From an uncultured Bacilli bacterium (GTDB taxonomy: Bacteria; Bacillota_I; Bacilli_A; RF39; UBA660): a stretch of DNA of 64,000 nucleotides. Positions 1 to 64,000 of this stretch are shown here, piece after piece. Every line of letters starts with the position of its first letter. Position 1 is the stretch's first letter. The translations under genes and the position numbers were made by a program. The notes under the pieces were generated by a model, which was given only the letters and a program-made list of their open reading frames with translations, was not told the origin of the DNA and did not search any database. The stretch spans positions 5,955 through 69,954 of the forward strand of contig CANQWB010000003.1 in assembly GCA_947627435.1 (NCBI GenBank). Direction: 5' to 3'.

Positions 1-2
1 CT

Positions 3-647
3 GTGTTTGAATTAGGTATTCCTAAAATGGATCCTGAATTAGTAGAGTTAATTGGTAAATTGCATTTTAGAACAAGTTATGGGCAAAATGCTTTACAACA
101 TTCGATTGAAGTTGCAAACCTTTCTGGATTACTTGCAGCTGAAATGGGTGAAAATGTAGCACTAGCGAAACGTGCAGGATTGTTACATGATATTGGAAAA
201 GCAATAGATCATGAAGTAGAGGGTAGCCATGTAACTTTAGGTAGTGAAATTGCCAATAAATTTAAAGAATCTGATGTTGTAATCAATGCGATTGAATCTC
301 ATCATGGGGATACAGAAGCTACTAGTGTCATTTCAGTACTTGTTGCGATTGCAGATACATTATCTGCATCTCGACCTGGTGCTCGTAATGATTCTTTAGA
401 AAACTATGTAAAACGTTTACAAGACTTAGAGAATATTGCCAATAGTATGGAAGGTGTTGAAAAAACATTTGCTGTTCAAGCTGGTCGTGAAATTCGTGTC
501 ATTGTAAGACCTGAAGAGATTGATGATTTAGGAAGTTATAAGATTGCTCGTGATATTAAAATGAGAATTGAAAATGAATTACAATATCCAGGTACGATTA
601 AAGTAACTGTAATTCGTGAAACACGTGCAACAGAAGAAGCTAAATAA
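3..647 (+). CDS. rny: Ribonuclease Y, C-terminal part (5' end lies outside the window)
   Basis: HD-domain motifs LLHDIGK and ESHHGD plus the typical RNase Y C-terminus. The ORF is open to the left window edge. Confidence 0.9.
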
Positions 648-660
648 TGCTTCTTTTTTG
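632..660 (+). terminator. Intrinsic terminator after rny
   Basis: Stem AGAAGAAGC / GCTTCTT with an 8-nt loop, followed by a T-run. It overlaps the stop codon. Confidence 0.6.
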
Positions 661-814
661 TTACATGCCTTCTGGAGGTGAAAAAGGCTCTTGTAGTAAA
701 ATAACTTTCTTCGAGAAAATTTTGATTTTAAAGATAATTTATTAAAAATAAGTTATCTTTTTTATGATTTTACAGAAATTACAAAAAACAAACGATAAAA
801 ATATGTCCCAAATA

Positions 815-843
815 TTGCAAAAATGTCCCAGAAGATATATAAT
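815..843 (+). promoter_or_regulatory. Sigma-A type promoter for the ATPase/protease operon
   Basis: TTGCAA (815-820), 17-nt spacer, TATAAT (838-843). It lies 17 nt upstream of the likely ATG at 860. ATGTCCCA direct repeats sit at 803-810 and 823-830. Confidence 0.5.
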
Positions 844-859
844 GTATATAGGTGATAAT

Positions 860-1894
860 ATGAAGAAGAAGAATATATTAAATTTAATTAAATATCATAC
901 AGAAAATAATGATGAATATTTTAGAAATGAGGCATATGAAATTGCAAAATATTTTGATAAAACTGGTGATGTTGAATTATCAGAATATATACTTGCTCTT
1001 CTTTCTGATGTAAATACTTTTGTACCACAAATTGATAAATCGGATTTGGTTTTTTTTAAAAAAATATCTCCAAGTAAAGAACCATTTCCTTTACCAGAAA
1101 GCATAAAAGATGATATTGTTGGATTAATACATGCTGTTAAACATAATGTTGGTGTCAATAAATTTTTATTTGAAGGAGCTCCTGGAACAGGTAAAACTGA
1201 AACGGTTAGGCAATTATCAAGGATCTTAGAAAGAGATATTTTTTCTGTGGATTTCAGTATAGTTATTGATAGTAAACTTGGTCAAACCGCTAAAAACATT
1301 ACGGAATTGTTTTATGAAATTAAAAAAATGCCTCATCCAGAAAAAGTAATAATACTTTTTGATGAGATAGATGCCATAGCATTAGATAGAATGAATGATA
1401 ATGATATCAGGGAAATGGGAAGAGCAACTTCTACAATTCTGAAAGAATTAGATCAATTAAATAACAATATTTTATTTATTGCAACTACTAATTTATTTTC
1501 TTCATTTGATAAGGCGCTAATAAGAAGATTTGATTCTATAATTAATTTTAATAATTATTCAAGAGATGATTTGTTGGAGGTTGCTGAGTATATTTTAAAT
1601 GAAATGCTTTTAAAATTTAAAAAGGCTGGAAGAAATATAAAATTATTTAAAAAGATAATTAATTTAATGAATCCAATTCCATATCCTGGAGATTTAAGAA
1701 ATTTAATAAAGACATCTATTGCTTTTAGTGATCCTGACCGTGAATTAGACTATTTAAAAACATTGTATAAGAAAATAAACAAAGATAGAAAATTACAATT
1801 AAAGGATTTACAAAAACTAGGATTTACAGTTAGAGAAATTGAAATAATTACGGGAATTTCTAAAAGTCAGGTTTCTAGAGAATGGAGAGATTAG
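860..1894 (+). CDS. ietA: AAA+ ATPase, IetA-like, with a C-terminal HTH-like tail
   Basis: Walker A GAPGTGKT, Walker B ILFDEID, sensor-1 ATTN. It sits 4 nt upstream of an S8 peptidase gene. The likely start is ATG 860 (AGGTGA RBS) rather than 764 in the ORF track. The C-terminus reads LGFTVREIEIITGISKSQVSREW. Confidence 0.65.
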   Translation: MKKKNILNLIKYHTENNDEYFRNEAYEIAKYFDKTGDVELSEYILALLSDVNTFVPQIDKSDLVFFKKISPSKEPFPLPESIKDDIVGLIHAVKHNVGVNKFLFEGAPGTGKTETVRQLSRILERDIFSVDFSIVIDSKLGQTAKNITELFYEIKKMPHPEKVIILFDEIDAIALDRMNDNDIREMGRATSTILKELDQLNNNILFIATTNLFSSFDKALIRRFDSIINFNNYSRDDLLEVAEYILNEMLLKFKKAGRNIKLFKKIINLMNPIPYPGDLRNLIKTSIAFSDPDRELDYLKTLYKKINKDRKLQLKDLQKLGFTVREIEIITGISKSQVSREWRD

Positions 1895-1897
1895 AAT

Positions 1898-4120
1898 ATG
1901 AATAGCTTACTTCAATTAAAAGGACAATTTCATCAGAGAACAAATAATTCAACTCCAGGACCTGCTGTACTTCCTGGTAGTTCAATAGTTTTGGTTGAAC
2001 ATTTAGAGACTTTATTATTTCAATTAAAGAAATTATATAGTTTTTGGAATACGCAAAATGTAGTTAATGGTGCATTAATTAGTGTGTATTACATTGATAT
2101 AATAGCAAAAAGTAATAGGATATCTGCAATTATTCGTGAGCCTGGTAAAACAACAAACAACACAATAGTTGGTGCAAAATTTACTAATAAAGAAGCTCCA
2201 AAGCATATCATTACACATTATCTACATCTATCTTCATTAAATACTTCTATTAATAAATTAGATTTAGTTATTAAATGTGTCAAAGAAAAAATGTCTGGTG
2301 TAGTTTCTCAACAAAAGTTAGACAATCTAGATGATTTATCTAATTATTTAAAAAAAGTAGGTCTTTCTAAGTCAGCCTTTAATCAAATAATTGTAGATGC
2401 GTATTATGTAGAAAAGTTTGATTTACCCGACAATAGCGATATTATAAGTGATAATGCATTAGTTACTTTGTATAAAACTGATGATAATATAAAAGAAATA
2501 ATGAATAAATTAGGTATAGATATTTTGTCTCAGAGAATTATTGAAGAAGATTCAACGGTATTACTAACGCCAGATCAATTAGATTTATTAAAAATGAAAG
2601 CACCATATTTAATTGCAATGACTTTAAGTGATATTTCAGAATTGTCAAAAGATGATTTTGTTACTTTAGATAATGACACTATTCCTAAATTACCAAATCC
2701 TAGCAATGAACCAACAATTGGAGTAATTGATACATTATTTGATACCAGAAGTTATTTTTCAAATTGGGTTGAATATCATAAAGTGATTTCTGATGATATA
2801 GAAACATCTTCAGAAGATATGGATCATGGCACAGCGGTATCATCTATTATAGTAGATGGCCCAAATATAAATCCAGAACTGGATGATGGATGTGGCAGAT
2901 TTAAAGTTAGACATTTTGGTGTTGCCCTTTCTAAGCAAATGAGTTCATTTGCTATATTAAGACACATTAAGGAGATAGTAAAAACTAATAGAGATATTAA
3001 AGTTTGGAATTTATCGCTTGGTTCAGCTCTTGAGATTAATCCTAATTTTATATCACCTGAGGCAGCCATATTGGATAAAATTCAATATGAAAATAATGTT
3101 ATATTTGTAATTGCTGGAACTAATAAACAAAAAGAAAATGTAGAAATGATTGGTGCACCTGCTGATTCAATAAATGCATTGGTTGTTAATTCTGTTAACT
3201 CAAAGGGTACTCCAGCATCATACTCTAGGAAGGGCTTAGTATTATCCTTTTTTAATAAGCCAGATATATGTTACTATGGTGGAGATAAAAATGATTATAT
3301 TAAAGCTTGTAATTCTTGTGGGGAATGTTTATTAGCTGGGACATCATTTGCAGCTCCATGGATTTCTAGAAAAATGTCTTATTTAATTGACATTTTAGGA
3401 TTAAGTAGAGAAGTAGCTAAAGCCCTAATAATTGATTCTGCAACAAATTGGAAAGAAATAATTAATCAAGAAGAGGCTCCATTATTAGGATATGGTGTTG
3501 TTCCAAAAAGAATAGAGGATATCATAAATTCTAAAGATGATGAAATAAAATTTGTTATTGAAGGAATTTCAGAAAAATATGATACATATACATATGATAT
3601 TCCAGTTCCATTACATAATAATAAATATCCATTTATTTCAAGGGCCACATTATGTTATTTTCCCAATTGTTCAAGAAATCAAGGTGTAGATTACACTAAT
3701 ACAGAACTAGATTTATCATTTGGCAGAATTGATGACAAGGGTCATATAAAAACAATAAATAATAACTATCAAACTGAAAAAGGTCACTATATGTATGAAG
3801 GTAATGCACGAAAAAATTATAGAAAGTGGGATAATGTAAAACACATAATTGAAATATTAAAAGATGGTTCTAAGCCTAAAAAAAGGTATTCAAATGAATT
3901 ATGGGGCATAAGTATTAAAACTAAAGAGCGATTGGAAAAAAGAGATGGAGAGGGAATAAAATTTGGAATTGTAATTACATTAAAAGAAATAAATGGAATA
4001 AATAGAATTGATGATTTTATAAGACTTTGTTCTTTAAGAAAATGGCTCGTTACAAAAGTTGATGTTGAAAATAAAATTGAATTATACAATAAGGCTGAAG
4101 AAGAAATAGATTTAAAATAA
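1898..4120 (+). CDS. ietS: S8 (subtilisin-like) serine peptidase, IetS-like
   Basis: Catalytic Asp (GVIDT), His (HGTAVSSII), oxyanion Asn (NLSLG) and Ser (GTSFAAPW) occur in order. The 740-aa protein has no signal peptide and is translationally coupled to the ATPase. Confidence 0.65.
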   Translation: MNSLLQLKGQFHQRTNNSTPGPAVLPGSSIVLVEHLETLLFQLKKLYSFWNTQNVVNGALISVYYIDIIAKSNRISAIIREPGKTTNNTIVGAKFTNKEAPKHIITHYLHLSSLNTSINKLDLVIKCVKEKMSGVVSQQKLDNLDDLSNYLKKVGLSKSAFNQIIVDAYYVEKFDLPDNSDIISDNALVTLYKTDDNIKEIMNKLGIDILSQRIIEEDSTVLLTPDQLDLLKMKAPYLIAMTLSDISELSKDDFVTLDNDTIPKLPNPSNEPTIGVIDTLFDTRSYFSNWVEYHKVISDDIETSSEDMDHGTAVSSIIVDGPNINPELDDGCGRFKVRHFGVALSKQMSSFAILRHIKEIVKTNRDIKVWNLSLGSALEINPNFISPEAAILDKIQYENNVIFVIAGTNKQKENVEMIGAPADSINALVVNSVNSKGTPASYSRKGLVLSFFNKPDICYYGGDKNDYIKACNSCGECLLAGTSFAAPWISRKMSYLIDILGLSREVAKALIIDSATNWKEIINQEEAPLLGYGVVPKRIEDIINSKDDEIKFVIEGISEKYDTYTYDIPVPLHNNKYPFISRATLCYFPNCSRNQGVDYTNTELDLSFGRIDDKGHIKTINNNYQTEKGHYMYEGNARKNYRKWDNVKHIIEILKDGSKPKKRYSNELWGISIKTKERLEKRDGEGIKFGIVITLKEINGINRIDDFIRLCSLRKWLVTKVDVENKIELYNKAEEEIDLK

Positions 4121-4152
4121 CTAAATAAAAGTCAGTTAGGAGTGATAAAAAA

Positions 4153-5286
4153 ATGAAGGTTATATCAATGTTCTCAGGAGCTGGTGGATTAGACTTAGGC
4201 TTTTCTTTAGCTGGTCATAAAATAGTATGGGCAAATGATTTTGATGACTATGCAGTGGATACATATGAAGAAAACTTTAATAGATTTAATAAGCATAAAG
4301 TTGTTAGAGGTGATATATTAGAATACTTAAATCAAGATGAAGAAAAATTAAAAAAAGAAATACCTGATGCAGATATAGTTATTGGAGGATTTCCTTGTCA
4401 AGGTTTTTCTATAGCCAATATTAACAGAAGTATGGAAGATGAAAGAAATTATTTGTATTTGCAAGTTTTAAAAATGATCAAAATAAAAAATCCTAAATTT
4501 ATATTATTAGAAAATGTTAAAGGCTTAGAAAATATGGAAAAGGGAAAAATTTTAGAAATGATTATTAAAGATATTGAATCAATTGGTGATGGATATACAG
4601 TATATTATAATGTTTTAAATGCATTAAATTATGGTGTTCCACAAAATCGTGAAAGGGTCATAATTTTTGGAGTAAGGAATGATTATGCATCAAAAATTAA
4701 AATGCCCATTACAGACAAACCTGCTGATTCAAAAAAGAAAAAAAAGAGGTTATTAGTAAAAGAGACTCATTCAAAGAATAGTAATATTAAGCAACCTAAA
4801 AATACATACTTAGTCGTTACAGATATGTTTAATAAATTGTGTAATAATAAAAAAATAAATATTAATGATTATTTTGATCAAAATATAAAATATCAGTATC
4901 AAACATTAAGAGATACAATTTTTGGACTACCCGAAGAAACAAATATTGATAATAGTGAAGTACTGAATCACACATCATCTAAATGTAAATTGAATCAAAA
5001 AAAAGCACATATGGTTGGAAATAGACCAACATATTGGGATAAATATTCTCCAACGATAATGGGAAGAGGTAGTGGTACAGGAGGCCCATTAATTATTCCT
5101 CATCCTGAATATAATAGAAGAATGAGCGTTCGAGAAGTTGCTAGAATACAATCTTTTCCTGATACATTTTTATTTTTAGGAAGCACGTCTGCTTGTTATA
5201 GACAAATAGGAAATGCTGTTCCAGTTTTAATGGCATATAACATTGCCAAAATTTTTCCAATAAAAATAGAAGATTTTTTAAATTAA
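4153..5286 (+). CDS. DNA (cytosine-5)-methyltransferase
   Basis: Motif I FSGAGGLDLGF, motif IV GFPCQGFS, motif VI ENVKGL, motif VIII QNRERV, motif X GNAVP. Confidence 0.95.
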   Translation: MKVISMFSGAGGLDLGFSLAGHKIVWANDFDDYAVDTYEENFNRFNKHKVVRGDILEYLNQDEEKLKKEIPDADIVIGGFPCQGFSIANINRSMEDERNYLYLQVLKMIKIKNPKFILLENVKGLENMEKGKILEMIIKDIESIGDGYTVYYNVLNALNYGVPQNRERVIIFGVRNDYASKIKMPITDKPADSKKKKKRLLVKETHSKNSNIKQPKNTYLVVTDMFNKLCNNKKININDYFDQNIKYQYQTLRDTIFGLPEETNIDNSEVLNHTSSKCKLNQKKAHMVGNRPTYWDKYSPTIMGRGSGTGGPLIIPHPEYNRRMSVREVARIQSFPDTFLFLGSTSACYRQIGNAVPVLMAYNIAKIFPIKIEDFLN

Positions 5287-6273
5287 ATCTTCTATTTTTT
5301 GATCTATTAATTTTTCTAGAATAATTATATTATCTATAAATTCTTTGTTTTCAAATACTTTTTCTAAGTTAAAAATTGTATCAAAATATTTTAAGTTTAG
5401 TTTTTTAATCATGTCCATTAATGCTGTATATCTTATTCTTAAATTATTATTTTCCCATCTATACCATATTTTTGTAAATGAATTTATGCCACCATTTTCA
5501 TCATTTAAAGATTCCGTAATAGCGGTTACAAAAGATTCTGATGGAATTAAAGTTATTTTCATTTTATACCCTGATTTATATACAATTAATAAATCATCGC
5601 TATATACGTATTTTACATAGTCATTTATTCTGCTTTTAAATTCATCAAATTTATTATTTTCTTTTATGGATTTGAGTAGTGGAATTGTTTGTCTTGGAGA
5701 TCCTAATCCTCCTTTTCTATCGCTAAGAGCTTTATCTGTTAATCCAATAAATAATGCTCTGTGTGATAGAGAACCTATATTAATTTCATCATTAAAATCA
5801 TTATTAACAATTCTACCTTCTTTATTATAAAGCTTTCCTTTTAATGTTTTAATAGATAATTCATATTGGTCTATTCTATGATCTGCCTTTTCTCGTTTAT
5901 TACCTGCTAAATCATGACTAACTGACCAATCAACATTACTACATAAATTATCATATACTTTAATATAATTTGGAGCAATAGGATTAACTCTAGATGAAGT
6001 ATCGGTAGCTTTTGCCCCTACTAATTCTCCAAAAATATCTTCAAAAATTCTCGCAGTTGTATGTCTATCACGTGTTTCTTTAGATGATACAAAATCATAT
6101 AACATCAATCCTATAAATGAAGAATTAATTTCCCCAATATCGATGCCTTTCTGCAAAGTACTAAGATATTTAATAAGTGAATCTCTATCTGTAGGTTCTT
6201 TTATATTAAAGTCATGGCAAATATTTTCTGAAAATGAGTGCAGTTTATCAAACATTACTTTATCTAATACCAT
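5278..6273 (-). CDS. Putative type II restriction endonuclease partner of the methyltransferase
   Basis: Convergent with the methyltransferase, with a 9-nt overlap of the 3' ends. Candidate PD-(D/E)xK core IDQYELSIK. Recognition specificity cannot be read from the sequence. Confidence 0.55.
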   Translation of the reverse strand: MVLDKVMFDKLHSFSENICHDFNIKEPTDRDSLIKYLSTLQKGIDIGEINSSFIGLMLYDFVSSKETRDRHTTARIFEDIFGELVGAKATDTSSRVNPIAPNYIKVYDNLCSNVDWSVSHDLAGNKREKADHRIDQYELSIKTLKGKLYNKEGRIVNNDFNDEINIGSLSHRALFIGLTDKALSDRKGGLGSPRQTIPLLKSIKENNKFDEFKSRINDYVKYVYSDDLLIVYKSGYKMKITLIPSESFVTAITESLNDENGGINSFTKIWYRWENNNLRIRYTALMDMIKKLNLKYFDTIFNLEKVFENKEFIDNIIILEKLIDQKIEDLI

Positions 6274-6363
6274 ATTATCCCTCCATATACATTATAACAT
6301 ACTGAGTATAAATTCATAAGAATTATGAGAATGATTGTGATAAAATAATAATGGTGATTATTT

Positions 6364-6759
6364 ATGAAAATATTAACATTAAAACAACCATGGGCTACCC
6401 TAGTTGCAGAAGGAATAAAAAAATATGAATTTAGGTCTTGGAAAACTAATTATAGAGGTAAAGTATTAATCCATGCTGGAGCCGGTGTCGATAAAAAAGA
6501 AATGGAAAAATTTAAATTTTTAAATTTAGATTATCCATCAAAAAGAATTATTGCTGAAGCCGAAATAGAAGATTGCCTAGAATTTAATGAAAAATTAAAT
6601 AGTAAAATAATGAATGAAAATAATATAGCATATGGTGCAAAATATAGAAGTGGTTATGCTTGGAAATTAAAAAATGTGAAAAAGATTGATTATGATAAAG
6701 AGATAAATGGTAAATTAGGATTATGGAATATAGATATTAAAAACTTAAAATATAAATAA
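6364..6759 (+). CDS. ASCH domain protein
   Basis: N-terminus LKQPWATLVAEGIKKYEFRSW is typical of ASCH/PUA-like folds. 131 aa. Confidence 0.7.
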   Translation: MKILTLKQPWATLVAEGIKKYEFRSWKTNYRGKVLIHAGAGVDKKEMEKFKFLNLDYPSKRIIAEAEIEDCLEFNEKLNSKIMNENNIAYGAKYRSGYAWKLKNVKKIDYDKEINGKLGLWNIDIKNLKYK

Positions 6760-7165
6760 TTTTTAATTATTTTTTTAAAATATACATAAATTTAATTTAA
6801 AAAAATCCTTGAAAATAAAGGATAAAATATATGTTTTGCGAAGTATAAATAACATTTAAAATCACTTTTAAATCGAATGGACAATTACAATTTTTTATGT
6901 TAAAGTTTCTATAATAGGTGAAAATTATATATAATGAGGTATATAAAAAGAATGCTTTATATCCCATTGAAATCTCAATATTATAAATATTGGGATTTTT
7001 ATTTTGCTTATATATAAAGGATTAATTAAGATTCAATCACTTATTTGGGATAAATTTTGCAAGTGCAAAATAGGTTTGGTACCATTAGAAACATAGATTT
7101 TACATAGGTGAAATATATGTTGTGGTACCATCGTCTTATCCTGATACAAAAATATCAATTAAAAA

Positions 7166-7501
7166 ATGATATTTTTGGGACATTTAGAAAGGAGAAAATT
7201 GTATTTGAAAAAAGATTTTATACTTATTCCTAGAGAACTAATGAAAGATAGCAGTTTGACTAAATCAGACTGCTTTTTATTTGGCAATATTTATAATCTT
7301 AGTAGATTAAATGGTTATTGTTTTGCAACTAATAAAGTATTATCAAATTTATCTTTTGTTAAAGTAAGAACAATTAATTACTCTTTAAATAGATTAAAAG
7401 AAAGAGGATATATTGATATAAAAAGAGTTAGAAATAACGATTTAATTCAACGAAGGATATATATAAATCAAGATATAGATGTGCAAGATGATTCAAGTTA
7501 G
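7166..7501 (+). CDS. Winged-helix DNA-binding protein (DnaD/replisome-organizer N-terminal-like), module A
   Basis: Segment GYCFATNKVLSNLSFVKVRTINYSLNRLKERGYI. A paralogue lies at 16228-16914. The start may be TTG 7199, after the RBS AAAGGAG. Confidence 0.45.
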   Translation: MIFLGHLERRKLYLKKDFILIPRELMKDSSLTKSDCFLFGNIYNLSRLNGYCFATNKVLSNLSFVKVRTINYSLNRLKERGYIDIKRVRNNDLIQRRIYINQDIDVQDDSS

Positions 7502-7612
7502 TATGCAACGATATGCATAAAATAAATGAATTATTGTGCATGTATAATATATTAATTAAAAGAAAAATAATAAATAAAAAATTATATATATAATTCAATG
7601 GAGGTTTTGTTT

Positions 7613-8047
7613 ATGACATATAATGAGGTGTTATTATCAGGAAATATAAACAATATTTTAATTAACAATAAATACATTATTTTGGGACTTACTTGTAAAA
7701 AGTATTCACCAAAAGAAAAAGATAATTTAGTATATGCTAGTTTAAAAGTTTATAAAGATCTTTATGAGAATAATAAAGGTCTTTTTTTATTGGGTAAAAC
7801 TGTTTACTTGAAAGGATATTTAAATTCATATCAAGATAAAAACAAAAAGATACATAATTATGTTACTGTTACAAAGATAGAAGAATATGATTTCATTAGT
7901 GCGAATGGTCCTGTTATTGGAATTGATTGTGATGGAGTTGAAACTTGGAATGGTAAAAGATGTGAGTCTATTCCACCAACTGAAGAAGAACTTGCCGAAC
8001 TAGAAGAATTACTTAGTCAATTTAAGGATGGTGATTCTAGTGAATAA
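7613..8047 (+). CDS. Hypothetical protein, possible OB-fold/SSB-like, with an acidic C-terminal tail
   Basis: GGAGG RBS before ATG 7613. The C-terminal DGVETWNGKRCESIPPTEEELAELEELL is shared with the C-terminus of the 16228-16914 ORF. Confidence 0.35.
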   Translation: MTYNEVLLSGNINNILINNKYIILGLTCKKYSPKEKDNLVYASLKVYKDLYENNKGLFLLGKTVYLKGYLNSYQDKNKKIHNYVTVTKIEEYDFISANGPVIGIDCDGVETWNGKRCESIPPTEEELAELEELLSQFKDGDSSE

Positions 8048-8183
8048 ACCTTTTATTGTGGACATAGATTTAAGTATGGAAGAAGATAAAAAAGAAATTT
8101 TTAAAGAATTAATATTAAATTATTTATTAAAGCAAATTCTAGAAGAAAAACAGTTCTAGTGATTTGCTTATTTTTATTTATCA

Positions 8184-8192
8184 TGGTAAGAT
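8184..8192 (+). promoter_or_regulatory. Extended -10 element upstream of recombinase 1
   Basis: TGgTAAGAT matches TGnTAnAAT. It lies 49 nt upstream of the start codon. Confidence 0.4.
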
Positions 8193-8240
8193 GCACTTGT
8201 CTCGAAGAAAGTTAAGTGCTATAGAATGAGGAGGTAGAAA

Positions 8241-9899
8241 ATGAATTATAGTTACTTAACAAATATGAATTATAATGCTGGTATTTATATTAGACTTTCT
8301 CAAGAGGATAAAGATAAAAAATATGAGTCAGATAGCGAAAGTGTTACTAATCAAAAAGAAATATTAAGAGACTATTGTTTAAAAAATGGATTTAATTTAA
8401 TAGATGAGTATGTAGATGATGGCTATTCAGGAACAAATTTTGATAGACCTGGATTTATAAGAATGATGGAAGATATAAAAAATAAAAAGATTAATCTTGT
8501 AGTAGTAAAAGATTTATCAAGGCTAGGTAGAGATCATGTAATGACGGGTTACTATATTGAAACATATTTTCCAGAAAACAAAGTAAGATTTATATCTATT
8601 GTTGAAAACTATGATAGTATGAAAAATCAAGCAAGTAATGATTCGTCAACATTTATTATTGCTTGTAATGATTATTATAGTAAACAAAATTCATTAAAAA
8701 TAAGGAATGTATTAGATTCTAAAAGAAAAGATGGTAAATTTATTGGGAGCAAACCGTGTTATGGTTATATGAGAGACCCAGAAGATAAAGGGCATTTAAT
8801 AATAGATCCTAATACAGCTCACTATGTTAAGCAAATGTTTGAATGGAGAGCAAATGATATAGGAATATCAGAAATAGCTACTCGACTTACTAAATTAGGT
8901 GCACCAACACCAAGTGCTTATAAGAATTTACCAATATCTTCTAGAGTAAAAGAAAAAAATGAGTGGACAATACATTCAGTAAAAAAAATATTGAGTAACA
9001 GAATGTATACTGGTGATATGGTACAACATACTCAGACCAATATTAGTTATAAATCTAAAAAGAAAATAACTCTTGACCAAAGTTTATGGGTAATAGTAGA
9101 AAATACTCATGAACCATTAGTAGATAAAGAGACATTTAGGATTATTAATAAAAAAAGAGATAATCATAATCGAAAAGTTGAAAAAAAAACAAAAAGACCA
9201 ACAAGATTGCTAGAGGGATTAATCTTCTGTAAAGAATGTGGGAATCGGTTAGGAGTAATTTATAGAAAGAATCATAACTACTGGACTATTAATTGTAATA
9301 GATATGCTAGAGATCCCATTAGAGGAAGATGCAAAACGCATTTTTTCCCTTATGAATATTTTGAAGAAGAAGTATTAGAAGAATTAAATAAATTATTATC
9401 CGATTTATTTAAAGGATTAAGTATTAAAGAATTAAATAACGAAATTATAAATAGAACCAATTCTGGTACTAAATCACTAGATGAAATAAAAAAAGATATT
9501 GAAAAAGACATTTTAAAATTATCTTCTAATATTCAAACAGTTTATCAAGATCGAATTGATGGTAACATTTCTTTAGACTCTTATAAAATGATAGTATCTC
9601 CTTATGAGCAAAAAATGAAAAAACTTAAAGATAAACTAGAAGAAGTAGAATTAGAAATTATGAAAAGGAAAAATAATGCTAATAAGATACCAAATTATAC
9701 AAAGAAGATAAAAGAATTATTAAATTTAGAAAAACCAAATAGAGACTTGTTATTTACCATAATAGATAGAATAGAAGCAGATGAAAATCGAAATATAACA
9801 ATTAAGTTCAAATATCAAATTCTTGATGACTATACCTTTAAATACACTGATAAGAATTTAGTAAGAAATCCTTACGGAAGGTATGGTAAAATAAAATGA
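8241..9899 (+). CDS. Large serine recombinase (module A)
   Basis: Resolvase domain YIRLSQED...DDGYSG...VKDLSRLGRD, a recombinase domain, the zinc ribbon CKECGNRL...NCNRY, and a C-terminal coiled coil. Confidence 0.9.
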   Translation: MNYSYLTNMNYNAGIYIRLSQEDKDKKYESDSESVTNQKEILRDYCLKNGFNLIDEYVDDGYSGTNFDRPGFIRMMEDIKNKKINLVVVKDLSRLGRDHVMTGYYIETYFPENKVRFISIVENYDSMKNQASNDSSTFIIACNDYYSKQNSLKIRNVLDSKRKDGKFIGSKPCYGYMRDPEDKGHLIIDPNTAHYVKQMFEWRANDIGISEIATRLTKLGAPTPSAYKNLPISSRVKEKNEWTIHSVKKILSNRMYTGDMVQHTQTNISYKSKKKITLDQSLWVIVENTHEPLVDKETFRIINKKRDNHNRKVEKKTKRPTRLLEGLIFCKECGNRLGVIYRKNHNYWTINCNRYARDPIRGRCKTHFFPYEYFEEEVLEELNKLLSDLFKGLSIKELNNEIINRTNSGTKSLDEIKKDIEKDILKLSSNIQTVYQDRIDGNISLDSYKMIVSPYEQKMKKLKDKLEEVELEIMKRKNNANKIPNYTKKIKELLNLEKPNRDLLFTIIDRIEADENRNITIKFKYQILDDYTFKYTDKNLVRNPYGRYGKIK

Positions 9900-9918
9900 A
9901 AAAGAAAGGAGAAAAAAT

Positions 9919-10128
9919 ATGACAGTAGAACAAGCTATAAAAATTGATAATAATTGGAAAGAATTAGTAAATAAAGTCATAGATGAAAACAATAATTTCG
10001 ATGACTTTACAAAAGATTTAATGAAATTGGTTACAGAATTAAAACATGAGTATAATAAAAGTACAATTATAAATAAATATCAATATGAAGAAGCAATAAA
10101 AAAACTAATTGATAATAATAACCACTAG
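9919..10128 (+). CDS. Hypothetical small protein
   Basis: GGAG RBS, 69 aa, no recognisable motif. Confidence 0.4.
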   Translation: MTVEQAIKIDNNWKELVNKVIDENNNFDDFTKDLMKLVTELKHEYNKSTIINKYQYEEAIKKLIDNNNH

Positions 10129-10212
10129 GGTCAATTTCAGGAGGAGATAGTCATTGTGTAACTAATGTATAACAATTAAAGCCAAAATTATAGAAAGAAT
10201 TGAGGTAAAGTT

Positions 10213-10545
10213 ATGAACAATAGTTACATTAATGAAGAGGTAATAGATGGTGATATTTCAGATGAAGAATTTGAAAGAAAATATTTGCCATGTATAGATA
10301 ATTTTTGTGATTATATGAAAAAATTTGTAATACCAGATGCAGTAGCATTTTATTTAGCAAACGAGTATGACAGAGATTGTTTGGATGAATGTCCACTTGT
10401 CAATCATATTAATTCTGCATTGGATATTTTTAATATTATTATTGAAGTGAAAGAATTAATTCCTACTATAGAAATGATATTAAAAATAAAATATAATCTT
10501 AAAATTATAAGTAGAAATCCTTTAAAATTAGAAAAAAATTATTAA
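10213..10545 (+). CDS. Hypothetical acidic protein
   Basis: GAGG RBS, 110 aa, Asp/Glu/Cys-rich N-terminal half. Confidence 0.4.
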   Translation: MNNSYINEEVIDGDISDEEFERKYLPCIDNFCDYMKKFVIPDAVAFYLANEYDRDCLDECPLVNHINSALDIFNIIIEVKELIPTIEMILKIKYNLKIISRNPLKLEKNY

Positions 10546-10782
10546 ATTGTAGGTGCTGATTTTTAGAATCAGTACTTATTTTTTATTAAGATTTATTCAA
10601 CTGTCGGAGACTAATTTAAAGGGTTTTAGGGATATGCCCTAACAAGTTTAGGGTGTGACAACACCATGCTTGATAGTTTTAAAAACGATATTAATTAATA
10701 TGGTAAGACTATATGTGAAAAAAGATAATTTTTATAATTAAACTACATTTACTAATTTGCAATAAAATGTTATAATTTTGTT

Positions 10783-11385
10783 ATGAAAGTAAATGGTGAT
10801 GCTATGGATAATAAAATTAAAATTAAAAATTTTTTAGACAGTAATCATGGATATATACTAACATCAGATTTTTTATATTTAAATATTAGCAAGCCATTAA
10901 TAAAAAAGTATGTAGATAGTGGACTTATAAAAAAAGTTTCTCATGGCATTTATATGGATAGTGAATTATTAAAAGATGATGAATATATTTTTCAATTAAG
11001 ATATCCGATGGCAATCTTTTCATATAAAACAGCTTTAAATATTTTGGGATATATATTTAAAGAACCACAAATGAAAGAAATTACTATTAATAGTAAAAAG
11101 AGAGTATTAGGAAATTATAAAGTACATTATGTATCAGATAAATATTATGATATTGGTATTATAGAAATTGAAGATATGTTTCACAATCCTATCAAAGTTT
11201 ATAATATTGAGAGATGTATTTGTGATATGTTGAGAAGTAATGATTTTGATTTAGAACTTCAAAATAATATACTACATGAATATTTTAAAAGTAAAGAAAA
11301 AGATATAGATAAATTACTAGAGTATTCTAAAATTTTCAATATCTATGATAAAGTTAGTACTTTAGTTGATTATGCGGTAAGATAG
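10783..11385 (+). CDS. AbiEi-like antitoxin-domain protein
   Basis: N-terminal GYILTSDFLYLNISKPLIKKYVDSGLIKKVSHGIY resembles the AbiEi_4 wHTH. 200 aa, ending 12 nt upstream of the Fic gene. Confidence 0.6.
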   Translation: MKVNGDAMDNKIKIKNFLDSNHGYILTSDFLYLNISKPLIKKYVDSGLIKKVSHGIYMDSELLKDDEYIFQLRYPMAIFSYKTALNILGYIFKEPQMKEITINSKKRVLGNYKVHYVSDKYYDIGIIEIEDMFHNPIKVYNIERCICDMLRSNDFDLELQNNILHEYFKSKEKDIDKLLEYSKIFNIYDKVSTLVDYAVR

Positions 11386-11397
11386 GAGGTATTAAAA

Positions 11398-12234
11398 ATG
11401 AGTGAGAAAGATTTAGACTCTAGTAATGTAGAATACACTGAACTAGTAAACTCTAAGGGTTATATTAAACAATTGCAATGGGATATGGCCATTGGGCTTC
11501 AAGAAGTAGATAATTTAAAACCTTCTAAATATTTTGAAAGGCTTGTTACTGATAATGTAGAAGGTAATCTTACTATAGAACAAGTAGAAAAAGATTTAAA
11601 AGAATACTATATTGAAAAAGAAAAACAAAACGATATAAATCATAATGAAATGGAATGTGATTTAGTTTCTACTAGAATTGTAGAATTATTGCAAATTGAT
11701 AATTTTGAATTATCAGTAGATTATTTAAAATATGTTCATAAATATTTATTTCAAGATGTTTATGAATTTGCTGGAGAATTTAGAAAAATAGATTTTTCTA
11801 AACATGAAAAAATATTGAATAATGATTCGGTAGCTTATGGAGACTCAAAAACTTTGAATGAATCATTAGAGTATGATATATCATTAGAAAAAGAAAAGAA
11901 TTATAAAGAAATGAGTATTGTTGGAGTAATAAATAATATAACTAATTTTTCATCAAATATTTGGCAAGTACATCCTTTTAGAGAAGGGAATACTAGAACT
12001 ACAGCATTATTTATAGAAAAATATTTGATTAGTTTAGGTTATGAAGTAGATAATACATTATTTAAAGAAAAGTCAGTTTATTTTAGAAATGCATTAGTTA
12101 GAAGTAATTATTTTAATAATTATTTGAATATAAAAGAAGATAAAAGTTATTTAATTAAATTTTATGAAAATTTATTATTAGGTAAAAATAATAATTTACA
12201 TTCACAAGATTTGATTATTAAAGAGTTATTTTAA
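11398..12234 (+). CDS. Fic/DOC family protein (putative AMPylase) with an N-terminal inhibitory motif
   Basis: Fic motif HPFREGNTRTTALF. The N-terminal TDNVEG fits the (S/T)xxxE(G/N) inhibitory helix. Confidence 0.85.
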   Translation: MSEKDLDSSNVEYTELVNSKGYIKQLQWDMAIGLQEVDNLKPSKYFERLVTDNVEGNLTIEQVEKDLKEYYIEKEKQNDINHNEMECDLVSTRIVELLQIDNFELSVDYLKYVHKYLFQDVYEFAGEFRKIDFSKHEKILNNDSVAYGDSKTLNESLEYDISLEKEKNYKEMSIVGVINNITNFSSNIWQVHPFREGNTRTTALFIEKYLISLGYEVDNTLFKEKSVYFRNALVRSNYFNNYLNIKEDKSYLIKFYENLLLGKNNNLHSQDLIIKELF

Positions 12235-12244
12235 AGGAGGAAGC

Positions 12245-12559
12245 ATGGAAGAATTAATTAATAAAATAATTAAATTTAATGAAGAAAGAGATTGGGATCA
12301 GTTTCATTCACCAGAAAATTTAGCAAAAAGTATTTCTATTGAAGCAGGTGAATTATTAGAATGCTTTCAATGGAATAATGAATTTGACATTAACGAAGTA
12401 AAAGAAGAATTAGCAGATGTTATAAATTATTGTCTATTATTAGCTGATAAATTAAAATTAAATCCTGAACAAATAGTTTTAGAAAAAATGGAAAAAACGG
12501 CAAAAAAATACCCTGTGGAAAAAGCTAAAGGAAAAAGCACAAAATATAGTAAGTTGTAG
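12245..12559 (+). CDS. MazG-like nucleotide pyrophosphohydrolase
   Basis: RDWDQFHSPENLAKSISIEAGELLECFQW...EELADVINYCLLLA, with the EExxE and ExxD metal motifs. 104 aa. Confidence 0.8.
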   Translation: MEELINKIIKFNEERDWDQFHSPENLAKSISIEAGELLECFQWNNEFDINEVKEELADVINYCLLLADKLKLNPEQIVLEKMEKTAKKYPVEKAKGKSTKYSKL

Positions 12560-12567
12560 GAGAATAT

Positions 12568-12792
12568 ATGAAAAGTAATGAAGTATTATCATGTGAAGCA
12601 ATTAAACTATTTAATGATTATAAAGAATTAATTAAAAATAATCCTAAACAGTTAGAAGACATATTTTATAAATTATTTGAAATCATAACTAACCATGAAA
12701 AATATACAGAAGATGAATCAAAAATAATTTTTGGAAAATTTATGATTTTAGTTTTAGGACAAGAGTTGGGTGGTAATAATGTTAGTGTATGA
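12568..12792 (+). CDS. Hypothetical small protein
   Basis: GGAG RBS. It overlaps the next gene by 14 nt, so it appears operonic. Confidence 0.4.
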   Translation: MKSNEVLSCEAIKLFNDYKELIKNNPKQLEDIFYKLFEIITNHEKYTEDESKIIFGKFMILVLGQELGGNNVSV

Positions 12793-14656
12793 AGGTATTA
12801 AATCAGGGTTTATAGACGATGTTAATCTAAATAAAATTGTAGATAAAATTTATGATAAATATAAACAATTTTTTGGTAGAACAAGTGAGTCACAATTAAA
12901 TTCGTGGAAAAATTCTATGCAATATATGAGAGGTGTATTAGATGACAGTGAAATACCTAATAATGCTGGTGTTGCTATTGAATTTAATATTCCAACTACT
13001 TCTAAAAGAATAGATTTCATTTTATCTGGAAGAGATAATAAAAGAAAAGATTCTGTAATTATAATAGAGTTAAAACAATGGGAAACATGTAATGCTATAG
13101 AAAATAAAGATGGTATTGTATCTACATTTACTGGGGGTGCAATAAGAGAAGTTGCTCATCCTTCTTATCAAGCAATGAGTTATGCAAATTTGATTAAAGA
13201 TTTTAATGAAACTGTTCAATTAGATGAAATTGGATTATATCCATGTGCATTTCTTCATAATTATGATTTGAAAGATGATGATCCTATTTGCAGTAGTCAA
13301 TATCAAGAGTATATAAAAGAAGCACCAATGTTTGGTACAAATGATTTTGAAAAACTAAGAAATTTTATTAAAAAGTATATAGTTGAAGGCGATGATAGAG
13401 AACTTTTATATAAAATTGAGAATGGCAGAATCAGACCTTCTAAAAGATTACAAGATTCATTAGCACAAATGCTACAAGGAAATAAAGAATTTAATATGAT
13501 TGATGAGCAAAAAGTTATATATGAGGATGCAATTAGAATGGCTATTGATACTGTAGCAAGTGATACAAAAAATGTATTTATTGTTCAAGGAGGACCAGGG
13601 ACTGGAAAATCTGTTCTTGCCATTAATTTATTAGTTGAATTAACCAATAGAAATATGACAACTTTTTATGTAACAAAAAATGCCGCTCCAAGAGCTGTAT
13701 TTAGAGATAAATTAAAAGGTACATTTAAAATGACATATATAAATAATTTATTTCAAGGATCTGGACAATTTACTGATGCAAACAAAAATGAAATAGATTG
13801 TTTAATAGTGGATGAAGCGCATAGATTAAATGCAAAATCTGGAATGTTTCAAAATTTAGGTGAAAATCAAATTAAAGAAATTATAAATGCATCCAATTTT
13901 TCAATTTTCTTTATTGATGAAGACCAAAAAGTAACTTTAAAAGATATTGGTTCGATAGATGAAATAAAAAAATATGCACATGAACTTGGAGCAGGAATTA
14001 AAATTGTGGAACTTGAAAGTCAATTTAGATGTAACGGTTCAGATGGATATTTAGCATGGTTAGATAATTTACTTGAAATTAGAAAAACTGCTAATTTTGA
14101 TGATATGGATTTTAATTATGATTTTAGAGTATTAGATAATCCTAATGATTTAAGAAATTTAATAGAAGAAAAAAATAGAGAAAATAATAAATCTAGAATT
14201 GTAGCTGGATATTGTTGGGATTGGATAAGTGAAGGTAAAAATAATAGTAATATCCACGATATAGTAATTCCAGAATATAATTTTGAGATGAGTTGGAATT
14301 TGGGTAATTCCCAAACTTGGGCAATTGATTCAACTTCAGTAAATGAAGTTGGTTGTATCCATACGTGTCAAGGGCTAGAATTTGATTATGTTGGTGTTAT
14401 TATCGGAGAAGATTTAAGGTATGAAGATGAGCATATTGTTACTGATTATACAAAACGAGCTAAGACAGATCAATCTCTAAAAGGCATTAATAAAATAGCT
14501 AGAGAGAAAGGCGTAGATATAGCTAATAAAATAGCTAATTCTATTATAAAAAATACATATAGAACATTGATGACTAGGGGTATGAAAGGTTGTTATGTAT
14601 ATTGTGTAGATAAAAATTTACAAAAATATTTAAAGGAAAATGTTAGAAATTTATAA
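12779..14656 (+). CDS. PD-(D/E)xK nuclease-like N-terminus fused to a DUF2075-type SF1 ATPase/helicase
   Basis: N-terminal RIDFIL...IIIELKQW (D...ExK). Walker A GGPGTGKS, Walker B LIVDEAH, C-terminal CIHTCQGLEFDYVGV. The likely start is ATG 12779 (MLVYEG). Confidence 0.75.
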   Translation: MLVYEGIKSGFIDDVNLNKIVDKIYDKYKQFFGRTSESQLNSWKNSMQYMRGVLDDSEIPNNAGVAIEFNIPTTSKRIDFILSGRDNKRKDSVIIIELKQWETCNAIENKDGIVSTFTGGAIREVAHPSYQAMSYANLIKDFNETVQLDEIGLYPCAFLHNYDLKDDDPICSSQYQEYIKEAPMFGTNDFEKLRNFIKKYIVEGDDRELLYKIENGRIRPSKRLQDSLAQMLQGNKEFNMIDEQKVIYEDAIRMAIDTVASDTKNVFIVQGGPGTGKSVLAINLLVELTNRNMTTFYVTKNAAPRAVFRDKLKGTFKMTYINNLFQGSGQFTDANKNEIDCLIVDEAHRLNAKSGMFQNLGENQIKEIINASNFSIFFIDEDQKVTLKDIGSIDEIKKYAHELGAGIKIVELESQFRCNGSDGYLAWLDNLLEIRKTANFDDMDFNYDFRVLDNPNDLRNLIEEKNRENNKSRIVAGYCWDWISEGKNNSNIHDIVIPEYNFEMSWNLGNSQTWAIDSTSVNEVGCIHTCQGLEFDYVGVIIGEDLRYEDEHIVTDYTKRAKTDQSLKGINKIAREKGVDIANKIANSIIKNTYRTLMTRGMKGCYVYCVDKNLQKYLKENVRNL

Positions 14657-14703
14657 TTTAGCAATATAAACATTAGAGTGCTATTGCATTAATTACACTT
14701 TTA

Positions 14704-14712
14704 TGGTAATAT
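14704..14712 (+). promoter_or_regulatory. Orphan extended -10 element
   Basis: TGgTAATAT in a context (TTTTATGGTAATAT) resembling the promoters of both recombinase genes. No CDS follows before the terminator at 14771. Confidence 0.3.
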
Positions 14713-14770
14713 GCAATTATACAGAAGTAATAGTAGCTGAGTTTATCTTGTTAATGTGGTGTAATAAAAA

Positions 14771-14809
14771 AAGCATTTGCTATGAGATAAACAAATGCTT
14801 TTACTTTTG
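14771..14809 (+). terminator. Intrinsic terminator
   Basis: Stem AAGCATTTG / CAAATGCTT with a 12-nt loop, followed by TTTACTTTTG. Confidence 0.6.
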
Positions 14810-15156
14810 TATAAGTGGTTGCATCCACTATACTAAATGAAATCAAAGACTAACAAAACAGAATGTTAGAAAATGAAATTACAGGAGAATATGAATTTTT
14901 GATTATATTCATGACTTTTGTCATTCCTGCTATTATTAGCATAGCAGAAAAAAAAGACAAAATCAAGCCGTTGATCATAAAAAATTCTATTGTTCAAGTC
15001 AAAATGTAAAGGAGGTAAAATATATGGCAAAGAAAAAATGCAATAAATCGGTTCATGTTAAGGCTCATAATAGATGTAGACCTGGTACACATAAAAAGTA
15101 GAGAATACTTAATTTTAGTATGGTGGTCGCTCCAAAAAAATGATGGAGGAATAAAA

Positions 15157-16056
15157 ATGTTTATAAGTAAAAAAAGAATAATATCGTTAGATTTTTTAAA
15201 TAAGTATAAGAATGATAATATAAAAATAGGTATTCATGTTACAAATAATGAATATGAAAAATTAGGTATAAAGGAATTTGTAGAAGGAATTGCTATACAA
15301 CCATCTCCGAAATTTGGCATAAATTGTAATAGAAATTCAAATGGTTATTCTTTTCCAGACAAAGCAAAACCTAAAGAGGATAGGGTAATAAATACCATTT
15401 ATTGGACTTGGAAAGATTGGGGTGGAAATGAGCATGGAGATTACTTTGATATATCAAGAAAAGTATATCCTAGAGTTGAAATTCCTGCTAGTAATATAGA
15501 ATTTTTATTAACAAAAAATAATTCTGGAGAATCTTTTATATTAGCCAATATAGATTCAAAAGCAGATAAAGAAATAATAAAGCAAACAATTAACATGTTT
15601 TTGGAAATATTTGGTTTTTGTGAAATATTTAATGAAGATTTAGATTTTATTGATATACACAATAAAATAAAAAGATGTAATTGGGAATTATTGCCACCTG
15701 GTGTTAGGACTATAGCATTAACAAATATTAATAAAGATAAGGCAAATAAAAAGAAAAGAAGACCTAACTATAACCAATCAAGATTAGATACTTTAAATTC
15801 TTATAATCCGTTTGAGGTATTTGTTGGATCTGGTGGATTTACTGGTTATTATGCATTTGTTTTCAAAAATACTTGTTTTTTAGAAAATGGTTACTATGGA
15901 AATGCTACTTATGTTGTTCCAAAGGATAAATGGAAAAAATTGTCTCAATTATCTAAACAAGAAGTATTATCAACGACTGATGTTATTGAAAAGGTAAATC
16001 ATACAAGTGAATGGTTTAATAAAATTGATTTATTAATGAATAAATATGAAAAATAG
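15157..16056 (+). CDS. Hypothetical protein (299 aa)
   Basis: GGAGG RBS before ATG 15157. The ORF-track start at 15055 is probably too far upstream. No motif recognised. Confidence 0.5.
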   Translation: MFISKKRIISLDFLNKYKNDNIKIGIHVTNNEYEKLGIKEFVEGIAIQPSPKFGINCNRNSNGYSFPDKAKPKEDRVINTIYWTWKDWGGNEHGDYFDISRKVYPRVEIPASNIEFLLTKNNSGESFILANIDSKADKEIIKQTINMFLEIFGFCEIFNEDLDFIDIHNKIKRCNWELLPPGVRTIALTNINKDKANKKKRRPNYNQSRLDTLNSYNPFEVFVGSGGFTGYYAFVFKNTCFLENGYYGNATYVVPKDKWKKLSQLSKQEVLSTTDVIEKVNHTSEWFNKIDLLMNKYEK

Positions 16057-16227
16057 TCAGTTGCTTGTCAAAATTGTCGAACGATTACTTATTGAAATAG
16101 AAGTAATTGGTGTTATAATTAGACTGGCCATATGGGAATGTGGCTAATACATTTAAACATATATAAAAATAATAGTTATTAGAAAAATGAGAAAAGATAA
16201 TTATGCATATGATTGAAGCATAAATAA

Positions 16228-16914
16228 TTAATCAGTGAAGAACTGCTACATATTTATTCCAACAAACATGATTGGAAAATATTCCCTTGTTATTGTTGTG
16301 GATATTTATGTCCAGTTCTTTTTTGTGTTCCTAAAAATACTGGTAAAGAAAGGAGGATACTAGGAACAATTACAGATAATCTTGTTAGTGATAAGGAGAA
16401 CATTATTAATACTTATAGTAAAGTTATTTTACCAAACAGTATATTAGGAGATAATAGATTAACATTTTTAGAAAGACTTGTATTAGTTGTAATAATATCA
16501 TTAAGTAAAAAAGAAGGTTATTGTTGGGCTACTAATGAATATTTTAAAACTTTATTTGATGTTAGTAAGCAAACAATATCTAAAAGTATAAGTAGTTTAT
16601 CGAAGTATGGTTATATTGTTTTAAAATACGATAAGAAAGAAAAGAATAATTCTAAAAGAGTTATTAGGTTATCAGAAGTATTAAAGAATCAAATATCAGG
16701 TATTAAAAATAATCTTAATACTAGTATTCAAAAAGACTTTAACCAATATAATAAAAATAATATTAAAAGAAATAATATAGGACCTATTATTTCAAAAGAT
16801 GTTGATGGAGTAGAATTGTGGAATGGTAAAAGAGTTGAGTCTGAACCAATGAGTGAAGATGAACAAAAGTACTTAGAAAGTTTGTTAAGTTGTTTTAGAA
16901 CAGGAGATGAATAA
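16228..16914 (+). CDS. wHTH protein paralogous to 7166-7501, fused to the DGVELWNGKR C-terminus; no in-frame ATG/GTG/TTG near the RBS (possible pseudogene)
   Basis: The open frame is absent from the ORF track. AAGGAGG lies at 16349-16356, and the nearest candidate start is ATT 16369. Translation: ...GYCWATNEYFKTLFDVSKQTISKSISSLSKYGYIV...VDGVELWNGKRVESEPMSEDEQKYLESLL. Confidence 0.45.
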   Translation, partial: LISEELLHIYSNKHDWKIFPCYCCGYLCPVLFCVPKNTGKERRILGTITDNLVSDKENIINTYSKVILPNSILGDNRLTFLERLVLVVIISLSKKEGYCWATNEYFKTLFDVSKQTISKSISSLSKYGYIVLKYDKKEKNNSKRVIRLSEVLKNQISGIKNNLNTSIQKDFNQYNKNNIKRNNIGPIISKDVDGVELWNGKRVESEPMSEDEQKYLESLLSCFRTGDE

Positions 16915-17276
16915 ATAATTGAATAACAAAGTCATAAAATTAAATGAGGTGACTTATGTTTAAAATAACAGAAACTTTTAAAAAGGATTCTCCTAATATA
17001 ATAGAATTGGTAACTAACTATATAAAAAGTCGTTAAATCAATCTAAAGTGCACAAATAAGTGCAATAGGTAGAAAAAAAGTGCGTTTTTAAAAGAAAATG
17101 CACTTTTTTTCAATGAATTTTAGAGAAAAAGTGATAAAAAAATAGAAATAAATATAAAAAAGTGATATATTATTAATCGCAAGGAAGAATTACTTCTACG
17201 CAAAAAAGTGCAGATATGTGTGAATTTTTAAAACTAAACGCACAATATCTACATTAATCTAAAATTCATAAGATGG

Positions 17277-18575
17277 GCAATTTATTTGTCAAAGTTGATA
17301 TTTATAATTGGTAGTTATAAATATCTTTTTTTATTAATATTTTAATAATGAATCATTAAGTATAACATCATCAGGTTTAATATAATAACAATTAAGTTTT
17401 TTAAGAATATATTCATCACATAGAAATAACATTGCCTCATAAGGTGATTTACCATTTAAAGAATCACGGCATAAACTATTAATGTTATTCATAAATAAAT
17501 CACAATCTTCTTGTGTAATATTTTTAAAAGAAGAACCTTTAGGTAAAATATAACGAATAAATTCATGATTTTTCTCTATGCCTCCTTTTTGCCAAGAAGC
17601 TGAAGGATCACAAAAGAAAAGATGAGTAACATAATCGCCAGTTTCATGAATACATTCAATATTATTGACATCAAAAAATTCATGACCATTATCAGTAAGA
17701 ATAATTGGAAATAGTTTTTTATAATCTTCTTCAGGTATAAAAGATTGAAGAATACCAAATATTCTAGTTACTTCTTCAGTAGTTTGAGATTCCAATTTAA
17801 ATATAAGCATAAAATTAGATTTTCTCCAAAAAAGAGTAAGAAAACAATCTTCTTCAGTTTGGAGACCTTCAACAGTATCCATTTCAACAATGTTTAAATA
17901 AGGATTTTTAGATATATAATCTAAAAAGTCAGAATATTTTCTGTTAATTAAAATTTCTCTTTCTTTTCGAGTTCTTCTATTAGAATTGTTTTTTCTTTTT
18001 TTATATTTAACAATTCTAGGAAAATCCAAAGGTCCAAATTCAAAAACACCATTGTTTACATAATTATAAAAAGATGGTTTAGAAAAATCTAAAATGTCTG
18101 GATGATTAATATATAAATGATTTATAGTTTGACCTTTTTTAATAAGAGGAGTAAGAATCTTATTAATTTGAAATATTTCTTCTGGTGTTAAATTAATACC
18201 TTTTCGAGCTTCACTTTTAACTTCTTTATAAGAATCATTAGCTCTTCTGGCATAGTAAGTATATCTTTCTTTTCTACAACCACTTCTTGATTTACAACCA
18301 TTACAAACATAAGGTGAACGTTTTAATCTCTCACAAGATAAATCTCTATCATAATTATTATTTTTATAATTATTAAAATTACTTGGTTGAGAAAAGATTT
18401 TGTTTCGATCAATTTCTCTTAAAATGGAAGAATGAGATCTGTTAATTTCTTTAGCAATCTGATTAATAGATTTATTATCATTTAATCCGTCTTCAATATT
18501 TTTTCTATCTTCATAAGATAAATGACAATAATTTGTCATAGTATATAATACCTCCTTTAATGACAAATAAATTGC
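17277..18575 (-). mobile_element. IS30-family insertion sequence
   Basis: 15-bp terminal inverted repeats: GCAATTTATTTGTCA at 17277-17291 and TGACAAATAAATTGC at 18561-18575. They enclose a single transposase gene. Confidence 0.8.
17334..18539 (-). CDS. IS30-family transposase
   Basis: N-terminal HTH (LSYEDRKNIEDGL...SINQIAKEINRSHSSILREI) and a DDE core. The likely start is ATG 18539 (MTNYCHLSY), after the RBS AAAGGAGG. Confidence 0.9.
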   Translation of the reverse strand: MTNYCHLSYEDRKNIEDGLNDNKSINQIAKEINRSHSSILREIDRNKIFSQPSNFNNYKNNNYDRDLSCERLKRSPYVCNGCKSRSGCRKERYTYYARRANDSYKEVKSEARKGINLTPEEIFQINKILTPLIKKGQTINHLYINHPDILDFSKPSFYNYVNNGVFEFGPLDFPRIVKYKKRKNNSNRRTRKEREILINRKYSDFLDYISKNPYLNIVEMDTVEGLQTEEDCFLTLFWRKSNFMLIFKLESQTTEEVTRIFGILQSFIPEEDYKKLFPIILTDNGHEFFDVNNIECIHETGDYVTHLFFCDPSASWQKGGIEKNHEFIRYILPKGSSFKNITQEDCDLFMNNINSLCRDSLNGKSPYEAMLFLCDEYILKKLNCYYIKPDDVILNDSLLKY

Positions 18576-18701
18576 TTAGAAAGTATTATACTTGTTTATA
18601 AATCTTATTGCACAACTTTTGTGCACTTCTTTTTTTAAATTACACTATATAAAAAGTGTGATTAATAATGAGTAGAATAATGGCGTTATATTGTATTTTT
18701 A

Positions 18702-18710
18702 TGGTACAAT
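18702..18710 (+). promoter_or_regulatory. Extended -10 element upstream of recombinase 2
   Basis: TGgTACAAT, 48 nt upstream of the TTG start. Confidence 0.4.
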
Positions 18711-18757
18711 ATAATTGGCTTTAATTTGTTATACAAAAAAGAAAGGAGTAGAAAAAC

Positions 18758-20347
18758 TTGTATAACACTTTAAAAAATGCGCCAGAGTTTTACAAAGCAG
18801 GAATATATATAAGATTATCTGAAGCTGATGAAGGAAAAACTTACGAATCAGATAGTGAGAGTGTCCTTAATCAAAGAAATATGCTAATGAATTTTGTAAA
18901 AGAAAAGGGTTTTATCTTTGTAGGAGAATATGTTGATGATGGTTATTCTGGAACTAATTTTGAACGACCAGGATTTTCAAAAATGATTGAAGATATAAAA
19001 AATAAAGTTATTAACTTAGTTATCGTAAAAGATTTATCTAGACTTGGAAGAGATCATATTATGACCGGTTATTATGTTGAAAATTTCTTCCCTGAAAATG
19101 GAATAAGATTTATTTCTATGCAAGAAGGTTATGATAATGCAGTTAACCAAGCTAGTAATGATTCTTCAACTTTTATATTTGCTTGTAATGATTATTATAG
19201 TAAACAAAACTCTATAAAAATTCGTAATGTCTTAAATGATAAAAGAAGAAATGGTAAGTTTATAGGTAGTGCTCCGAGTTATGGGTATTTAAGAGATCCT
19301 GATGATAAGGGACACTTAATACCAGATCCAGAGTATGCACCGATTGTTAAAAAAATATTTGATATGGCCTATGAAGGTGTTGGATTATCTGCCATAACAA
19401 CTTATCTAAACGAAAGTAAAATTAAAACTCCAAGTAGTCTTAAAAGAAAAAATCCCCATGCTAAAAATAAATATAATCCTATATGGACTATATCATCTGT
19501 TAAAAAGATTTTAAAAAATCAAATGTATGTTGGTGATATGGTACAAAGTGTTCAAACGAAGGTATCTTATAAATCAAAAAAGAAAAAGACACTTCCAAAA
19601 GGTAATTGGGATATTGTTAAAAATACTCATGAACCAATAGTAGATAGAGTTATATTTGACCATGTACAAGATAATGTCAAAAGAACAAATTATACAGCAA
19701 ATACAAAGAGAGAAAAAAGACTATTTGAAAACTTATTATATTGCAAAGAATGTGGTAATATGCTTACGATTACTTATAAAAAGAAACAAGATTATTGGAC
19801 AATTAATTGTAATAGATATTCAAGAGATCCTAAAAGAAGAATGTGTGAGCCACATTTTATACCTTATGATAAGTTAGAGAATGCTTTATTAGATACAATT
19901 AAAAAGACTTGTAAACAATATTTAAAAGCTATTAATGTATCTGATATTGCAAATGAAATTAATAATAAGAAAAAGAATAATTTTAAGACACAAGAAAAAA
20001 TAAAAGAGTTAGAATCAAAAGAAAAAGAATATCTTAATAAATTAGATACACTTTATGAAGATAAATTTAAAGGATTAGTATCAGAAGAAATGTATAAAAG
20101 AATTGCTAATGATACTGAAGTTTTACTAACTAAATTAAGAAAAGAAATAAATAAATTGAAGGATGATAACAAGGTTATAAAAAACAAAACTGATGATATA
20201 AAACAATATGAAGAAAAGATTAAATCTTTAATTAATATTGAAAATCCTACAAGAGAACTAATGCAAACTATCATTGATAAAATAGTTATAGACAAAGATA
20301 AAAATATTGAAATAATTTACAAATTTAGCGTATTAAATAATATTTAA
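18758..20347 (+). CDS. Large serine recombinase (module B), paralogue of 8241-9899
   Basis: Same motif set (YIRLSEAD, DDGYSG, VKDLSRLGRD, CKECGNML...NCNRY). By eye about two thirds identical to recombinase 1 over the N-terminal 350 aa. Confidence 0.9.
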   Translation: MYNTLKNAPEFYKAGIYIRLSEADEGKTYESDSESVLNQRNMLMNFVKEKGFIFVGEYVDDGYSGTNFERPGFSKMIEDIKNKVINLVIVKDLSRLGRDHIMTGYYVENFFPENGIRFISMQEGYDNAVNQASNDSSTFIFACNDYYSKQNSIKIRNVLNDKRRNGKFIGSAPSYGYLRDPDDKGHLIPDPEYAPIVKKIFDMAYEGVGLSAITTYLNESKIKTPSSLKRKNPHAKNKYNPIWTISSVKKILKNQMYVGDMVQSVQTKVSYKSKKKKTLPKGNWDIVKNTHEPIVDRVIFDHVQDNVKRTNYTANTKREKRLFENLLYCKECGNMLTITYKKKQDYWTINCNRYSRDPKRRMCEPHFIPYDKLENALLDTIKKTCKQYLKAINVSDIANEINNKKKNNFKTQEKIKELESKEKEYLNKLDTLYEDKFKGLVSEEMYKRIANDTEVLLTKLRKEINKLKDDNKVIKNKTDDIKQYEEKIKSLINIENPTRELMQTIIDKIVIDKDKNIEIIYKFSVLNNI

Positions 20348-20350
20348 TTA

Positions 20351-20374
20351 ACTTTGCTCTATTTAAGAGCAAAG
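20351..20374 (+). terminator. Perfect hairpin after recombinase 2 (terminator or recombination-site candidate)
   Basis: ACTTTGCTC tatttaa GAGCAAAGT. There is no strong T-run. Confidence 0.35.
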
Positions 20375-20458
20375 TATACATAGTAAAAGATAAACTATTA
20401 TAAAAAATACTGAAACAAGAACGATTGTTTTGTATAATGGTAGTAAAGGAGGCAATGG

Positions 20459-21286
20459 ATGAATACTTTAGAAAAATATACTGACAAAACTTTTAACGAT
20501 ATTAAACACATTGATGATTATGGAAATGAATATTGGGAAGCACGAGAATTAATGCCATTATTAGAATATAGTAAATGGGAAAATTTTCATAAGGTTATTA
20601 AACGAGCAATGATTGCTTGTGAAACTAGTAATAATAATACTAACGATCACTTTCCTGAGTTCAGGAAACCGATAGTAGGTGGTAAAGGTAACATTCAAAA
20701 AGTTATAGATTATCATTTATCAAGGTATGCTTGTTATTTAATAGTTCAAAATGCAAATCCTAGAAAAAGATCAGTAGCTTTAGGTCAAACTTATTTTGCT
20801 GTTCAAACTAGAAAGCAAGAGATTACTGAATTAGAATATTCGAAATTATCAGAAGATGAAAAAAGATTATATACTAGAATTCTGGTTAATAATAAAAATA
20901 AATATTTGTTTAAAACTGCAAAAGAAGCAGGTGTAGAAAATTTTGGCAAATTTAATAATTACGGATATAAAGGGCTTTATAATGGCGAAACTGCAAAACA
21001 AATAGCAAAACGTAAAAATATAAAGGAAAATGAAGATATTCTTGATTATATGGGGAGTGAAGAATTAGGTGCAAATTTATTCCGTATTACTCAAACAGAA
21101 GCTAAATTAAAAAAGGATAATATAAGTAATGAAGATGATGCTTGTATAACTCATTACAACGTTGGGAAAACGGTTAGAAAAGCAATCGAAGAACTTGGAG
21201 GTAATATGCCTGAAACGCTACCTACCCCAGAAAAATCCATAAAAGAACTTGAAATCGAAGAATTAAAAAAAATAGAATCTAAATAA
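20459..21286 (+). CDS. DNA damage-inducible protein D (DinD)-like
   Basis: WEARELMPLLEYSKWENFHKVIKRA...LSRYACYLIVQNANPRK...GQTYFAVQTRKQE matches the DinD family signature as I recall it. Confidence 0.7.
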   Translation: MNTLEKYTDKTFNDIKHIDDYGNEYWEARELMPLLEYSKWENFHKVIKRAMIACETSNNNTNDHFPEFRKPIVGGKGNIQKVIDYHLSRYACYLIVQNANPRKRSVALGQTYFAVQTRKQEITELEYSKLSEDEKRLYTRILVNNKNKYLFKTAKEAGVENFGKFNNYGYKGLYNGETAKQIAKRKNIKENEDILDYMGSEELGANLFRITQTEAKLKKDNISNEDDACITHYNVGKTVRKAIEELGGNMPETLPTPEKSIKELEIEELKKIESK

Positions 21287-21308
21287 AAATAATTAAGGAG
21301 TGGTATTT

Positions 21309-21905
21309 ATGGCAAAAGTATTAACATTTGAAGTTGGAATTAATAGTTTAGAAAATAAAATATGGAGAAAAATTGAAATTACGGATCGAAGAACTATAGC
21401 AGATTTAGCATATACAATTCTTGCTAGTTTTGACTCTTTAGCGTATCATTTATATTATATCAAGTATAAAAATAAAGTATATGATTGTTGGGTTTGTATA
21501 GAAGATGATCATAGTGAAATTCCACCTATTAATGCCGTTATAACTAAATTAAGCAGTCTTGGCTTAAAAGAAAATGATACTATGGAAATGGACTATGATA
21601 CTGGTTCGACAACAACGTTTAAAATCAAATATTTAGGAGCAAGAGACTTAGAAAATGGGAAGGGCAATCATTATCCATATATAATTGATGGCGCTGGCAG
21701 AGGTATGCTCGATGATTTATGTGATTTTGAATTAAAAGAAATTGTTGATGATATTGATCAAAAAGGATATTCGGAACATTATTTTACTCCTGGTTATCAA
21801 AGAACTATAAAATATGATTATAGAAAATATAATATTAAAAATGATAATGCATTGTTAAAAGGTCTAATTTTAGAAATAAAAAATGGATATGAAGTTGGTG
21901 ATTAA
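21309..21905 (+). CDS. pRiA4b ORF-3-like protein
   Basis: N-terminus KVLTFEVGINSLENKIWRKIEI...TIADLAYTILASFDS is typical of this family. AAGGAG RBS before ATG 21309. Confidence 0.6.
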   Translation: MAKVLTFEVGINSLENKIWRKIEITDRRTIADLAYTILASFDSLAYHLYYIKYKNKVYDCWVCIEDDHSEIPPINAVITKLSSLGLKENDTMEMDYDTGSTTTFKIKYLGARDLENGKGNHYPYIIDGAGRGMLDDLCDFELKEIVDDIDQKGYSEHYFTPGYQRTIKYDYRKYNIKNDNALLKGLILEIKNGYEVGD

Positions 21906-22220
21906 ATGGCAGAGATAACATCAATAAGAGAAATGATTGTAAATAAAGAAAAAATCAAGATAGAATTTACTTATTTAGCACAGTATAATAGAAATAAAAA
22001 ATATTTTAATAATTTGGATTTTGATACTGCAGAATGGGAAAGTGATGATACAATTGAATTTTTAAATGATCATTTAAAAGAATATTTAGATCATGAACAT
22101 TTAAATTTTACAAGAGTTGCAGAAAAGTTTTTTGAAATAAACGAAATAGTTGATAATATAAAATTTATTGATAAGTATGGCTATTTTAAAGTATATCGTA
22201 AAGAATTTGAAAATAGATAA
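21906..22220 (+). CDS. Hypothetical protein
   Basis: The start abuts the previous stop. 104 aa. Confidence 0.4.
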   Translation: MAEITSIREMIVNKEKIKIEFTYLAQYNRNKKYFNNLDFDTAEWESDDTIEFLNDHLKEYLDHEHLNFTRVAEKFFEINEIVDNIKFIDKYGYFKVYRKEFENR

Positions 22221-22237
22221 TTAGGATGTGAAAATAT

Positions 22238-22474
22238 ATGGAAAAGAATATTGAAGAATTAACGTTGTTACTTATGTATTTAACCTCTTGGGACAATGAT
22301 AATCCCTTAGAAGAAAATTATAAAGAATGTTGGAAAGGTTATTCGTTTGATGTTATTAATGAATTAACTGACAAGGGTTATTTGTTTCCTTCAAAATATA
22401 AAAATAAGTCAGTTACATTTACAAAAGAAGGAATGGAATATGCCGAAAATTTATTGAAGAAGTATCTTAAATGA
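22238..22474 (+). CDS. Hypothetical small protein (DUF6429-like, tentative)
   Basis: LTLLLMYLTSW...CWKGYSFDVINELTDKGYL...KSVTFTKEG. Confidence 0.4.
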   Translation: MEKNIEELTLLLMYLTSWDNDNPLEENYKECWKGYSFDVINELTDKGYLFPSKYKNKSVTFTKEGMEYAENLLKKYLK

Positions 22475-22755
22475 GTATAAAATTATAAAACATTACACAT
22501 TGACTATCGCCAGGTACTACAGTTGTGTAATTATGCCATAGATTATAGTTATATCATATATCATATACCATATACCATATTTAAAAATGTTTAATTATAT
22601 AAATGAAAATAGTTTGTTCCATATTTATATATAAATGGATTTAGAATAGTCAATAAAAGTGAATATTCAATTTGAAAATTATCTAAATATATGATATACT
22701 ATACGTATAAGTTGAAGACTTTTTAGTCCATTTAGAATAAGGAGAAGGATTGCTC

Positions 22756-22833
22756 ATGATTATCCTATATATTTTAGGAACCATTTATGCCGTGTTTGCC
22801 GCATTCTATGATGTATCCAAAAAACACAAATAA
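22756..22833 (+). CDS. Possible 25-aa hydrophobic peptide
   Basis: AAGGAGAAGG RBS. Translation MIILYILGTIYAVFAAFYDVSKKHK. It ends in the terminator hairpin. Confidence 0.3.
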   Translation: MIILYILGTIYAVFAAFYDVSKKHK

Positions 22834-22858
22834 AAACAGTTATAAAAACTGTTTTTTT
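22832..22858. terminator. Bidirectional intrinsic terminator
   Basis: AAAAACAGT tataaaa ACTGTTTTT, flanked by an A-run and a T-run, between convergent ORFs. Confidence 0.6.
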
Positions 22859-22863
22859 GTATA

Positions 22864-23124
22864 TTAACGATAGTATGGTCCATAATAAGGATATGGATAA
22901 TAGTTATTGTAATAAGGTCTAGGATAGAATGCAGGTGCGAGTAATCCTCCTGTTACACCACCTAAAATAAATGGCCCTAAAAAACCCCCAACCAAACGAT
23001 CATTATTGGAATTCACTTGTCCATTCCAAGTAGAATTCATTGAACTAGATTGTGAATTGGTTGTAGGGTATGGATAATTAGAAGATGGCACGAAACTAGA
23101 CATATTTCCATAATTAGAATACAT
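22864..23124 (-). CDS. Small Tyr/Pro/Gly/Asn-rich protein (possible spore-coat-type protein)
   Basis: AGGAGG RBS. The C-terminus reads FYPRPYYNNYYPYPYYGPYYR. Confidence 0.5.
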   Translation of the reverse strand: MYSNYGNMSSFVPSSNYPYPTTNSQSSSMNSTWNGQVNSNNDRLVGGFLGPFILGGVTGGLLAPAFYPRPYYNNYYPYPYYGPYYR

Positions 23125-23149
23125 AGTATTCCTCCTTTCATAATATAGT

Positions 23150-24286
23150 ATGAAAAGAATAGAAAAGAGTGAAAATATGGATGAACGATTAAAAAAACTA
23201 AGTCATACGATTGTGAATTATTCCTTAAAAGTAAAGAAAAATGATAGAGTACTCATCACTTCACAAACCGAAGAACCAAAAGAATTAGTGAAGTATTTGA
23301 TTCAAGAAATTACCAATCAAAAAGCAATACCATTTGTCCGTATTGTAGAGCCAGAAATCAATTCTTTACTAGAAGAACTTACCACATCAGAACGTATCAA
23401 AGAACTCAAAAAAAGAAGTGAATTTGATGTAGAAAATATTGATTGTTTTATCAATATACGTTATACAACAAATGACTTTGAAAATAGTAAAATATCTGCA
23501 GGTACGAGAAAAGAATTAGGAGAAGCAACTGCAGAAAGTGATCGCATTCGCATCAATGAACGAAGATGGGTACTATTAAACTATCCGTCTAGATTAGATG
23601 CCTATAAAGCCGGTATGCCAACTGCGGATTTTAAAGATTATGCGATAGAAGTTATGAATGTCGATTATGCACAAATGTACGAAGATATCAAACCATTAGA
23701 AGATTTAATGCGAAAAACAGATGAAGTTAGGATTTTAGGACCCAATACTGATATTACATTCTCAATTAAAGACATGAATGTTGTACCATGTTGTGGCGAA
23801 AGTAATATTCCAGATGGAGAAATTTTTACAGCGCCCATTAAAGATAGTGTCAATGGTATGATTACCTATAATACACCAAGTCCTTATCAAGGCGAAATAT
23901 TTCGTAATGTTAGTTTAAAATTTAAAGATGGAAAAATAATCGAAGCAACCTGTGAAGGTAACCAAGAAAAATTAGATGAAATTTTTAATACCGATGAAGG
24001 CGCGCGATATGTAGGAGAATTTTCCTTTGGTCTTAATCCCAAAATATTAGATCCAATGGGAGATATCCTATTTGATGAAAAAATCATAGGTAGTATTCAT
24101 TTCACACCAGGTCGTGCCTATGAAGATGCCTTCAATGGTAATGTATCTGCAATTCACTGGGATTTAGTTTTAATACAGCGCAAAGAATATGGCGGTGGTG
24201 AGGTTTATTTTGACCATAAACTCATTCGAAAGGACGGTTTATTTGTCTTACCTGAACTTATGCATTTAAATTATGACCTAAAGTAG
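23150..24286 (+). CDS. M29 family aminopeptidase (AmpS/PepS-like)
   Basis: EGARYVGEFSFGLNP...LFDEKIIGSIHFTPGRAY. The start may be ATG 23177. Confidence 0.85.
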   Translation: MKRIEKSENMDERLKKLSHTIVNYSLKVKKNDRVLITSQTEEPKELVKYLIQEITNQKAIPFVRIVEPEINSLLEELTTSERIKELKKRSEFDVENIDCFINIRYTTNDFENSKISAGTRKELGEATAESDRIRINERRWVLLNYPSRLDAYKAGMPTADFKDYAIEVMNVDYAQMYEDIKPLEDLMRKTDEVRILGPNTDITFSIKDMNVVPCCGESNIPDGEIFTAPIKDSVNGMITYNTPSPYQGEIFRNVSLKFKDGKIIEATCEGNQEKLDEIFNTDEGARYVGEFSFGLNPKILDPMGDILFDEKIIGSIHFTPGRAYEDAFNGNVSAIHWDLVLIQRKEYGGGEVYFDHKLIRKDGLFVLPELMHLNYDLK

Positions 24287-24331
24287 CAAATTCTCATCTC
24301 TTTTTTCATATACTTGACTAAGGTGAAAGTC

Positions 24332-25189
24332 ATGAAAAAACTATTTGAAGGAATTGGTCTCTTATCTATACTATGTCTTAGTTTTCTTTATACCGAAAAA
24401 ACAGTCAATGTTGTAAAAGAATATGATGAAATTATGATTTCAATCAAAGAAGAAAATGAAAATTATAAAGTAGATGCCAAAAATGCGACAATTGTCGATG
24501 ATACTATTATTCCTGGTATCAAAGGAAAAGAAGTCAATATCAATAGTAGTTATAGTAAAATGAAGCGATATGGTAAATTTAATAGTAATCTGTTGGTTTA
24601 TCAAGAAGTATTACCAGAGATTAGTATCAGTCAAAAGTTTGATAAATATATTATTGGTGGAAATGCTTCTAAGAATATGATCAGTTTTATTTTTCTAGTA
24701 GAAGAAAATGATTCGATTGATACTATTTTAAAAATATTGGATGACAAAGGTATCAAAGGGAATTTCTTCGTAGACGGAAAATGGTTAGAAAAAAATACTC
24801 GAATTTTAGTGAAACTCATTGAACAAGGACACAATATTGGAAATCTTAGTTATAATAGGGATTATACGAATAGTTCCTATGCATGGATGGATACATTTAT
24901 CAAACAAGTCGGCAAACAAAAAATTGGATATTGTTATAATGAAGTGGCTGATTTAACCGCATTGCAGCTTTGCGCTTTATCCAACAATTATACCATTCGC
25001 CCAAGCATTATTGTCAAACATTATCCTTTAAAAGAAATCAAAGAACAAGTAACTGCAGGAAGTATTATATCAATGCCAATCAACCAAACAGTTGAAAAAG
25101 AACTTCCTTCTATTCTTTCTTATATTTTGAGTAAAGGATATAAAATTGAAAACTTAGAGAACCATTTAAGTGAATCTATGGATACATAA
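24332..25189 (+). CDS. Polysaccharide deacetylase (NodB)-like protein with degenerate catalytic motifs
   Basis: N-terminal TM segment and a GIKGNFFVDGKWLEKN...GHNIGNLSYN scaffold, but no TFDDG or HSxxH motifs. Confidence 0.45.
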   Translation: MKKLFEGIGLLSILCLSFLYTEKTVNVVKEYDEIMISIKEENENYKVDAKNATIVDDTIIPGIKGKEVNINSSYSKMKRYGKFNSNLLVYQEVLPEISISQKFDKYIIGGNASKNMISFIFLVEENDSIDTILKILDDKGIKGNFFVDGKWLEKNTRILVKLIEQGHNIGNLSYNRDYTNSSYAWMDTFIKQVGKQKIGYCYNEVADLTALQLCALSNNYTIRPSIIVKHYPLKEIKEQVTAGSIISMPINQTVEKELPSILSYILSKGYKIENLENHLSESMDT

Positions 25190-25260
25190 CGATTGCAGAA
25201 ATGCAATTTTTTTTGACTACTGATGGGCTCTATGATAAGATTAAATGGAAGGTGGATGTC

Positions 25261-27459
25261 ATGAAAAAGCCAGAATTATTAAGCCCTGCAGGTAATATGG
25301 AATGTTTAAAAGCAGCCATTCAAGGTGGGTGTGATGCCGTATATCTAGGTGGTTATGCCTTTGGCGCTAGAAGTTTTGCGGGTAATTTTTCAGATGAAGA
25401 ATTAAAAGAAGCAATTGTGTATGCGCATTTATATGGTGTAAAAGTATATGTAACCGTTAATACGCTTATCTATGAAAGTGAAGTTCCAAGATTTATCAAC
25501 TATATCGACTTTTTATATCATAATCATGTAGATGCCATTTTAATTCAAGATTTAGGCATGATGGATTTCATTCGTCATATGTATCCTGATTTAGAAATGC
25601 ATGCTTCTACGCAAATGCATATTCATAATATAGAAGGTGTAAAAGCGGTTGAAAAGTTAGGACTCAAACGTGCTGTTTTGGCGCGTGAAACCGATATTGA
25701 TACCATTCGTAATATGAAAAAGAATACCAATATCGAATTAGAAATATTTGTTCATGGAGCTTTATGTTTCTGCTATTCTGGGCAATGTCTTATGAGTAGT
25801 ATGATTGGTGGAAGAAGTGGTAACCGTGGAACTTGTAGTCAATGTTGCCGTATGCCTTATACCCTATATGAAGATGGAAAAATTATCAACCAAGATGCCT
25901 ATGTATTAAGTCCAAAAGATTTAAATAGTCTAGAACATATTGGAAAACTCATCGAAGTTGGAGTAGATAGTTTGAAAATAGAAGGGCGTATGAAGCGACC
26001 TGAATATGTTTATTATGTAACCCATTTGTATCGTAAAGCCATTGATGCATATATGGAAACGAAAGCGATAACTATAACAGAGGAAGAATGGAACACTTTA
26101 AAAAAATTGTTCCATAGAGAATTTACCAAAGGTTTTCTGTTTCATGAAAAAATGGAAGACTGGTTAAATCCGAAACGTCCTAACCATGTTGGAATTCCTA
26201 TTGGAAAAGTAACATCTATAAAAAAAGGGATGGTGACATGCCATCTTACATCACCGGTACATCAAAATGATGGAATTCGTATTTTAGGAAAAAAGGAAGA
26301 CAATGGCTGTATTTTAAATAAAATATATCAAAATCAAAAATTGGTAAGTGGTGGAAATTCTGGGGAAGAAATCACATTCTATTTAAAAGGAAATTTTGAA
26401 GTAGGAGATACCCTTGTGTTAACGAGTGATGATACCGATTTAAAACAAATTCAAAGAACGATAGAAAGTAATCCAAGACGTATTCCCGTTAAAGGACATC
26501 TCATTGCCAAAATAGGAAAACCGATGGAATATCATATGACAGATGGAGTACATAAAGTCGTTGTAACAGGTAATATCGATGTGATGCAAGCAAAGAGTGC
26601 ACCTCTAACGGAAGCTAGAATCAAAATGCAATTGGAAAAAATGGGAGATTCTATCTATACATTAGAAGATTTAAGGATAGAAATGGATACGGCGATTTTT
26701 GTACCTATGCAACAACTCAATGACTTACGCAGAAAAGGAATAGAATCCCTCAATCAGAGTCGTCTTTACCATATTCCGTATCATAAAGAAGAATATCATG
26801 TTGAGGTAAAAGAATATCCTGAAGAACTTGGTTATACCGTATGCATTCATGATAAAGATGCTTATCTAGCAATCCAAAACAAAAATATCAAACAGATATA
26901 TGTGGAAGATGAAAGATTATATCAAGAGTTAAAAAAAGATCCACGTGTGATTTTATCCCTTCCAAGAGTAATGATGCAATTTGAGCCAAAAGAAAAAATA
27001 TTACAAGCAGGAGAATTAGGAAGTTTATTTTACTATCATCCTACTTATTCTAATTTTTCTTTGAATGTAACAAACTCATATACTGTTGCTTTTTTAAATC
27101 GTAATGGAGTGAAACGAGTTATGCTTTCACTAGAGTTATCACCTGTACAAATCAAAGAATTGATAGATGCTTATCAAAGTCGTTATCATAAGAAACCAAA
27201 CTTAGAATACTTTTATACATCTACGCCAGAAGTGATGATTACAAAATTTGATTTAAAAGCATATTATCATACCAAGAAAGATCTCACGATGAAGGATTCG
27301 AAAGAACATCAATTTTTGATTCGTAAAATAGGAGATTATACTCGTATTTATTATCAAAAAAATAAAACCGACGTAATGCCTAAAACTTTCTTTCAACTTG
27401 GTATTTCTACAATTTGTTTGAATGATTTAGACCAAAATATCCAAGATTTTCTTGTATAA
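25261..27459 (+). CDS. Peptidase U32 family protein
   Basis: ELLSPAGNMECLKAAIQGGCDAVYLGG...VYVTVNT...SLKIEGRMK. The likely start is ATG 25261. Confidence 0.85.
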   Translation: MKKPELLSPAGNMECLKAAIQGGCDAVYLGGYAFGARSFAGNFSDEELKEAIVYAHLYGVKVYVTVNTLIYESEVPRFINYIDFLYHNHVDAILIQDLGMMDFIRHMYPDLEMHASTQMHIHNIEGVKAVEKLGLKRAVLARETDIDTIRNMKKNTNIELEIFVHGALCFCYSGQCLMSSMIGGRSGNRGTCSQCCRMPYTLYEDGKIINQDAYVLSPKDLNSLEHIGKLIEVGVDSLKIEGRMKRPEYVYYVTHLYRKAIDAYMETKAITITEEEWNTLKKLFHREFTKGFLFHEKMEDWLNPKRPNHVGIPIGKVTSIKKGMVTCHLTSPVHQNDGIRILGKKEDNGCILNKIYQNQKLVSGGNSGEEITFYLKGNFEVGDTLVLTSDDTDLKQIQRTIESNPRRIPVKGHLIAKIGKPMEYHMTDGVHKVVVTGNIDVMQAKSAPLTEARIKMQLEKMGDSIYTLEDLRIEMDTAIFVPMQQLNDLRRKGIESLNQSRLYHIPYHKEEYHVEVKEYPEELGYTVCIHDKDAYLAIQNKNIKQIYVEDERLYQELKKDPRVILSLPRVMMQFEPKEKILQAGELGSLFYYHPTYSNFSLNVTNSYTVAFLNRNGVKRVMLSLELSPVQIKELIDAYQSRYHKKPNLEYFYTSTPEVMITKFDLKAYYHTKKDLTMKDSKEHQFLIRKIGDYTRIYYQKNKTDVMPKTFFQLGISTICLNDLDQNIQDFLV

Positions 27460-27497
27460 AAATAGCAAAGCGAGAAAGACTAGTATTAGGTGATTCT

Positions 27498-28433
27498 ATG
27501 ATACTTGTCTTCATCGAAAATAAAACATATTTAACCAAAATATTATCTTATTTAGAAGAAACACATTTACCTTATACAACAGATCTAGATATAGAATATG
27601 ATACTTTAATTATTGCTGAGTGCTCAAATAGAATAAAGTCTTTTATCCAACAAAATACATCGAAACAAATCATCTTTTTGACAGAATTAGAAGAACCTAA
27701 ATTAGTAAAACATATTACGAAAACTACAAAATCAAGTAAGAATTATTTGTTACATTTTAGAGAGTTTTGTAACCAATGTACTCGTATTGTAGCAACGATG
27801 CCATCAATGGTGAAGTGGTTTCAGAAAAATTGTAAAAGAGAAATTGTGTTATTACCAAAAGAACTTCCTATTATCAACATCAGCAAGAGTAATAAAGATA
27901 TATTTGAAAAATATCATTTATCCAAACGGAACAAACGGATTGTATTTGTAGATTACAATTATGAACATTTGGATTATGTAACTGCTGTTGCCCAAAAATA
28001 TCCCAAATATCAAATTATATTGATTGGTTATGAAAAGGAATATATGATGTCTCGTAAAACAAAAGAATATTATCATACTTTACCCAAAAATGTCATAAAA
28101 CAAAAATATATTGATTTTAATATTTATAGCGATTTATGCAAGGTCGCTTGGTTGGTTATTTATTTTTATACAACTGATTTAGATTATAGTTATATAGATA
28201 TTACGTTATTATTTAAAAGACAATTGTTATTAGAGTATCATTTCTATTATCAAGATTATTTTATCAATAGTAAAAATGCTTATTTGTTTCATACGATTGA
28301 TGAACTTCTTTTGCGATTGAAAAAAATTATGGAAGAGAGGGTCGCTAATCTATCCGATAGTGGATATGATTTAGTGGCTCAAAATTCTCATAAAAAAATT
28401 GTGGAAAGGTGGTTTCAACTTCTTACATTTTAG
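27498..28433 (+). CDS. Hypothetical protein
   Basis: Long ORF in a co-directional gene string. No motif recognised. Confidence 0.4.
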   Translation: MILVFIENKTYLTKILSYLEETHLPYTTDLDIEYDTLIIAECSNRIKSFIQQNTSKQIIFLTELEEPKLVKHITKTTKSSKNYLLHFREFCNQCTRIVATMPSMVKWFQKNCKREIVLLPKELPIINISKSNKDIFEKYHLSKRNKRIVFVDYNYEHLDYVTAVAQKYPKYQIILIGYEKEYMMSRKTKEYYHTLPKNVIKQKYIDFNIYSDLCKVAWLVIYFYTTDLDYSYIDITLLFKRQLLLEYHFYYQDYFINSKNAYLFHTIDELLLRLKKIMEERVANLSDSGYDLVAQNSHKKIVERWFQLLTF

Positions 28434-28483
28434 TTTACAATTTCATATAGTATTTTATTAAAATACTATATTTTTTTCTAAAA

Positions 28484-30646
28484 TTGGCTTATAATGAAAC
28501 TATAGGATGTGGTAACTTGAGAGAACAAATTCTAGAATTATTAAAAAGAGAAAAAATTGCTTTATCTGTAAATGAAATCAATGATGCTTTATCTTTAAAA
28601 ACAGTAGATCAATTAAAGATGTTATTAAAAGAGTTAAATGCGATGGAAGATGAATTACTCTTATATCGTACGCATAAAGATAAATATATGATATTTGAAA
28701 ATAGTCATTTGAAATTAGGACGTATGATGGCGACGAAAAAAGGATATGGGTTTGTCGATATTGAAGGGGATATTGATGTTTTTATTCCTCCAACCTGTAT
28801 GAATAACGCTATTCATGGTGATCGTGTTATTGTTGAAATTACCTCTCAAAAAGGTACTGATTTAGAAGGTCGTATTGTCAAAATTGTCGATCGTAAATTA
28901 AAACTTATGGTGGGTGAATATATAGAACAAAATGGTGTTGGAAGTATTATTTTAGATGATGAAAAAGTCAAACTGGATATTACGATACCAAAAGAACATA
29001 GTTTGGGTGCTATGAGTGGACATAAAGTACTTGTGAAAGTGACGAGTAAATTAAAGGATAACCATTATAATGGTGAAATTGTAAAAATTATTGGTCATAA
29101 AAATGACCCTGGTGTCGATATTTTATCGATTGTGAATCAGTTTGGTATACCGGATACTTTTTCCGATGAAGTGATGCAAGAACTAGAATCGATTCCAGAT
29201 CATGTAGAAGCAAAAGAAATGGAAGGTAGACGTGATCTTCGTAATGAGATGATTTTTACGATTGATGGCGATGATACCAAAGATATTGATGATGCGATAT
29301 CGGTAAAAGAATTAGAAAACGGAAATTATGAATTAGGAGTCCATATTGCGGATGTAAGTTACTATGTCAAAGAAGGAAGTAAGCTCAATGAAGAAGCTTA
29401 TGAAAGAGGGACTAGTGTTTATTTAGCAGACCGTGTTATACCTATGTTACCACATAAGTTATCTAATGGCATTTGCTCTTTAAATCCGAATGTTGACAGA
29501 TTATCTATTTCCTGTGTAATGGAAATTGACCCAAAAGGAAATATTGTTGCTTATGATATTTTTGAAAGTGTAATTCGTTCTCGTATTCAAATGACGTATA
29601 AAAAAGTGAACCAAATTTTAGAACAAAATATCATTCCAGAAGGCTATGAACCATATGCGAATACATTGCGTATGATGCAAAAATTAGCTGCTATCTTACG
29701 TCAAAACAAAATTGAAAAAGGCTACATAGATTTTGAAATTGATGAAGCGAAAATTATAGTGGATGAAAAAGGAGAAGCTATTGATGTTGTCTTAAGAGAA
29801 CGTGGTACTGGTGAGAAATTAATTGAAGACTTTATGATTGCTGCCAATGAAACGGTTGCATCTTGTATCTATTTTATGGATTTACCTTTTGTGTATCGTG
29901 TTCATGGGGAACCAAATGAAGAAAAAATTACGAAATTTTTAAATTTTGTCAGTAGTCTAGGTTACCATATTAAAGGTGATATTAAAAAAATGCATCCGAA
30001 AGTAATGCAAGATATATTAAAACAATTAAGTGATAAAAAAGAATATCATATGTTATCTTCTTTGTTATTAAGAAGTATGCAAAAAGCAATATATGATTCG
30101 AATAATATTGGACATTTTGGTTTAGCAAGTAAATGTTATACCCATTTTACATCACCAATTCGTCGTTATCCAGATACCACAGTTCATCGTTTGCTGCGTA
30201 AATATTTATTTCAACATCAAGTAAACAAAGATATGATTGATTACTGGAGTCGTGAACTACCTATTTTATGTGAACATACATCACAAAAAGAAAGAGATGC
30301 TGTTGAATGTGAACGTGAAGTAGATGATATGAAGAAAGCTGAATTCATGATGAAACATATTGGGGAAGAATATCAAGGTATGATTAGTAGTATTATGAGT
30401 TTTGGTATGTTTGTGGAATTACCTAATTTAGTAGAAGGTTTGATTCGCGTCGATGATTTAACGGATGACCATTATATCTATGATGAATCGACTTTAACAT
30501 TACGTGGTGTGAAAAATAAAAAAGGATATCGTTTAGGCGATACTGTATCTGTGATTGTAAAAGCGGCAAATAAAGAATTAAGAACAGTCGATTTTGTAAT
30601 AGCAGATGATAAAAACCATGAAAAGTATGGTAAAAAAGAATTATAA
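28484..30646 (+). CDS. rnr: Ribonuclease R
   Basis: RNB domain (FTIDGDDTKDIDDAIS, YLADRVIPMLP, HFGLASKCYTHFTSPIRRYPD) plus a C-terminal S1 domain. The exact start is uncertain. Confidence 0.9.
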   Translation: MAYNETIGCGNLREQILELLKREKIALSVNEINDALSLKTVDQLKMLLKELNAMEDELLLYRTHKDKYMIFENSHLKLGRMMATKKGYGFVDIEGDIDVFIPPTCMNNAIHGDRVIVEITSQKGTDLEGRIVKIVDRKLKLMVGEYIEQNGVGSIILDDEKVKLDITIPKEHSLGAMSGHKVLVKVTSKLKDNHYNGEIVKIIGHKNDPGVDILSIVNQFGIPDTFSDEVMQELESIPDHVEAKEMEGRRDLRNEMIFTIDGDDTKDIDDAISVKELENGNYELGVHIADVSYYVKEGSKLNEEAYERGTSVYLADRVIPMLPHKLSNGICSLNPNVDRLSISCVMEIDPKGNIVAYDIFESVIRSRIQMTYKKVNQILEQNIIPEGYEPYANTLRMMQKLAAILRQNKIEKGYIDFEIDEAKIIVDEKGEAIDVVLRERGTGEKLIEDFMIAANETVASCIYFMDLPFVYRVHGEPNEEKITKFLNFVSSLGYHIKGDIKKMHPKVMQDILKQLSDKKEYHMLSSLLLRSMQKAIYDSNNIGHFGLASKCYTHFTSPIRRYPDTTVHRLLRKYLFQHQVNKDMIDYWSRELPILCEHTSQKERDAVECEREVDDMKKAEFMMKHIGEEYQGMISSIMSFGMFVELPNLVEGLIRVDDLTDDHYIYDESTLTLRGVKNKKGYRLGDTVSVIVKAANKELRTVDFVIADDKNHEKYGKKEL

Positions 30647-30669
30647 ATTTTCATCTTGGGGGTGAATAT

Positions 30670-31110
30670 ATGATAGAGATCAACAACCGCAAAGCAAGAT
30701 ATGATTATGAAATTGTAGCAACTTATGAGGCCGGTATTGTTTTAACGGGAACAGAAATCAAATCTATTCGTAACGGTAATGCCAATTTAAAAGATAGTTA
30801 TGCAATTATAAAAAATGGAGAAATATTTATTTTAGGAATGCATATTAGTGCTTATAAAGAAGGTAATATATTTAATCATGAGGAACGAAGAACTAGAAAG
30901 TTGCTGTTACATAAAAAAGAGATTTGGAAAATTAGAGATGCGGTAGAAATAGATGGCTATACTTTAATTCCTATTAAACTTTATTTTGTAAAAAATCATG
31001 CGAAGTTATTATTAGGAGTCGCAAAGGGTAAAAAGTTATACGATAAAAGAGAAAGTATCAAAAAACGAGATATGGAAAGAGAAATTAGAAAGCAACAAAA
31101 GTCTTTCTAA
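30670..31110 (+). CDS. smpB: SsrA-binding protein SmpB
   Basis: NNRKARYDYEI...GTEIKSIR...HISAY...RTRKLLLHKKEI. Confidence 0.95.
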   Translation: MIEINNRKARYDYEIVATYEAGIVLTGTEIKSIRNGNANLKDSYAIIKNGEIFILGMHISAYKEGNIFNHEERRTRKLLLHKKEIWKIRDAVEIDGYTLIPIKLYFVKNHAKLLLGVAKGKKLYDKRESIKKRDMEREIRKQQKSF

Positions 31111-31163
31111 TTTTTTCTTTGACAAATACGTAAAATAGATTATAATAATAAATACCTGAAGAG

Positions 31164-31982
31164 GTGATTATAGTGACAAAAGAAAAATATCAAATGTCTA
31201 GAACAATTATACATTTGTATCAGAAACTTGCAGACTTAGAAAAACAAAATAAAAAAGATACAAATGAATATAGAAATTTAGTTTCTCTTTTACCATTGTG
31301 TGTTCAAATTGAAAAACAAGAACTGGAACAGCAAACATATTTAGAGGAAGAAGATGAAAAATTAAATGCATATCTTGATACACAACTGGAGAGTATGAGT
31401 GGTTATTTTAAAATGATTCCTGAAAATTTTTTGTTACTACTTCGTGTTTTTGAACATAAAGACCAAGATTTTGAAAATACAATTTATAATATGGATGATA
31501 ATATATCAGTCAATTTACAAGAAAATCTAATGACAGAGATTATAAAATGTTTAAAATCAAACATGTTAACACCAGTACAAAGAAATTATTTAATTGATTA
31601 TCAATATATGTTATTATCTTATATGCCCAATTTGGAAGAAAAAATATTATTTAATGACCCTATGATGGCATATAGTTTTTATGAAATTCCACTATCAGAT
31701 TTATATGAGCTTGTATTACCTACACTAGAAGATGTAACAAAATATTTGTTATCCCTTACAGATAATACAATGAAAAATGAAACTATCATTCTCATTTTAT
31801 ATATAAAGGTATTATTGAAAATATTACCAGATGATTTGCGTAAGGAAAAATTGGAAGAAATGAAAAAAACGATAGGAGTAAATTTGGTATTATCATATAC
31901 AAGTGGAACCAATCGACATAAACTTTATGAAATAATATTTAATATTTTAGAGTTAAAAACACCTACTAAAACGTTAAAATAG
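31164..31982 (+). CDS. Hypothetical protein
   Basis: ORF between smpB and ssrA. No motif recognised. Confidence 0.4.
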   Translation: MIIVTKEKYQMSRTIIHLYQKLADLEKQNKKDTNEYRNLVSLLPLCVQIEKQELEQQTYLEEEDEKLNAYLDTQLESMSGYFKMIPENFLLLLRVFEHKDQDFENTIYNMDDNISVNLQENLMTEIIKCLKSNMLTPVQRNYLIDYQYMLLSYMPNLEEKILFNDPMMAYSFYEIPLSDLYELVLPTLEDVTKYLLSLTDNTMKNETIILILYIKVLLKILPDDLRKEKLEEMKKTIGVNLVLSYTSGTNRHKLYEIIFNILELKTPTKTLK

Positions 31983-32011
31983 TTGTTTTTCGACTAAATA
32001 TATGCTATAAT
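31983..32011 (+). promoter_or_regulatory. ssrA promoter
   Basis: TTGTTT, 17-nt spacer, TATAAT (32006-32011) with an extended TG at 32003-32004. It lies 10 nt upstream of the mature 5' end. Confidence 0.5.
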
Positions 32012-32020
32012 CGCATGTAC

Positions 32021-32398
32021 GGGGCTGCTTTGGTTTCGACGGATATATTCCGCTTCCAGTTGCAAGTGGGAGGTACACCTTACGTACAAATAAAAATAAA
32101 CGCAAACAAATTAAAAAATACATTCGCTACTTTATTCACTAAGAATACTGTAGCCTTCGCCTAATCGGATTTAGGAAATGTGCTTTCTTTTATCCTTTTC
32201 CTACGGGGATTTAAGAAGGCTCGATTAAGTAGGATATGTTGTTATTTTGCTCAGTGATAACAATGAATTTTATGAGCTTACTAATATATGGGTTGTTGGT
32301 TACTAACATATATTAGAAAATAAAATAACCAACTAAACTTGTAGAAGCTGTTGGTAGGGTATTTTCGGACAGGAGTTCAATTCTCCTCAGCTCCACCA
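32021..32398 (+). ncRNA. ssrA: tmRNA (SsrA)
   Basis: The 5' GGGGCUG pairs with the 3' CAGCUCC (including the G3:U pair), followed by ACCA. T-arm GGAGTTCAATTCTCC. Tag ORF 32102-32164 reads GCA AAC...GCC TTC GCC TAA = ANKLKNTFATLFTKNTVAFA. It follows smpB. Confidence 0.9.
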
Positions 32399-32519
32399 GA
32401 TTGATAGGAAACTCGGACTTTGATTGTTCGAGTTTTAAAATGTTTTAATTTATGTTAAAATATTTATAGATTTTAATTGATATGCTTGTCAATTTAGAAA
32501 ACACACTTGCAAATTGACA
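32394..32519 (+). repeat. Repeat unit copy 1 (native ssrA 3' flank)
   Basis: CACCAGATTGATAGGAAACTCGGACTT plus hairpin, extended -10 TGtTAAAAT (32453-32461), and the 33-nt motif TGTCAATTTAGAAAACACACTTGCAAATTGACA (32487-32519). Confidence 0.85.
32409..32436 (+). terminator. ssrA terminator hairpin
   Basis: AAACTCGGAC tttgatt GTTCGAGTTT, then T and AAAA. The hairpin is retained, with G:U-compatible changes, in the downstream repeat copies. Confidence 0.5.
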
Positions 32520-32559
32520 TAGTAAATTAATATTAATTTAAAATATGGAGGTTAAAAAT

Positions 32560-33264
32560 ATGACAAAATTAAACAAACCTATTATTGGGATTGTTAGTAA
32601 ACCATCTATAGAAACTGATATGTGGCATTATATGGAAATTGTTGATAATATAAGATATGTCCTTGTGCAAAATGGTGCTTTAGTTATTGGATTATTACCA
32701 ACAGATAAAAAACTAGATTTTAAAATTGATGAAGAAATAGACAGTTGTATCTTGACTAATGAGGAAAAAGAAGATTTAGAAAATATACTTTCAAAATTAG
32801 ATGGCGTAGTATTAGAGGGTGGATTAGTAAGCAATCAATATGAAGAAGAAATAGCTAGAATTTGCATTAAAAGAGATATTCCAATTTTAGGTATATGTTC
32901 AGGATTTAATAATTTAATTAGAGCATTAGGTGGCTATGTTCGTATGGATTCTAATATTTTTCATAATCAATTTGGTTCAAAAGTTGCACATGAAGTAAAT
33001 TTAATCGAAAATTCAAAATTGTTTAATATTTTAAAAAGCAAAAAATTAATTGTTAATAGTATACATACATTTACGGCAATTGAAGAAGAAATAAAAGAAT
33101 ATAAAGTTGTAGCAAAATGTCCATTAGATAACACAGTTGAAGCAATAGAACTTGAAAATAAAAGATTTGTAATGGGTATAAAATGGCATCCTGAATTAAT
33201 GGAATCTATGAATCTAATATTTGAAAAGTTTGTCGAGGAGTGTGGTAAAAAGTACGATATATAA
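32560..33264 (+). CDS. Class I glutamine amidotransferase-like / peptidase C26 (gamma-glutamyl hydrolase type)
   Basis: Nucleophile elbow ILGICSGFNNL and GIKWHPE (His-Glu). GGAGG RBS before ATG 32560. Confidence 0.75.
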   Translation: MTKLNKPIIGIVSKPSIETDMWHYMEIVDNIRYVLVQNGALVIGLLPTDKKLDFKIDEEIDSCILTNEEKEDLENILSKLDGVVLEGGLVSNQYEEEIARICIKRDIPILGICSGFNNLIRALGGYVRMDSNIFHNQFGSKVAHEVNLIENSKLFNILKSKKLIVNSIHTFTAIEEEIKEYKVVAKCPLDNTVEAIELENKRFVMGIKWHPELMESMNLIFEKFVEECGKKYDI

Positions 33265-33289
33265 GGGATATAAAATAAAAGTTAGATGT

Positions 33290-33420
33290 ATTGATAGGAA
33301 ACTCGAACTTTCTATGTTATTATAGAAATTTGAGTTTTATATTGTCTAAAATTTTGATATAATATTGATATAATAATAAATTGAGTTTGTCAATTTAGAA
33401 AACACACTTGCATATTGTCA
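33290..33420 (+). repeat. Repeat unit copy 2
   Basis: ATTGATAGGAAACTCGAACTT plus a long hairpin, extended -10 TGaTATAAT (33355-33363), and the 33-nt motif at 33388-33420 (30/33 identical to copy 1). Confidence 0.8.
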
Positions 33421-33456
33421 TAGATAATTTATATGTAATACGAGGAGATAATAGAT

Positions 33457-34368
33457 ATGAAAGAAGAAATACTCAATTTTTATAAAAGAACAAGTTTATA
33501 CACAGATTTAGGACTATACAAGAACTTTGCTATAAATTTACCAAACGATATAAAAGAATTATGTTTATTACAAAGAAACCAAATTATTCATCCCTTTGAT
33601 TTATATGATGAAAAAATGAGAAATGATGCCAATTCTTTTTATGGCGATATGACTAAAATTAGCAAAACTAGTTTAAACTATGAAAATGATTTATTCCCTA
33701 CGGCTCAATCTATGATAGCAGAACTTTTAAGAAGAAATGAGAATTATTCTAAAGATAGGAAAATAGAGGATAAAATTCATGTATGTTGTAGAGAGCAGGC
33801 AATTTTACTTACAAGTATTCTAAAAGCAAAAGGATTTTCTGCACGTGTTCGTAGTGGATTTACAACTTACTGCAATATCTCAAATAAAGAAGCCGGCGAT
33901 CATTGGATATGTGAATATTATAATGATAAAGAAAAAAGATGGGTTCTAGTAGATGCAGATATGTACTTTGATGATGATACATTATTAGAATACCATATTG
34001 ATTTTAATTTATTAGATGTACCAAGAAATAAATTTATATTTGGGGCAGAAGCTTATTTGGGATTAAGAAATGGAAAATATAGCGATAATGAGATATATTA
34101 TACATCATCTCCAAAAACTATAGGTATTAAAGCAGCTTTACATGGCTTATTTTATGATTTTCATTCTCTTATGAATGATGAAATAATTTTTCTGCATTTA
34201 CCTAAGTATATTTTAGATAAAGATTTAAATTTAACCGAAGATGAATTAAAAGAGTTAGATGATTTAGCTACTTTAATGTTAGAACCAGATATTAACTTTT
34301 TTAAACTAAGAGAAATTTGGAATAACAATATAAAGTATAGAATAATGTCAGGTGGTTTAAACGTCTAA
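33457..34368 (+). CDS. Transglutaminase-like cysteine protease-fold protein
   Basis: Cys-His-Asp arrangement CREQAILLTSILKAKG...GDHWICEYY...RWVLVDAD. Confidence 0.7.
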   Translation: MKEEILNFYKRTSLYTDLGLYKNFAINLPNDIKELCLLQRNQIIHPFDLYDEKMRNDANSFYGDMTKISKTSLNYENDLFPTAQSMIAELLRRNENYSKDRKIEDKIHVCCREQAILLTSILKAKGFSARVRSGFTTYCNISNKEAGDHWICEYYNDKEKRWVLVDADMYFDDDTLLEYHIDFNLLDVPRNKFIFGAEAYLGLRNGKYSDNEIYYTSSPKTIGIKAALHGLFYDFHSLMNDEIIFLHLPKYILDKDLNLTEDELKELDDLATLMLEPDINFFKLREIWNNNIKYRIMSGGLNV

Positions 34369-34380
34369 CTTTATTAAAAA

Positions 34381-34440
34381 GTTGTTGTACTTCTTCCATT
34401 AGGGCACCATTGGAAATCTGTTCGAACTATTCGAACTTTT
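34381..34440 (+). repeat. Repeat unit copy 3 (degenerate; cassette-end motif plus diverged core)
   Basis: GTTGTTGTACTTCTTCCATTAGGGCACCA, followed by TTGGAAATCTGTTCGAACTATTCGAACTTTT. No promoter or leader part. Confidence 0.6.
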
Positions 34441-34499
34441 GATATAGGAATCAATCGAAAGATTGGTTTTTTTGTTAGAAAAAATCATAGTCGGAAAGG

Positions 34500-34784
34500 T
34501 TGGTGTCTATGGTAAATATAATTAAAAAAGAAATTGATATGGAAGAATCTTTAAAGAAAAGAATTGAGATTATTTGTGATTTTTGTAATACTATTCCAAT
34601 ATTTATTAATGGTAGTATTCGTAAAATTGATAAGACAAACTTATCTTATATCGAACCTCATAGAATAATCATTAATAACAATATGTTTCTTGCCTTTAAC
34701 TATTCAAATGAAATTTATATCAATAACTTAAGTAAAAAGATTAAAATATCAGAACTTGAAAACTATATTAAGACTATGAACTAA
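34500..34784 (+). CDS. Hypothetical small protein
   Basis: ORF with a GGAAAGG RBS-like sequence. No motif recognised. Confidence 0.3.
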   Translation: MVSMVNIIKKEIDMEESLKKRIEIICDFCNTIPIFINGSIRKIDKTNLSYIEPHRIIINNNMFLAFNYSNEIYINNLSKKIKISELENYIKTMN

Positions 34785-34904
34785 TACTTTATACCACGAA
34801 CAAAACATAGACAAAATAAAAATTTTGTTGTATTATGTAAATGATTTAAAAATACTTACCGAGAAGTAAAAGTATTAGTTAGTAGTACCTTTACTTCTCT
34901 TTTT

Positions 34905-35793
34905 TTGAAAATAAGGGATACCAAAGATATGGAATTTAAAAAACGAATGACAAATGTTTTTAAAGAACAAGTTAACGATTTAGAAATACTTGTTCCAAAT
35001 TTTAAAATAGCAAGTGCAATTATTCATTATGATGAAACAAGTCCGCACCTTCATATTGTTGGTGTACCTGTTAAAATTGGTGGTAAAAATGGTATGAGTA
35101 AACAAGTTGGAAAAACTGAAGTATTTTACAAAAGAATCACTTCGTAAATTGCAAGATAAAATGAGAATTTTATGTATTGAAGAATTTAATAAAGAATATG
35201 GCTTAAATGATAAATTAAAAACGAAAAAGAAAGGTAGAAATAAAGATTATTATATATCTGAAATGGATAATTATGAACAAATGCAAGAACAACTAGAAAA
35301 AAATCAAGAAAAGTTAGAAATAGCAAGTAAAAAAGCCATAGAACTTGATAACTCTTCTAAAGAAGTAAAAGATATTATAAATGATTTAAAAACTACTCTA
35401 ACTTCTAAAGAAAAATATGTGTTAAAAAAAGAAGACAAAGATAAATTAGTATCTTATATTAATTCAGTTAGTAAAACAAATGAAGAATTTAAACAAATTC
35501 AAACTTTATCAGTTACATTAAGTAATGTTGATGAGGAATTAAAAGAAGAAAACTATTCTTTAAAATCTAGTATTGAACATTTGATAAATAAATTTACTAA
35601 TCTAATTAAACTTATTAAAAATAAGATATTCTCTAAACATGATACAAGAGAAAAATATATGGAGTTTTCAAGAGATTTATACACTCATGGTATCATCGAA
35701 GATAAAGAGATAAGAGATATTAAAGATAATTATGATTATTGTCAAAATCGTGACAATGGCAGAAATAAAGATGATTTTGAGATAGAAATATAG
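34905..35793 (+). pseudogene. MOBV (Pre/Mob) relaxase remnant: N-terminally truncated and frameshifted
   Basis: Motif III HYDETSPHLHIVGVPV is present. The N-terminal catalytic region is missing. The frame switches between 35107 and 35147. The C-terminus is a coiled coil. Confidence 0.65.
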
Positions 35794-35848
35794 TAAAAAA
35801 GTTGATTTTATAGTATAATACTTATCAACTTGATTTGGAGTGTTTAAG

Positions 35849-37315
35849 ATGAAGTTATATATACAGATGGTTAAATTATTATTTGATAAATTTATTCTTC
35901 GAAAAAATAATGGAATTGTGATAAAAGAATTTTCTGAAAAGATGGGAGTTGTTTATATTAAATTAGCTCAAATATTAGCAACTCAAAACTATGGTAATTT
36001 ATTTACTGAAGAAGATAGAAAAATGTTATCTAGCATTTGTGATGACTGTAACCCCATTACTTATGATGAAATCGAAGAAATATTAAAAAAGGAATATAGG
36101 ACAGATTTAAACAATATATTTAGTTTTATTGAAAAAGAACCAATTGGTTCGGCATCAGTATCACAAGTTCATAGAGCAATATTAGCAACTGGTGAGGAAG
36201 TTGCAATAAAAATTAAAAGAAAGGATATTACTAATAATATTGATGATGATATAAAAAGAATTAGAGCAATAATTCATAGATTTGGTAAAGTAATAAAGTT
36301 TAGTAATTTTACGGGTGGAGATCATGCACTAGATTTATATTTGGAATGGATAAAACAAGAAACTGATTTTAGCCATGAAAGAGAAAATATTAAAACATAT
36401 CAAAACTTTGCAAACAGTGTTAATGGTAAAGTAAGCAACACAAAATTGATTAAAGTTCCTAAATTGTATGAGCAATACTGTACTGATAATGTAATTGTTA
36501 TGGAATTTATTAAAACTAAAACTGTTAACAAAACAGAATTAACAGAAGAAAATAAAAAAAGAATTATTATTGCAATAAATAGTTATATAAGGTCTAGTTT
36601 TTGGGCTATGTTTAATGACAAACAAATTGTTTTTCACGGAGATCCACATAGTGGCAATATTTGTATAGATGAAAATGGTAATATTTGTTTCTTAGATATG
36701 GGACTTTTATGTGTTTTAAGTGAAAGTGATGCTAAATTATGTAGAAAATTCTTTTTAACTGCATATTCTGGAAATTATGAAAAATTATATGATATGTTAG
36801 TTATTTATGGTGATATGAGTGAAGAAAAAAAAGCATCATTTAAAGAAGAATGCAAAAAATATTGTAGAAATGTAAAAGATAAAGATGTAACTTTTTATTT
36901 TATTGATATGATTAATGTTTGTTTAAACTATGAATTTGTTCCACCTGATTTTTTATTTAGTATGGCAAAAGCATTTATTTGTTTAAATGGAATCAGTAAT
37001 TTTACTGAAAATAAATGCACTGCAAAAGAATTATTACAAGAGCAAACAATTGAATTTATGGTAAAAAGAAGTTTAAAAGATTGTAAAGATATCGTCATTG
37101 ATAGTTTATCTATTGCTCCAAAAGCATTAGAAAATACTATACAATATGGATTAGTTAATACAGTTGCTAAAGCATCAACTAGTAGTGAGCTAAGAGAAAA
37201 TCTAAGAAGGTCTTTAGAAAATTTAAAGGAAATGCTAGATTTAATAAAATCATCTTATAGTGAAGATGTACAAAGTCAACCAGAGCAACTAAATCAAAGA
37301 ACAAAACATTTATAG
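35849..37315 (+). CDS. ABC1/UbiB (AarF) atypical kinase family protein
   Basis: IGSASVSQVHRAILATGEEVAIKIKR, HGDPHSGNI, FLDMG. GGAG RBS before ATG 35849. Confidence 0.8.
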   Translation: MKLYIQMVKLLFDKFILRKNNGIVIKEFSEKMGVVYIKLAQILATQNYGNLFTEEDRKMLSSICDDCNPITYDEIEEILKKEYRTDLNNIFSFIEKEPIGSASVSQVHRAILATGEEVAIKIKRKDITNNIDDDIKRIRAIIHRFGKVIKFSNFTGGDHALDLYLEWIKQETDFSHERENIKTYQNFANSVNGKVSNTKLIKVPKLYEQYCTDNVIVMEFIKTKTVNKTELTEENKKRIIIAINSYIRSSFWAMFNDKQIVFHGDPHSGNICIDENGNICFLDMGLLCVLSESDAKLCRKFFLTAYSGNYEKLYDMLVIYGDMSEEKKASFKEECKKYCRNVKDKDVTFYFIDMINVCLNYEFVPPDFLFSMAKAFICLNGISNFTENKCTAKELLQEQTIEFMVKRSLKDCKDIVIDSLSIAPKALENTIQYGLVNTVAKASTSSELRENLRRSLENLKEMLDLIKSSYSEDVQSQPEQLNQRTKHL

Positions 37316-37413
37316 AATAATTTATAATAAAGTAGCGTGAATGTGTTGCTACTTTTTCTTTTTTTTTGATAAACTATATTTAGTGATTGATTCATAAATC
37401 ACCTTTGGAAAAA

Positions 37414-37562
37414 GTTGCAGATAACTTTCTCAACCGCACCAGATTGATAGGAAACTCGGACTTATATTGTTCGAGTTTTAAATTGTTTAAAAGTATGTTA
37501 TAATAATCCATAAATTTAAATTGATTGTTTGTCAATTAAGAAAACATACTTGAATATTGACT
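37414..37562 (+). repeat. Repeat unit copy 4
   Basis: Diverged cassette-end motif GTTGCAGATAACTTTCTCAACCGCACCA, a perfect 27-nt copy of the ssrA core (37437-37463), the hairpin, TGtTATAAT (37496-37504), and the 33-nt motif at 37530-37562. Confidence 0.85.
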
Positions 37563-37594
37563 ATTTAATATGTGTATTAAATGTAGGTGATAAT

Positions 37595-38539
37595 ATGAGC
37601 CAAGACTTCAGTAAAATTATGCATTGGGCCATTAGAAGATGTGAAGGAAAAATAGATGTTGAGGATGGTGCACAAAAAAATTGCTTTTATCAAATTTATC
37701 CTTTTACAACAGAAAATATATCAGGTTATATTAATGAATTTGACCTAAAAGATAAATCATTATTAACTGTAGGATCTTCTGGAGATCAAGTCATAAATGC
37801 AATTTTATATGGATGCCAAGATATTTCTATATTAGATGTTAATCCATACACAAAATTTTATTATTATTTAAAAACAGCTAGTATATTAAATTTAGAATTA
37901 AAAGAATTCATGTTATTTTTAAGATTTAAAGATTATCCTAATGTTTTTAAGGATAATAAATTTGTTTTTAATAAAGAACTATATAATAAAGTAAAATTAA
38001 CATTACGCTTGCTTGATTATGAATCGTATCTATTTTGGGATGAATTATTTAATACTTTTAAACCTGTAGATATAAGAAATAATCTGTTTTCTTTAGATGA
38101 AGATAGAACCAATGTTATATTAGGTTGTAACCCATATTTAAAGAATTTAACATATTATGAAAAAACAAGAGATAAAATTCAAAAAATATTTCCTCATTTT
38201 ATAACCGGTGATTTGTTTAAAATAAATTTGATAAGAAATTATGATAATATTTGGTTGTCAAACATAGGAACATATTTACCTAGACATTTTGTGAAAATTA
38301 TGACTGATAAATTAGCAGAATCATTAACTCAAAATGGAAAACTTTTAATTAGTTATCTATATCAAACAACCGCAAATACAGAATACGAAGATGGTTGGTG
38401 TTTAATATATGATTTAGAAAAAACTTTTAATATTTTAAGAGAATATAATCCAAATTTGATATCTTTCATGGGAGTAGATGGATTAAAGTTTCAAGATTCG
38501 AATATAAAAGATTCTATATTAGTCTATAAAAAAAATTAA
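37595..38539 (+). CDS. DUF3419/BtaA-like putative SAM-binding protein
   Basis: LLTVGSSGDQVINAIL...ISILDVNPYTKFYYYLK resembles the Rossmann/SAM motif of that family. The likely start is ATG 37595; the ORF-track TTG at 37529 lies inside the repeat motif. Confidence 0.55.
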   Translation: MSQDFSKIMHWAIRRCEGKIDVEDGAQKNCFYQIYPFTTENISGYINEFDLKDKSLLTVGSSGDQVINAILYGCQDISILDVNPYTKFYYYLKTASILNLELKEFMLFLRFKDYPNVFKDNKFVFNKELYNKVKLTLRLLDYESYLFWDELFNTFKPVDIRNNLFSLDEDRTNVILGCNPYLKNLTYYEKTRDKIQKIFPHFITGDLFKINLIRNYDNIWLSNIGTYLPRHFVKIMTDKLAESLTQNGKLLISYLYQTTANTEYEDGWCLIYDLEKTFNILREYNPNLISFMGVDGLKFQDSNIKDSILVYKKN

Positions 38540-38545
38540 TAAATA

Positions 38546-38691
38546 GTTGTCGTACTTCTTCTTTTAGGGCACCAGATTGATTGATACTCGGACTATTATA
38601 GTTCGAGTTTTAATATGTTAGAATTTATGCTTTTTTTTATAAATTGAATTGATATGCATGTCAATTTAGAAAACACACTTGCATATTTTCA
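38546..38691 (+). repeat. Repeat unit copy 5
   Basis: GTTGTCGTACTTCTTCTTTTAGGGCACCAGATTGATTGATACTCGGACT, the hairpin, TGtTAGAAT (38616-38624), and the 33-nt motif at 38659-38691. Confidence 0.85.
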
Positions 38692-38788
38692 AACAATAGG
38701 TGTAGAATAATAATCGTTTTAGACTACATAAAATTATTTCAATTATTTAAGAAATATAGTATAATACGTCTATAAGGGAGGTTTTATA

Positions 38789-39715
38789 ATGTCAGAAATA
38801 GAAAAGTTAGATGATGAATTATTTAGAGCAATGCATGCATTGCCAAAAAGTGGGGATATATCTACGATATGGGAGCAAATCAAAAGTAGACCCGAAATAT
38901 TAAGAGAAGCTGTTAAAATTAAAAGAAATAAATGGAATAATGGAGATTTAGTTAATGGAATAACAATTTGCGCTGCAATGCTAATTGATTATGACAATGT
39001 TGATCAAGTAGCATACAATGAATTAATTCAGAATATTTATACAAATACAGATATTGCTAGGCTTACTATAGACGATGGCGATTCCTACTTATTAGCGAGT
39101 CTATGGAATAACAATCTCAAATTAACTGAAAAACAAAAAGCTTTTGCAGTGAATGAAGCAATGAATAGAATTGGGACTGTTAGATATGAAAATGCTATGA
39201 ATAATTATTCTAAAGAACTTGATGAAAAAGGGATTACAGATGATCAAATTATGTATACTGAATTTGGAGGTTCTATTCATCCTGTGGGTGCGAAAACAGG
39301 TAATATGTATATGGCAAGTATTTTTCATTCATTAAGTCCTGCTCAAGTTCATGGAGTTAATGATTTTGATATTAGATATTGGATACTCAAAAATCCTAAC
39401 TGGACTTTAGATGAAAAACAAAAATTGATCATGGATTTTTGGAATGATGACGAAGTTTATGATGAAACATTAGAACAATGGGACTGGAGCGTAGTCAATG
39501 ATAGTGCCAATTGTAAAGGTAAAGCAATGCCACCATTTGATAAATACCAAATGTTTGAATTTTCTTATGAAGAACTATTAAAATTCTATGGTGATAAAAA
39601 TACTACTGATAGAATCTGGAATGAAATACAATTTTGTAAACAGATGCATCAGTTAAGACCTCAACAATGGGCAAGAGAATTTTTTACACAAAAACAATTA
39701 GTTAAAGATATTTAA
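38789..39715 (+). CDS. Hypothetical protein (308 aa)
   Basis: GGGAGG RBS. No motif recognised. Confidence 0.5.
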   Translation: MSEIEKLDDELFRAMHALPKSGDISTIWEQIKSRPEILREAVKIKRNKWNNGDLVNGITICAAMLIDYDNVDQVAYNELIQNIYTNTDIARLTIDDGDSYLLASLWNNNLKLTEKQKAFAVNEAMNRIGTVRYENAMNNYSKELDEKGITDDQIMYTEFGGSIHPVGAKTGNMYMASIFHSLSPAQVHGVNDFDIRYWILKNPNWTLDEKQKLIMDFWNDDEVYDETLEQWDWSVVNDSANCKGKAMPPFDKYQMFEFSYEELLKFYGDKNTTDRIWNEIQFCKQMHQLRPQQWAREFFTQKQLVKDI

Positions 39716-39753
39716 AATTAAAAAAATAAAAAGCATCAAAAATATATTGTATT

Positions 39754-39779
39754 ATAGTTAGTAATTGATTACTAACTAT
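39754..39779 (+). terminator. Intrinsic terminator
   Basis: Perfect 12-bp stem ATAGTTAGTAAT tg ATTACTAACTAT, followed by TTTCTTTTG. Confidence 0.6.
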
Positions 39780-39795
39780 TTCTTTTGTCTGAAAA

Positions 39796-39850
39796 TTTGC
39801 CGTACTTCTTCCATAGGACACCAGTGGTGAATCTACTTGAACTTTTTTGA
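39796..39850 (+). repeat. Repeat unit copy 6 (degenerate terminal copy)
   Basis: TTTGCCGTACTTCTTCCATAGGACACCA, followed by GTGGTGAATCTACTTGAACTTTTTTG. No promoter or leader part. Confidence 0.6.
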
Positions 39851-40253
39851 GTATTGATATAAAAGATAACTTTTTAGGTTATTTTGATACACTTTTTAAA
39901 AACAAAATATATGTAAAATCATAAAGAAAAGATACGCGATTCGTATAATAGAAGTGAACAGTTAATTTGTTTATTTTCCCTCTTGAATGGCTGATTCTTC
40001 TAACATAAAAAATTGTGATTTATTTTTACGGAATTCCATAAAATTAGAATGAACAAAGTTGAATATTCATCATTTTTTAGGTCAAAAAATGAATTACTAG
40101 AACAAATGTAATAGGGATATATTTTAAAACAAATATATAATGCAGTTAAATAATAAAGATAATTGAATAATTGACAATGACTTGTCTTTTGTATTATGAA
40201 AAAAGATAGACTTGAAAGTATATATATGCTATCCTTATCATAAGGAGGACTAA

Positions 40254-40601
40254 ATGAAAAAAGAAATTAAAAATTTTGAAAAAATTGTAGGAATCGTTTT
40301 AATCGTACTTACTATGATTAGTTTAATCATTAATGCATTTATATATACCAATATGATTTATGATTGGACATATGATACAACAAATTTAAATAATATAGTA
40401 GTAAGTACACCATTTAATGTTATTATGTGGATAGACAACATTTTAATTTACGTATTTAGCTTGTTTTATATAATGAGTGCCATAGAATCTAAAAAAGATG
40501 TATTTGTCAAAATAAGTTTTTCTATTTTCAGCATAGTAACTAGTATTATTGCATCTAATTTTATCATCAATGGTGTAGCAAGTATATTTGGTATATTTTA
40601 A
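40254..40601 (+). CDS. Hypothetical integral membrane protein
   Basis: AGGAGG RBS and three to four hydrophobic segments. Confidence 0.5.
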
Positions 40602-40698
40602 AAATTCAAAAATCATTATTATTCTAGTAAAAAGAAAGACTTTTACAATAGTTGTAAAAGTCTTTTTTGCATATCTTAAAGTAGAAAGGAGAATCACT

Positions 40699-41871
40699 AT
40701 GTTTCCATGTAAAAATAATCCATGTGGTAAGTATACCAAAAAGGCATTAGATAAGATTGAACAAAGTGCTGCTTGTAAACCAGAAGGATTTTATATTCAA
40801 ACTGGAATCGTAGGTCCGACAGGTCCAACCGGTCCTATGGGGTTAGAAGGAATGCCAGGCCCTGAAGGAATACCAGGTGCAACAGGACCAACTGGGCCAC
40901 AAGGAGAAATAGGTCCTCAAGGGGAACCAGGCCCTTCCGCAACTATTATCATTGGTGATGTCATTACAGGTGTTTCAGAAGAAGATGCAACCATTGTAGA
41001 TACAGGTAGTGGCGATGAACATATTTTAAATTTTGTAATTCCACGTGGACCTACAGGTGAATCCGGTCCGACAGGACCAACTGGTCCTTCTGGAACAAGT
41101 GTTACAATTTTAGGTTCTTACGATGATGTTGGTCAACTAAATGCAGCGCATCCCACAGGAAATCCGGGAGATTCTTATTTGGTAGGCTCTGATTTATATG
41201 TATGGTCTCCTGAAACGAGGACATGGGAGGACGTTGGTGTGATTAGAGGGCCTCAAGGACTACCAGGACCGCAAGGCGAACAGGGTATTCCAGGATTACG
41301 TGGCCCACAAGGAGTACAAGGTATTCAAGGGTTAGAAGGACCACAAGGAGTACCAGGACCAACCGGCCCAACGGGACCAGCTGGACCTCAAGAAATTGGT
41401 ACAGTATACATTGTAACTTACAATAACAATGATCCAAATGGGTATGAAGTTTCTTCAAGTGAACGTTTACCGCTTTCTAGAGTTGCCATGGATAATACAC
41501 AATTATGTACGATAGATACGAGTATGCGTACGATGCAATTTGCCAAGGAAGGCGTATATCGTATAGATTTTATTGTATACGGATATAGAACAATCAGTGA
41601 TGCTTCACCAAATGATTTAATTTCTGTTGGTTTTAGAAGATTATACGATGGTACATTATATGCAGGTGCTAGTTGTTGGTATATGAACGAACAAAATAAA
41701 GCGATTGTAGGGCAAGGTATGTTTATTGTCGATAGTCCAGATAATGTATTTGAACTCGTAAATTTATCTCGACAATCCATTCGGTTAAATACACCAGATT
41801 TATCTTTGACTACTTCAGCATCCTACTTTGCAAATCCAGTTGTAACCATGTTGATTCAATATTTGGGATAA
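40699..41871 (+). CDS. Collagen-like triple-helix repeat protein (BclA-type exosporium/surface glycoprotein-like)
   Basis: Three G-X-Y blocks ([19 protein letters not shown]..., [38 protein letters not shown]...) plus a globular C-terminal domain. AGGAG RBS before ATG 40699. Locally much more GC-rich. Confidence 0.85.
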
Positions 41872-41948
41872 AGAATAGATTTTTTTTCTTCTTATCTATT
41901 GTATAAATAAAACATAAATGGTCCATATTTATAGTAGGAGGAAAAAAT

Positions 41949-42377
41949 ATGGAAGAAAACATTAACGCATTAGATGAAATTCATAAAGGGGCTTGTATGG
42001 GTATGGATGCTTTGCATTTTGTACTAGATAAAGTAGAGGATAACAACTTAAAAGAGGTATTGGATACGGAATATGCACAGTATAAAAAAATCGCTGAACG
42101 TATTGAAGAAGTTTATCCAAAATATAATAATGGAGAACCACATAAAACAAGTGCAATGAATAAAATGATGACTTGGTATGGGATTGAAATGAAAACCATG
42201 ACCGACCATAGTGACTCTAAAATTGCGGAACTATTACTTAATGGCGTAAACATGGGTATTATTGAAGGAAAGAAGATTTTAAATAAAAAGAATATGGACG
42301 AAGAAGTTACAAATATCATCAATGAATATGTTTCAATGCAAGAACGTAGTGTAGAAGTATTAAAAGAATATTTATAA
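41949..42377 (+). CDS. Hypothetical helical protein (DUF2383/ferritin-like four-helix bundle, tentative)
   Basis: GGAGG RBS, 142 aa, helix-rich composition. Confidence 0.4.
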   Translation: MEENINALDEIHKGACMGMDALHFVLDKVEDNNLKEVLDTEYAQYKKIAERIEEVYPKYNNGEPHKTSAMNKMMTWYGIEMKTMTDHSDSKIAELLLNGVNMGIIEGKKILNKKNMDEEVTNIINEYVSMQERSVEVLKEYL

Positions 42378-42462
42378 TGACAAAATGTGTCAAATGGAAA
42401 GAACAAATATAATTTTGTTCTTTTTTTTATGTTATACTTAAAATAATATAGGTGGATTTAGA

Positions 42463-44172
42463 ATGAGAAGAAAAGAAAAAACAAGAATTAAAATAGAAAA
42501 TAAAAAGATATTAAGACGTACTTGGAAGGAATTTTTTATAAAGGCAATTACTTCTATTATGATGCGTGGTATTTTGTTAATCATTCCGATTTGGTACAGT
42601 AATGCGATTGACTTTGCATCTAAAGGTAATTTTGAAAAAGCTTATCATATTATTATCATTGCCTTACTTGTGTATATTGGATATTACATCATAGAATCCA
42701 TCAACAGTGTTTTCTATTGGAAACTCTACAATCGTTTATATAAAAGATATACCAAACTTGCGACTTATTCGACTTTTCAAAATTCTCTTTATAGTTTATC
42801 CCGTTTTAGTTTAGGTGAATATGAAAATATTTTAAATAACGATATTGATATCATTTGTTCGTTCTATTCCAATGGTGTGATCAGAGTGGTACAAATATTT
42901 GAGATCTTTATTATATTTGGATATTTTCTTTCTATCAATTTATTTGTATTTGGTTTGACAGCTTTTATATGCTTTATGATGATTTTGGTGTATGCCCTTT
43001 GTAGCGGAAAAATACAAAAATTGAATTCCTATCGTAAAATGAAATTAGATAAAAAAACCGCTACAATTCAAGAAATATTTTTGGGTATTAAAGAAATTAA
43101 GGGCTTACATGTATTAGATTATATCAATGGGCATATGAAAGAAAAAAGTATCGATTATTTAAATGCATATGCTAAATATGACTGCTTTGTAGTCAATGTA
43201 AAAGTATTTGTACTCGCTATGATACAATCTGCACGTTTTATACTTGTATTTTTTGGTTTATTTTTGATGTCTAAAGGTGAGATGACAGTTGGTACCATTA
43301 TGTTAATTTATAATTATTATCAAAAAATTGTCGATAATTTTGAAGTGGTCAATACAGTTAGTATTGAGTTGCAAAATTTAAAAGTATCCTTCTCAAGATT
43401 CAATAAAATTTTAGAATATTCTCATAATCAGGAAGATAATGGAAATACAAAAATTTCAAATTTTAAAGGAAATATTTCTTTTCAAGATGTATTATATGGA
43501 AATAGAAATGATCCTATTTTAAATGTAGTTAATTTCACCATTCCTGCCAACCAAATTACGGTCATTACGGGAAAAGCGGGTAGTGGTAAGACTGGTATCA
43601 TTGATTTATTATTGAAATTAAATCAGAAACACAATGGAGAAATTCAAATAGATGAAACACCTATTGAACAAATTGATGGAAGACTTTATTATAATTTAAT
43701 TTCTTCTGTTCGAAAGATTCCTAGTTTCTTTGATGGTTCTATTAAAGAAAATTTAATGTTGGTGGAACAAGATTTTAATAAGATTGTAGAAATTTGTAAG
43801 AAATTACAAATTCATGATGATATTTTACGTTTATCAAAAGGATATGACACACCTATTATCAGTAAAGAAGACAACATATCAAATAATTTAAAACAATTGA
43901 TTGCGATTGCTAGAGTATTTTTAAAACAATCAAAAATTATGTTATTTGACGAAGCAATTAGTGTTTTAGAGAAAGAAAGCAGTCAAATTGTAATGAATTT
44001 GCTACAAGAATTAAAAGGGGATCATACCATTGTGATTATTTCAAGAGAAAAAGAAATTGTACAGTCTGCAGACCAAATTATTGTTTTAGACCATAATGAA
44101 ATTGCCGAAGTGGGGACACATAGAAAATTATTAAAAAATAAAAATGTCTATTATGATTTATATGGTGGATAG
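42463..44172 (+). CDS. ABC exporter, fused permease/ATPase
   Basis: Six-TM N-terminal half, Walker A GKAGSGKT, Walker B IMLFDEA. The signature motif is degenerate (ISNNLKQ instead of LSGGQ). Confidence 0.8.
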   Translation: MRRKEKTRIKIENKKILRRTWKEFFIKAITSIMMRGILLIIPIWYSNAIDFASKGNFEKAYHIIIIALLVYIGYYIIESINSVFYWKLYNRLYKRYTKLATYSTFQNSLYSLSRFSLGEYENILNNDIDIICSFYSNGVIRVVQIFEIFIIFGYFLSINLFVFGLTAFICFMMILVYALCSGKIQKLNSYRKMKLDKKTATIQEIFLGIKEIKGLHVLDYINGHMKEKSIDYLNAYAKYDCFVVNVKVFVLAMIQSARFILVFFGLFLMSKGEMTVGTIMLIYNYYQKIVDNFEVVNTVSIELQNLKVSFSRFNKILEYSHNQEDNGNTKISNFKGNISFQDVLYGNRNDPILNVVNFTIPANQITVITGKAGSGKTGIIDLLLKLNQKHNGEIQIDETPIEQIDGRLYYNLISSVRKIPSFFDGSIKENLMLVEQDFNKIVEICKKLQIHDDILRLSKGYDTPIISKEDNISNNLKQLIAIARVFLKQSKIMLFDEAISVLEKESSQIVMNLLQELKGDHTIVIISREKEIVQSADQIIVLDHNEIAEVGTHRKLLKNKNVYYDLYGG

Positions 44173-44268
44173 AAATTGTGATACAATCTTTTTCTAGATG
44201 GTAGAATATTGATATTATTTAAAAAATCATATATAATAAAGCTGTATATATCACAAAGGAGTTAAAAA

Positions 44269-44892
44269 ATGAAAAAAACATATAAAATAATTCAATGGTG
44301 CAGTTACATAGGAATTTTCTTTTTTATAGGACAAATGCAAGTTTCAGCCAAAGGATGTAACATAAGCGATATTCCACCAGCTTTACCGGTTTTTACCAGT
44401 AATATTCTTAATTTAATTAAAATTATAGTTCCTATTTTACTTATTTTAATGGGAATGTTTGACTTTGCAAGATCAGTAATATCCAGTGATGAAAAGCAAA
44501 TGAAAGAATCTCAGAGTCGTTTTATTAGACGTGCATTGGCAGCTGTATTTATCTTCTTTGCAGTTGCAATTACTCAATTTGTATTTAATGCAATTGGTGC
44601 CGATAATGAAAATATCGTAGGTTGTATTGATTGTTTTGTAAATGGTGATTGTCAATTACCAGAATCTGAAAATAATCAAGAAGGAGAAAATACGGAAGAG
44701 AGTGAAGGCGGAGGCGGCCATCATATTAATCCCAATAGTGGTGCTTCACATGGTAGTGGCGGAAGAGAACATGAAACTAACCAAGAAGAAAATAATCAAA
44801 AAGGAGAAAATACAGAGGAAAATAAATATGTGTCTCCAAATGATGACACGAATAATCAAAAAGGACAAAATACGGAAAAAAATAAAAATTAA
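44269..44892 (+). CDS. Signal-peptide/membrane protein with a C-terminal NNQ(E/K)G(E/Q)NTE(E/K) repeat tail
   Basis: Signal-like N-terminus ending VSAKG, two TM helices, and three copies of a 27-nt repeat at 44671, 44791 and 44851. Confidence 0.5.
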   Translation: MKKTYKIIQWCSYIGIFFFIGQMQVSAKGCNISDIPPALPVFTSNILNLIKIIVPILLILMGMFDFARSVISSDEKQMKESQSRFIRRALAAVFIFFAVAITQFVFNAIGADNENIVGCIDCFVNGDCQLPESENNQEGENTEESEGGGGHHINPNSGASHGSGGREHETNQEENNQKGENTEENKYVSPNDDTNNQKGQNTEKNKN

Positions 44893-44969
44893 AGATTCAG
44901 ATTTTGACATTCTTAGAATATCATGTTATAATTGAGTTCGTTTAAAAGAACAATAGTAAGGTGGTAAAA

Positions 44970-45551
44970 ATGAAAATAAATTCTGTGGATTTGACAGTGA
45001 GTGCTGTAAGACGTAGTCAATATCCAACTGATAATAAGCCTGAATTTTTATTGGTAGGACGTTCTAATGTTGGAAAAAGTAGCTTTATTAATACATTGAT
45101 TAATCGTAAAAATTATGCCAGAACATCTTCAACACCGGGAAAAACACAGACTATTAATTTTTACTTAGTCAATGATGCCTTTTATCTTGTTGATGCCCCT
45201 GGATATGGATTTGCAAAACTAAGTAAAAATAAAAAGAAAAAATTTGGATTAATGATGGAAGACTATTTAACCAATCGTGATACATTAAAACAAGTATTTA
45301 TGTTAATTGATTTTCGTCATAAACCAAGTAGTGATGATATTTTAATGTATGATTTTTTAAAACATTATAAAATTCCAGTTACTATTGTTGCCACGAAAGC
45401 AGATAAAGTTGGAATTACGAAACAACATTCACAGAGAAGTATGATATTAAATGAGTTAGATCTAGTAGTAGGAGATGACTTTATCGTATTTTCCAATATC
45501 ACAAAAACTGGAAAAGTCGAAGTACAAGAAAAAATAGAGAGAATCATTTGA
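44970..45551 (+). CDS. engB: Ribosome biogenesis GTPase YsxC/EngB
   Basis: GRSNVGKSS, DAPGYG, TKADK. Confidence 0.9.
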   Translation: MKINSVDLTVSAVRRSQYPTDNKPEFLLVGRSNVGKSSFINTLINRKNYARTSSTPGKTQTINFYLVNDAFYLVDAPGYGFAKLSKNKKKKFGLMMEDYLTNRDTLKQVFMLIDFRHKPSSDDILMYDFLKHYKIPVTIVATKADKVGITKQHSQRSMILNELDLVVGDDFIVFSNITKTGKVEVQEKIERII

Positions 45552-45600
45552 TTACGGTCGCAAAAAGAATCAGTTTACATAAAATAGGTTAGGTGATTAT

Positions 45601-46077
45601 ATGAAACTGACTTTATATGATGAATCAAACATGATTCTTTTTTTAAATCACTTATCTATTTCCAAAATAGACTTCGAAGATAAAGAAGAATTAGAAAATT
45701 ATTTTCGAAATCTGTTTTGCAAATTACACGATCAATATCATATAGAAATTAGTGGATATTATCAAATTGATATTTATTTAGATGATTGCTACGGAGCAAT
45801 TATTGAAATGGAAAAAGAAGAATTAGATTATTATGTATATGATGAAAACCAAATTGATATGCGCATTTGTGTGCATCAAATACCGATTTTATATGAATTA
45901 GAAGAGTATCTTTCATTCAATAAACAAGATTATGACACTATTTATTATCATGGAAAATGGTATGTAAAACCAAAAAATAAAATTCATGATATTGATTTAG
46001 GACGACTTTTGGAATATGCGACTATTTATTATAATGAGGATACTTATCAAATTATTAAAAATGGAATTTACTTTTAG
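45601..46077 (+). CDS. Hypothetical protein
   Basis: ORF with an AGGTGA RBS. No motif recognised. Confidence 0.4.
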   Translation: MKLTLYDESNMILFLNHLSISKIDFEDKEELENYFRNLFCKLHDQYHIEISGYYQIDIYLDDCYGAIIEMEKEELDYYVYDENQIDMRICVHQIPILYELEEYLSFNKQDYDTIYYHGKWYVKPKNKIHDIDLGRLLEYATIYYNEDTYQIIKNGIYF

Positions 46078-46112
46078 AAATACATGTTATAATAGTAAAA
46101 AGAGGTGGAAAT

Positions 46113-47429
46113 ATGAAAAAACCAGTCGTTGCACTAGTTGGTAGACCTAATGTAGGAAAATCTACGATCTTTAATCGCTTAGTTGGTAAAAAAATTTCTA
46201 TTATAGAAGATACACCGGGGGTCACTAGAGATCGCATTTATGGAAATGTCCGTTATAAAGATTACCAATTTCACTTAATTGATACGGGTGGAATTGATGG
46301 TTCTGATGAAAACTTTAACCAAGAAATTAAAATGCAAGCTGAATTTGCGATTGAAGAAGCTGATGTCATTGTATTTGTTGTTGATGCCAAAGAAGGCCTT
46401 ACAAGTAATGATTTGTTAGTAAGAGATATGCTTCTAAAAAGTAGTAAAAAAGTAATAGTTGCCATTAATAAAGTAGATAGTAAACTATCAAAAGAATATA
46501 TATATGACTTTTATGAATTAGGATTTTCACATTATATTGAAACGAGTGGCGAACAAAATATAGGCGTTGATGAATTACTAGAATGCATTGTAGAAGATTT
46601 TAATACATATACTGATGAACCTTATGAAGATGGTACTATTCAATTTTCTATTATAGGACGACCAAATGTGGGAAAAAGCAGTTTGGTCAATGCCATTTTA
46701 AATGAAGAAAGAGCAATTGTAAGTGATGTTGCAGGAACCACACGTGATTCAATTGACACCCCTTTTAGTTACCATGGAAAACCATTTGTTGTAATAGATA
46801 CAGCTGGTATGCGAAAAAAAGGAAAAGTCTATGAAAAAATAGAAAAATACAGTTTATTACGTGCCATGAAAGCAATTGATCGCTCTCATGTATGTCTTTT
46901 GGTTATTAATGCAGAAGAGGGAATTATCGAACATGATAAACATATTGCTGGTTATGCATTAGATGCCGGGAAAGCAGTTGTTATTGTAGTAAACAAATGG
47001 GATACTGTAGAGAATAAGGATGAAAAAATGAAACAATTTACGAAAGAATTACGTGCTGAGTTTCAATTTTTATCTTATGCACCAATTGTATTTCTATCAG
47101 CGCTTACTAAAAAAAGAATTCATACATTGTTACCAGAAATTATTAAAGTGTATGAAAATAGTAAAAAAGAAATTAAGACAAGTGTTTTAAATGATGTTAT
47201 CGCAGATGCCTATAATCTAAATTTACCACCGTCATTTAGAGGAAAGCGACTAAAAATCTATTTTTCAACACAAGTAAGTACTTGTCCACCTACTTTCCAA
47301 ATTCAAGTGAACAATAAAGGATTAATCCATTTTTCATATGAACGTTATTTAGAAAATAAAATTAGAGAATCATTTGATTTTGAAGGAACACCGATTGTTT
47401 TACAATTTAAAAATAAAGGAGAACTCTAA
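46113..47429 (+). CDS. der: GTPase Der (EngA)
   Basis: Two GTPase domains (GRPNVGKST...DTGG...NKVD; GRPNVGKSS...DTAG...NKWD) plus a KH-like C-terminus. Confidence 0.95.
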   Translation: MKKPVVALVGRPNVGKSTIFNRLVGKKISIIEDTPGVTRDRIYGNVRYKDYQFHLIDTGGIDGSDENFNQEIKMQAEFAIEEADVIVFVVDAKEGLTSNDLLVRDMLLKSSKKVIVAINKVDSKLSKEYIYDFYELGFSHYIETSGEQNIGVDELLECIVEDFNTYTDEPYEDGTIQFSIIGRPNVGKSSLVNAILNEERAIVSDVAGTTRDSIDTPFSYHGKPFVVIDTAGMRKKGKVYEKIEKYSLLRAMKAIDRSHVCLLVINAEEGIIEHDKHIAGYALDAGKAVVIVVNKWDTVENKDEKMKQFTKELRAEFQFLSYAPIVFLSALTKKRIHTLLPEIIKVYENSKKEIKTSVLNDVIADAYNLNLPPSFRGKRLKIYFSTQVSTCPPTFQIQVNNKGLIHFSYERYLENKIRESFDFEGTPIVLQFKNKGEL

Positions 47430-47573
47430 TTTATAATAAGAGAAAAATCTAAATATATAGAATTTTATATGATATCTAATAGGGTTCTAGATTGTATTTT
47501 CCTTTTAAAAAACAAAACATACAGATGGATATAGTAAAAAAATATTACAGATAAAAAAGCACGTTAGTGCTTT

Positions 47574-49049
47574 TTATAATACAATTGCAAATAAGTTTCC
47601 AGATCCCTTGTTGACTAATTTTGACAAAGTTGTTTGTAATTTAAATCTAACATTTTCAGGTAATAAAGATAATTTAGCTTGAATACCCTCTTTGACAATA
47701 ACATCTAAGCTTCTACCAAAGATTTCGCTTTTCCAAATATTATCTGGATCTGTATCTGAATCTTTCATAAGATAATCAATGAGTTCTTTGCTTTGTATTT
47801 CAGAACCTATAATTGGTTCAAAAGTGGATTCTACATCGACACGTATCATATGAATAGAAGGTGCTACTGCTTTTAATTTGATACCATATCGACTTCCTTG
47901 TTTGATAATTTCAGGGGTATCTAACTTCATATCTGCTAAACTTGGAGATGCCACTCCATAACCTGTTTGTTTTACCATCTTTAAAGCAGATTTGATTTGA
48001 TCGTATTCTTGTTTTGCTTCCTGATAATCTTGGAATAATTTGAGTAGTTCTGCACGGTTGCCTACATCGATACCAATGATTTCTTTTAATACTTGATTAT
48101 ATAAATTTTTTGGCGCCTGCAATGTAACAGTTACAATTCCAGTAGAAGTATCGACATCAGATAAATAAGCTTTACTAATATATTCACAATCGGTAAAGTG
48201 ATTTGCGATAGTTTCAATATCTCTTAATTTATCAATTTCGGTAACACTTTCACGTATTTTTTCAATATAAATTTTTTTGAGCCAATTATTTGGTGAAAGA
48301 CACGCAATCCATTCTGGCATACTTACATTTACTTCTAATACTGGGAATTCATATAATGCTTCTCTTAAAATGTTATAAATATCACGTTCTGTCATATTTT
48401 CAACACTGATTGGTAAAACCGGTACTTGATAAGATTCTTGTAGTTTTTCAGCCAGTCTTTCTGTCTCTGGTAACATTGGATGACTAGAATTTAGAATCAC
48501 AATAAATGGTTTTCCAATTTCTTTTAGTTCACTCACCACACGTTCTTCTGCTTCTACATAATTGTTTCTTGCAATTTCTCCAAATGATCCATCCGTTGTT
48601 ACAACAATTCCAATGGATGAATGATCACGAATGACTTTTTCAGTACCAATTTCAGCAGCTTCTACAAATGGTATTTCGTCATCATACCATGGACATTTTA
48701 CCATACGAGGTCCATTTTCATCTTCATAACCTTTGACACCAGGAATCACATATCCTACACAATCTACTAAGCGAATACTAGAAGTAAATTCATCAATTTG
48801 AATATTAGCCGCAGTACTTGGTACAAATTTGGGCTCTGTTGTCATTATGGTTTTTCCTTGTGCACTTTGAGGAATTTCATCAAGTGCACGTTTTTTTTCA
48901 TATTCATCTTCAATATTAGGAACAACTAGGTTTTCAATTACTTTTTTTATAAAGGTTGATTTTCCGGTTCTAACTGCTCCAACAACACCTAAATAAACAT
49001 CTCCACCAGTTCGTTCTGTAATACTTTTGATGATATCAATTTTTTCCAT
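47574..49049 (-). CDS. spoIVA: Stage IV sporulation protein A
   Basis: MEKIDIIKSITERTGGDVYLGVVGAVRTGKSTFIKK and full-length conservation. The start is taken at ATG 49049. Confidence 0.9.
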   Translation of the reverse strand: MEKIDIIKSITERTGGDVYLGVVGAVRTGKSTFIKKVIENLVVPNIEDEYEKKRALDEIPQSAQGKTIMTTEPKFVPSTAANIQIDEFTSSIRLVDCVGYVIPGVKGYEDENGPRMVKCPWYDDEIPFVEAAEIGTEKVIRDHSSIGIVVTTDGSFGEIARNNYVEAEERVVSELKEIGKPFIVILNSSHPMLPETERLAEKLQESYQVPVLPISVENMTERDIYNILREALYEFPVLEVNVSMPEWIACLSPNNWLKKIYIEKIRESVTEIDKLRDIETIANHFTDCEYISKAYLSDVDTSTGIVTVTLQAPKNLYNQVLKEIIGIDVGNRAELLKLFQDYQEAKQEYDQIKSALKMVKQTGYGVASPSLADMKLDTPEIIKQGSRYGIKLKAVAPSIHMIRVDVESTFEPIIGSEIQSKELIDYLMKDSDTDPDNIWKSEIFGRSLDVIVKEGIQAKLSLLPENVRFKLQTTLSKLVNKGSGNLFAIVL

Positions 49050-49141
49050 ATAATCCCTACTTTCCATAATTCACTAAACTGTATGCAGAATTAAGGATAT
49101 ATATACCTAAAAATGAAAAAAACTGATAAATCAGCTTTTCT

Positions 49142-49387
49142 TTATATAAATTTATCTAAATCCTTTGGAACCTGATCATTGATAACGGCACTTACAATTT
49201 TATCTTCTTTTTCTTTTGAAACATCCTTTCCTGTCATTTGCCCTAATTCTTGAATAATTTCACGTAATGTCGCTTCATTTTTTAAATCATTTTGTTGTAG
49301 TTTATTCGCAAGTTCTAAAATTTTATCTTTGCCAACGTTGGTTTTCTTTTCCACTTTATTAAAGAAACTATCTGAAAAGTTGAACAT
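49142..49387 (-). CDS. Stage VI sporulation protein F-like
   Basis: FFNKVEKKTNV...IIQELGQMTGKDVSKEKEDKIVSAV resembles SpoVIF (YjcC). Confidence 0.55.
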   Translation of the reverse strand: MFNFSDSFFNKVEKKTNVGKDKILELANKLQQNDLKNEATLREIIQELGQMTGKDVSKEKEDKIVSAVINDQVPKDLDKFI

Positions 49388-49437
49388 GTAATCCCTCCTA
49401 AGATAATATATGTTTATAGCTTAGAAGGGTTATTGTT

Positions 49438-49899
49438 TTACAAATAAAATTCATCAATTTCGAGTGTATCTTGTGTCTTAGAGGTATGAATTTGATCAAT
49501 TTGTTTTAAGGTATCTACAAATTGATGAAGATCTTGAATGTGATATAATAAATCACTCAATGCAATGACCCCAACCACTTTCGTTTTATCTGTAACAACA
49601 ATTCTTTTTACCTGATACTGACTCATATTTTGTAATACTTCTTCAATAGAAGCATCTTGACTTACCGATACAATTCTATGTGTAATATAGTTTTCCACCG
49701 TCATATTGCTTGTAACTTGATTGGCCAATGCTTGTACGACTAAATCACGATCGGTAATGACACCCACAATTTTATTTTCTTTTGCGATTGGCACAAAACC
49801 AATATCATTTTGCTTCATTAAAGATGCGATTTCATAAATAGTATTGTCAATTTTTCCTACAATTACAGGATAACTCATTATATTTTTCACACACATCAC
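49438..49899 (-). CDS. CBS domain pair protein
   Basis: Two CBS repeats (IMSYPVIVG...IGFVPI; IVSVSQDASIEEVLQNMSQYQVKRIVV). Confidence 0.8.
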   Translation of the reverse strand: MMCVKNIMSYPVIVGKIDNTIYEIASLMKQNDIGFVPIAKENKIVGVITDRDLVVQALANQVTSNMTVENYITHRIVSVSQDASIEEVLQNMSQYQVKRIVVTDKTKVVGVIALSDLLYHIQDLHQFVDTLKQIDQIHTSKTQDTLEIDEFYL

Positions 49900-49945
49900 C
49901 TTTTTATAGTATGAAATAATTCCTATATTTTATACATAACATATA

Positions 49946-50707
49946 GTGGTGAATAGGATGTACAGAAGAATGCACTTGAAAAAAAAATATCATTTATTTT
50001 CTAAACAAAATATAATCGTTTCAATGATTTTTCTTTTTATAATGACAATTTATCTTATATTCCATTTTCTCAATCAAAAAGTAACACCAATTTTAATGGA
50101 ATATGCAGAGTTACAAGTAGGAAGAATGGCAACACAAGTGATTAGACAGGCGGTATCAACGGAAGTAACAGATCAAATATCGATTGATGATTTATTTTTA
50201 ATTACAAGGGATGAAAATGGAGAAATTAAAACGATAGACTTAAATCCCATTCATGTCAATCGTATGGCTGGTTTGGTAACAGAGAAGGTAAGTGAGTATT
50301 TAACAAAAGTAGAAAATGGTCAAATCGATAATTTAAATATATCGGCAGATTTATATGATAGTAAGAAGGTAAAAAAAGGAATTATTTTTGAAATTCCTTC
50401 AGGAATTATATTCGATAATCCCATTTTAACCAATATTGGGCCTAAAGTACCAGTAAAATTAAATTTAATCGGAGATATTGTAACAGATATTAAAACAAAA
50501 GTGACAAATTATGGAATTAACAATGCGTTAATTGAAGTTTTGGTTTATGTTGAAGTGACAGAACAAGTCATATTACCATTCGCATCAAAACGTATGACAG
50601 TCGAAATGAATGTTCCTGTCGCACTAAAATTAATACAAGGAACTGTCCCTAATTATTATCTCAATGGAGCTACTTCCGATTCCAATTTAGCTATTCCAAT
50701 TTTATAA
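49946..50707 (+). CDS. Sporulation protein YunB-like
   Basis: N-terminal TM segment. The C-terminal NYGINNALIEVLVYVEVTEQVILPF resembles YunB. Confidence 0.55.
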   Translation: MVNRMYRRMHLKKKYHLFSKQNIIVSMIFLFIMTIYLIFHFLNQKVTPILMEYAELQVGRMATQVIRQAVSTEVTDQISIDDLFLITRDENGEIKTIDLNPIHVNRMAGLVTEKVSEYLTKVENGQIDNLNISADLYDSKKVKKGIIFEIPSGIIFDNPILTNIGPKVPVKLNLIGDIVTDIKTKVTNYGINNALIEVLVYVEVTEQVILPFASKRMTVEMNVPVALKLIQGTVPNYYLNGATSDSNLAIPIL

Positions 50708-50741
50708 AAAATGGTATAATAATAAAAGAAGGAAGTGTTCT

Positions 50742-51038
50742 ATGAAAAAACCAATTATAATTCATGATACGGAGTATGAAATTTTAGAAGATTATAAAAA
50801 TGGATTTGATATGGATTCTGTAGAAGAAAAATTGACAGATTATTTTGAACCATTTGATTATATTGTAGGAGATTGGGCATATGGGAAATTGCGATTAAAA
50901 GGATTTTGTGATAAAACAAATTCTATTTATAGAGCACTCAATGATATTGAAAATAAGGATTCTTATATTCAAAATGAATGTGCATATGAATGTAGATACT
51001 TTGTGTTGAAGAAAATCAGTCAAAAAGAACAAAAATAG
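50742..51038 (+). CDS. YutD-like (DUF1027) protein
   Basis: YEILEDYKNGFD...FDYIVGDWAYGKLRLKGF. Confidence 0.65.
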   Translation: MKKPIIIHDTEYEILEDYKNGFDMDSVEEKLTDYFEPFDYIVGDWAYGKLRLKGFCDKTNSIYRALNDIENKDSYIQNECAYECRYFVLKKISQKEQK

Positions 51039-51140
51039 AATCTTTAAAAAAAAGATTCTTTTTTATATTGATGAAATATAAAAAAGGAATACCAATTCGC
51101 TTGAAAAGATGATATAATGGATATGATTGGAGGCTAGCGA

Positions 51141-52251
51141 ATGGAACTAAATGAATTAATCAGTCTTTATCAAGCGTATTCAAAAAAAATAGATGAATTA
51201 TGGAGGTCACTTTGAACCCGAAAAAAAAGAAAATAGAATTCATGAATTAGAACAAGTAATGAATGAACCAAATTTTTGGGATGATAAGAAAAAAAGTGAA
51301 ACTGTCATTCAGGAACTAAATCAGTTGAAAAATCAGTTAACTAAAATAAAACATTTAAAAGAAAAAATTACAAGTAATATTGAAATTGTAGAAACATTGA
51401 AATTAGAAGATGATATCGAATTTCATCATCTAGTGGAACAAGAACTTTTAGAAATTGAATCTACAATAGAACAGTGTGAAATTGAAATATTATTAAATGG
51501 TCCATATGATGCTTTAGGCGCAATTTTGGAATTACATTCAGGTGCTGGAGGGACAGAAGCATGTGATTGGACCAATATGTTGTATCGTATGTATACAAGA
51601 TGGTGTGAAAAAAGAAATTATAAAGTGGAAACAATTGATATGCAGTCAGGAGAAGAAGCAGGTATCAAAAGTGTTACGATGCTTGTAAAAGGTTCATTTG
51701 CATATGGATATTTGAAATGTGAAAAAGGTGTACACCGATTAGTTCGCATTTCACCATTTGATTCCGGTGCCCGTCGTCATACATCATTCGCATCTGTCAA
51801 TGTGACACCTTTATTTGAAAATACTACCATAGATATTGAAATCAAAGAAAATGATTTACGAATTGATGTATATCGTAGTAGTGGTTGTGGAGGACAAGGC
51901 GTCAATACGACCGATAGTGCCGTTCGTATTACGCACATACCAACGAAAATTGTTGTCACTTGCCAAAATGAACGAAGTCAAATTCAAAATAAAGAGAAAG
52001 CAATGGAAGTATTAAAAAATAAATTGTATCAATTGGAATTAGAGAAAAAAGAAAAAGAACTTAAAAATATTACAGGAGATATGATGGATATTAATTTTGG
52101 ATCACAAATTCGTAGTTATGTGATGCATCCTTATTCTCTAGTAAAAGATCATAGAACCAATACCGAAACTGCACAAGTGAATAAAGTATTAGATGGAGAT
52201 ATTGATATATTTATCAATGATAATCTTAAGAAAGGAAATCCACATGTTTAA
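51141..52251 (+). CDS. prfB: Peptide chain release factor 2, requires a programmed +1 frameshift
   Basis: Frame 0 runs from ATG 51141 to CTT TGA (stop 51213-51215), preceded by the SD-like GGAGG at 51202-51206. The +1 frame continues GAA CCC...; SPF and GGQ motifs are present. Confidence 0.9.
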
Positions 52252-53122
52252 AAGAAAAAATAAACTAGATGAAAATATTGTAAAAAACATATATAAAAAA
52301 GCTCGTTTCGTACGCTATATTGAATTTACAATTGGTCTTTTTCTAGTAGCAGGAGCTTTCAATGTATTTATTTTACCAAGTAATATCGTATATGGAGTGA
52401 GTGGTCTTGGTGTTATTGCAAATCATCTTTGGAAAATAGATCCATCTATTATTATATTATTTGGAAGTGTTATATTACTGGGATTAAGTTTTCTATTATT
52501 AGGAACTGAACGAACAAAAAGTTCTATTGTGGGCTCACTTTTATATCCTATCTGTGTAAAATTAACAGAACAATTACCCATGTATATGAATATAGAAGGA
52601 ACTGAACCATTTGTAATAGTACTATTTGGAGCAGTGATTAGTGGATTTGGGTTAGGTCTTATTTTTAAAGCTGGATTCACAACTGGTGGAACTGATATTT
52701 TAAATCAAATCGTTTCCAAATATGCAAAAATATCCATGGGGAATGCCATGTTTTGGACAGATGGATTGATTATATGCTCATCTATTTTCGTCTTTGGTTG
52801 GACACAATTTATGTATTCTATATTGACATTATATATTATCAGCATCATGACGGATAAAGTAATTTTGGGAATTTCCCAATCAAAAGCATTTTATATTATT
52901 ACAGAACATGAAACCGCAATCAAAAAATTTATTATGCAGCATTTGAGTCATGGAGTTACAATATTAGAAGGTCGCGGTGGATATACGGGAAATCATCAGA
53001 AAGTAATGATGTGTATTATTCCGACAAAAGAGTATTTTATGTTTAAAGAAGGAATTCATCAAATTGATAAAAATGCATTCTTTGTCGTAACCGATGCTTA
53101 TGAAGTATCTGGAGGAGAGTAG
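52244..53122 (+). CDS. YitT family membrane protein (DUF2179 C-terminus)
   Basis: Multi-TM N-terminal half. The C-terminal GVTILEGRGGYTG...FFVVTDAYEV is typical. The likely start is ATG 52244. Confidence 0.8.
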   Translation: MFKRKNKLDENIVKNIYKKARFVRYIEFTIGLFLVAGAFNVFILPSNIVYGVSGLGVIANHLWKIDPSIIILFGSVILLGLSFLLLGTERTKSSIVGSLLYPICVKLTEQLPMYMNIEGTEPFVIVLFGAVISGFGLGLIFKAGFTTGGTDILNQIVSKYAKISMGNAMFWTDGLIICSSIFVFGWTQFMYSILTLYIISIMTDKVILGISQSKAFYIITEHETAIKKFIMQHLSHGVTILEGRGGYTGNHQKVMMCIIPTKEYFMFKEGIHQIDKNAFFVVTDAYEVSGGE

Positions 53123-53132
53123 GAGGTAAAGT

Positions 53133-53840
53133 ATGGACATTATTCGTTTCCAACATGTAAAAAAACAATATAAAACAGGTGTCACTGCTATACATGATTT
53201 ATCCTTGAATATTGAAAAGGGAGATTTTGTATTTATCATTGGTTCTACTGGATGTGGAAAATCGACATTGGTTAAAATGATTTACCGTGCAGAAAAACCA
53301 ACAAGTGGCAAAATATTAGTAGGTGGAATTAATGTTGCCAAATTACGTGATAGTAAAGTATATAAAATTAGAAGAAAAATTGGAGTCGTATTCCAAGATT
53401 TCCAATTGTTGTCTCGCTCTACAGTATATGAAAATGTGGCTTTTGCCTTAGAAATTTTTGGATTACCTAAAGCAGAAATTCATTCAAAAGTTATAAAGGC
53501 ACTTGAGTTAGTTGGATTGAAACATAAAGCTAAAAATTATCCAAATCAATTATCAGGAGGAGAACAACAACGTGTTGCCATTGCGCGTGCAATTGTCAAT
53601 GGACCAAAATTATTAATTTGTGATGAACCTACTGGAAATTTGGATAAAAACACAAGTGTGGAAATTATGACTGTATTAGAAGAAATTAATAAATTAGGGA
53701 CGACAATTATCATGGTAACACACGATACAGATATTGTGAACCGTATGAAAAAAAGAGTAATACTGTTAGATAGCGGAAGAATTTTAAAAGATTATGAGAA
53801 AGGAACATATAAAAATGAAGGCATTCAGAATACTAAGTAG
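53133..53840 (+). CDS. ftsE: Cell division ATP-binding protein FtsE
   Basis: Walker A GSTGCGKST, signature LSGGEQQR, Walker B LLICDEPTGNLD. Confidence 0.95.
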   Translation: MDIIRFQHVKKQYKTGVTAIHDLSLNIEKGDFVFIIGSTGCGKSTLVKMIYRAEKPTSGKILVGGINVAKLRDSKVYKIRRKIGVVFQDFQLLSRSTVYENVAFALEIFGLPKAEIHSKVIKALELVGLKHKAKNYPNQLSGGEQQRVAIARAIVNGPKLLICDEPTGNLDKNTSVEIMTVLEEINKLGTTIIMVTHDTDIVNRMKKRVILLDSGRILKDYEKGTYKNEGIQNTK

Positions 53841-54714
53841 AAATATTAGAGATGCTGCTAAAAGCGTATTTAGAAACTTTTCATTGTCACTCGCTTCTAT
53901 TTCTTGTATTACCATTACACTTATTGTAGTAGCGATTTCTTCTATTTTATCATCCAATGTGAATAATTTCGCAACTTTAGTGGAGAAAGATGTCACAATC
54001 GTAGTATTTCTAGATTTAGACATTACAGATCAAACAAGGCAAAATGTCGCAGACTCCATCCGCTTATTAGATAATATTGAGTCTGTTACATTTAAGTCAA
54101 AATCAGAAATTGCCAATGAAATGAAAGAATCTTCTAAAGAATTTGAAAGTGCTTTATCCAATTGGACAGAAGAAGAAAGCCCAATTCAAGATACTTATTT
54201 AGTGAAAGTAGAGGATATTGAAAGAATTGGGGAAACAGCAAAAAGCATTGAAAAAATGAAAGGTGTTTCCATTGTCAAATATGGAGAAGGTATGGTAGAA
54301 CAGCTTATCTCTGTATTTGATATGGTAAGAAAAATTACAGTGGGTATGGTTATTGCTTTAATTATCGTAACTGCTTTCTTAATTTCTAACACCATTAAAA
54401 TTACCATTTTCTCTCGAAGACGTGAAATTGAAATTATGCGTTTAGTGGGTGCTTCCAATATTAACATCAAAATTCCTTTTATGATGGAAGGTTTATTCTT
54501 AGGAATTTTAGGTTCTATTATTCCAATTATTGCCATGATATATGGTTATACTGCATTATATGAACATTTTGATGGGAAGATGTTTTCACCATTTATCCGT
54601 TTAATTCAAATACAACCATTTGTTTATGAAGTATCTCTTTTCTTACTGTTAGTCGGAGCACTTGTCGGTATGATTGGTAGCTGGAGAGCAGTACGTAAAT
54701 ATTTAAAAATATAG
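53815..54714 (+). CDS. ftsX: Cell division permease FtsX
   Basis: It overlaps the ftsE stop. One N-terminal TM segment, an extracytoplasmic domain, and three C-terminal TM segments. Start at ATG 53815. Confidence 0.9.
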   Translation: MKAFRILSRNIRDAAKSVFRNFSLSLASISCITITLIVVAISSILSSNVNNFATLVEKDVTIVVFLDLDITDQTRQNVADSIRLLDNIESVTFKSKSEIANEMKESSKEFESALSNWTEEESPIQDTYLVKVEDIERIGETAKSIEKMKGVSIVKYGEGMVEQLISVFDMVRKITVGMVIALIIVTAFLISNTIKITIFSRRREIEIMRLVGASNINIKIPFMMEGLFLGILGSIIPIIAMIYGYTALYEHFDGKMFSPFIRLIQIQPFVYEVSLFLLLVGALVGMIGSWRAVRKYLKI

Positions 54715-54816
54715 AGAGTTGATAAAAAATGAAGAATATGTTAATATGATATTGTAAAAATCAATCATAAAATAGTTTCAAATAGTAAACATTTCTAATA
54801 TTTGCTATTTGTAAAC

Positions 54817-54826
54817 GGGGGGGGGG
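54817..54826 (+). repeat. G10 homopolymer tract
   Basis: Ten consecutive G, followed by TAACCCC and T8. It lies 47 nt upstream of ATG 54873. Confidence 0.9.
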
Positions 54827-54872
54827 TAACCCCTTTTTTTTATTGTCTAAAGAAGTGAAAGGAATGAAGAAT

Positions 54873-55466
54873 ATGAAGAAGAAAGGGTTTGCAACGAGTG
54901 CAATTTTATACACATTATTGTTATTATTTATAGTATTATTAGTAGGAATCTTAAACAATTTACAAAATAAGAAAACAATACTAGATCAATTAAAAGTAAA
55001 TACCGTAAATGCATTACAATATGGTTCGGAGTTAGAGTCATTATTAGAGAGTGTCTCTAAAATAGAAAGTGAAATAGATGGTTTAAAAAAGAAAAATATT
55101 GAATTGGAAAATCAATTGAAAAATGTCTACACAAAAACAGAAACAAATAATTTATTAGCACAACATTCTTTGAATTTAACTGTTATAAACACGCAAGAGG
55201 AATTAGATAAAGCATTAGCATTTGATAGTGGAAAATATAGTGATTATACGGTTACAGAAGAAACAATCAATGTTACTAAACAGGGTTTATCCATATATGG
55301 TGGTGTGTGGTATGTACAAACAGTATATATAACCAAATCTTATGCGACACAAATCGCAAGTACTTATCTTGGATTCCTACCATGTATCCAAATGCGTGTT
55401 ATGTACAAGGGTGTGACATATGATTGGAAATCTGTATCAATGTCAGATATTCCAAAATCTACATAA
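54873..55466 (+). CDS. Hypothetical membrane-anchored protein with a coiled-coil segment
   Basis: N-terminus MKKKGFATSAILYTLLLLFIVLLVGIL. The start is chosen for its spacing from AAAGGA. Confidence 0.5.
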   Translation: MKKKGFATSAILYTLLLLFIVLLVGILNNLQNKKTILDQLKVNTVNALQYGSELESLLESVSKIESEIDGLKKKNIELENQLKNVYTKTETNNLLAQHSLNLTVINTQEELDKALAFDSGKYSDYTVTEETINVTKQGLSIYGGVWYVQTVYITKSYATQIASTYLGFLPCIQMRVMYKGVTYDWKSVSMSDIPKST

Positions 55467-55723
55467 AGCTTTTATATCTTCTGAACATATGAAATCCATC
55501 ATAAAATAGTTTATGACAGATAAAAGTATTGAGTATATTGATGTAATTGGGAATTATTTTTCCCTTTTTTATTGTCTAAAAAGAATGAGAAAAATTATAT
55601 TAGATTGTTCGTTTAAATCATAAAATAAGATTAGTTGAAACATCAGTCTATCTGTTAAAAATTAAAAAGAAAAATTTCATATTTTTTCATATAAAATCAT
55701 AAACTTTATTGGGTGAATTTAGA

Positions 55724-56503
55724 ATGTTAAAAGTAGGAGATTATGTTACCAGAAATTCTTATCATAATGATATGGTATTTAAAATTATTAAAATTGAAGA
55801 AGATATTTATTATTTAAAGGGAGTCAATGTTAGATTATATGCTGACAGTGAAGAGGAAGATTTGCAGATTTATAACAAAGAAGAAGATATTGAAATGGAG
55901 GAGACATTCTTAGAGAGAATTAAACCAGAAAATTTAGAACGCAATGATTATTTTTATTTGCCGGGAAAAATTCTACATATTGATGGAGATAATGAATACT
56001 TAAGTAGATGTTTAAAATATTATGAAGAAGCCAATATATGGGCAGCTGGTATTTTAGAAAAAGAATCCAATGTTTCATGCCGTATTCGCGAGTTACTGGA
56101 AGAATACAACCCCAATATTGTAGTAATCACAGGTCATGATGCATATTACCGAAAACGTGGACAAATGGATGATATCACTTCTTATAAGAATAGTGCTTAT
56201 TATGTAGAAGCCATTAAAGAAGCTAGAAAATTTGAAAAAAGTCATGAAAAATTAGTCATCATAGCTGGAGGATGTCAATCAGACTATGAAGAACTTATTA
56301 AAGCTGGCGCTAACTTTGCTTCTAGTCCTAAACGTGTGAATATTCATGCTTTAGATCCTGCCATTATCGCATCTAAAATGAGTTTAGCCGATGCAACTAA
56401 GGAAATAGATTTGAAGGGTATTTTAGATGATACCAAATATGGAAAAGATGGAATGGGCGGAATTATTACAAAAGGTACTATGTATGTAGGATATCCAAGA
56501 TAG
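55724..56503 (+). CDS. yabG: Sporulation-specific protease YabG
   Basis: MLKVGDYVTRNSYHNDMVFKII...VVITGHDAY...GGCQS. Confidence 0.85.
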   Translation: MLKVGDYVTRNSYHNDMVFKIIKIEEDIYYLKGVNVRLYADSEEEDLQIYNKEEDIEMEETFLERIKPENLERNDYFYLPGKILHIDGDNEYLSRCLKYYEEANIWAAGILEKESNVSCRIRELLEEYNPNIVVITGHDAYYRKRGQMDDITSYKNSAYYVEAIKEARKFEKSHEKLVIIAGGCQSDYEELIKAGANFASSPKRVNIHALDPAIIASKMSLADATKEIDLKGILDDTKYGKDGMGGIITKGTMYVGYPR

Positions 56504-56511
56504 GAGGAATT

Positions 56512-56733
56512 ATGACAATTGAAAAGGTAAAACAACAATTACATGAACATATTGGAGATGTAGTAACTATAAAATATAATTTAGGGAGAAATAAATTCGA
56601 AAAGTATGATGTAGTGATTAAAGAACTTTATAATCATGTCTTTTTAGTAGAAATCAATAAGGAAAACAATACCGAAATTAAGTCTTTTTCCTATTCTGAT
56701 GTCATTACAAAAACAATTAAAATAGACTATTGA
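56512..56733 (+). CDS. veg: Veg protein
   Basis: IKQQLHEHIGDVVTIKYNLGRNK... and the conserved yabG-veg-spoVG context. Confidence 0.8.
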   Translation: MTIEKVKQQLHEHIGDVVTIKYNLGRNKFEKYDVVIKELYNHVFLVEINKENNTEIKSFSYSDVITKTIKIDY

Positions 56734-56810
56734 TTCAGTTAAACTTGATTTTGAATTAAAAATGGTATAAAATGAAATTGTATAGGATATTCTGAAGGGA
56801 GAGATTTACT

Positions 56811-57074
56811 TTGAAAATAACATCTGTAAACGTTCATGTAACAGAAAAAGAAGATTCAAGAATGAAAGGTTTTGCATCCGTTTTAATAGAAGATTGCTTC
56901 GCAATTCATGATATTAGAATTATTCAAGGTGACAATGGATTATTTATTGCGATGCCAAGCCGTAAAACTGCAACTGGGGGATATCGTGATATTGCACATC
57001 CTATTACACCAGAATGTAGAAAATTATTTGAAGATGCAGTATTAGAAGCATATAAAAAAGAAATTGGTGAATAA
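56811..57074 (+). CDS. spoVG: Septation protein SpoVG
   Basis: KGFASVLIEDCFAIHDIRIIQGDNGLFIAMPSRK. TTG start after a GGGAGAG RBS. Confidence 0.95.
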   Translation: MKITSVNVHVTEKEDSRMKGFASVLIEDCFAIHDIRIIQGDNGLFIAMPSRKTATGGYRDIAHPITPECRKLFEDAVLEAYKKEIGE

Positions 57075-57163
57075 TTGAATGAAACAAGAAAGAAAAAACT
57101 TTCTTGTTTTTTGTATTCATAATTTTTTAGAATACTGCATATTCTTTCTTAGGAGGAAACAAA

Positions 57164-57451
57164 ATGGACAAGGATATCATTAATTCATCTAATCATAGTA
57201 TTACGATTAATGAACGAAAAAATATAATTATTACAGGTGTAAAAAAAATTGAAAGTTTTGATGATGAAGAATTTTTACTAGAAACAAATATGGGATTTAT
57301 TATTATTAAAGGTTCTGAATTAGAAATTATTAAATTAGATACTTATCAGGGAAATGTTTCCATTAGAGGAAGAATTAATAGTTTAACTTATATGGAAGGT
57401 GCCGGAAAAAAAGAAAAAGAAGATAGTGTATTTAGTAAGTTATTTAAATAA
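57164..57451 (+). CDS. yabP: Sporulation protein YabP
   Basis: ITINERKNIIITGVKKIESFDDEEFLLET..GFIIIKGSELEI. Confidence 0.85.
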   Translation: MDKDIINSSNHSITINERKNIIITGVKKIESFDDEEFLLETNMGFIIIKGSELEIIKLDTYQGNVSIRGRINSLTYMEGAGKKEKEDSVFSKLFK

Positions 57452-57747
57452 TGTCTTTATCTACTCAAATACATACATTACTGTTTTCTTTTTTCTTTGG
57501 TTTCGGTTTTTCCTTTCTTATTACATTGAATTATAAATGGATTTATCATGAAAAAAAGAGTTATCAAATAATATCTACTTTTTTAATTGTAATTTCCAGT
57601 ACATTTTTCTATTTTATTGGTCTTCATAAGGTTAATTATGGAATTTTTCATCCCTATGCTGTAATTGCAGTAATATTAGGTTTTATCATAGAACATTCAC
57701 TTCACAAATTTGTAGTTAAAAAAATTGCCTTTCTTAAAAAAAAATGA
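57451..57747 (+). CDS. yabQ: Spore cortex biosynthesis protein YabQ-like
   Basis: Three TM segments. Translationally coupled to yabP. Confidence 0.6.
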   Translation: MSLSTQIHTLLFSFFFGFGFSFLITLNYKWIYHEKKSYQIISTFLIVISSTFFYFIGLHKVNYGIFHPYAVIAVILGFIIEHSLHKFVVKKIAFLKKK

Positions 57748-57776
57748 TATACTCGTTTTGAGAATAGGTGATGGCT

Positions 57777-58190
57777 ATGGCAAAAAAAAGAATCACAAAA
57801 GCATCAAAACGAAGACTCGTATTTTTTGGAACAATATCACTAGGTGTTATTGTATACTTTATCACTAGTTTTACCTATTATGCAGTCAATATATATCAGT
57901 TAAAACAAGAAGAAAAAACGTTAAAAGAAGATTTAAATATATTAAAAGCTGATGAAAAAAATCTAAAGGTAGAAATTGAAAAATTAAAAGATCCCGATTA
58001 TTTAGCGAGATATGCAAGAGAAAACTTTCTATATTCAAAAGATGGAGAGATTGTTATTAAGTTACAACAGGACACTCAGACAAAAAATATTGATTCTGAC
58101 AAAATGGATTATACATATATTATTTTCATCGGAAGTATGATTTTGCTTTTCATCGTCGGTTATACAGTTAAAAAAGGAAAAAGAAAGTAA
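57777..58190 (+). CDS. Septum formation initiator (DivIC/FtsB family)
   Basis: N-terminal TM segment, coiled coil LKQEEKTLKEDLNILKADEKNLKVEIEKLKDPDY. The position after yabPQ matches the usual gene order. Confidence 0.7.
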   Translation: MAKKRITKASKRRLVFFGTISLGVIVYFITSFTYYAVNIYQLKQEEKTLKEDLNILKADEKNLKVEIEKLKDPDYLARYARENFLYSKDGEIVIKLQQDTQTKNIDSDKMDYTYIIFIGSMILLFIVGYTVKKGKRK

Positions 58191-58213
58191 AAAGAGTTCA
58201 AATTTGAACTCTT

Positions 58214-58771
58214 TTATAATTTAAAATCTTGAATGATATCGTCATTCATATCTTTACCATCAAAATAAGTTTTTACAGAATAATGAGTAATTTTAGCTAC
58301 GATATTAGATGGAAATGTTCGAACTAATTTATTGTAATCAGTAATAATATCGTTATAATACTTTCTAGCAGCTACAATTTCAGATTCTGATTCAAATAGT
58401 CCTAATTCAATTTTTAAGAATGCTTCATTATTTTTTAAATCTGTATATTTTTCTTTGTATTGGTTAAATTCATTAATTGCTTCATATAGTTCACGATCTA
58501 ATTCAAAATTAGATAATTTTTTAGAACGCAGTTGAATAATTGTTTGTAGTATATCTTCTTTTTTTGCATTTGAAACTGTTTTGATAATACCAATCGATTT
58601 ATTTAGTAAATCAAAACGTTTTCGTAAAGTGGTATCGATGAAAGCTTCTGCTTCATTCATACGAATAATATAGGTTTGGTAGTGATTATAAACACTGACA
58701 TACCATATTAATATCATACAGATTACAATAAAAATGATGAGACCATATATAATCCAATTCATAATGATCAC
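58214..58771 (-). CDS. LemA family protein
   Basis: N-terminal TM segment, then the NHYQTYIIRMNEAEAFIDTTLRKRFDLL pattern. Confidence 0.75.
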   Translation of the reverse strand: MIIMNWIIYGLIIFIVICMILIWYVSVYNHYQTYIIRMNEAEAFIDTTLRKRFDLLNKSIGIIKTVSNAKKEDILQTIIQLRSKKLSNFELDRELYEAINEFNQYKEKYTDLKNNEAFLKIELGLFESESEIVAARKYYNDIITDYNKLVRTFPSNIVAKITHYSVKTYFDGKDMNDDIIQDFKL

Positions 58772-58806
58772 CCTAGGACCATTATATCAAAATTCGACAA
58801 AGATTA

Positions 58807-59175
58807 CTAGTTGTTTGGAATAAATTCTGTACTATAATTTATTTTTTCATCAAATGTAATGAAATCTACATATATCATTAGTAATAAATACCATTTACCA
58901 GTACTTGGTTCACTTAAGATAATATGATCACGACCAGATTGCTCTACAATACCAGAAAATTCACGATCTTTAAATTCTTCAGAGTCAGGAACTGTATAAT
59001 GGACATGTACTTGCTTTCCTTTATTTAATCTTAATATATTTTCAATATAAGATTGTTCATATGGTATCTGTGTTGTATAAGTTGGAGCAGTTGTCTGATT
59101 GGGAACTGTCATACCATTTCCTGTATAGATTGGTTGCCCAGGAAAAACATTTTGATCTAAATAATTACTATTCAT
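58807..59175 (-). CDS. Spore coat protein GerQ-like
   Basis: SYIENILRLNKGKQVHVHYT...GIVEQSGRDHIILSEPSTGKWYLLLMIYVDFITFDEKINY. Confidence 0.6.
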   Translation of the reverse strand: MNSNYLDQNVFPGQPIYTGNGMTVPNQTTAPTYTTQIPYEQSYIENILRLNKGKQVHVHYTVPDSEEFKDREFSGIVEQSGRDHIILSEPSTGKWYLLLMIYVDFITFDEKINYSTEFIPNN

Positions 59176-59265
59176 TCAATCATCCTTTCATTAAAGAATA
59201 TGAAAATGATAATACTTTATGATATAATTTAAATAGAATTACATATAATTGGAAAGAAGGACATT

Positions 59266-59850
59266 ATGAAAGTAAGTGTAGGTGTATCCAATCGCCATAT
59301 TCATTTAACAGAAAAACATTTCAAATTATTATTTGGAGAAGAAGCAACATTACATGTGCGTAACCCTATTCATCAACCTGAACAATTTGCAGCAGAAGAA
59401 ACTGTTACTATTCGTACTTCAAAAGGAAAAATAGAAAAAGTACGCATTATAGGACCATTGCGTTCTTATACACAAGTTGAAATTTCTAAAACAGATGCCT
59501 ATTTATTGGGAATTGATCCTCCCATACGTGATTCGGGAGACATTGATGGTAGCGAAGCTATCATTATAGAAGGGCCAGTCGGTACTGTAACATTAGAAAG
59601 TGGTTGCATTATTGCCAATCGTCATATTCATATTACACCAAAACAAATGAAATTATATGAATTAGAAGGTCTCGAGGAAGTACATGTACAAATACAAGGC
59701 GAAAAAGGTGGAATTCTAAGTCATGTATTTTTAAAAGTCAGTGATGATTCTTATTTTGAATTACATTTAGATACGGATGATGCCAATGCGTTTCAACTTC
59801 ATAATGGCGATATTGTAACGATTTTAGAGGGGAAAACGGATGATATTTAA
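59266..59850 (+). CDS. pduL: Phosphate propanoyltransferase PduL
   Basis: Duplicated VGVSNRHIHLT / IIANRHIHITP motifs. Confidence 0.85.
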   Translation: MKVSVGVSNRHIHLTEKHFKLLFGEEATLHVRNPIHQPEQFAAEETVTIRTSKGKIEKVRIIGPLRSYTQVEISKTDAYLLGIDPPIRDSGDIDGSEAIIIEGPVGTVTLESGCIIANRHIHITPKQMKLYELEGLEEVHVQIQGEKGGILSHVFLKVSDDSYFELHLDTDDANAFQLHNGDIVTILEGKTDDI

Positions 59851-60070
59851 AATATGTGATAAATGTAAGGGTACAAATGTAAAGACATTAGTACCAAAAT
59901 TAAAAAAATTAAAGCCAGATGCTGATATTGAAATTGGGTGTCAAGGTTTTTGTGGAATTGGTAGAACCAATAGTTTTGTTATAGTAGACCATATGCCTAT
60001 CATTGCTGAAAATGAAAATGATTTGATAAAAAGTGTATCAGAATATATTCAAAGGGATGAAGCTAAATGA
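59840..60070 (+). CDS. DUF1450 (YuzB-like) small protein
   Basis: ICDKC...GCQGFCG cysteine pattern, 76 aa. Confidence 0.55.
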   Translation: MIFKICDKCKGTNVKTLVPKLKKLKPDADIEIGCQGFCGIGRTNSFVIVDHMPIIAENENDLIKSVSEYIQRDEAK

Positions 60071-60627
60071 TAGGTGTTACAAGAAAATTTTTAGTCAAAG
60101 AAATACCCGCACTAGAAAGTCTAGAATATCAAACATACAAAGAAGGGTATTTTTCTTTTTGTCCTTTCACATATATTGAACAGTGTGATCAAGATTATGC
60201 ATTAGTTATGGAAACTTCTTTATATCAGAATAGAGTTCCATTAACAGAACAAGAATTTTATCAATATGTTCCTCATATTCAAAATCATATAATTGAAAAA
60301 AAGAGAGTATTGGTGTCTTGTCATACAGATGAAACGATTTATATGGATATTTATCAAAGTCAATTGATGGGTTTAGTAACAATAGAAGTGGAATTTATAA
60401 ACAAGGAAAAAGCTGAATTATTTGTTATACCTAATTGGTTTGGGAAAGAAATTACATATGATACACGCTATCAAAAGCAAAGTCTTTCTTCGATGACAAA
60501 AGAAACTGTTCAAAAATTACAATTGAGTGGGGCAGAAATGTGGTATACTAGACTGCAACAAATATCAAAATTACTTTCTTGTATAAAAACATATACGAAA
60601 GTAAAAGAAATCAAGGAAAAATCTTAG
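60067..60627 (+). CDS. CYTH domain protein
   Basis: The N-terminal TRKFLVKEIP resembles the ExExK-type CYTH start. 186 aa. Confidence 0.5.
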   Translation: MIGVTRKFLVKEIPALESLEYQTYKEGYFSFCPFTYIEQCDQDYALVMETSLYQNRVPLTEQEFYQYVPHIQNHIIEKKRVLVSCHTDETIYMDIYQSQLMGLVTIEVEFINKEKAELFVIPNWFGKEITYDTRYQKQSLSSMTKETVQKLQLSGAEMWYTRLQQISKLLSCIKTYTKVKEIKEKS

Positions 60628-60664
60628 GATAATCAATCAAAATAAAACCTAGTAAATCTAGGTT

Positions 60665-62620
60665 TTATTGTCCATTCATTTCAGCAAATGCTTCTTCTAA
60701 ATCATTATCATCAGAAAGAGGTTGAGTTCCTTTAATATAATAAAATATTTTTTTGTTTTTCGTTGTTTCTGTTGCCGGTTTACCACTGATTGGATCTACG
60801 AGTACTCCAACAACATTGGATGGTGTTTTATACCAATTATTTTCTTTATCTTTTAAATAAGCTTCCATCGCATCTACCCATGCATTTTTCATTAAACTTC
60901 CATCACTCACTTCTGTTTCCTGATTATCATCATATCCAACCCACATGCCTATAATTACATCTTTGTTATATCCAAAAATCAAATGATCGGTATTCGTGGT
61001 TCCCGTTTTTACAGCGTAAGTTTTGGTCATTTTCGGTGCGATTCCAATACAAGTAGGATAATTGTAATCAATCAATTCACTGGCATATGAATTTGTTAGT
61101 AATTCATTTAAAATATAAACAGTACTTTTATTTAAAATATTTTCTTTTTTTTGTTTTGCTTTATAAAGGACATTTCCATTCATATCTTCAACACGCTCGA
61201 TAAAATGTGGTTCAATTTTATATCCTTCATTGGCAAAGGCAGAATAAGCTTTCATCATTTCTAAAATGTTGATTTCTTCAGTACCAAGGGCGAGAGATGG
61301 AATTGCCTGTAATGGTGATGTAATTCCAATCCGAGATGCGAATTCTACTAAATTTTCTTCGCCAATAAATAAATGTGTTTTTACAGCATAAATATTATCT
61401 GAGTAAGCAATGGCTGCTGCTAAACTAATTGGCTTATTACCATACGTTTCGGCGTAGTTTTGAGGACTATATGTTTTATTTTCAGAAAAGGTAAATGTCG
61501 TTTTTTCACTGGTGAATGTTGTAGAAGCTGTAAAACCACTCTCTAAAGCAGTATAATATAAAAATGGTTTCATAGTAGATCCAACTTGTCTTTTGGAACT
61601 TGTGACACGATTGAATTGACTTTTATTATAATCTCTTCCCCCTGCGATGGCGAGAATCTTTCCAGTATTAGGGTCCATCATAACGGAGGCAACTTGTAAA
61701 TCCGGTTTATTTTCTAAATTTTTGGCAATACTTTCATCCAATATTTTTTGAGCATTCATATCTAGATTGGTATAAATTTTAAGCCCACCTGTTTCTAAAA
61801 AGGAAGTAGGAATAGTACCAATTTCCTCTAGTTCTTTCATAACTGCATCTTGATAATACATAAGAGTTGGAATATCTTCATTTTCCTTTTTTCCTACATA
61901 TGTTAATTCTGCTTTGTAAGCATTTTCTTTTTCTTTTTCCGTAATGTAGTTGTTATTTACCATAGCTTGTAAAATAATTGCTTGTCTATTTTTCGCATTT
62001 TCAGGATTTGCAATTGGTGAGTAATTAGCAGGTGATTTTGGAATACCTGCTAAAATAGTAGCTTCGGCAAGAGTTAAATCCTTCGCACTTTTTCCAAAAT
62101 AGTATTTACTTGCATTTTCAATTCCAAATATTCCACCATAGTTGATTGTATTTAAATATCCTTCTAATATTTCATCTTTACTATATTGCATTTCTAAGCG
62201 CATCGTTAAAAAAGCTTCATCAATTTTACGATGCCAAGTTTTATCAAAATCTAAAAATAAATTTTTTGCATATTGCTGTGTTATGGTCGATGCACCTTGT
62301 AATCGCTCTTGATTGATCACGTTGATAAACATCGCTTTTATAATTCTTAAGTAGTCAAAACCTTGATGTTTATAGAAATTTTTATCTTCCGTGGCAAGAG
62401 TTGCTTCAATAATATAATCTGACATTTCATCCAAGCCAATCCATTCATGATTTGCTCCACTGTATAAATTGTTATCTTTGTCATATAAATAAAATTGATT
62501 TGCAGAAGTAATAGGTAATTTATGAGATAACTTTGCATATGTATAGAGTCCAATATAAATAATACATAAAAAAAATAAGAAAAAACCAAATATTTTAATA
62601 AATTTTGGGATACGTTTCAT
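60665..62620 (-). CDS. Class A penicillin-binding protein (glycosyltransferase + transpeptidase)
   Basis: GT51 motifs EDKNFYKHQGFD and GASTITQQ. Transpeptidase motif STMK. Confidence 0.9.
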   Translation of the reverse strand: MKRIPKFIKIFGFFLFFLCIIYIGLYTYAKLSHKLPITSANQFYLYDKDNNLYSGANHEWIGLDEMSDYIIEATLATEDKNFYKHQGFDYLRIIKAMFINVINQERLQGASTITQQYAKNLFLDFDKTWHRKIDEAFLTMRLEMQYSKDEILEGYLNTINYGGIFGIENASKYYFGKSAKDLTLAEATILAGIPKSPANYSPIANPENAKNRQAIILQAMVNNNYITEKEKENAYKAELTYVGKKENEDIPTLMYYQDAVMKELEEIGTIPTSFLETGGLKIYTNLDMNAQKILDESIAKNLENKPDLQVASVMMDPNTGKILAIAGGRDYNKSQFNRVTSSKRQVGSTMKPFLYYTALESGFTASTTFTSEKTTFTFSENKTYSPQNYAETYGNKPISLAAAIAYSDNIYAVKTHLFIGEENLVEFASRIGITSPLQAIPSLALGTEEINILEMMKAYSAFANEGYKIEPHFIERVEDMNGNVLYKAKQKKENILNKSTVYILNELLTNSYASELIDYNYPTCIGIAPKMTKTYAVKTGTTNTDHLIFGYNKDVIIGMWVGYDDNQETEVSDGSLMKNAWVDAMEAYLKDKENNWYKTPSNVVGVLVDPISGKPATETTKNKKIFYYIKGTQPLSDDNDLEEAFAEMNGQ

Positions 62621-62775
62621 TTCGTGTCACCTCTAATTTTAGTATTCTAAAAAAAACCAAATTTATAACATGAACTATGTGAAAATTATGAAATATGAAG
62701 TGAACTGAAAAAAATATAGTGCAATTATAGAGTAAGTATGTTATAATGACTAACGAAATGTGATAGAGGTAATTT

Positions 62776-63156
62776 ATGTCTAAGATTCAGATACATGCAA
62801 TACTCAAAAATGTAACAGAAAAAAACGAACATATAATCAATACAAAAGGAATTTATCATGATGGTTGTATTACATATCAAGATGGAGAAATCCAAATGAT
62901 ACTAAAGATAAAAAAAGACCAAATAGAAATGATTCGTTTTCAAAATGAAGATAGATTGGTATATCGTTTTATCTATCCTTTGACAACAGTGGGAATTTAT
63001 GATATAAAGAGTGTCAATATGACATTTGATGTAACAATTCATACAACAAAATTAGTAATACAAAAAAATAAAATAGAAATTGCTTATGAAATGACATTGA
63101 GTAATGAACCAACAAAAGCATTTTACTATCAGTTAGAATATGAGGTGATACCATGA
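62776..63156 (+). CDS. DUF1934 (YwiB-like) protein
   Basis: 126-aa beta-rich ORF that overlaps the argS start, the usual arrangement in Firmicutes. Confidence 0.65.
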   Translation: MSKIQIHAILKNVTEKNEHIINTKGIYHDGCITYQDGEIQMILKIKKDQIEMIRFQNEDRLVYRFIYPLTTVGIYDIKSVNMTFDVTIHTTKLVIQKNKIEIAYEMTLSNEPTKAFYYQLEYEVIP

Positions 63157-64000
63157 TTACAAGGAAGTTAGAACAATTTTTAGAACAAATTACATATTCT
63201 TTAGGATATAATGAACCTCTTCGCGTAATTGTATCCAACCGTCCTGAATTGTGTGATTATCAATGTGATGATAGTTTTCGCCTTGCTAAAGTGTATCACA
63301 AAAATCCCATCCAAATTGGGAATGAAATTGTAGAAGCATCGAAACAACATCAAGATTTTTCTATGTATTTTAAAGATATGACTTTTGTATCACCAGGTTT
63401 TATCAATATGACATTAAGTGATACATTCATTCATACAGAACTGATGAATATGATAACAAAAGAAAAATTTGGTATTTCCCCTCCCAGTAAAGTAGACACC
63501 TATGTATTGGATTATGGGGGTGCTAATATTGCCAAACCATTACACATTGGACATGTAAGACCTGCAATTGTAGGAGAATCCATGAAAAGAATTATTCAAT
63601 ATATGGGTCATAAAACCATTAGTGATGTGCACTTAGGAGATTATGGATTACAAATTGGACAAGTTATTTATGGAATTTTACAAGATCATAAAACACTTGA
63701 TGATATTACTTTAGAGTATCTTGATTACATTTATCCAAAAATGAGTGGACTTTGTAAAGAAGATGAATCCATTAAAGAAATATGTGCAAACATTACCAAA
63801 GAATTGCAAGATGGAAATCCAGAATATCAAAAATTATTTCAAAAAATCCGTGAAGTATCTGGAAAAGATTGTAAAAGAATATATAACTATTTAGGTGTAT
63901 CATTTGATTTATGGAATGGTGAAAGTGATGCATATCCTTATATTGAAAAAACAACAGAAATCTTAAAAGATATTTTAGAAGATAGTGAAGGAGCAAAAAT
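63153..64000 (+). CDS. argS: Arginine--tRNA ligase, N-terminal part (3' end lies outside the window)
   Basis: Not in the ORF track because it has no stop; I translated it by hand from ATG 63153. The frame stays open to the window edge. It contains DYGGANIAKPLHIGHVRPAIVGES (HIGH motif). Confidence 0.85.
   Translation, partial: MITRKLEQFLEQITYSLGYNEPLRVIVSNRPELCDYQCDDSFRLAKVYHKNPIQIGNEIVEASKQHQDFSMYFKDMTFVSPGFINMTLSDTFIHTELMNMITKEKFGISPPSKVDTYVLDYGGANIAKPLHIGHVRPAIVGESMKRIIQYMGHKTISDVHLGDYGLQIGQVIYGILQDHKTLDDITLEYLDYIYPKMSGLCKEDESIKEICANITKELQDGNPEYQKLFQKIREVSGKDCKRIYNYLGVSFDLWNGESDAYPYIEKTTEILKDILEDSEGAK

Follow-up and report, generated by a model that had tools for sequence, protein, structure and literature searches.

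A mosaic defence island of uncultured gut Bacilli with a conserved pair of MazG-like and nuclease-helicase genes

The locus and its surroundings

The window, as we call the whole 64-kb stretch of DNA that was analysed, comes from an uncultured Bacilli bacterium. An ORF scan recovered in it five co-directional ORFs, all on the + strand, with gaps of 12, 10 and 8 nt and, taking ATG 12779 as the helicase start, a 14-nt overlap between the helicase and the end of the preceding ORF. Genes 2 to 5 follow Shine-Dalgarno-like sequences that read, in order, AGGAGG, GGAGG, GGAG and GGTGG. The block and its surroundings comprise the following features.

764-4120: IetA/IetS
4153-5286: C5 methyltransferase
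8241-9899: serine recombinase (domain match)
10213..10545, + strand: conserved 110-aa island gene of no family (cluster C5, found in 22 loci)
10549-10579: terminator-like hairpin after the 110-aa gene (hairpin scan)
10593..10685: conserved non-coding element of ~80-95 nt, just 5' of the abiEi promoter
10748-10776, + strand: promoter-like site TTTACT-17-TGTTATAAT with extended -10 (sequence motif)
10783-11385, + strand: ORF 1, open frame of 200 aa; abiEi-like gene for a wHTH protein, probably 10804..11385, an orphan with no AbiEii partner
11398-12234, + strand: ORF 2, 278 aa; single-chain Fic protein, core at about residues 85-240
11467-11610, + strand: VbhA-antitoxin-like segment of Fic, residues 24-71 (sequence alignment)
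11971-12006, + strand: active-site motif of Fic, HPFREGNTRTTA
12245-12559, + strand: ORF 3, 104 aa; MazG-like all-alpha NTP pyrophosphohydrolase, DCTPP1/RS21-C6 homolog
12568-12792, + strand: ORF 4, 74 aa, no family; clade-restricted insert in the mazG/helicase slot
12770 (GTG) or 12779 (ATG) to 14656, + strand: ORF 5, 628 or 625 aa; Nhi-like nuclease-helicase, putative PD-(D/E)xK + DUF2075
13013-13075, + strand: PD-(D/E)xK motif D79/E97/K99 of the helicase (alignment)
13589-13612, + strand: Walker A motif GGPGTGKS of the helicase (alignment)
Residues 345-348 of the helicase: DEAH motif
14769-14802: hairpin closing the block, a symmetric, G+C-poor stem with an A-run on one side and a T-run on the other
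17334-18566, - strand: IS-type transposase ORF between the cargo and the 529-aa recombinase
18758..20347, + strand: large serine recombinase of the island, 529 aa (domain match and clustering)

An earlier note, made from the sequence alone, had described this block as a candidate composite defence or abortive-infection module. Its inventory was recovered in full, from the five ORFs with their spacings and domain calls to the single upstream promoter, the downstream hairpin, the two flanking recombinases and the IetAS and methylase genes.

The promoter-like site is nearly invariant among 27 distinct upstream sequences, and the 5'UTR that follows, which carries a GGTGA Shine-Dalgarno sequence, is invariant at the DNA level; a clear operator dyad, such as the inverted repeats that AbiEi binds in its own promoter for autorepression in AbiE systems, was not found in this conserved promoter and 5'UTR. 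The abiEi-like gene probably starts at ATG 10804 (193 aa) instead of 10783, because the preceding 25 nt are DNA-invariant and two loci (L010 and L011) have a 1-nt insertion between both ATGs. The non-coding element farther upstream occurs once in each AbiEi-bearing locus, in either orientation, and found no match in an Rfam search. At the other end, the closing hairpin was called on the - strand by the terminator scan, and with its symmetric stem it is likely a bidirectional terminator of the block.

The carrier appears to be a small island of ~12 kb with a large serine recombinase, the block forming part of its mosaic cargo. Islands of this kind are frequent among uncultured gut Bacilli of low G+C content. 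Its 529-aa recombinase is shared by the window and the related loci, and the Resolvase, Recombinase and Zn_ribbon_recom domains of this integrase, with variable chromosomal flanks (split Amidase_3-LysM, rny/pepM29, rpsI, ligA), identify an integrative island. The left part of the island's backbone can be recognised by the 110-aa gene. The earlier suggestion of defence-type cargo on a mobile element is supported.

Exchange of units among related loci

For comparison, 87 phylogenetically related loci from uncultured gut Bacilli were picked by Fic similarity, so that the constancy of Fic among them is partly a sampling effect. In these loci the fic gene sits between variable slots. AbiEi lies upstream of Fic in 28 of the 83 assessable loci and is absent from the remaining 55, in which Fic is present. 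Downstream of Fic, the genes from MazG to helicase are found in 17 loci (MazG being the first gene after Fic in 16), and elsewhere type I, II or III R-M or other systems take this position, which in most relatives is occupied by complete R-M systems. The presence of AbiEi is independent of that of the helicase (9/19/8/40 table, Fisher p=0.16), and the exact five-gene set recurs only in L007 and L184, whose Fic proteins are ~97% identical. RNA contigs from two metatranscriptomes give a patchy cover of these relatives.

The spacing between AbiEi and Fic is fixed at 11-12 nt in nearly all 28 AbiEi-bearing loci, and an extra ORF separates the two genes in two loci. A constant spacing of this kind is also expected of a genuine pair.

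The AbiEi-like and Fic proteins

The AbiEi-like protein matches the PADLOC AbiEi model PDLC02225 over residues 7-195 (4.8e-52) and reaches 21.1 bits against Pfam AbiEi_4, under the cut-off of 25. Its relatives at ~31% identity are paired with AbiEii. Searching the 64-kb window by tblastn with three AbiEii proteins returned nothing at E<=1, and AbiEii matches were obtained in only two of the 87 loci; the non-canonical neighbour of AbiEi pointed out by the earlier note is indeed Fic. Like the AbiE systems (type IV TA/Abi), the block opens with a full-length AbiEi family member behind a strong conserved promoter. It differs from them in lacking the AbiEii nucleotidyltransferase, with Fic downstream instead, and in that two thirds of the related loci do without AbiEi.

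The Fic protein (PF02661, 2.8e-11; VbhT match, 4e-9) has VbhT, Bep and Fic as its closest solved structures. Its motif HPFREGNTRTTA departs from HxFx(D/E)GNGRxxR by T for the second Gly and A for the second Arg, and is invariant in 87 sequences. With this degenerate motif the chemistry of the protein is uncertain: it may lack AMPylation activity or any activity at all. Its residues 24-71 can be aligned (pairwise E=4e-5) to a VbhA antitoxin of Kurthia that is a protein of its own, matches Pfam VbhA at 26.9 bits and is encoded directly upstream of the Kurthia fic gene. The separate small antitoxin of class I Fic TA systems is replaced here by an antitoxin-like segment within Fic itself. A structure prediction (pLDDT 50) was too low in confidence to place the N-terminal domain.

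The order of antitoxin-like segment and Fic core is that of VbhT/VbhA and FicT/FicA, but both are here one polypeptide, and the active-site motif is HPFREGNTRTTA against HPFREGNGRxxR. At the position of the inhibitory motif, [S/T]xxxE[G/N] in the antitoxin helix of class I systems, our own putative alignment reads LQEVDN; the TDNVEG found at residues 51-56 is not conserved, the consensus being EENVSG. As a lone Fic protein encoded in a defence island it also resembles SoFic and the PADLOC candidate PDC-S72. Its match to the SoFic profile is marginal (E=2e-4, 18.9 bits) and falls outside that family. The protein matches PDC-S72 strongly (9.4e-79, 263 bits, positions 8-271 of the 377 in the profile), although the ~100 last profile positions, the C-terminal quarter, are missing from Fic here. 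PDC-S72 is a candidate family only, for which a literature search turned up no published test.

The MazG-like enzyme and its helicase partner

The MazG-like protein matches PF12643 (1.1e-19), PDB 4qgp (8.9e-21) and DCTPP1/RS21-C6 (3.6e-16). Its E33xxE36 and E55xxD58 are intact, the catalytic motifs are kept in 61 MazG-like sequences, and both the profile and the EXXE...EXXD metal-binding motifs place it among the MazG-like/DCTPP1 enzymes. The 74-aa ORF that follows is confined to a clade at least 90% identical.

In the nuclease-helicase, DUF2075 (PF09848)/SLFN-g3_helicase (3.3e-108) spans the helicase part, and conservation of the Walker A and B motifs, GGPGTGKS and VDEAHR, among 81 orthologs identifies a DUF2075 SF1 core. 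The D79...E97-L-K99 motif is likewise kept in the 81 orthologs; Pfam and PDB sequence searches with residues 1-257 gave no match. In PADLOC the Nhi (1.9e-14, residues 241-477 only) and AbiO (2.9e-17) models match the ATPase core alone, and the best match is the candidate PDC-S41 (1.2e-18), in the N-terminal half. A sub-clade of orthologs bears a C-terminal LexA-type S24 peptidase domain. With 829 cluster representatives (50% identity clusters, E<=1e-30), the helicase family is not rare.

According to two reports (bioRxiv 10.1101/776245, 10.1101/2022.05.11.491447), an N-terminal nuclease followed by DUF2075 is the architecture of the defence proteins Nhi (S. epidermidis SERP2475) and 'Nhi-like' (Millman et al. 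2022), which are experimentally defensive, Nhi acting as a single gene. The protein of the window shares with them a putative N-terminal PD-(D/E)xK-type nuclease, the DUF2075 SF1 core, the defence-island setting and the match of its core to the PADLOC Nhi model, although this match is partial. Its family differs by a DCTPP1-like partner in 75% of sampled loci and by the S24 peptidase of the sub-clade, features that the accessible parts of the Nhi and Nhi-like texts do not mention. A description of a MazG partner for an Nhi-like helicase was not found in the literature as far as its text is accessible.

The sample consists of 80 independent metagenome loci seeded from a Priestia ortholog, with helicases 37-88% identical. 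A MazG-like gene lies within 1 kb of the helicase in 60 of them, mostly on its upstream side, and immediately downstream of it in 11. Across loci, the identity of one protein to its counterpart in the window rises with that of the other (Spearman 0.67, p=4e-9). The remaining 20 helicases have no MazG neighbour, so that the helicase may work alone, as Nhi does; Fic or AbiEi is present in only three of the 80. The pair is adjacent in the haloarchaeon Halalkalicoccus, in Priestia, in Marivirga and in the Microcystis phage Mwe-JY31, and ~0.7 kb apart in Halomonas. Its neighbours are heterogeneous, AAA_15/AAA_21, ResIII, nSTAND3, DUF3427 and GmrSD_N among them. In five island loci the gap between both genes is 8-28 nt, and in others it houses AIPR, HEPN_AbiU2, DUF4145 or a reverse transcriptase. 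Barring truncated or decayed cases, the MazG-like gene is never found away from the helicase in island loci. We conclude that the MazG-like enzyme and the PD-(D/E)xK-DUF2075 helicase are truly a conserved pair, which appears to be undescribed.

Interpretation

The explanation that we favour, and regard as likely when all its parts are taken together, is that the block is independently swappable cargo, whose units are probably co-transcribed with no mutual dependence. The earlier note had instead proposed one defence or abortive-infection system of five mutually needed genes, and the co-directional, tightly spaced genes, the single conserved promoter, the hairpin after the last gene and the return of the full set in L007 and L184 can be read in its favour. 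Yet co-direction and short gaps carry little weight, because nearly all island genes share one strand and short gaps with any cargo. Both recurrences are near-identical relatives, the components assort independently across the 87 loci, complete R-M systems fill the slot after Fic in most relatives, and the helicase-seeded loci almost always lack Fic and AbiEi. Co-occurrence in other genomes was the check named beforehand, and by the gene distribution this proposal is already largely refuted and very improbable; the defence-type cargo stood, as did the remark that the combination is no named system. A genuine TA pair of AbiEi and Fic, in which Fic replaces AbiEii and is neutralised or repressed by AbiEi, is unlikely. 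It would agree with the constant gap, the full-length AbiEi family member, its relatives that are antitoxins of AbiEii and the known Fic toxins of TA systems (PMC8562856). Against it, Fic occurs without AbiEi in most assessable loci with no compensating change in sequence (the sole consistent residue difference is Q62E), an extra ORF intervenes in two loci, and among the distant Fic homologs (41-48% identity; Paraclostridium, Treponema, Campylobacter and Bacteroides plasmids) the two whose surroundings were examined, those of Paraclostridium and Treponema, have no AbiEi next to them. With its own VbhA-like domain and an unchanged sequence with or without AbiEi, Fic would not need AbiEi as an antitoxin.

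For the conserved pair, we tentatively propose an undescribed mobile two-component anti-phage system of bacteria, archaea and a cyanophage-like element, in which the MazG-like enzyme would be the obligatory partner that destroys modified dCTP analogues or gates the nuclease, the S24 sub-clade responding to DNA damage as a trigger. DCTPP1-type enzymes are house-cleaning enzymes, and this homology, with the link to DNA-damage signalling offered by the S24 domain, could also suit a DNA-repair or nucleotide house-cleaning module that travels passively on mobile DNA. Such a non-immune role is improbable given the patchy, horizontally mobile spread on plasmids and islands of more than one domain of life, the slots held elsewhere by R-M systems, the Abi-type genes nested within the pair, the defence-type neighbours around it and the architecture shared with proteins described as experimentally defensive. 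It is quite improbable that the two genes are merely frequent neighbours, independent and uncoupled single-gene cargoes. The unrelated inserts tolerated between them, the 20 orthologs without MazG and the reported single-gene activity of Nhi would accord with this, whereas 75% adjacency across phyla and in an archaeon, kept despite flipped gene order, the correlated divergence of both genes and the near-absence of a MazG-like gene apart from the helicase in island loci speak for coupling.

Within the favoured modular reading, modularity, the pairing in the third unit, the fused Fic domain and the intact catalytic motifs are direct observations, and we infer all biochemical activities and defence phenotypes of the block. 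The first unit, an orphan wHTH protein of the AbiEi family whose gene has a conserved promoter and 5'UTR to itself, would act as a transcriptional (auto)repressor of the downstream genes and not as a dedicated antitoxin. The second, with a VbhA-type antitoxin domain fused ahead of a VbhT/FicT-type Fic core (PDC-S72 candidate family), would be an effector that inhibits itself and, once released from this inhibition, modifies a target in the host. The third may be an autonomous two-gene module of a DCTPP1-like NTP pyrophosphohydrolase and an SF1 helicase-nuclease of Nhi architecture, the 74-aa ORF being an insert specific to one clade, at a third variable slot inside it. Its helicase-nuclease would be the effector, degrading invading or replicating foreign DNA, and its pyrophosphohydrolase would act on the nucleotide pool. 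Most plausibly, the latter would keep phage DNA open to attack by hydrolysing dCTP-type dNTPs that are non-canonical or modified; it may instead deplete dNTPs or tune the effector.

The block is, in sum, an ordinary mosaic defence island with one new MazG-helicase variant worth testing. In these genomes, genes that are packed like an operon do not by that fact constitute a system, and both annotation pipelines and readers would be led to lump such cassettes together. The pairing singled out here brings together a eukaryote-like dCTP pyrophosphatase (DCTPP1 family) and a nuclease-helicase of Schlafen type (DUF2075); should it be functional, it would connect the cleansing of the nucleotide pool with nucleic-acid immunity and widen the one-gene Nhi family to two genes. 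The Fic protein offers a concrete example of a VbhA-VbhT-type module collapsed into a single polypeptide.

Defence hotspots are known on integrative elements such as P2/P4 satellites and the SXT ICE, and as genes embedded in type I R-M operons. Like them, the island combines a backbone (recombinase, small HTH gene, 110-aa gene, Fic) with exchangeable cassettes at fixed positions, and it adds to them a newly described family of defence-cassette islands in poorly studied gut Bacilli with small genomes. It differs in its uncultured hosts, with genomes of ~1.2 Mb, in its large serine recombinase as integrase, in the Amidase_3-LysM gene split by many of its copies, and in a slot that lies inside the MazG-helicase pair.

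Layout of the block

The five open reading frames of the block lie on the plus strand with the spacing first described (gaps of 12, 10 and 8 nt, then an overlap of 14 nt). Pfam and PADLOC profile matches bear out the domain calls for AbiEi, Fic, the MazG-like protein and the helicase. The promoter-like site upstream and the hairpin downstream are both present, and the surroundings are as reported, with IetA/IetS and a C5 methyltransferase upstream and serine recombinases on either side.

Features of the block (window positions)
10748-10776, promoter-like TTTACT-17-TGTTATAAT, sequence scan
10783-11385, +, abiEi-like ORF, PADLOC AbiEi 4.8e-52
11398-12234, +, fic, Pfam Fic 2.8e-11, PADLOC candidate PDC-S72 9.4e-79
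12245-12559, +, mazG-like gene, PF12643 1.1e-19
12568-12792, +, 74-aa ORF, matches no family
12779-14656, +, helicase, DUF2075/SLFN-g3_helicase 3.3e-108, D79...E97xK99 motif in the N-terminal third
14769-14802, symmetric hairpin, sequence scan

Every downstream gene of the block has its own Shine-Dalgarno sequence. A promoter scan within the block was uninformative (58 sites versus 57 in shuffles), and an Rfam search of 10400-15100 gave no match at E<=1. The earlier note had the block begin at 10783, the first ATG of the AbiEi ORF. From there to the ATG at 10804 the DNA sequence does not vary, a GGTGA Shine-Dalgarno sequence included, and a single nucleotide is inserted between the two ATGs in two relatives and in one RNA contig, so that the true start is probably 10804.

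Modular assortment across related loci

The proposal that the five genes form one composite system is not supported: the block exists as sequence, but reading it as a system goes too far. Across related loci AbiEi, Fic and the MazG-like/helicase pair combine separately, and the gene-neighbourhood check recovered the exact five-gene order only in the near-identical relatives L007 and L184. Among loci picked by Fic similarity, AbiEi lies upstream of Fic in 28 of the 83 that were assessable; in other loci the slot before Fic holds Gabija-like genes, AAA_21, PRiA4_ORF3, DUF6119 or others. The MazG-like gene is the first after Fic in 16 loci, this place being otherwise taken by type I, II or III restriction-modification (R-M) or other cargo. 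AbiEi and the helicase occur independently of each other (table 9/19/8/40, Fisher p=0.16). Since nearly every island gene is co-directional with short gaps irrespective of cargo, the tight layout of the block is a property of the island and not of a system. Modular assortment of the units in the block is thereby shown, and what gives the finding its worth is the MazG-like/Nhi-like pair together with the cassette structure of the island.

The MazG-like/helicase pair

The MazG-helicase neighbourhood is shown to be conserved, with catalytic motifs intact: the MazG-like protein, a homolog of dCTP pyrophosphatase 1 (DCTPP1), retains its EXXE/EXXD motifs, and the putative nuclease motif and the ATPase motifs of the helicase are kept in 81 orthologs. 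Plasmid searches returned helicase orthologs at 42-60% identity with a MazG-like gene, annotated or detectable, adjacent or within ~0.7 kb, the carriers being the archaeon Halalkalicoccus jeotgali, Priestia aryabhattai, Marivirga and Halomonas; the orthologs on Methanosphaera and Hymenobacter plasmids stand without such a partner. When metagenomes were scanned with the Priestia ortholog as seed, 80 loci came back, with helicases sharing 37-88% identity with that of the window. A MazG-like ORF lies at most 1 kb from the helicase in 60 of them, mostly upstream at a distance of 3-40 nt but directly downstream in 11 loci, and Fic or AbiEi is found in only 3 of the 80. The divergence of the MazG-like protein correlates with that of the helicase (Spearman 0.67). 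The pair is also present in a Microcystis phage record, and an IMG/VR scan with the helicase gave no relative. Outside these islands, the neighbours of the pair are heterogeneous and defence-flavoured.

In the accessible text of two preprints (bioRxiv 10.1101/776245, 10.1101/2022.05.11.491447), Nhi and the 'Nhi-like' protein with demonstrated phage defence both combine an N-terminal nuclease with DUF2075, and DUF2075 proteins were earlier suspected of roles in restriction of modified DNA (PMC6765204). The Nhi and AbiO models of PADLOC match the window helicase over the ATPase core only, no PADLOC model matched the MazG-like protein, and a literature search found no paper on DUF2075 with MazG, on MazG with Nhi, or on MazG with a helicase and anti-phage activity. 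We therefore classify the MazG-like protein and Nhi-like helicase as a new pairing on a known architecture. In the manner of Nhi, the helicase-nuclease would degrade foreign DNA in an ATP-dependent reaction, and the pyrophosphohydrolase would act on the dNTP pool; our preferred guess, on the model of DCTPP1, is that it hydrolyses modified dCTP.

One sub-clade of helicase orthologs (P0273, P0277, P0279, P0338, P0362 and P0418; loci L129, L132, L136, L153, L156, L167, L169, L177 and L183, with L092 at 5950-6387) carries a C-terminal Peptidase_S24 domain of the LexA/CI type and retains the MazG-like neighbour. The long orthologs (785-826 aa) are not helicase-MazG fusions, their extension being Peptidase_S24, and this domain does not replace MazG, which is kept in all ~10 fused loci and is also present beside two further weak partial matches. 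The LexA-type domain is a hint that DNA-damage signals may exert control.

P0226, a protein that bears the label Methanosphaera sp., shares 89% identity with the window helicase and reflects either transfer between gut bacteria and archaea or a binning error. The Methanosphaera plasmid pNP174 (L088) encodes a 59.6% ortholog, without MazG. Two tandem DUF2075 paralogs occur on the Hymenobacter and Marivirga plasmids (L090 4001-7987; L093 4001-7736); the second copy is ~32-36% identical to the window helicase, and the first Marivirga copy, matched in pieces, looks disrupted.

The gap between mazG and helicase

In island loci the two genes either stand 8-28 nt from each other or flank a single inserted gene.

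Genes inserted in the mazG-helicase gap
AIPR, L003/L005
HEPN_AbiU2, L029
DUF4145, L011
Reverse transcriptase, L073
264-aa protein, no family, L022/L031

Because the gap holds such varied single genes, the 74-aa ORF is a clade-restricted insert; its 15 variants at >=90% identity all lie in this gap. It resembles neither AIPR nor any other insert, and is not read as a remnant of one. The gap is itself a hotspot taking single Abi-type genes, much as type I R-M operons carry embedded genes.

AbiEi and Fic

The AbiEi-like protein truly belongs to the AbiEi family, and its nearest annotated relatives (~31% identity) lie directly upstream of AbiEii toxins. The observation that its neighbour here is Fic and not AbiEii stands, there being no AbiEii in the window. 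A true AbiEi-Fic toxin-antitoxin pair is a reading that we consider unlikely. Fic sequences are alike with and without AbiEi, the sole consistent difference being Q62E, and no AbiEi gene lies near the two distant Fic homologs (42-48% identity) whose regions were inspected. In the literature search a single abstract named both AbiEi and Fic, and it presents them as separate AbiEii/AbiEi and Fic/RelB pairs; a search on PDC-S72 found no paper.

On the Kurthia plasmid pYJ4A a VbhA-family antitoxin has a gene of its own, immediately 5' of fic. Residues 24-71 of the window Fic align with this antitoxin, and the Fic protein is thus, as judged from this alignment, a fused VbhA-like and VbhT-like chain. 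The Kurthia two-gene homolog is the basis of the link; VbhA was not among the matches when PDB sequences were searched with the N-terminal part of Fic or with the profile of the family. The Fic motif HPFREGNTRTTA does not vary within the family, and two canonical residues are missing from it, which leaves the chemistry of Fic uncertain. Fic does not look dependent on AbiEi. In our reading AbiEi is an optional transcriptional regulator in front of fic and would repress the promoter, and Fic is a self-contained effector, whose self-inhibition, once released, would allow modification of a host target.

The island and its hosts

Fic relatives at 80-100% identity number in the thousands, and in a scan limited to one genome for each species 446 genomes had a Fic relative. 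The best 80 of these 446 are without exception from uncultured bacteria of the gut (rabbit, human, chicken and other hosts), for the most part under the label Bacilli, Tenericutes or Mollicutes. Near-identity DNA searches of plasmid and phage collections found nothing. The contexts of these relatives form one island family, in which a 110-aa gene is followed by a variable slot, an optional unit of 80-nt element, promoter and abiEi, then fic, another variable slot, a small HTH_36 gene and a 529-553-aa serine recombinase. The island, the Fic gene and the AbiEi gene are further examples of already known kinds.

Most islands of the family (L001-L006, L017-L033 and others) split an Amidase_3-LysM gene, so that its N-terminal half and its C-terminal half, the latter with the LysM repeats, lie on opposite sides (clusters C1 left, C8 right). 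Both in the window and in L007 a Peptidase_M29 gene adjoins the island; L007 also shows the left side, and there rny forms the opposite flank.

The optional element is a conserved non-coding stretch of ~80-95 nt at 10593-10685, just 5' of the abiEi promoter, also present in L001-L012, L017-L033, L074, L087, L118 and L173. It is forward in the window lineage and reverse-complemented in another, with both flanks unchanged in orientation; RNAalifold favours the window plus strand (-13.5 vs -3.9). Within it an invariant CATGCTTGAT(A) resembles the Rep nick motif CTTGATA. The element is not an integron-like mark of every cassette boundary, as each AbiEi-bearing locus has one copy.

Several loci contain tandem islands with different serine recombinases. 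In the window, a 410-aa transposase-like ORF (17334-18566, minus strand) lies between cargo and island recombinase, with a related copy at the equivalent place in L022. Directly past the recombinase, a 275-aa Bro-N protein (20459-21286; strong match to PADLOC candidate PDC-S13, 9e-103) is followed by a protein of the PRiA4_ORF3 family (21300-21905). Upstream of IetA, a partial ORF (3-647) has weak Cas3/Cas10-type HD-nuclease matches (2e-9 to 3e-6). A tmRNA gene (32021-32398, tag ANKLKNTFATLFTKNTVAFA) lies ~10 kb beyond the island, followed by chromosomal genes.

Follow-up and report, generated by a model that had tools for sequence, protein, structure and literature searches.

Tyrosine-integrase islands are common at ssrA, the gene for tmRNA. 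Integrons need the IntI tyrosine recombinase, an attI site, folded attC sites and a common promoter (Pc); as a rule their cassettes have no promoter. SCC elements form tandem arrays at the rlmH 3' terminus and include recombinase-less units; they measure 20-60 kb and are not known to have a relaxase or an oriT. SCC properties are also discussed in the study of the Dehalococcoides ssrA islands (PMC3146451, McMurdie et al. 2011), which are tandem serine-recombinase (DsiB) islands, about half of them without the recombinase module. The islands lacking the integration module were interpreted there as cis-mobilizable and accreted, and the islands were proposed to be mobilizable, non-conjugative elements. 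A first-pass annotation of the DNA described here, which held that tmRNA islands normally carry a tyrosine integrase, overlooked this precedent. In the Firmicutes, the recently analysed site-specific serine-recombinase integrative mobilizable elements (IMEs) disrupt dispensable protein-coding genes (PMC5704250). Small gene modules that lie between recombination sites, with the recombinase encoded outside the module, are described for the pdif/Xer modules of Acinetobacter plasmids (PMC12907356).

Here we describe an array in a 64-kb stretch of DNA from an uncultured Bacilli bacterium (the whole analysed stretch is called the window). Five site-specific integrative units, members of one element family of gut Bacilli that would depend on a large serine recombinase (LSR), have probably accreted in tandem at the ssrA 3' end, and the array is now decaying. 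The tmRNA gene (32021..32398, + strand; ARAGORN; Rfam RF00023, 162.7 bits) ends in CACCA (32394-32398), and these 5 nt are the core common to all junctions; within the array, the core is missing from junction 1, and degeneration has affected junctions 4 and 5. A 27-mer has perfect copies only at 32394 and 37437 (0 expected from shuffles), and the alignment of these two copies extends to 133 nt at 80% identity. The copy at 33290 keeps the downstream part without CACCAG, the copy at 34405 is CACCA followed by a variant left end, named R2, and those at 38570 and 39819 have degenerated. Each core is preceded by a left-side repeat family that does not stem from tmRNA, in the form AAAAGTTGTYGTACTTCTTCC..GGGCACCA at 34377, 38542 and 39792 and in the form AAAAAGTTGCAGATAAC..CGCACCA at 37410. 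About 95 nt past each core lies a 33-nt palindromic motif, the O motif (32486, 33387, 37529 and 38658). The five units, of ~0.9, 1.1, 3.0, 1.1 and 1.25 kb, are thus real, as the first-pass annotation had proposed, with all four diverged copies among their boundaries and with gene contents as claimed. Beyond the last core, the distal flank (39824..39890, + strand) consists of R2-like sequence and a hairpin (GTGGTGAATCTACTTGAACTTTTTTGAG...). It represents the tmRNA trailer as it originally was, or else what is left of the oldest element, and it is not followed downstream by another right-end module.

Units 1, 2, 4 and 5 are cassettes with a constant order: att half-site, terminator, promoter, oriT-like site, one gene and right end. 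All five units are on the + strand. Unit 1 (32399..33289) has a left end (32399-32533) with the half-site GATTGATAGGAAACTCGGACTT, a terminator hairpin (32408-32436), an extended -10 promoter (32434-32461) and an oriT-like O motif (32486-32520), followed by a Peptidase_C26/GATase gene (32545-33264, Pfam) and a right end that is truncated (AAAAGTTAGATGT, CACCA core missing). Unit 2 (33290..34409) consists of a left end (33290-33425, O motif at 33387), a transglutaminase-like gene (33457-34368, a weak Pfam match to Transglut_core) and a type B right end (34377-34409, ..GTTGTTGTACTTCTTCCATTAGGGCACCA). In unit 4 (37442..38574), a left end (37442-37565) with its promoter at 37477-37504 and an O motif at 37529, in which the nick heptamer is mutated to GTATGTT, precedes a DUF3419-like gene (37595-38539, Pfam 26 bits, under the 28.2 cut-off) and a type B right end (38542-38574). 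Unit 5 (38575..39823) has a degenerate left end (38575-38700, terminator 38586-38608, O motif at 38658), a gene for a 308-aa protein that matched no family in Pfam (38789-39715) and a degenerate type B right end (39792-39823). As in a CIME, units 2, 4 and 5 and the block of units 1 and 2 are bounded on both sides by ends of the family type, and their contents are cargo alone, with no recombinase or relaxase gene.

The junction repeat also occurs far from this locus. In uncultured gut Bacilli the left end lies directly 3' of CCA, whether of a tRNA or a tmRNA gene, or directly 3' of the right end of a preceding unit; among the 160 junctions mapped, the left-end motif followed tRNA genes at 78 sites, tmRNA genes at 31 and right-end modules at 50. 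The tRNA genes that bear it are of at least nine types (Leu, Thr, Arg, Gly, Phe, Cys, Ala, Lys and Met). The motif was absent from native tRNA trailers, and the left ends in the window are more similar to copies in other species (83-88% identity) than to their neighbours in the window (75-82%). Therefore the repeated 125-135 nt are the elements' own left end and not, as had first been supposed, the 3' flank of ssrA, and the system is not specific to tmRNA. A local duplication, by which the downstream regulatory region of ssrA was copied in front of co-regulated chromosomal genes with nothing being mobile, would account for the co-orientation of the units, their common promoter-like leader and the one fixed order in the available same-species contigs. 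We give this explanation almost no credence: it is already contradicted by the recurrence of these ends around unrelated genes, at numerous tRNA loci and in numerous species, by the linkage of these ends to LSR and MobV genes, by the greater closeness of the window copies to foreign copies than to each other and by right-end modules that do not originate from ssrA.

The most frequent genes behind the junctions are small91, an LSR gene (Resolvase and Recombinase domains) and mobV. Full elements carry all three, that is, small91 (a 91-aa protein), the LSR and a MobV relaxase (NF041497 match of 106.9 bits, cut-off 100). LSR proteins that are 99.5-99.8% identical were found behind tRNA-Leu, tRNA-Ala and tmRNA, and the element copies behind these genes in three genomes are 99.6-99.7% identical in DNA over at least 2.3 kb. 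The homology of these near-identical copies starts at -4 from the terminal A, which corresponds to CACCA, so that the left boundary is precise; at the scpB-tRNA-Leu locus, where an occupied and an empty site were compared, the right junction was not tidy.

Unit 3 (34410..37441) is a decayed integrative mobilizable element of the same family. It comprises an R2-type left end with a terminator (34410-34480), the small91 gene (34509-34784, a 94/91-aa ORF), a frameshifted mobV pseudogene (34905-35793; a Mob_Pre fragment in two frames, Pfam), an ABC1-kinase cargo gene (35840-37315, Pfam) and a type A right end (37410-37441). Two relatives, L254 downstream of a tRNA-Leu gene and L256 downstream of the tmRNA gene of another organism, align with unit 3 at 93-97% identity on either side of a 2,553-bp gap, and the segment that unit 3 lacks holds the LSR gene together with the 5' portion of mob. 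Thus unit 3 is a full element from which a single 2,553-bp deletion removed the LSR gene and ~130 mob codons, leaving a scar at 34915/34916. In terms of an IME, it has no recombinase of its own, which its relatives have; its mobV is 5'-truncated and frameshifted and it contains no O motif, while the O motifs of units 1, 2, 4 and 5 have decayed hairpins. The attL and attR sites at a specific target are there, as the end modules of the array and the CACCA core are the ends of intact elements. The description of the array as integrase-less holds for the array itself, where Pfam detected no recombinase gene (32.4-39.9 kb), but not for the family, whose full members bear an LSR and MobV, nor for the window, which has two LSR genes (8241-9899 and 18758-20347) 24 and 12 kb upstream of the array. 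These two are ~27% identical to the recombinases of the element family, and the family's own LSR was not found in the 64-kb window.

The junction repeat is composed of a 21-nt half-site, a terminator hairpin and an extended -10 promoter. In 41 right-end/left-end junctions the dyad centre is at -3.5, and the dinucleotide at -4/-3 was concordant between tRNA and unit right end in all 21 cases compared, including two CT/CT cases, yet two arrays disagree at -4. An attP of a large serine recombinase measures about 50 bp and is imperfectly symmetric around a central dinucleotide which attB has too. The outer left and right motifs form an inverted repeat (AAAAGTTGTAG / AAAAGTTCGAG) with the arms ~52 bp apart, a layout typical of a serine-recombinase attP. 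The association of the ends with the LSR gene and the anatomy of the elements suggest that the LSR is the enzyme acting on the junctions, and the sequences of the sites also point to a probable location of the crossover.

An integron-like platform, or an array of tyrosine-integrase tmRNA islands with the integrase outside the window, is brought to mind by short, mostly single-gene, co-oriented units that lie between repeats beside a fixed site, and by the frequency of tyrosine-integrase islands at ssrA. The first-pass annotation had likened the array to integron cassettes, and the likeness is one of function only: the units are small, stacked beside a fixed site and recombined by an enzyme that would be encoded elsewhere; they are also discrete and recombinase-less, as it had said. 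However, the 20 proteins scanned (the main ORFs of 25.2-47.4 kb; Phage_integrase/IntI, Pfam) and the gene clusters that recur downstream of the junctions included no tyrosine recombinase, it is a tmRNA gene that borders the array, and neither an attI nor an attC-like repeat is apparent. Every unit supplies a terminator, a promoter and a leader of its own, unlike promoterless attC-bounded cassettes, and the half-site joined to a terminator hairpin does not resemble the folded imperfect palindrome of an attC-type site. The part of the RNA gene shared by the junctions is limited to the ~5 nt CACCA, and this homology boundary fits the minimal core of the serine-recombinase type. The pattern therefore differs from a classic tyrosine-integrase tRNA or tmRNA island, as already noticed in the first pass, and recurrent genes of the family are those for the LSR, MobV and small91; both variants of this explanation appear very improbable.

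Insertion precisely 3' of a motif of 4-5 nt could also be the work of single-strand HUH transposition (IS200/IS605-like or PATE-like), with a short target, ACCA, and subterminal hairpins as guides. A hairpin does lie close to the left end, and the right ends of type A are in many cases palindromes (e.g. GTTGTAGATATCTACAAC), followed by ~7 nt and CACCA, but type B right ends have no palindrome. Moreover, the genes that recur in the loci encode the LSR and MobV; neither a TnpA-like (Y1 HUH) nor a TnpB-like gene was among the recurrent clusters behind junctions. Together with the ~52-bp spacing of the outer inverted repeat, typical of serine-recombinase attP sites, this makes HUH transposition the least credible of the explanations considered.

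The oriT-like O motif is located at +91 to +109 in the cassette left ends, which are ~135 nt long with fixed spacing, and directly 3' of mobV in one group of full elements (e.g. L124, L020 and L026). Among 62 distinct O copies, 58 read GTGTGTT at one constant position of the reverse strand, and in 45 a perfect hairpin, 5 bp or longer, terminates 8-11 nt upstream of where the nick would lie, compared to 17% in shuffles. These hairpins have 28 different arm sequences, so the arms covary; their energies were not significant against shuffles. MobM of pMV158 nicks GTGTG/TT, with the IR1 hairpin 8 nt upstream (PMC5090054, PMC5863519). At the level of the family, the nick sequence and the hairpin spacing of a MOBV-type oriT are thus both found, and like the MOBV1 oriT of pMV158 the O motif has overlapping inverted repeats. 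In contrast to pMV158, it lies between mobV (upstream) and the cargo and is also present on relaxase-less units, and its nick site is predicted. Judged from these sequence features, the O motif is probably a MobV-type oriT.

Cassettes of the same architecture are widespread in other genomes: 61 cassette-type left ends were found across dozens of species, and ~26 delimited cassettes hold one gene each, measure 0.65-1.5 kb and carry unrelated cargo. Are such single-gene units only stumps of full elements, deleted in place and never mobile by themselves, with the O motif a promoter-operator of the cargo? Internal deletion does occur, as unit 3 shows, the window copies are decayed, and the O motif sits where an operator would, after the promoter and ahead of the start codon. 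Full elements already hold a module of promoter, O motif, cargo and right end, and one deletion would yield a cassette. However, independent deletions would leave ragged joints and not a uniform ~135-nt left end in 61 copies, the cassettes are mostly directly behind tRNA genes as sole occupants, and the covarying arms, nick heptamer and hairpin-to-nick spacing of the O motif fit MobV. We therefore consider this explanation unlikely, though the strongest of the alternatives. Units 1, 2, 4 and 5 are best read as minimal non-autonomous members of the family, each made up of att ends, a promoter, an oriT-like site and a single gene.

In its present host genome the array seems to be for the most part a fossil. 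Three of the four window O motifs keep an intact heptamer, but the upstream hairpin has decayed in all four; with these hairpins lost and one heptamer mutated, present-day mobility of the window units is doubtful. Variation at the level of single units among relatives, on which the first-pass annotation had made the mobile interpretation depend, was seen between the sister species L122 and L123, which have the distal flank in common and differ in the units behind tmRNA. Within the species, on the other hand, all contigs are 100% identical to the window with a single fixed unit order, and neither an excised circle nor an empty site nor a variant of the array at strain level turned up; a metagenome scan for the host species gave no matches.

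A full element is ordered as left end, small91, LSR, MobV relaxase, probable MobV-type oriT, cargo and a right end that finishes in ..GCACCA. The left end would serve at once as recombination half-site, as replacement terminator for the RNA gene and as promoter. In the mechanism that we propose, the LSR would recombine the attP of the circular element, in which right and left end are joined, with the terminus of the RNA gene; any tRNA or tmRNA gene ending in N-CCA could be its target, at the last few bases. The RNA gene would stay intact, with a new terminator supplied by the element, and integration would regenerate a CACCA-ended junction, so that further elements could stack. Units 1, 2, 4 and 5 would need LSR and relaxase in trans, and the cassettes were probably mobile in this way.

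The best reading is that the array works like SCC arrays and the Dehalococcoides ssrA islands, and not like an integron. As in SCC/SCCmec and the ccr-less pseudo-SCC elements (CcrAB/CcrC, rlmH), LSR-driven cassettes pile up in tandem at a conserved gene's 3' end and leave that gene active, and recombinase-less units lie between the same short repeats. The family LSR is not a Ccr protein, nor are the elements SCC: it scores far under the NCBIfam cut-offs (CcrB, 3.6e-40 and 138 bits, cut-off 900; CcrC, 97 bits, cut-off 900), it is single whereas SCC elements have a CcrA/CcrB pair, and its targets are tRNA and tmRNA genes and not rlmH. The Dehalococcoides islands likewise sit in tandem directly behind ssrA, integrated by a CcrB-like large serine recombinase beside attL, but they are several kb or more in length (~7 kb, comprising module and cargo, was amplified) and have a six-gene integration module without a relaxase. 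In the present family CACCA alone is shared, one lineage targets many tRNA genes as well as tmRNA, units of 0.65-1.5 kb have one gene, and MobV and an oriT-like site are present. The pdif/Xer modules share the dependence on a recombinase from outside the module; this role falls to XerC/D, tyrosine recombinases of the host, acting at dif-like sites, and the modules lack the link to tRNA genes. IME/CIME accretion in Firmicutes (Guedon, Payot; PMC5704250) involves the same ingredients, namely IMEs whose recombinase is of the serine or the tyrosine type and whose relaxase is MobV-type, their decay to att-bounded elements without recombination or transfer genes, and tandem accretion at a resident att site; the insertion of the present family at tRNA and tmRNA CCA ends sets it apart from those IMEs. 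The literature searched describes neither serine-recombinase IMEs with many tRNA genes as targets and insertion at their CCA end, nor uniform single-gene units in which an oriT is retained. The element family is large and undescribed, and it inserts exactly at the CCA end of many tRNA and tmRNA genes.

The sole tmRNA gene (ssrA) of the window lies on the plus strand at 32021-32398 (ARAGORN; Rfam RF00023, 162.7 bits), downstream of RNase R, SmpB and a clade-specific 272-aa ORF. The 27-mer CACCAGATTGATAGGAAACTCGGACTT was found in exact copies only at 32394 and 37437 (0 expected by chance), the likeness between them reaching 133 nt at 80% identity, and diverged copies of the junction start at 33290, 34405, 38570 and 39819. 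The repeats reported behind tmRNA by the first-pass annotation are thus real, and its unit sizes and gene contents match what we found; its interpretation was supported in part. To the left of each core (CACCA) we observed a second repeat, whose source is not tmRNA: a type B right end (AAAAGTTGTYGTACTTCTTCC..GGGCACCA) at 34377, 38542 and 39792, and a type A right end (AAAAAGTTGCAGATAACTTTCTCAACCGCACCA) at 37410. In four units a 33-nt palindromic motif (the O motif, TGTCAATTTAGAAAACACACTTGCAnATTGACA) is located ~95 nt past the core. A known RNA family in the leader was ruled out with Rfam, as tmRNA was the sole match at E≤1 over 32300-40300.

Is the repeat the 3' flank of ssrA, as first proposed? 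A search for ATTGATAGGAAACTCGRACTT, with one genome per species, gave at least 119 loci; among the matches listed, all were from MAGs of uncultured gut Bacilli or 'Tenericutes', many at contig ends. The motif lay directly 3' of an encoded CCA, behind many different tRNA genes, tmRNA genes or non-tRNA modules ending in ..GCACCA. Of the 160 junctions mapped, 78 had a tRNA on their left (Leu, Thr, Arg, Gly, Phe, Cys, Ala, Lys, Met), 31 had tmRNA and 50 a right-end module, and CCA was encoded in all 207 tRNA and tmRNA genes of these loci. Because the tRNA and tmRNA genes without the motif are followed by an ordinary terminator or by the next tRNA gene, the motif is not ssrA flank; it is the left end of an element that brought it in. 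When loci were picked via smpB, which leaves them unbiased for the motif (46 tmRNA genes from species-representative genomes with a retrieved smpB locus), 16 of the 46 tmRNA genes carried it.

Other sequences were also seen in this position. We considered the variant left end R2 as a native tmRNA trailer and dropped the idea, as the same 65 nt occur behind tRNA-Leu in the comparison locus L254 and behind two unrelated tmRNA genes, followed by genes for a ~91-aa protein (small91) and a large serine recombinase (LSR). A third type, TGTGGTTATAAAACAAAC... with a simple terminator, stands behind tmRNA in the loci L122 (11748-12760), L123 and L127; in L122 a single gene comes next, then a right-end-like module (..GTCAGGTCCA) that runs into a normal cassette. 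The left-end family is therefore wider than the two types that we tracked. Downstream of tRNA-Leu in L300 (Mycoplasma sp. CAG:472), an R-like terminator and promoter (ATTAAATACTTTACTCGAACTTTTTAGTTCGAGTTTTA...TTATGTTATAAT) directly precede a gene that in sister species (compare L293-L295) lies behind a plain native terminator; this may be a left-end remnant of an element that has come to serve a chromosomal gene. Many MAG contigs (L010, L013, L036, L042, L047, L061, L068, L120, L254, L262, L267, L275, L291 and others) stop at, or a few dozen bases from, the CACCA/left-end junction or a tRNA/tmRNA 3' end. Several contigs titled 'uncultured Muribaculaceae' (L007, L029, L032, L071, L136 and others) carry low-GC Bacilli-type tRNA/tmRNA loci; such contigs, filed under Muribaculaceae, Clostridia or Actinomycetes MAGs, are probably mis-binned.

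All ORFs of the retrieved loci were clustered, and genes recurring on the same strand behind the junction were picked out. Three emerged: small91 (91-107 aa, no family), an LSR of 600-650 aa with Resolvase and Recombinase domains, which resembles CcrB and XisF far under both cut-offs, and a relaxase of 410-460 aa that scores above the cut-off of the NCBI MobV model (106.9 bits versus 100). Thus locus L124 reads tmRNA, left end, small91, LSR, MobV, O motif, cargo and type B right end, and L150 reads tmRNA, R2-type left end, small91, LSR, MobV and cargo. LSR proteins 99.5-99.8% identical to each other stand behind tRNA-Leu (L056), tRNA-Ala (L116) and tmRNA (L111) in three different genomes; members of a second set (93-96% identical) stand behind tRNA-Thr, tRNA-Leu and tmRNA, and of a 100% identical pair one lies behind tRNA-Gly and the other behind a right-end module. 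In pairwise comparisons the element DNA was 99.6-99.7% identical over at least 2.3 kb, and where the RNA genes differ this homology sets in at position -4 from the terminal A of CCA. The left boundary of the element is hence fixed at CACCA, which explains the correct initial observation that the window repeats no more than 5 nt of ssrA.

At 90% identity, the small91 family falls into 4,611 clusters in the protein database, and some members occur on >200 contigs. Among the 120 clusters listed, none had a Pfam domain or a name other than 'hypothetical protein'. Searches with small91 gave no match in Pfam, NCBIfam or PADLOC and none among PDB sequences (best E = 0.43). A model of it by AlphaFold is confident (pLDDT 87), with a long helix at the N-terminus, a beta sheet and a helix at the C-terminus, and had no fold match in the PDB (best E = 0.29). 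From its position, we would guess at a directionality factor or regulator. A scan of viral contigs gave only 5 matches.

At junctions between a right end and a left end, the outer inverted motifs AAAAGTTGTAG and the reverse complement of AAAAGTTCGAG lie ~52 bp apart, and the best dyad centre is at -3.5, within the dinucleotide that precedes CCA. In 21/21 delimited units, positions -4/-3 of the RNA gene and of the unit's right end carry the same dinucleotide, including two tRNA-Cys cases with CT instead of CA. The dyad centre and this agreement would fit a serine recombinase with a 2-nt crossover at or close to this dinucleotide; two arrays were discordant at -4. Symmetry of the T-loop as a determinant of attB was also considered and is treated as unproven because TCGA is itself a palindrome; at tRNA/left-end junctions the best dyad centre was -1.5.

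Next to the full elements stands a class of single-gene cassettes. When 17 left ends from 12 or more species were aligned, one conserved layout of ~135 nt emerged: CACCA-G-ATTGATAGGAAACTCGRAC, a terminator hairpin, an extended -10 promoter (TTTTAA...TATGnTAnAAT), AATTGA, the O motif at +91 to +109, and a start codon at about +126 to +170. After targeted scans there were 61 cassette-type left ends, 32 directly 3' of tRNA genes (Leu, Thr, Arg, Cys, Ala, Tyr, Phe, Met), 5 behind tmRNA and 23 behind right-end modules. The loose version of the right-end module search returned mostly false positives, and a stricter rule was used instead. About 26 units could be delimited; they measure 0.65-1.5 kb, and each holds one ORF and ends in a type B module. 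The cargo genes of different units are unrelated (RibD_C, NUDIX, HD, DUF7768, C26 and many unknowns). In the window array, the cargo showed no clear defence system: PADLOC gave weak matches only, of the ABC1 kinase to PD-T4-6 and mad6. Each of the four cassette left ends in the window is 83-88% identical to a copy in another species compared to 75-82% to its window neighbours, indicating that they are independent arrivals and not local duplications.

Unit 3 is different. Its 94-aa ORF (91 aa from the ATG at 34509; 34509-34784) is a small91, and its Mob_Pre fragments are a mobV gene that is 5'-truncated and frameshifted. Through proteins 93-96% identical to this small91 we found two intact relatives. 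L254 carries tRNA-Leu(CAA), R2, small91, an LSR of 652 aa, MobV of 459 aa, a 101-aa ORF and a type A right end, which is joined to a left end, a second unit and a type B right end, the contig ending in CACCA. L256 carries the tmRNA of another organism, R2, small91, LSR, MobV, a 198-aa cargo gene, a type A right end and a trailer. Both are 93-97% identical to the window across 34403-34915 and 34915-35547, and between these blocks both have 2,553 bp that the window lacks, in which the whole LSR gene and some 130 mob codons lie; the deletion scar is at 34915/34916. The right end (window 37346-37441) is common to all three, while the cargo of unit 3, an ABC1 kinase, is unlike theirs. Unit 3 is therefore a full element minus its recombinase. 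The array had been called integrase-less, which is true of the array itself, but the intact relatives of unit 3 carry an LSR. The ENA sample series that yielded L254 and L256 is also the source of the window's contigs; intact, closely related recombinases thus circulate in that community, and no LSR of this family lies in the window itself.

In one group of full elements (e.g. L124, L020 and L026) the O motif lies directly after mobV and before the cargo, and in a second group it stands behind another conserved sequence. Its opposite strand contains GTGTGTT. MobM of pMV158 cuts GTGTG/TT and the related MobSag cuts GTGcG/TT (PMC5090054), and in the minimal pMV158 origin the hairpin IR1 lies 8 nt upstream of the nick, inside three overlapping inverted repeats (PMC5863519). 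The heptamer was at the same position in 58/62 distinct O copies. In 45/62 copies, compared to only 17% of shuffled controls, a perfect hairpin with a stem of 5 bp or more ends 8-11 nt upstream of G/T (at exactly 8 nt in 18 of the 45); its arms comprise 28 different sequences (e.g. CATTGA/TCAATG, TAATGA/TCATTA, TATTGGC/GCCAATA), and the right arm also pairs with a downstream ATTGACA, giving overlapping repeats around the nick position. DNA folding energies of the motif were not significant versus shuffles (best z = -1.9; 3/4 window copies near shuffle level), and the argument therefore rests on the comparative analysis of hairpin and heptamer. The constant heptamer position and the hairpin spacing with varied arms suggest that the O motif is plausibly a MobV-type oriT. 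R2-type elements are without an O motif; the LSR-mobV spacer of L256 (7657-7845) has a different hairpin, CTAAGG-TGT-CCTTAG, then ..GCCTGTGTC.., possibly an alternative oriT upstream of mob, and the matching region was removed by the window's deletion.

Two junctions of the window array are intact, 0 (tmRNA/left end) and 3. At junction 1 the core is gone (AAAAGTTAGATGT|ATTGATAGG), so that units 1 and 2 are fused; junction 2 joins a type B right end to R2, and junctions 4 and 5 are degenerate. The heptamer is kept in the O copies of units 1, 2 and 5 and reads GTATGTT in unit 4, the canonical upstream hairpin is lost in 4/4 window copies, and unit 3 has no O motif. No further right-end module was found past 39823. 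The best reading of the array is an old accretion in decay. In the comparison of individual units across relatives, proposed with the first description, all 8 same-species contigs with identical SmpB were 100% identical to the window (three of them stop at 33414, inside a repeat), and, one level up, the sister species L122 and L123 have the distal flank in common and differ in the units behind tmRNA. A species-specific tmRNA pattern had 0 matches in JGI metagenomes. At scpB-tRNA-Leu, many sites are empty with plain terminators and many are occupied; in the best species group the insertions had no recognisable right-end module, so this comparison is not usable as boundary evidence.

Just past the array, at 40588-41871, lies a gene for a 427-aa collagen-triple-helix-repeat protein; its homologue in L030 (54%) is upstream of a tRNA-Met junction and, as inferred from coordinates, outside the element. 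Between 39.9 and 44.9 kb there is no synteny with relatives; from EngB (44961) on, the flank is conserved again. Two other LSR genes of the window (8241-9899 and 18758-20347, in the region 7100-23000) encode proteins 51% identical to each other and ~27% to the tRNA-end family. Accessory genes there encode AbiEi-like and Fic proteins (10783-12234), a Schlafen-group-3-like helicase (12770-14656), an HTH_38 (IS30-type) protein (17334-18566, minus strand), Bro-N (20459-21286) and PRiA4_ORF3 (21300-21905). These LSR regions look like separate islands with defence-type cargo.

Taken together, the array is probably an accretion of LSR/MobV-family elements, comprising four minimal cassettes and one recombinase-deleted element, and judging from sequence its units could plausibly have moved in trans. 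It is not an integron, a Ccr element or a tyrosine-integrase island, and the integron-style organisation initially suggested gives way to a decaying pile of LSR/MobV-family units. Tandem serine-recombinase islands at ssrA, half of them without a recombinase module, were described in Dehalococcoides and likened there to SCCmec (PMC3146451), and decay of Firmicute IMEs to att-bounded elements with accretion is an established scheme (PMC5704250). The window array works like both. It differs from them in that its core is only 5 nt, at the very CCA end, that one element lineage uses many tRNA genes and tmRNA, that a uniform class of single-gene units keeps an oriT-like site, and that LSR and MobV are combined. 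We found no description of such an LSR/MobV tRNA-end family in the literature, which, with coverage incomplete, is absence of evidence only.

A broader reading, which we offer tentatively and rate at somewhat less than even, is that this LSR family reads a generic tRNA-like 3' end (T-arm, acceptor strand, N-CCA) and spawned 0.65-1.5 kb units moved wholly in trans. Every tRNA or tmRNA gene of small-genome gut Bacilli would then be a docking site. The minimal unit would consist of attP, terminator, promoter, MobV oriT and one gene; its integration, excision and conjugative mobilisation would all depend on functions supplied in trans, and such units would pile up into arrays. If true, integron cassettes would in effect have a counterpart that bears an oriT and relies on a serine recombinase.

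The main interest lies in the element family rather than in the fossil array of the window, whose message is more modest: a decaying pile and no new kind of integron. Gut metagenomes of animals and humans very commonly contain the family, and in this clade its elements are a systematic cause of breaks in short-read assemblies at tRNA genes. An LSR lineage targeting 'any tRNA-like gene end' would be out of the ordinary and might serve as a tool whose landing sites are predictable and harmless. Units keeping only att ends, promoter and oriT would rank among the smallest integrative mobilizable elements, and the single-gene units would explain the exchange of small accessory enzymes among uncultured, reduced-genome gut Bacilli.
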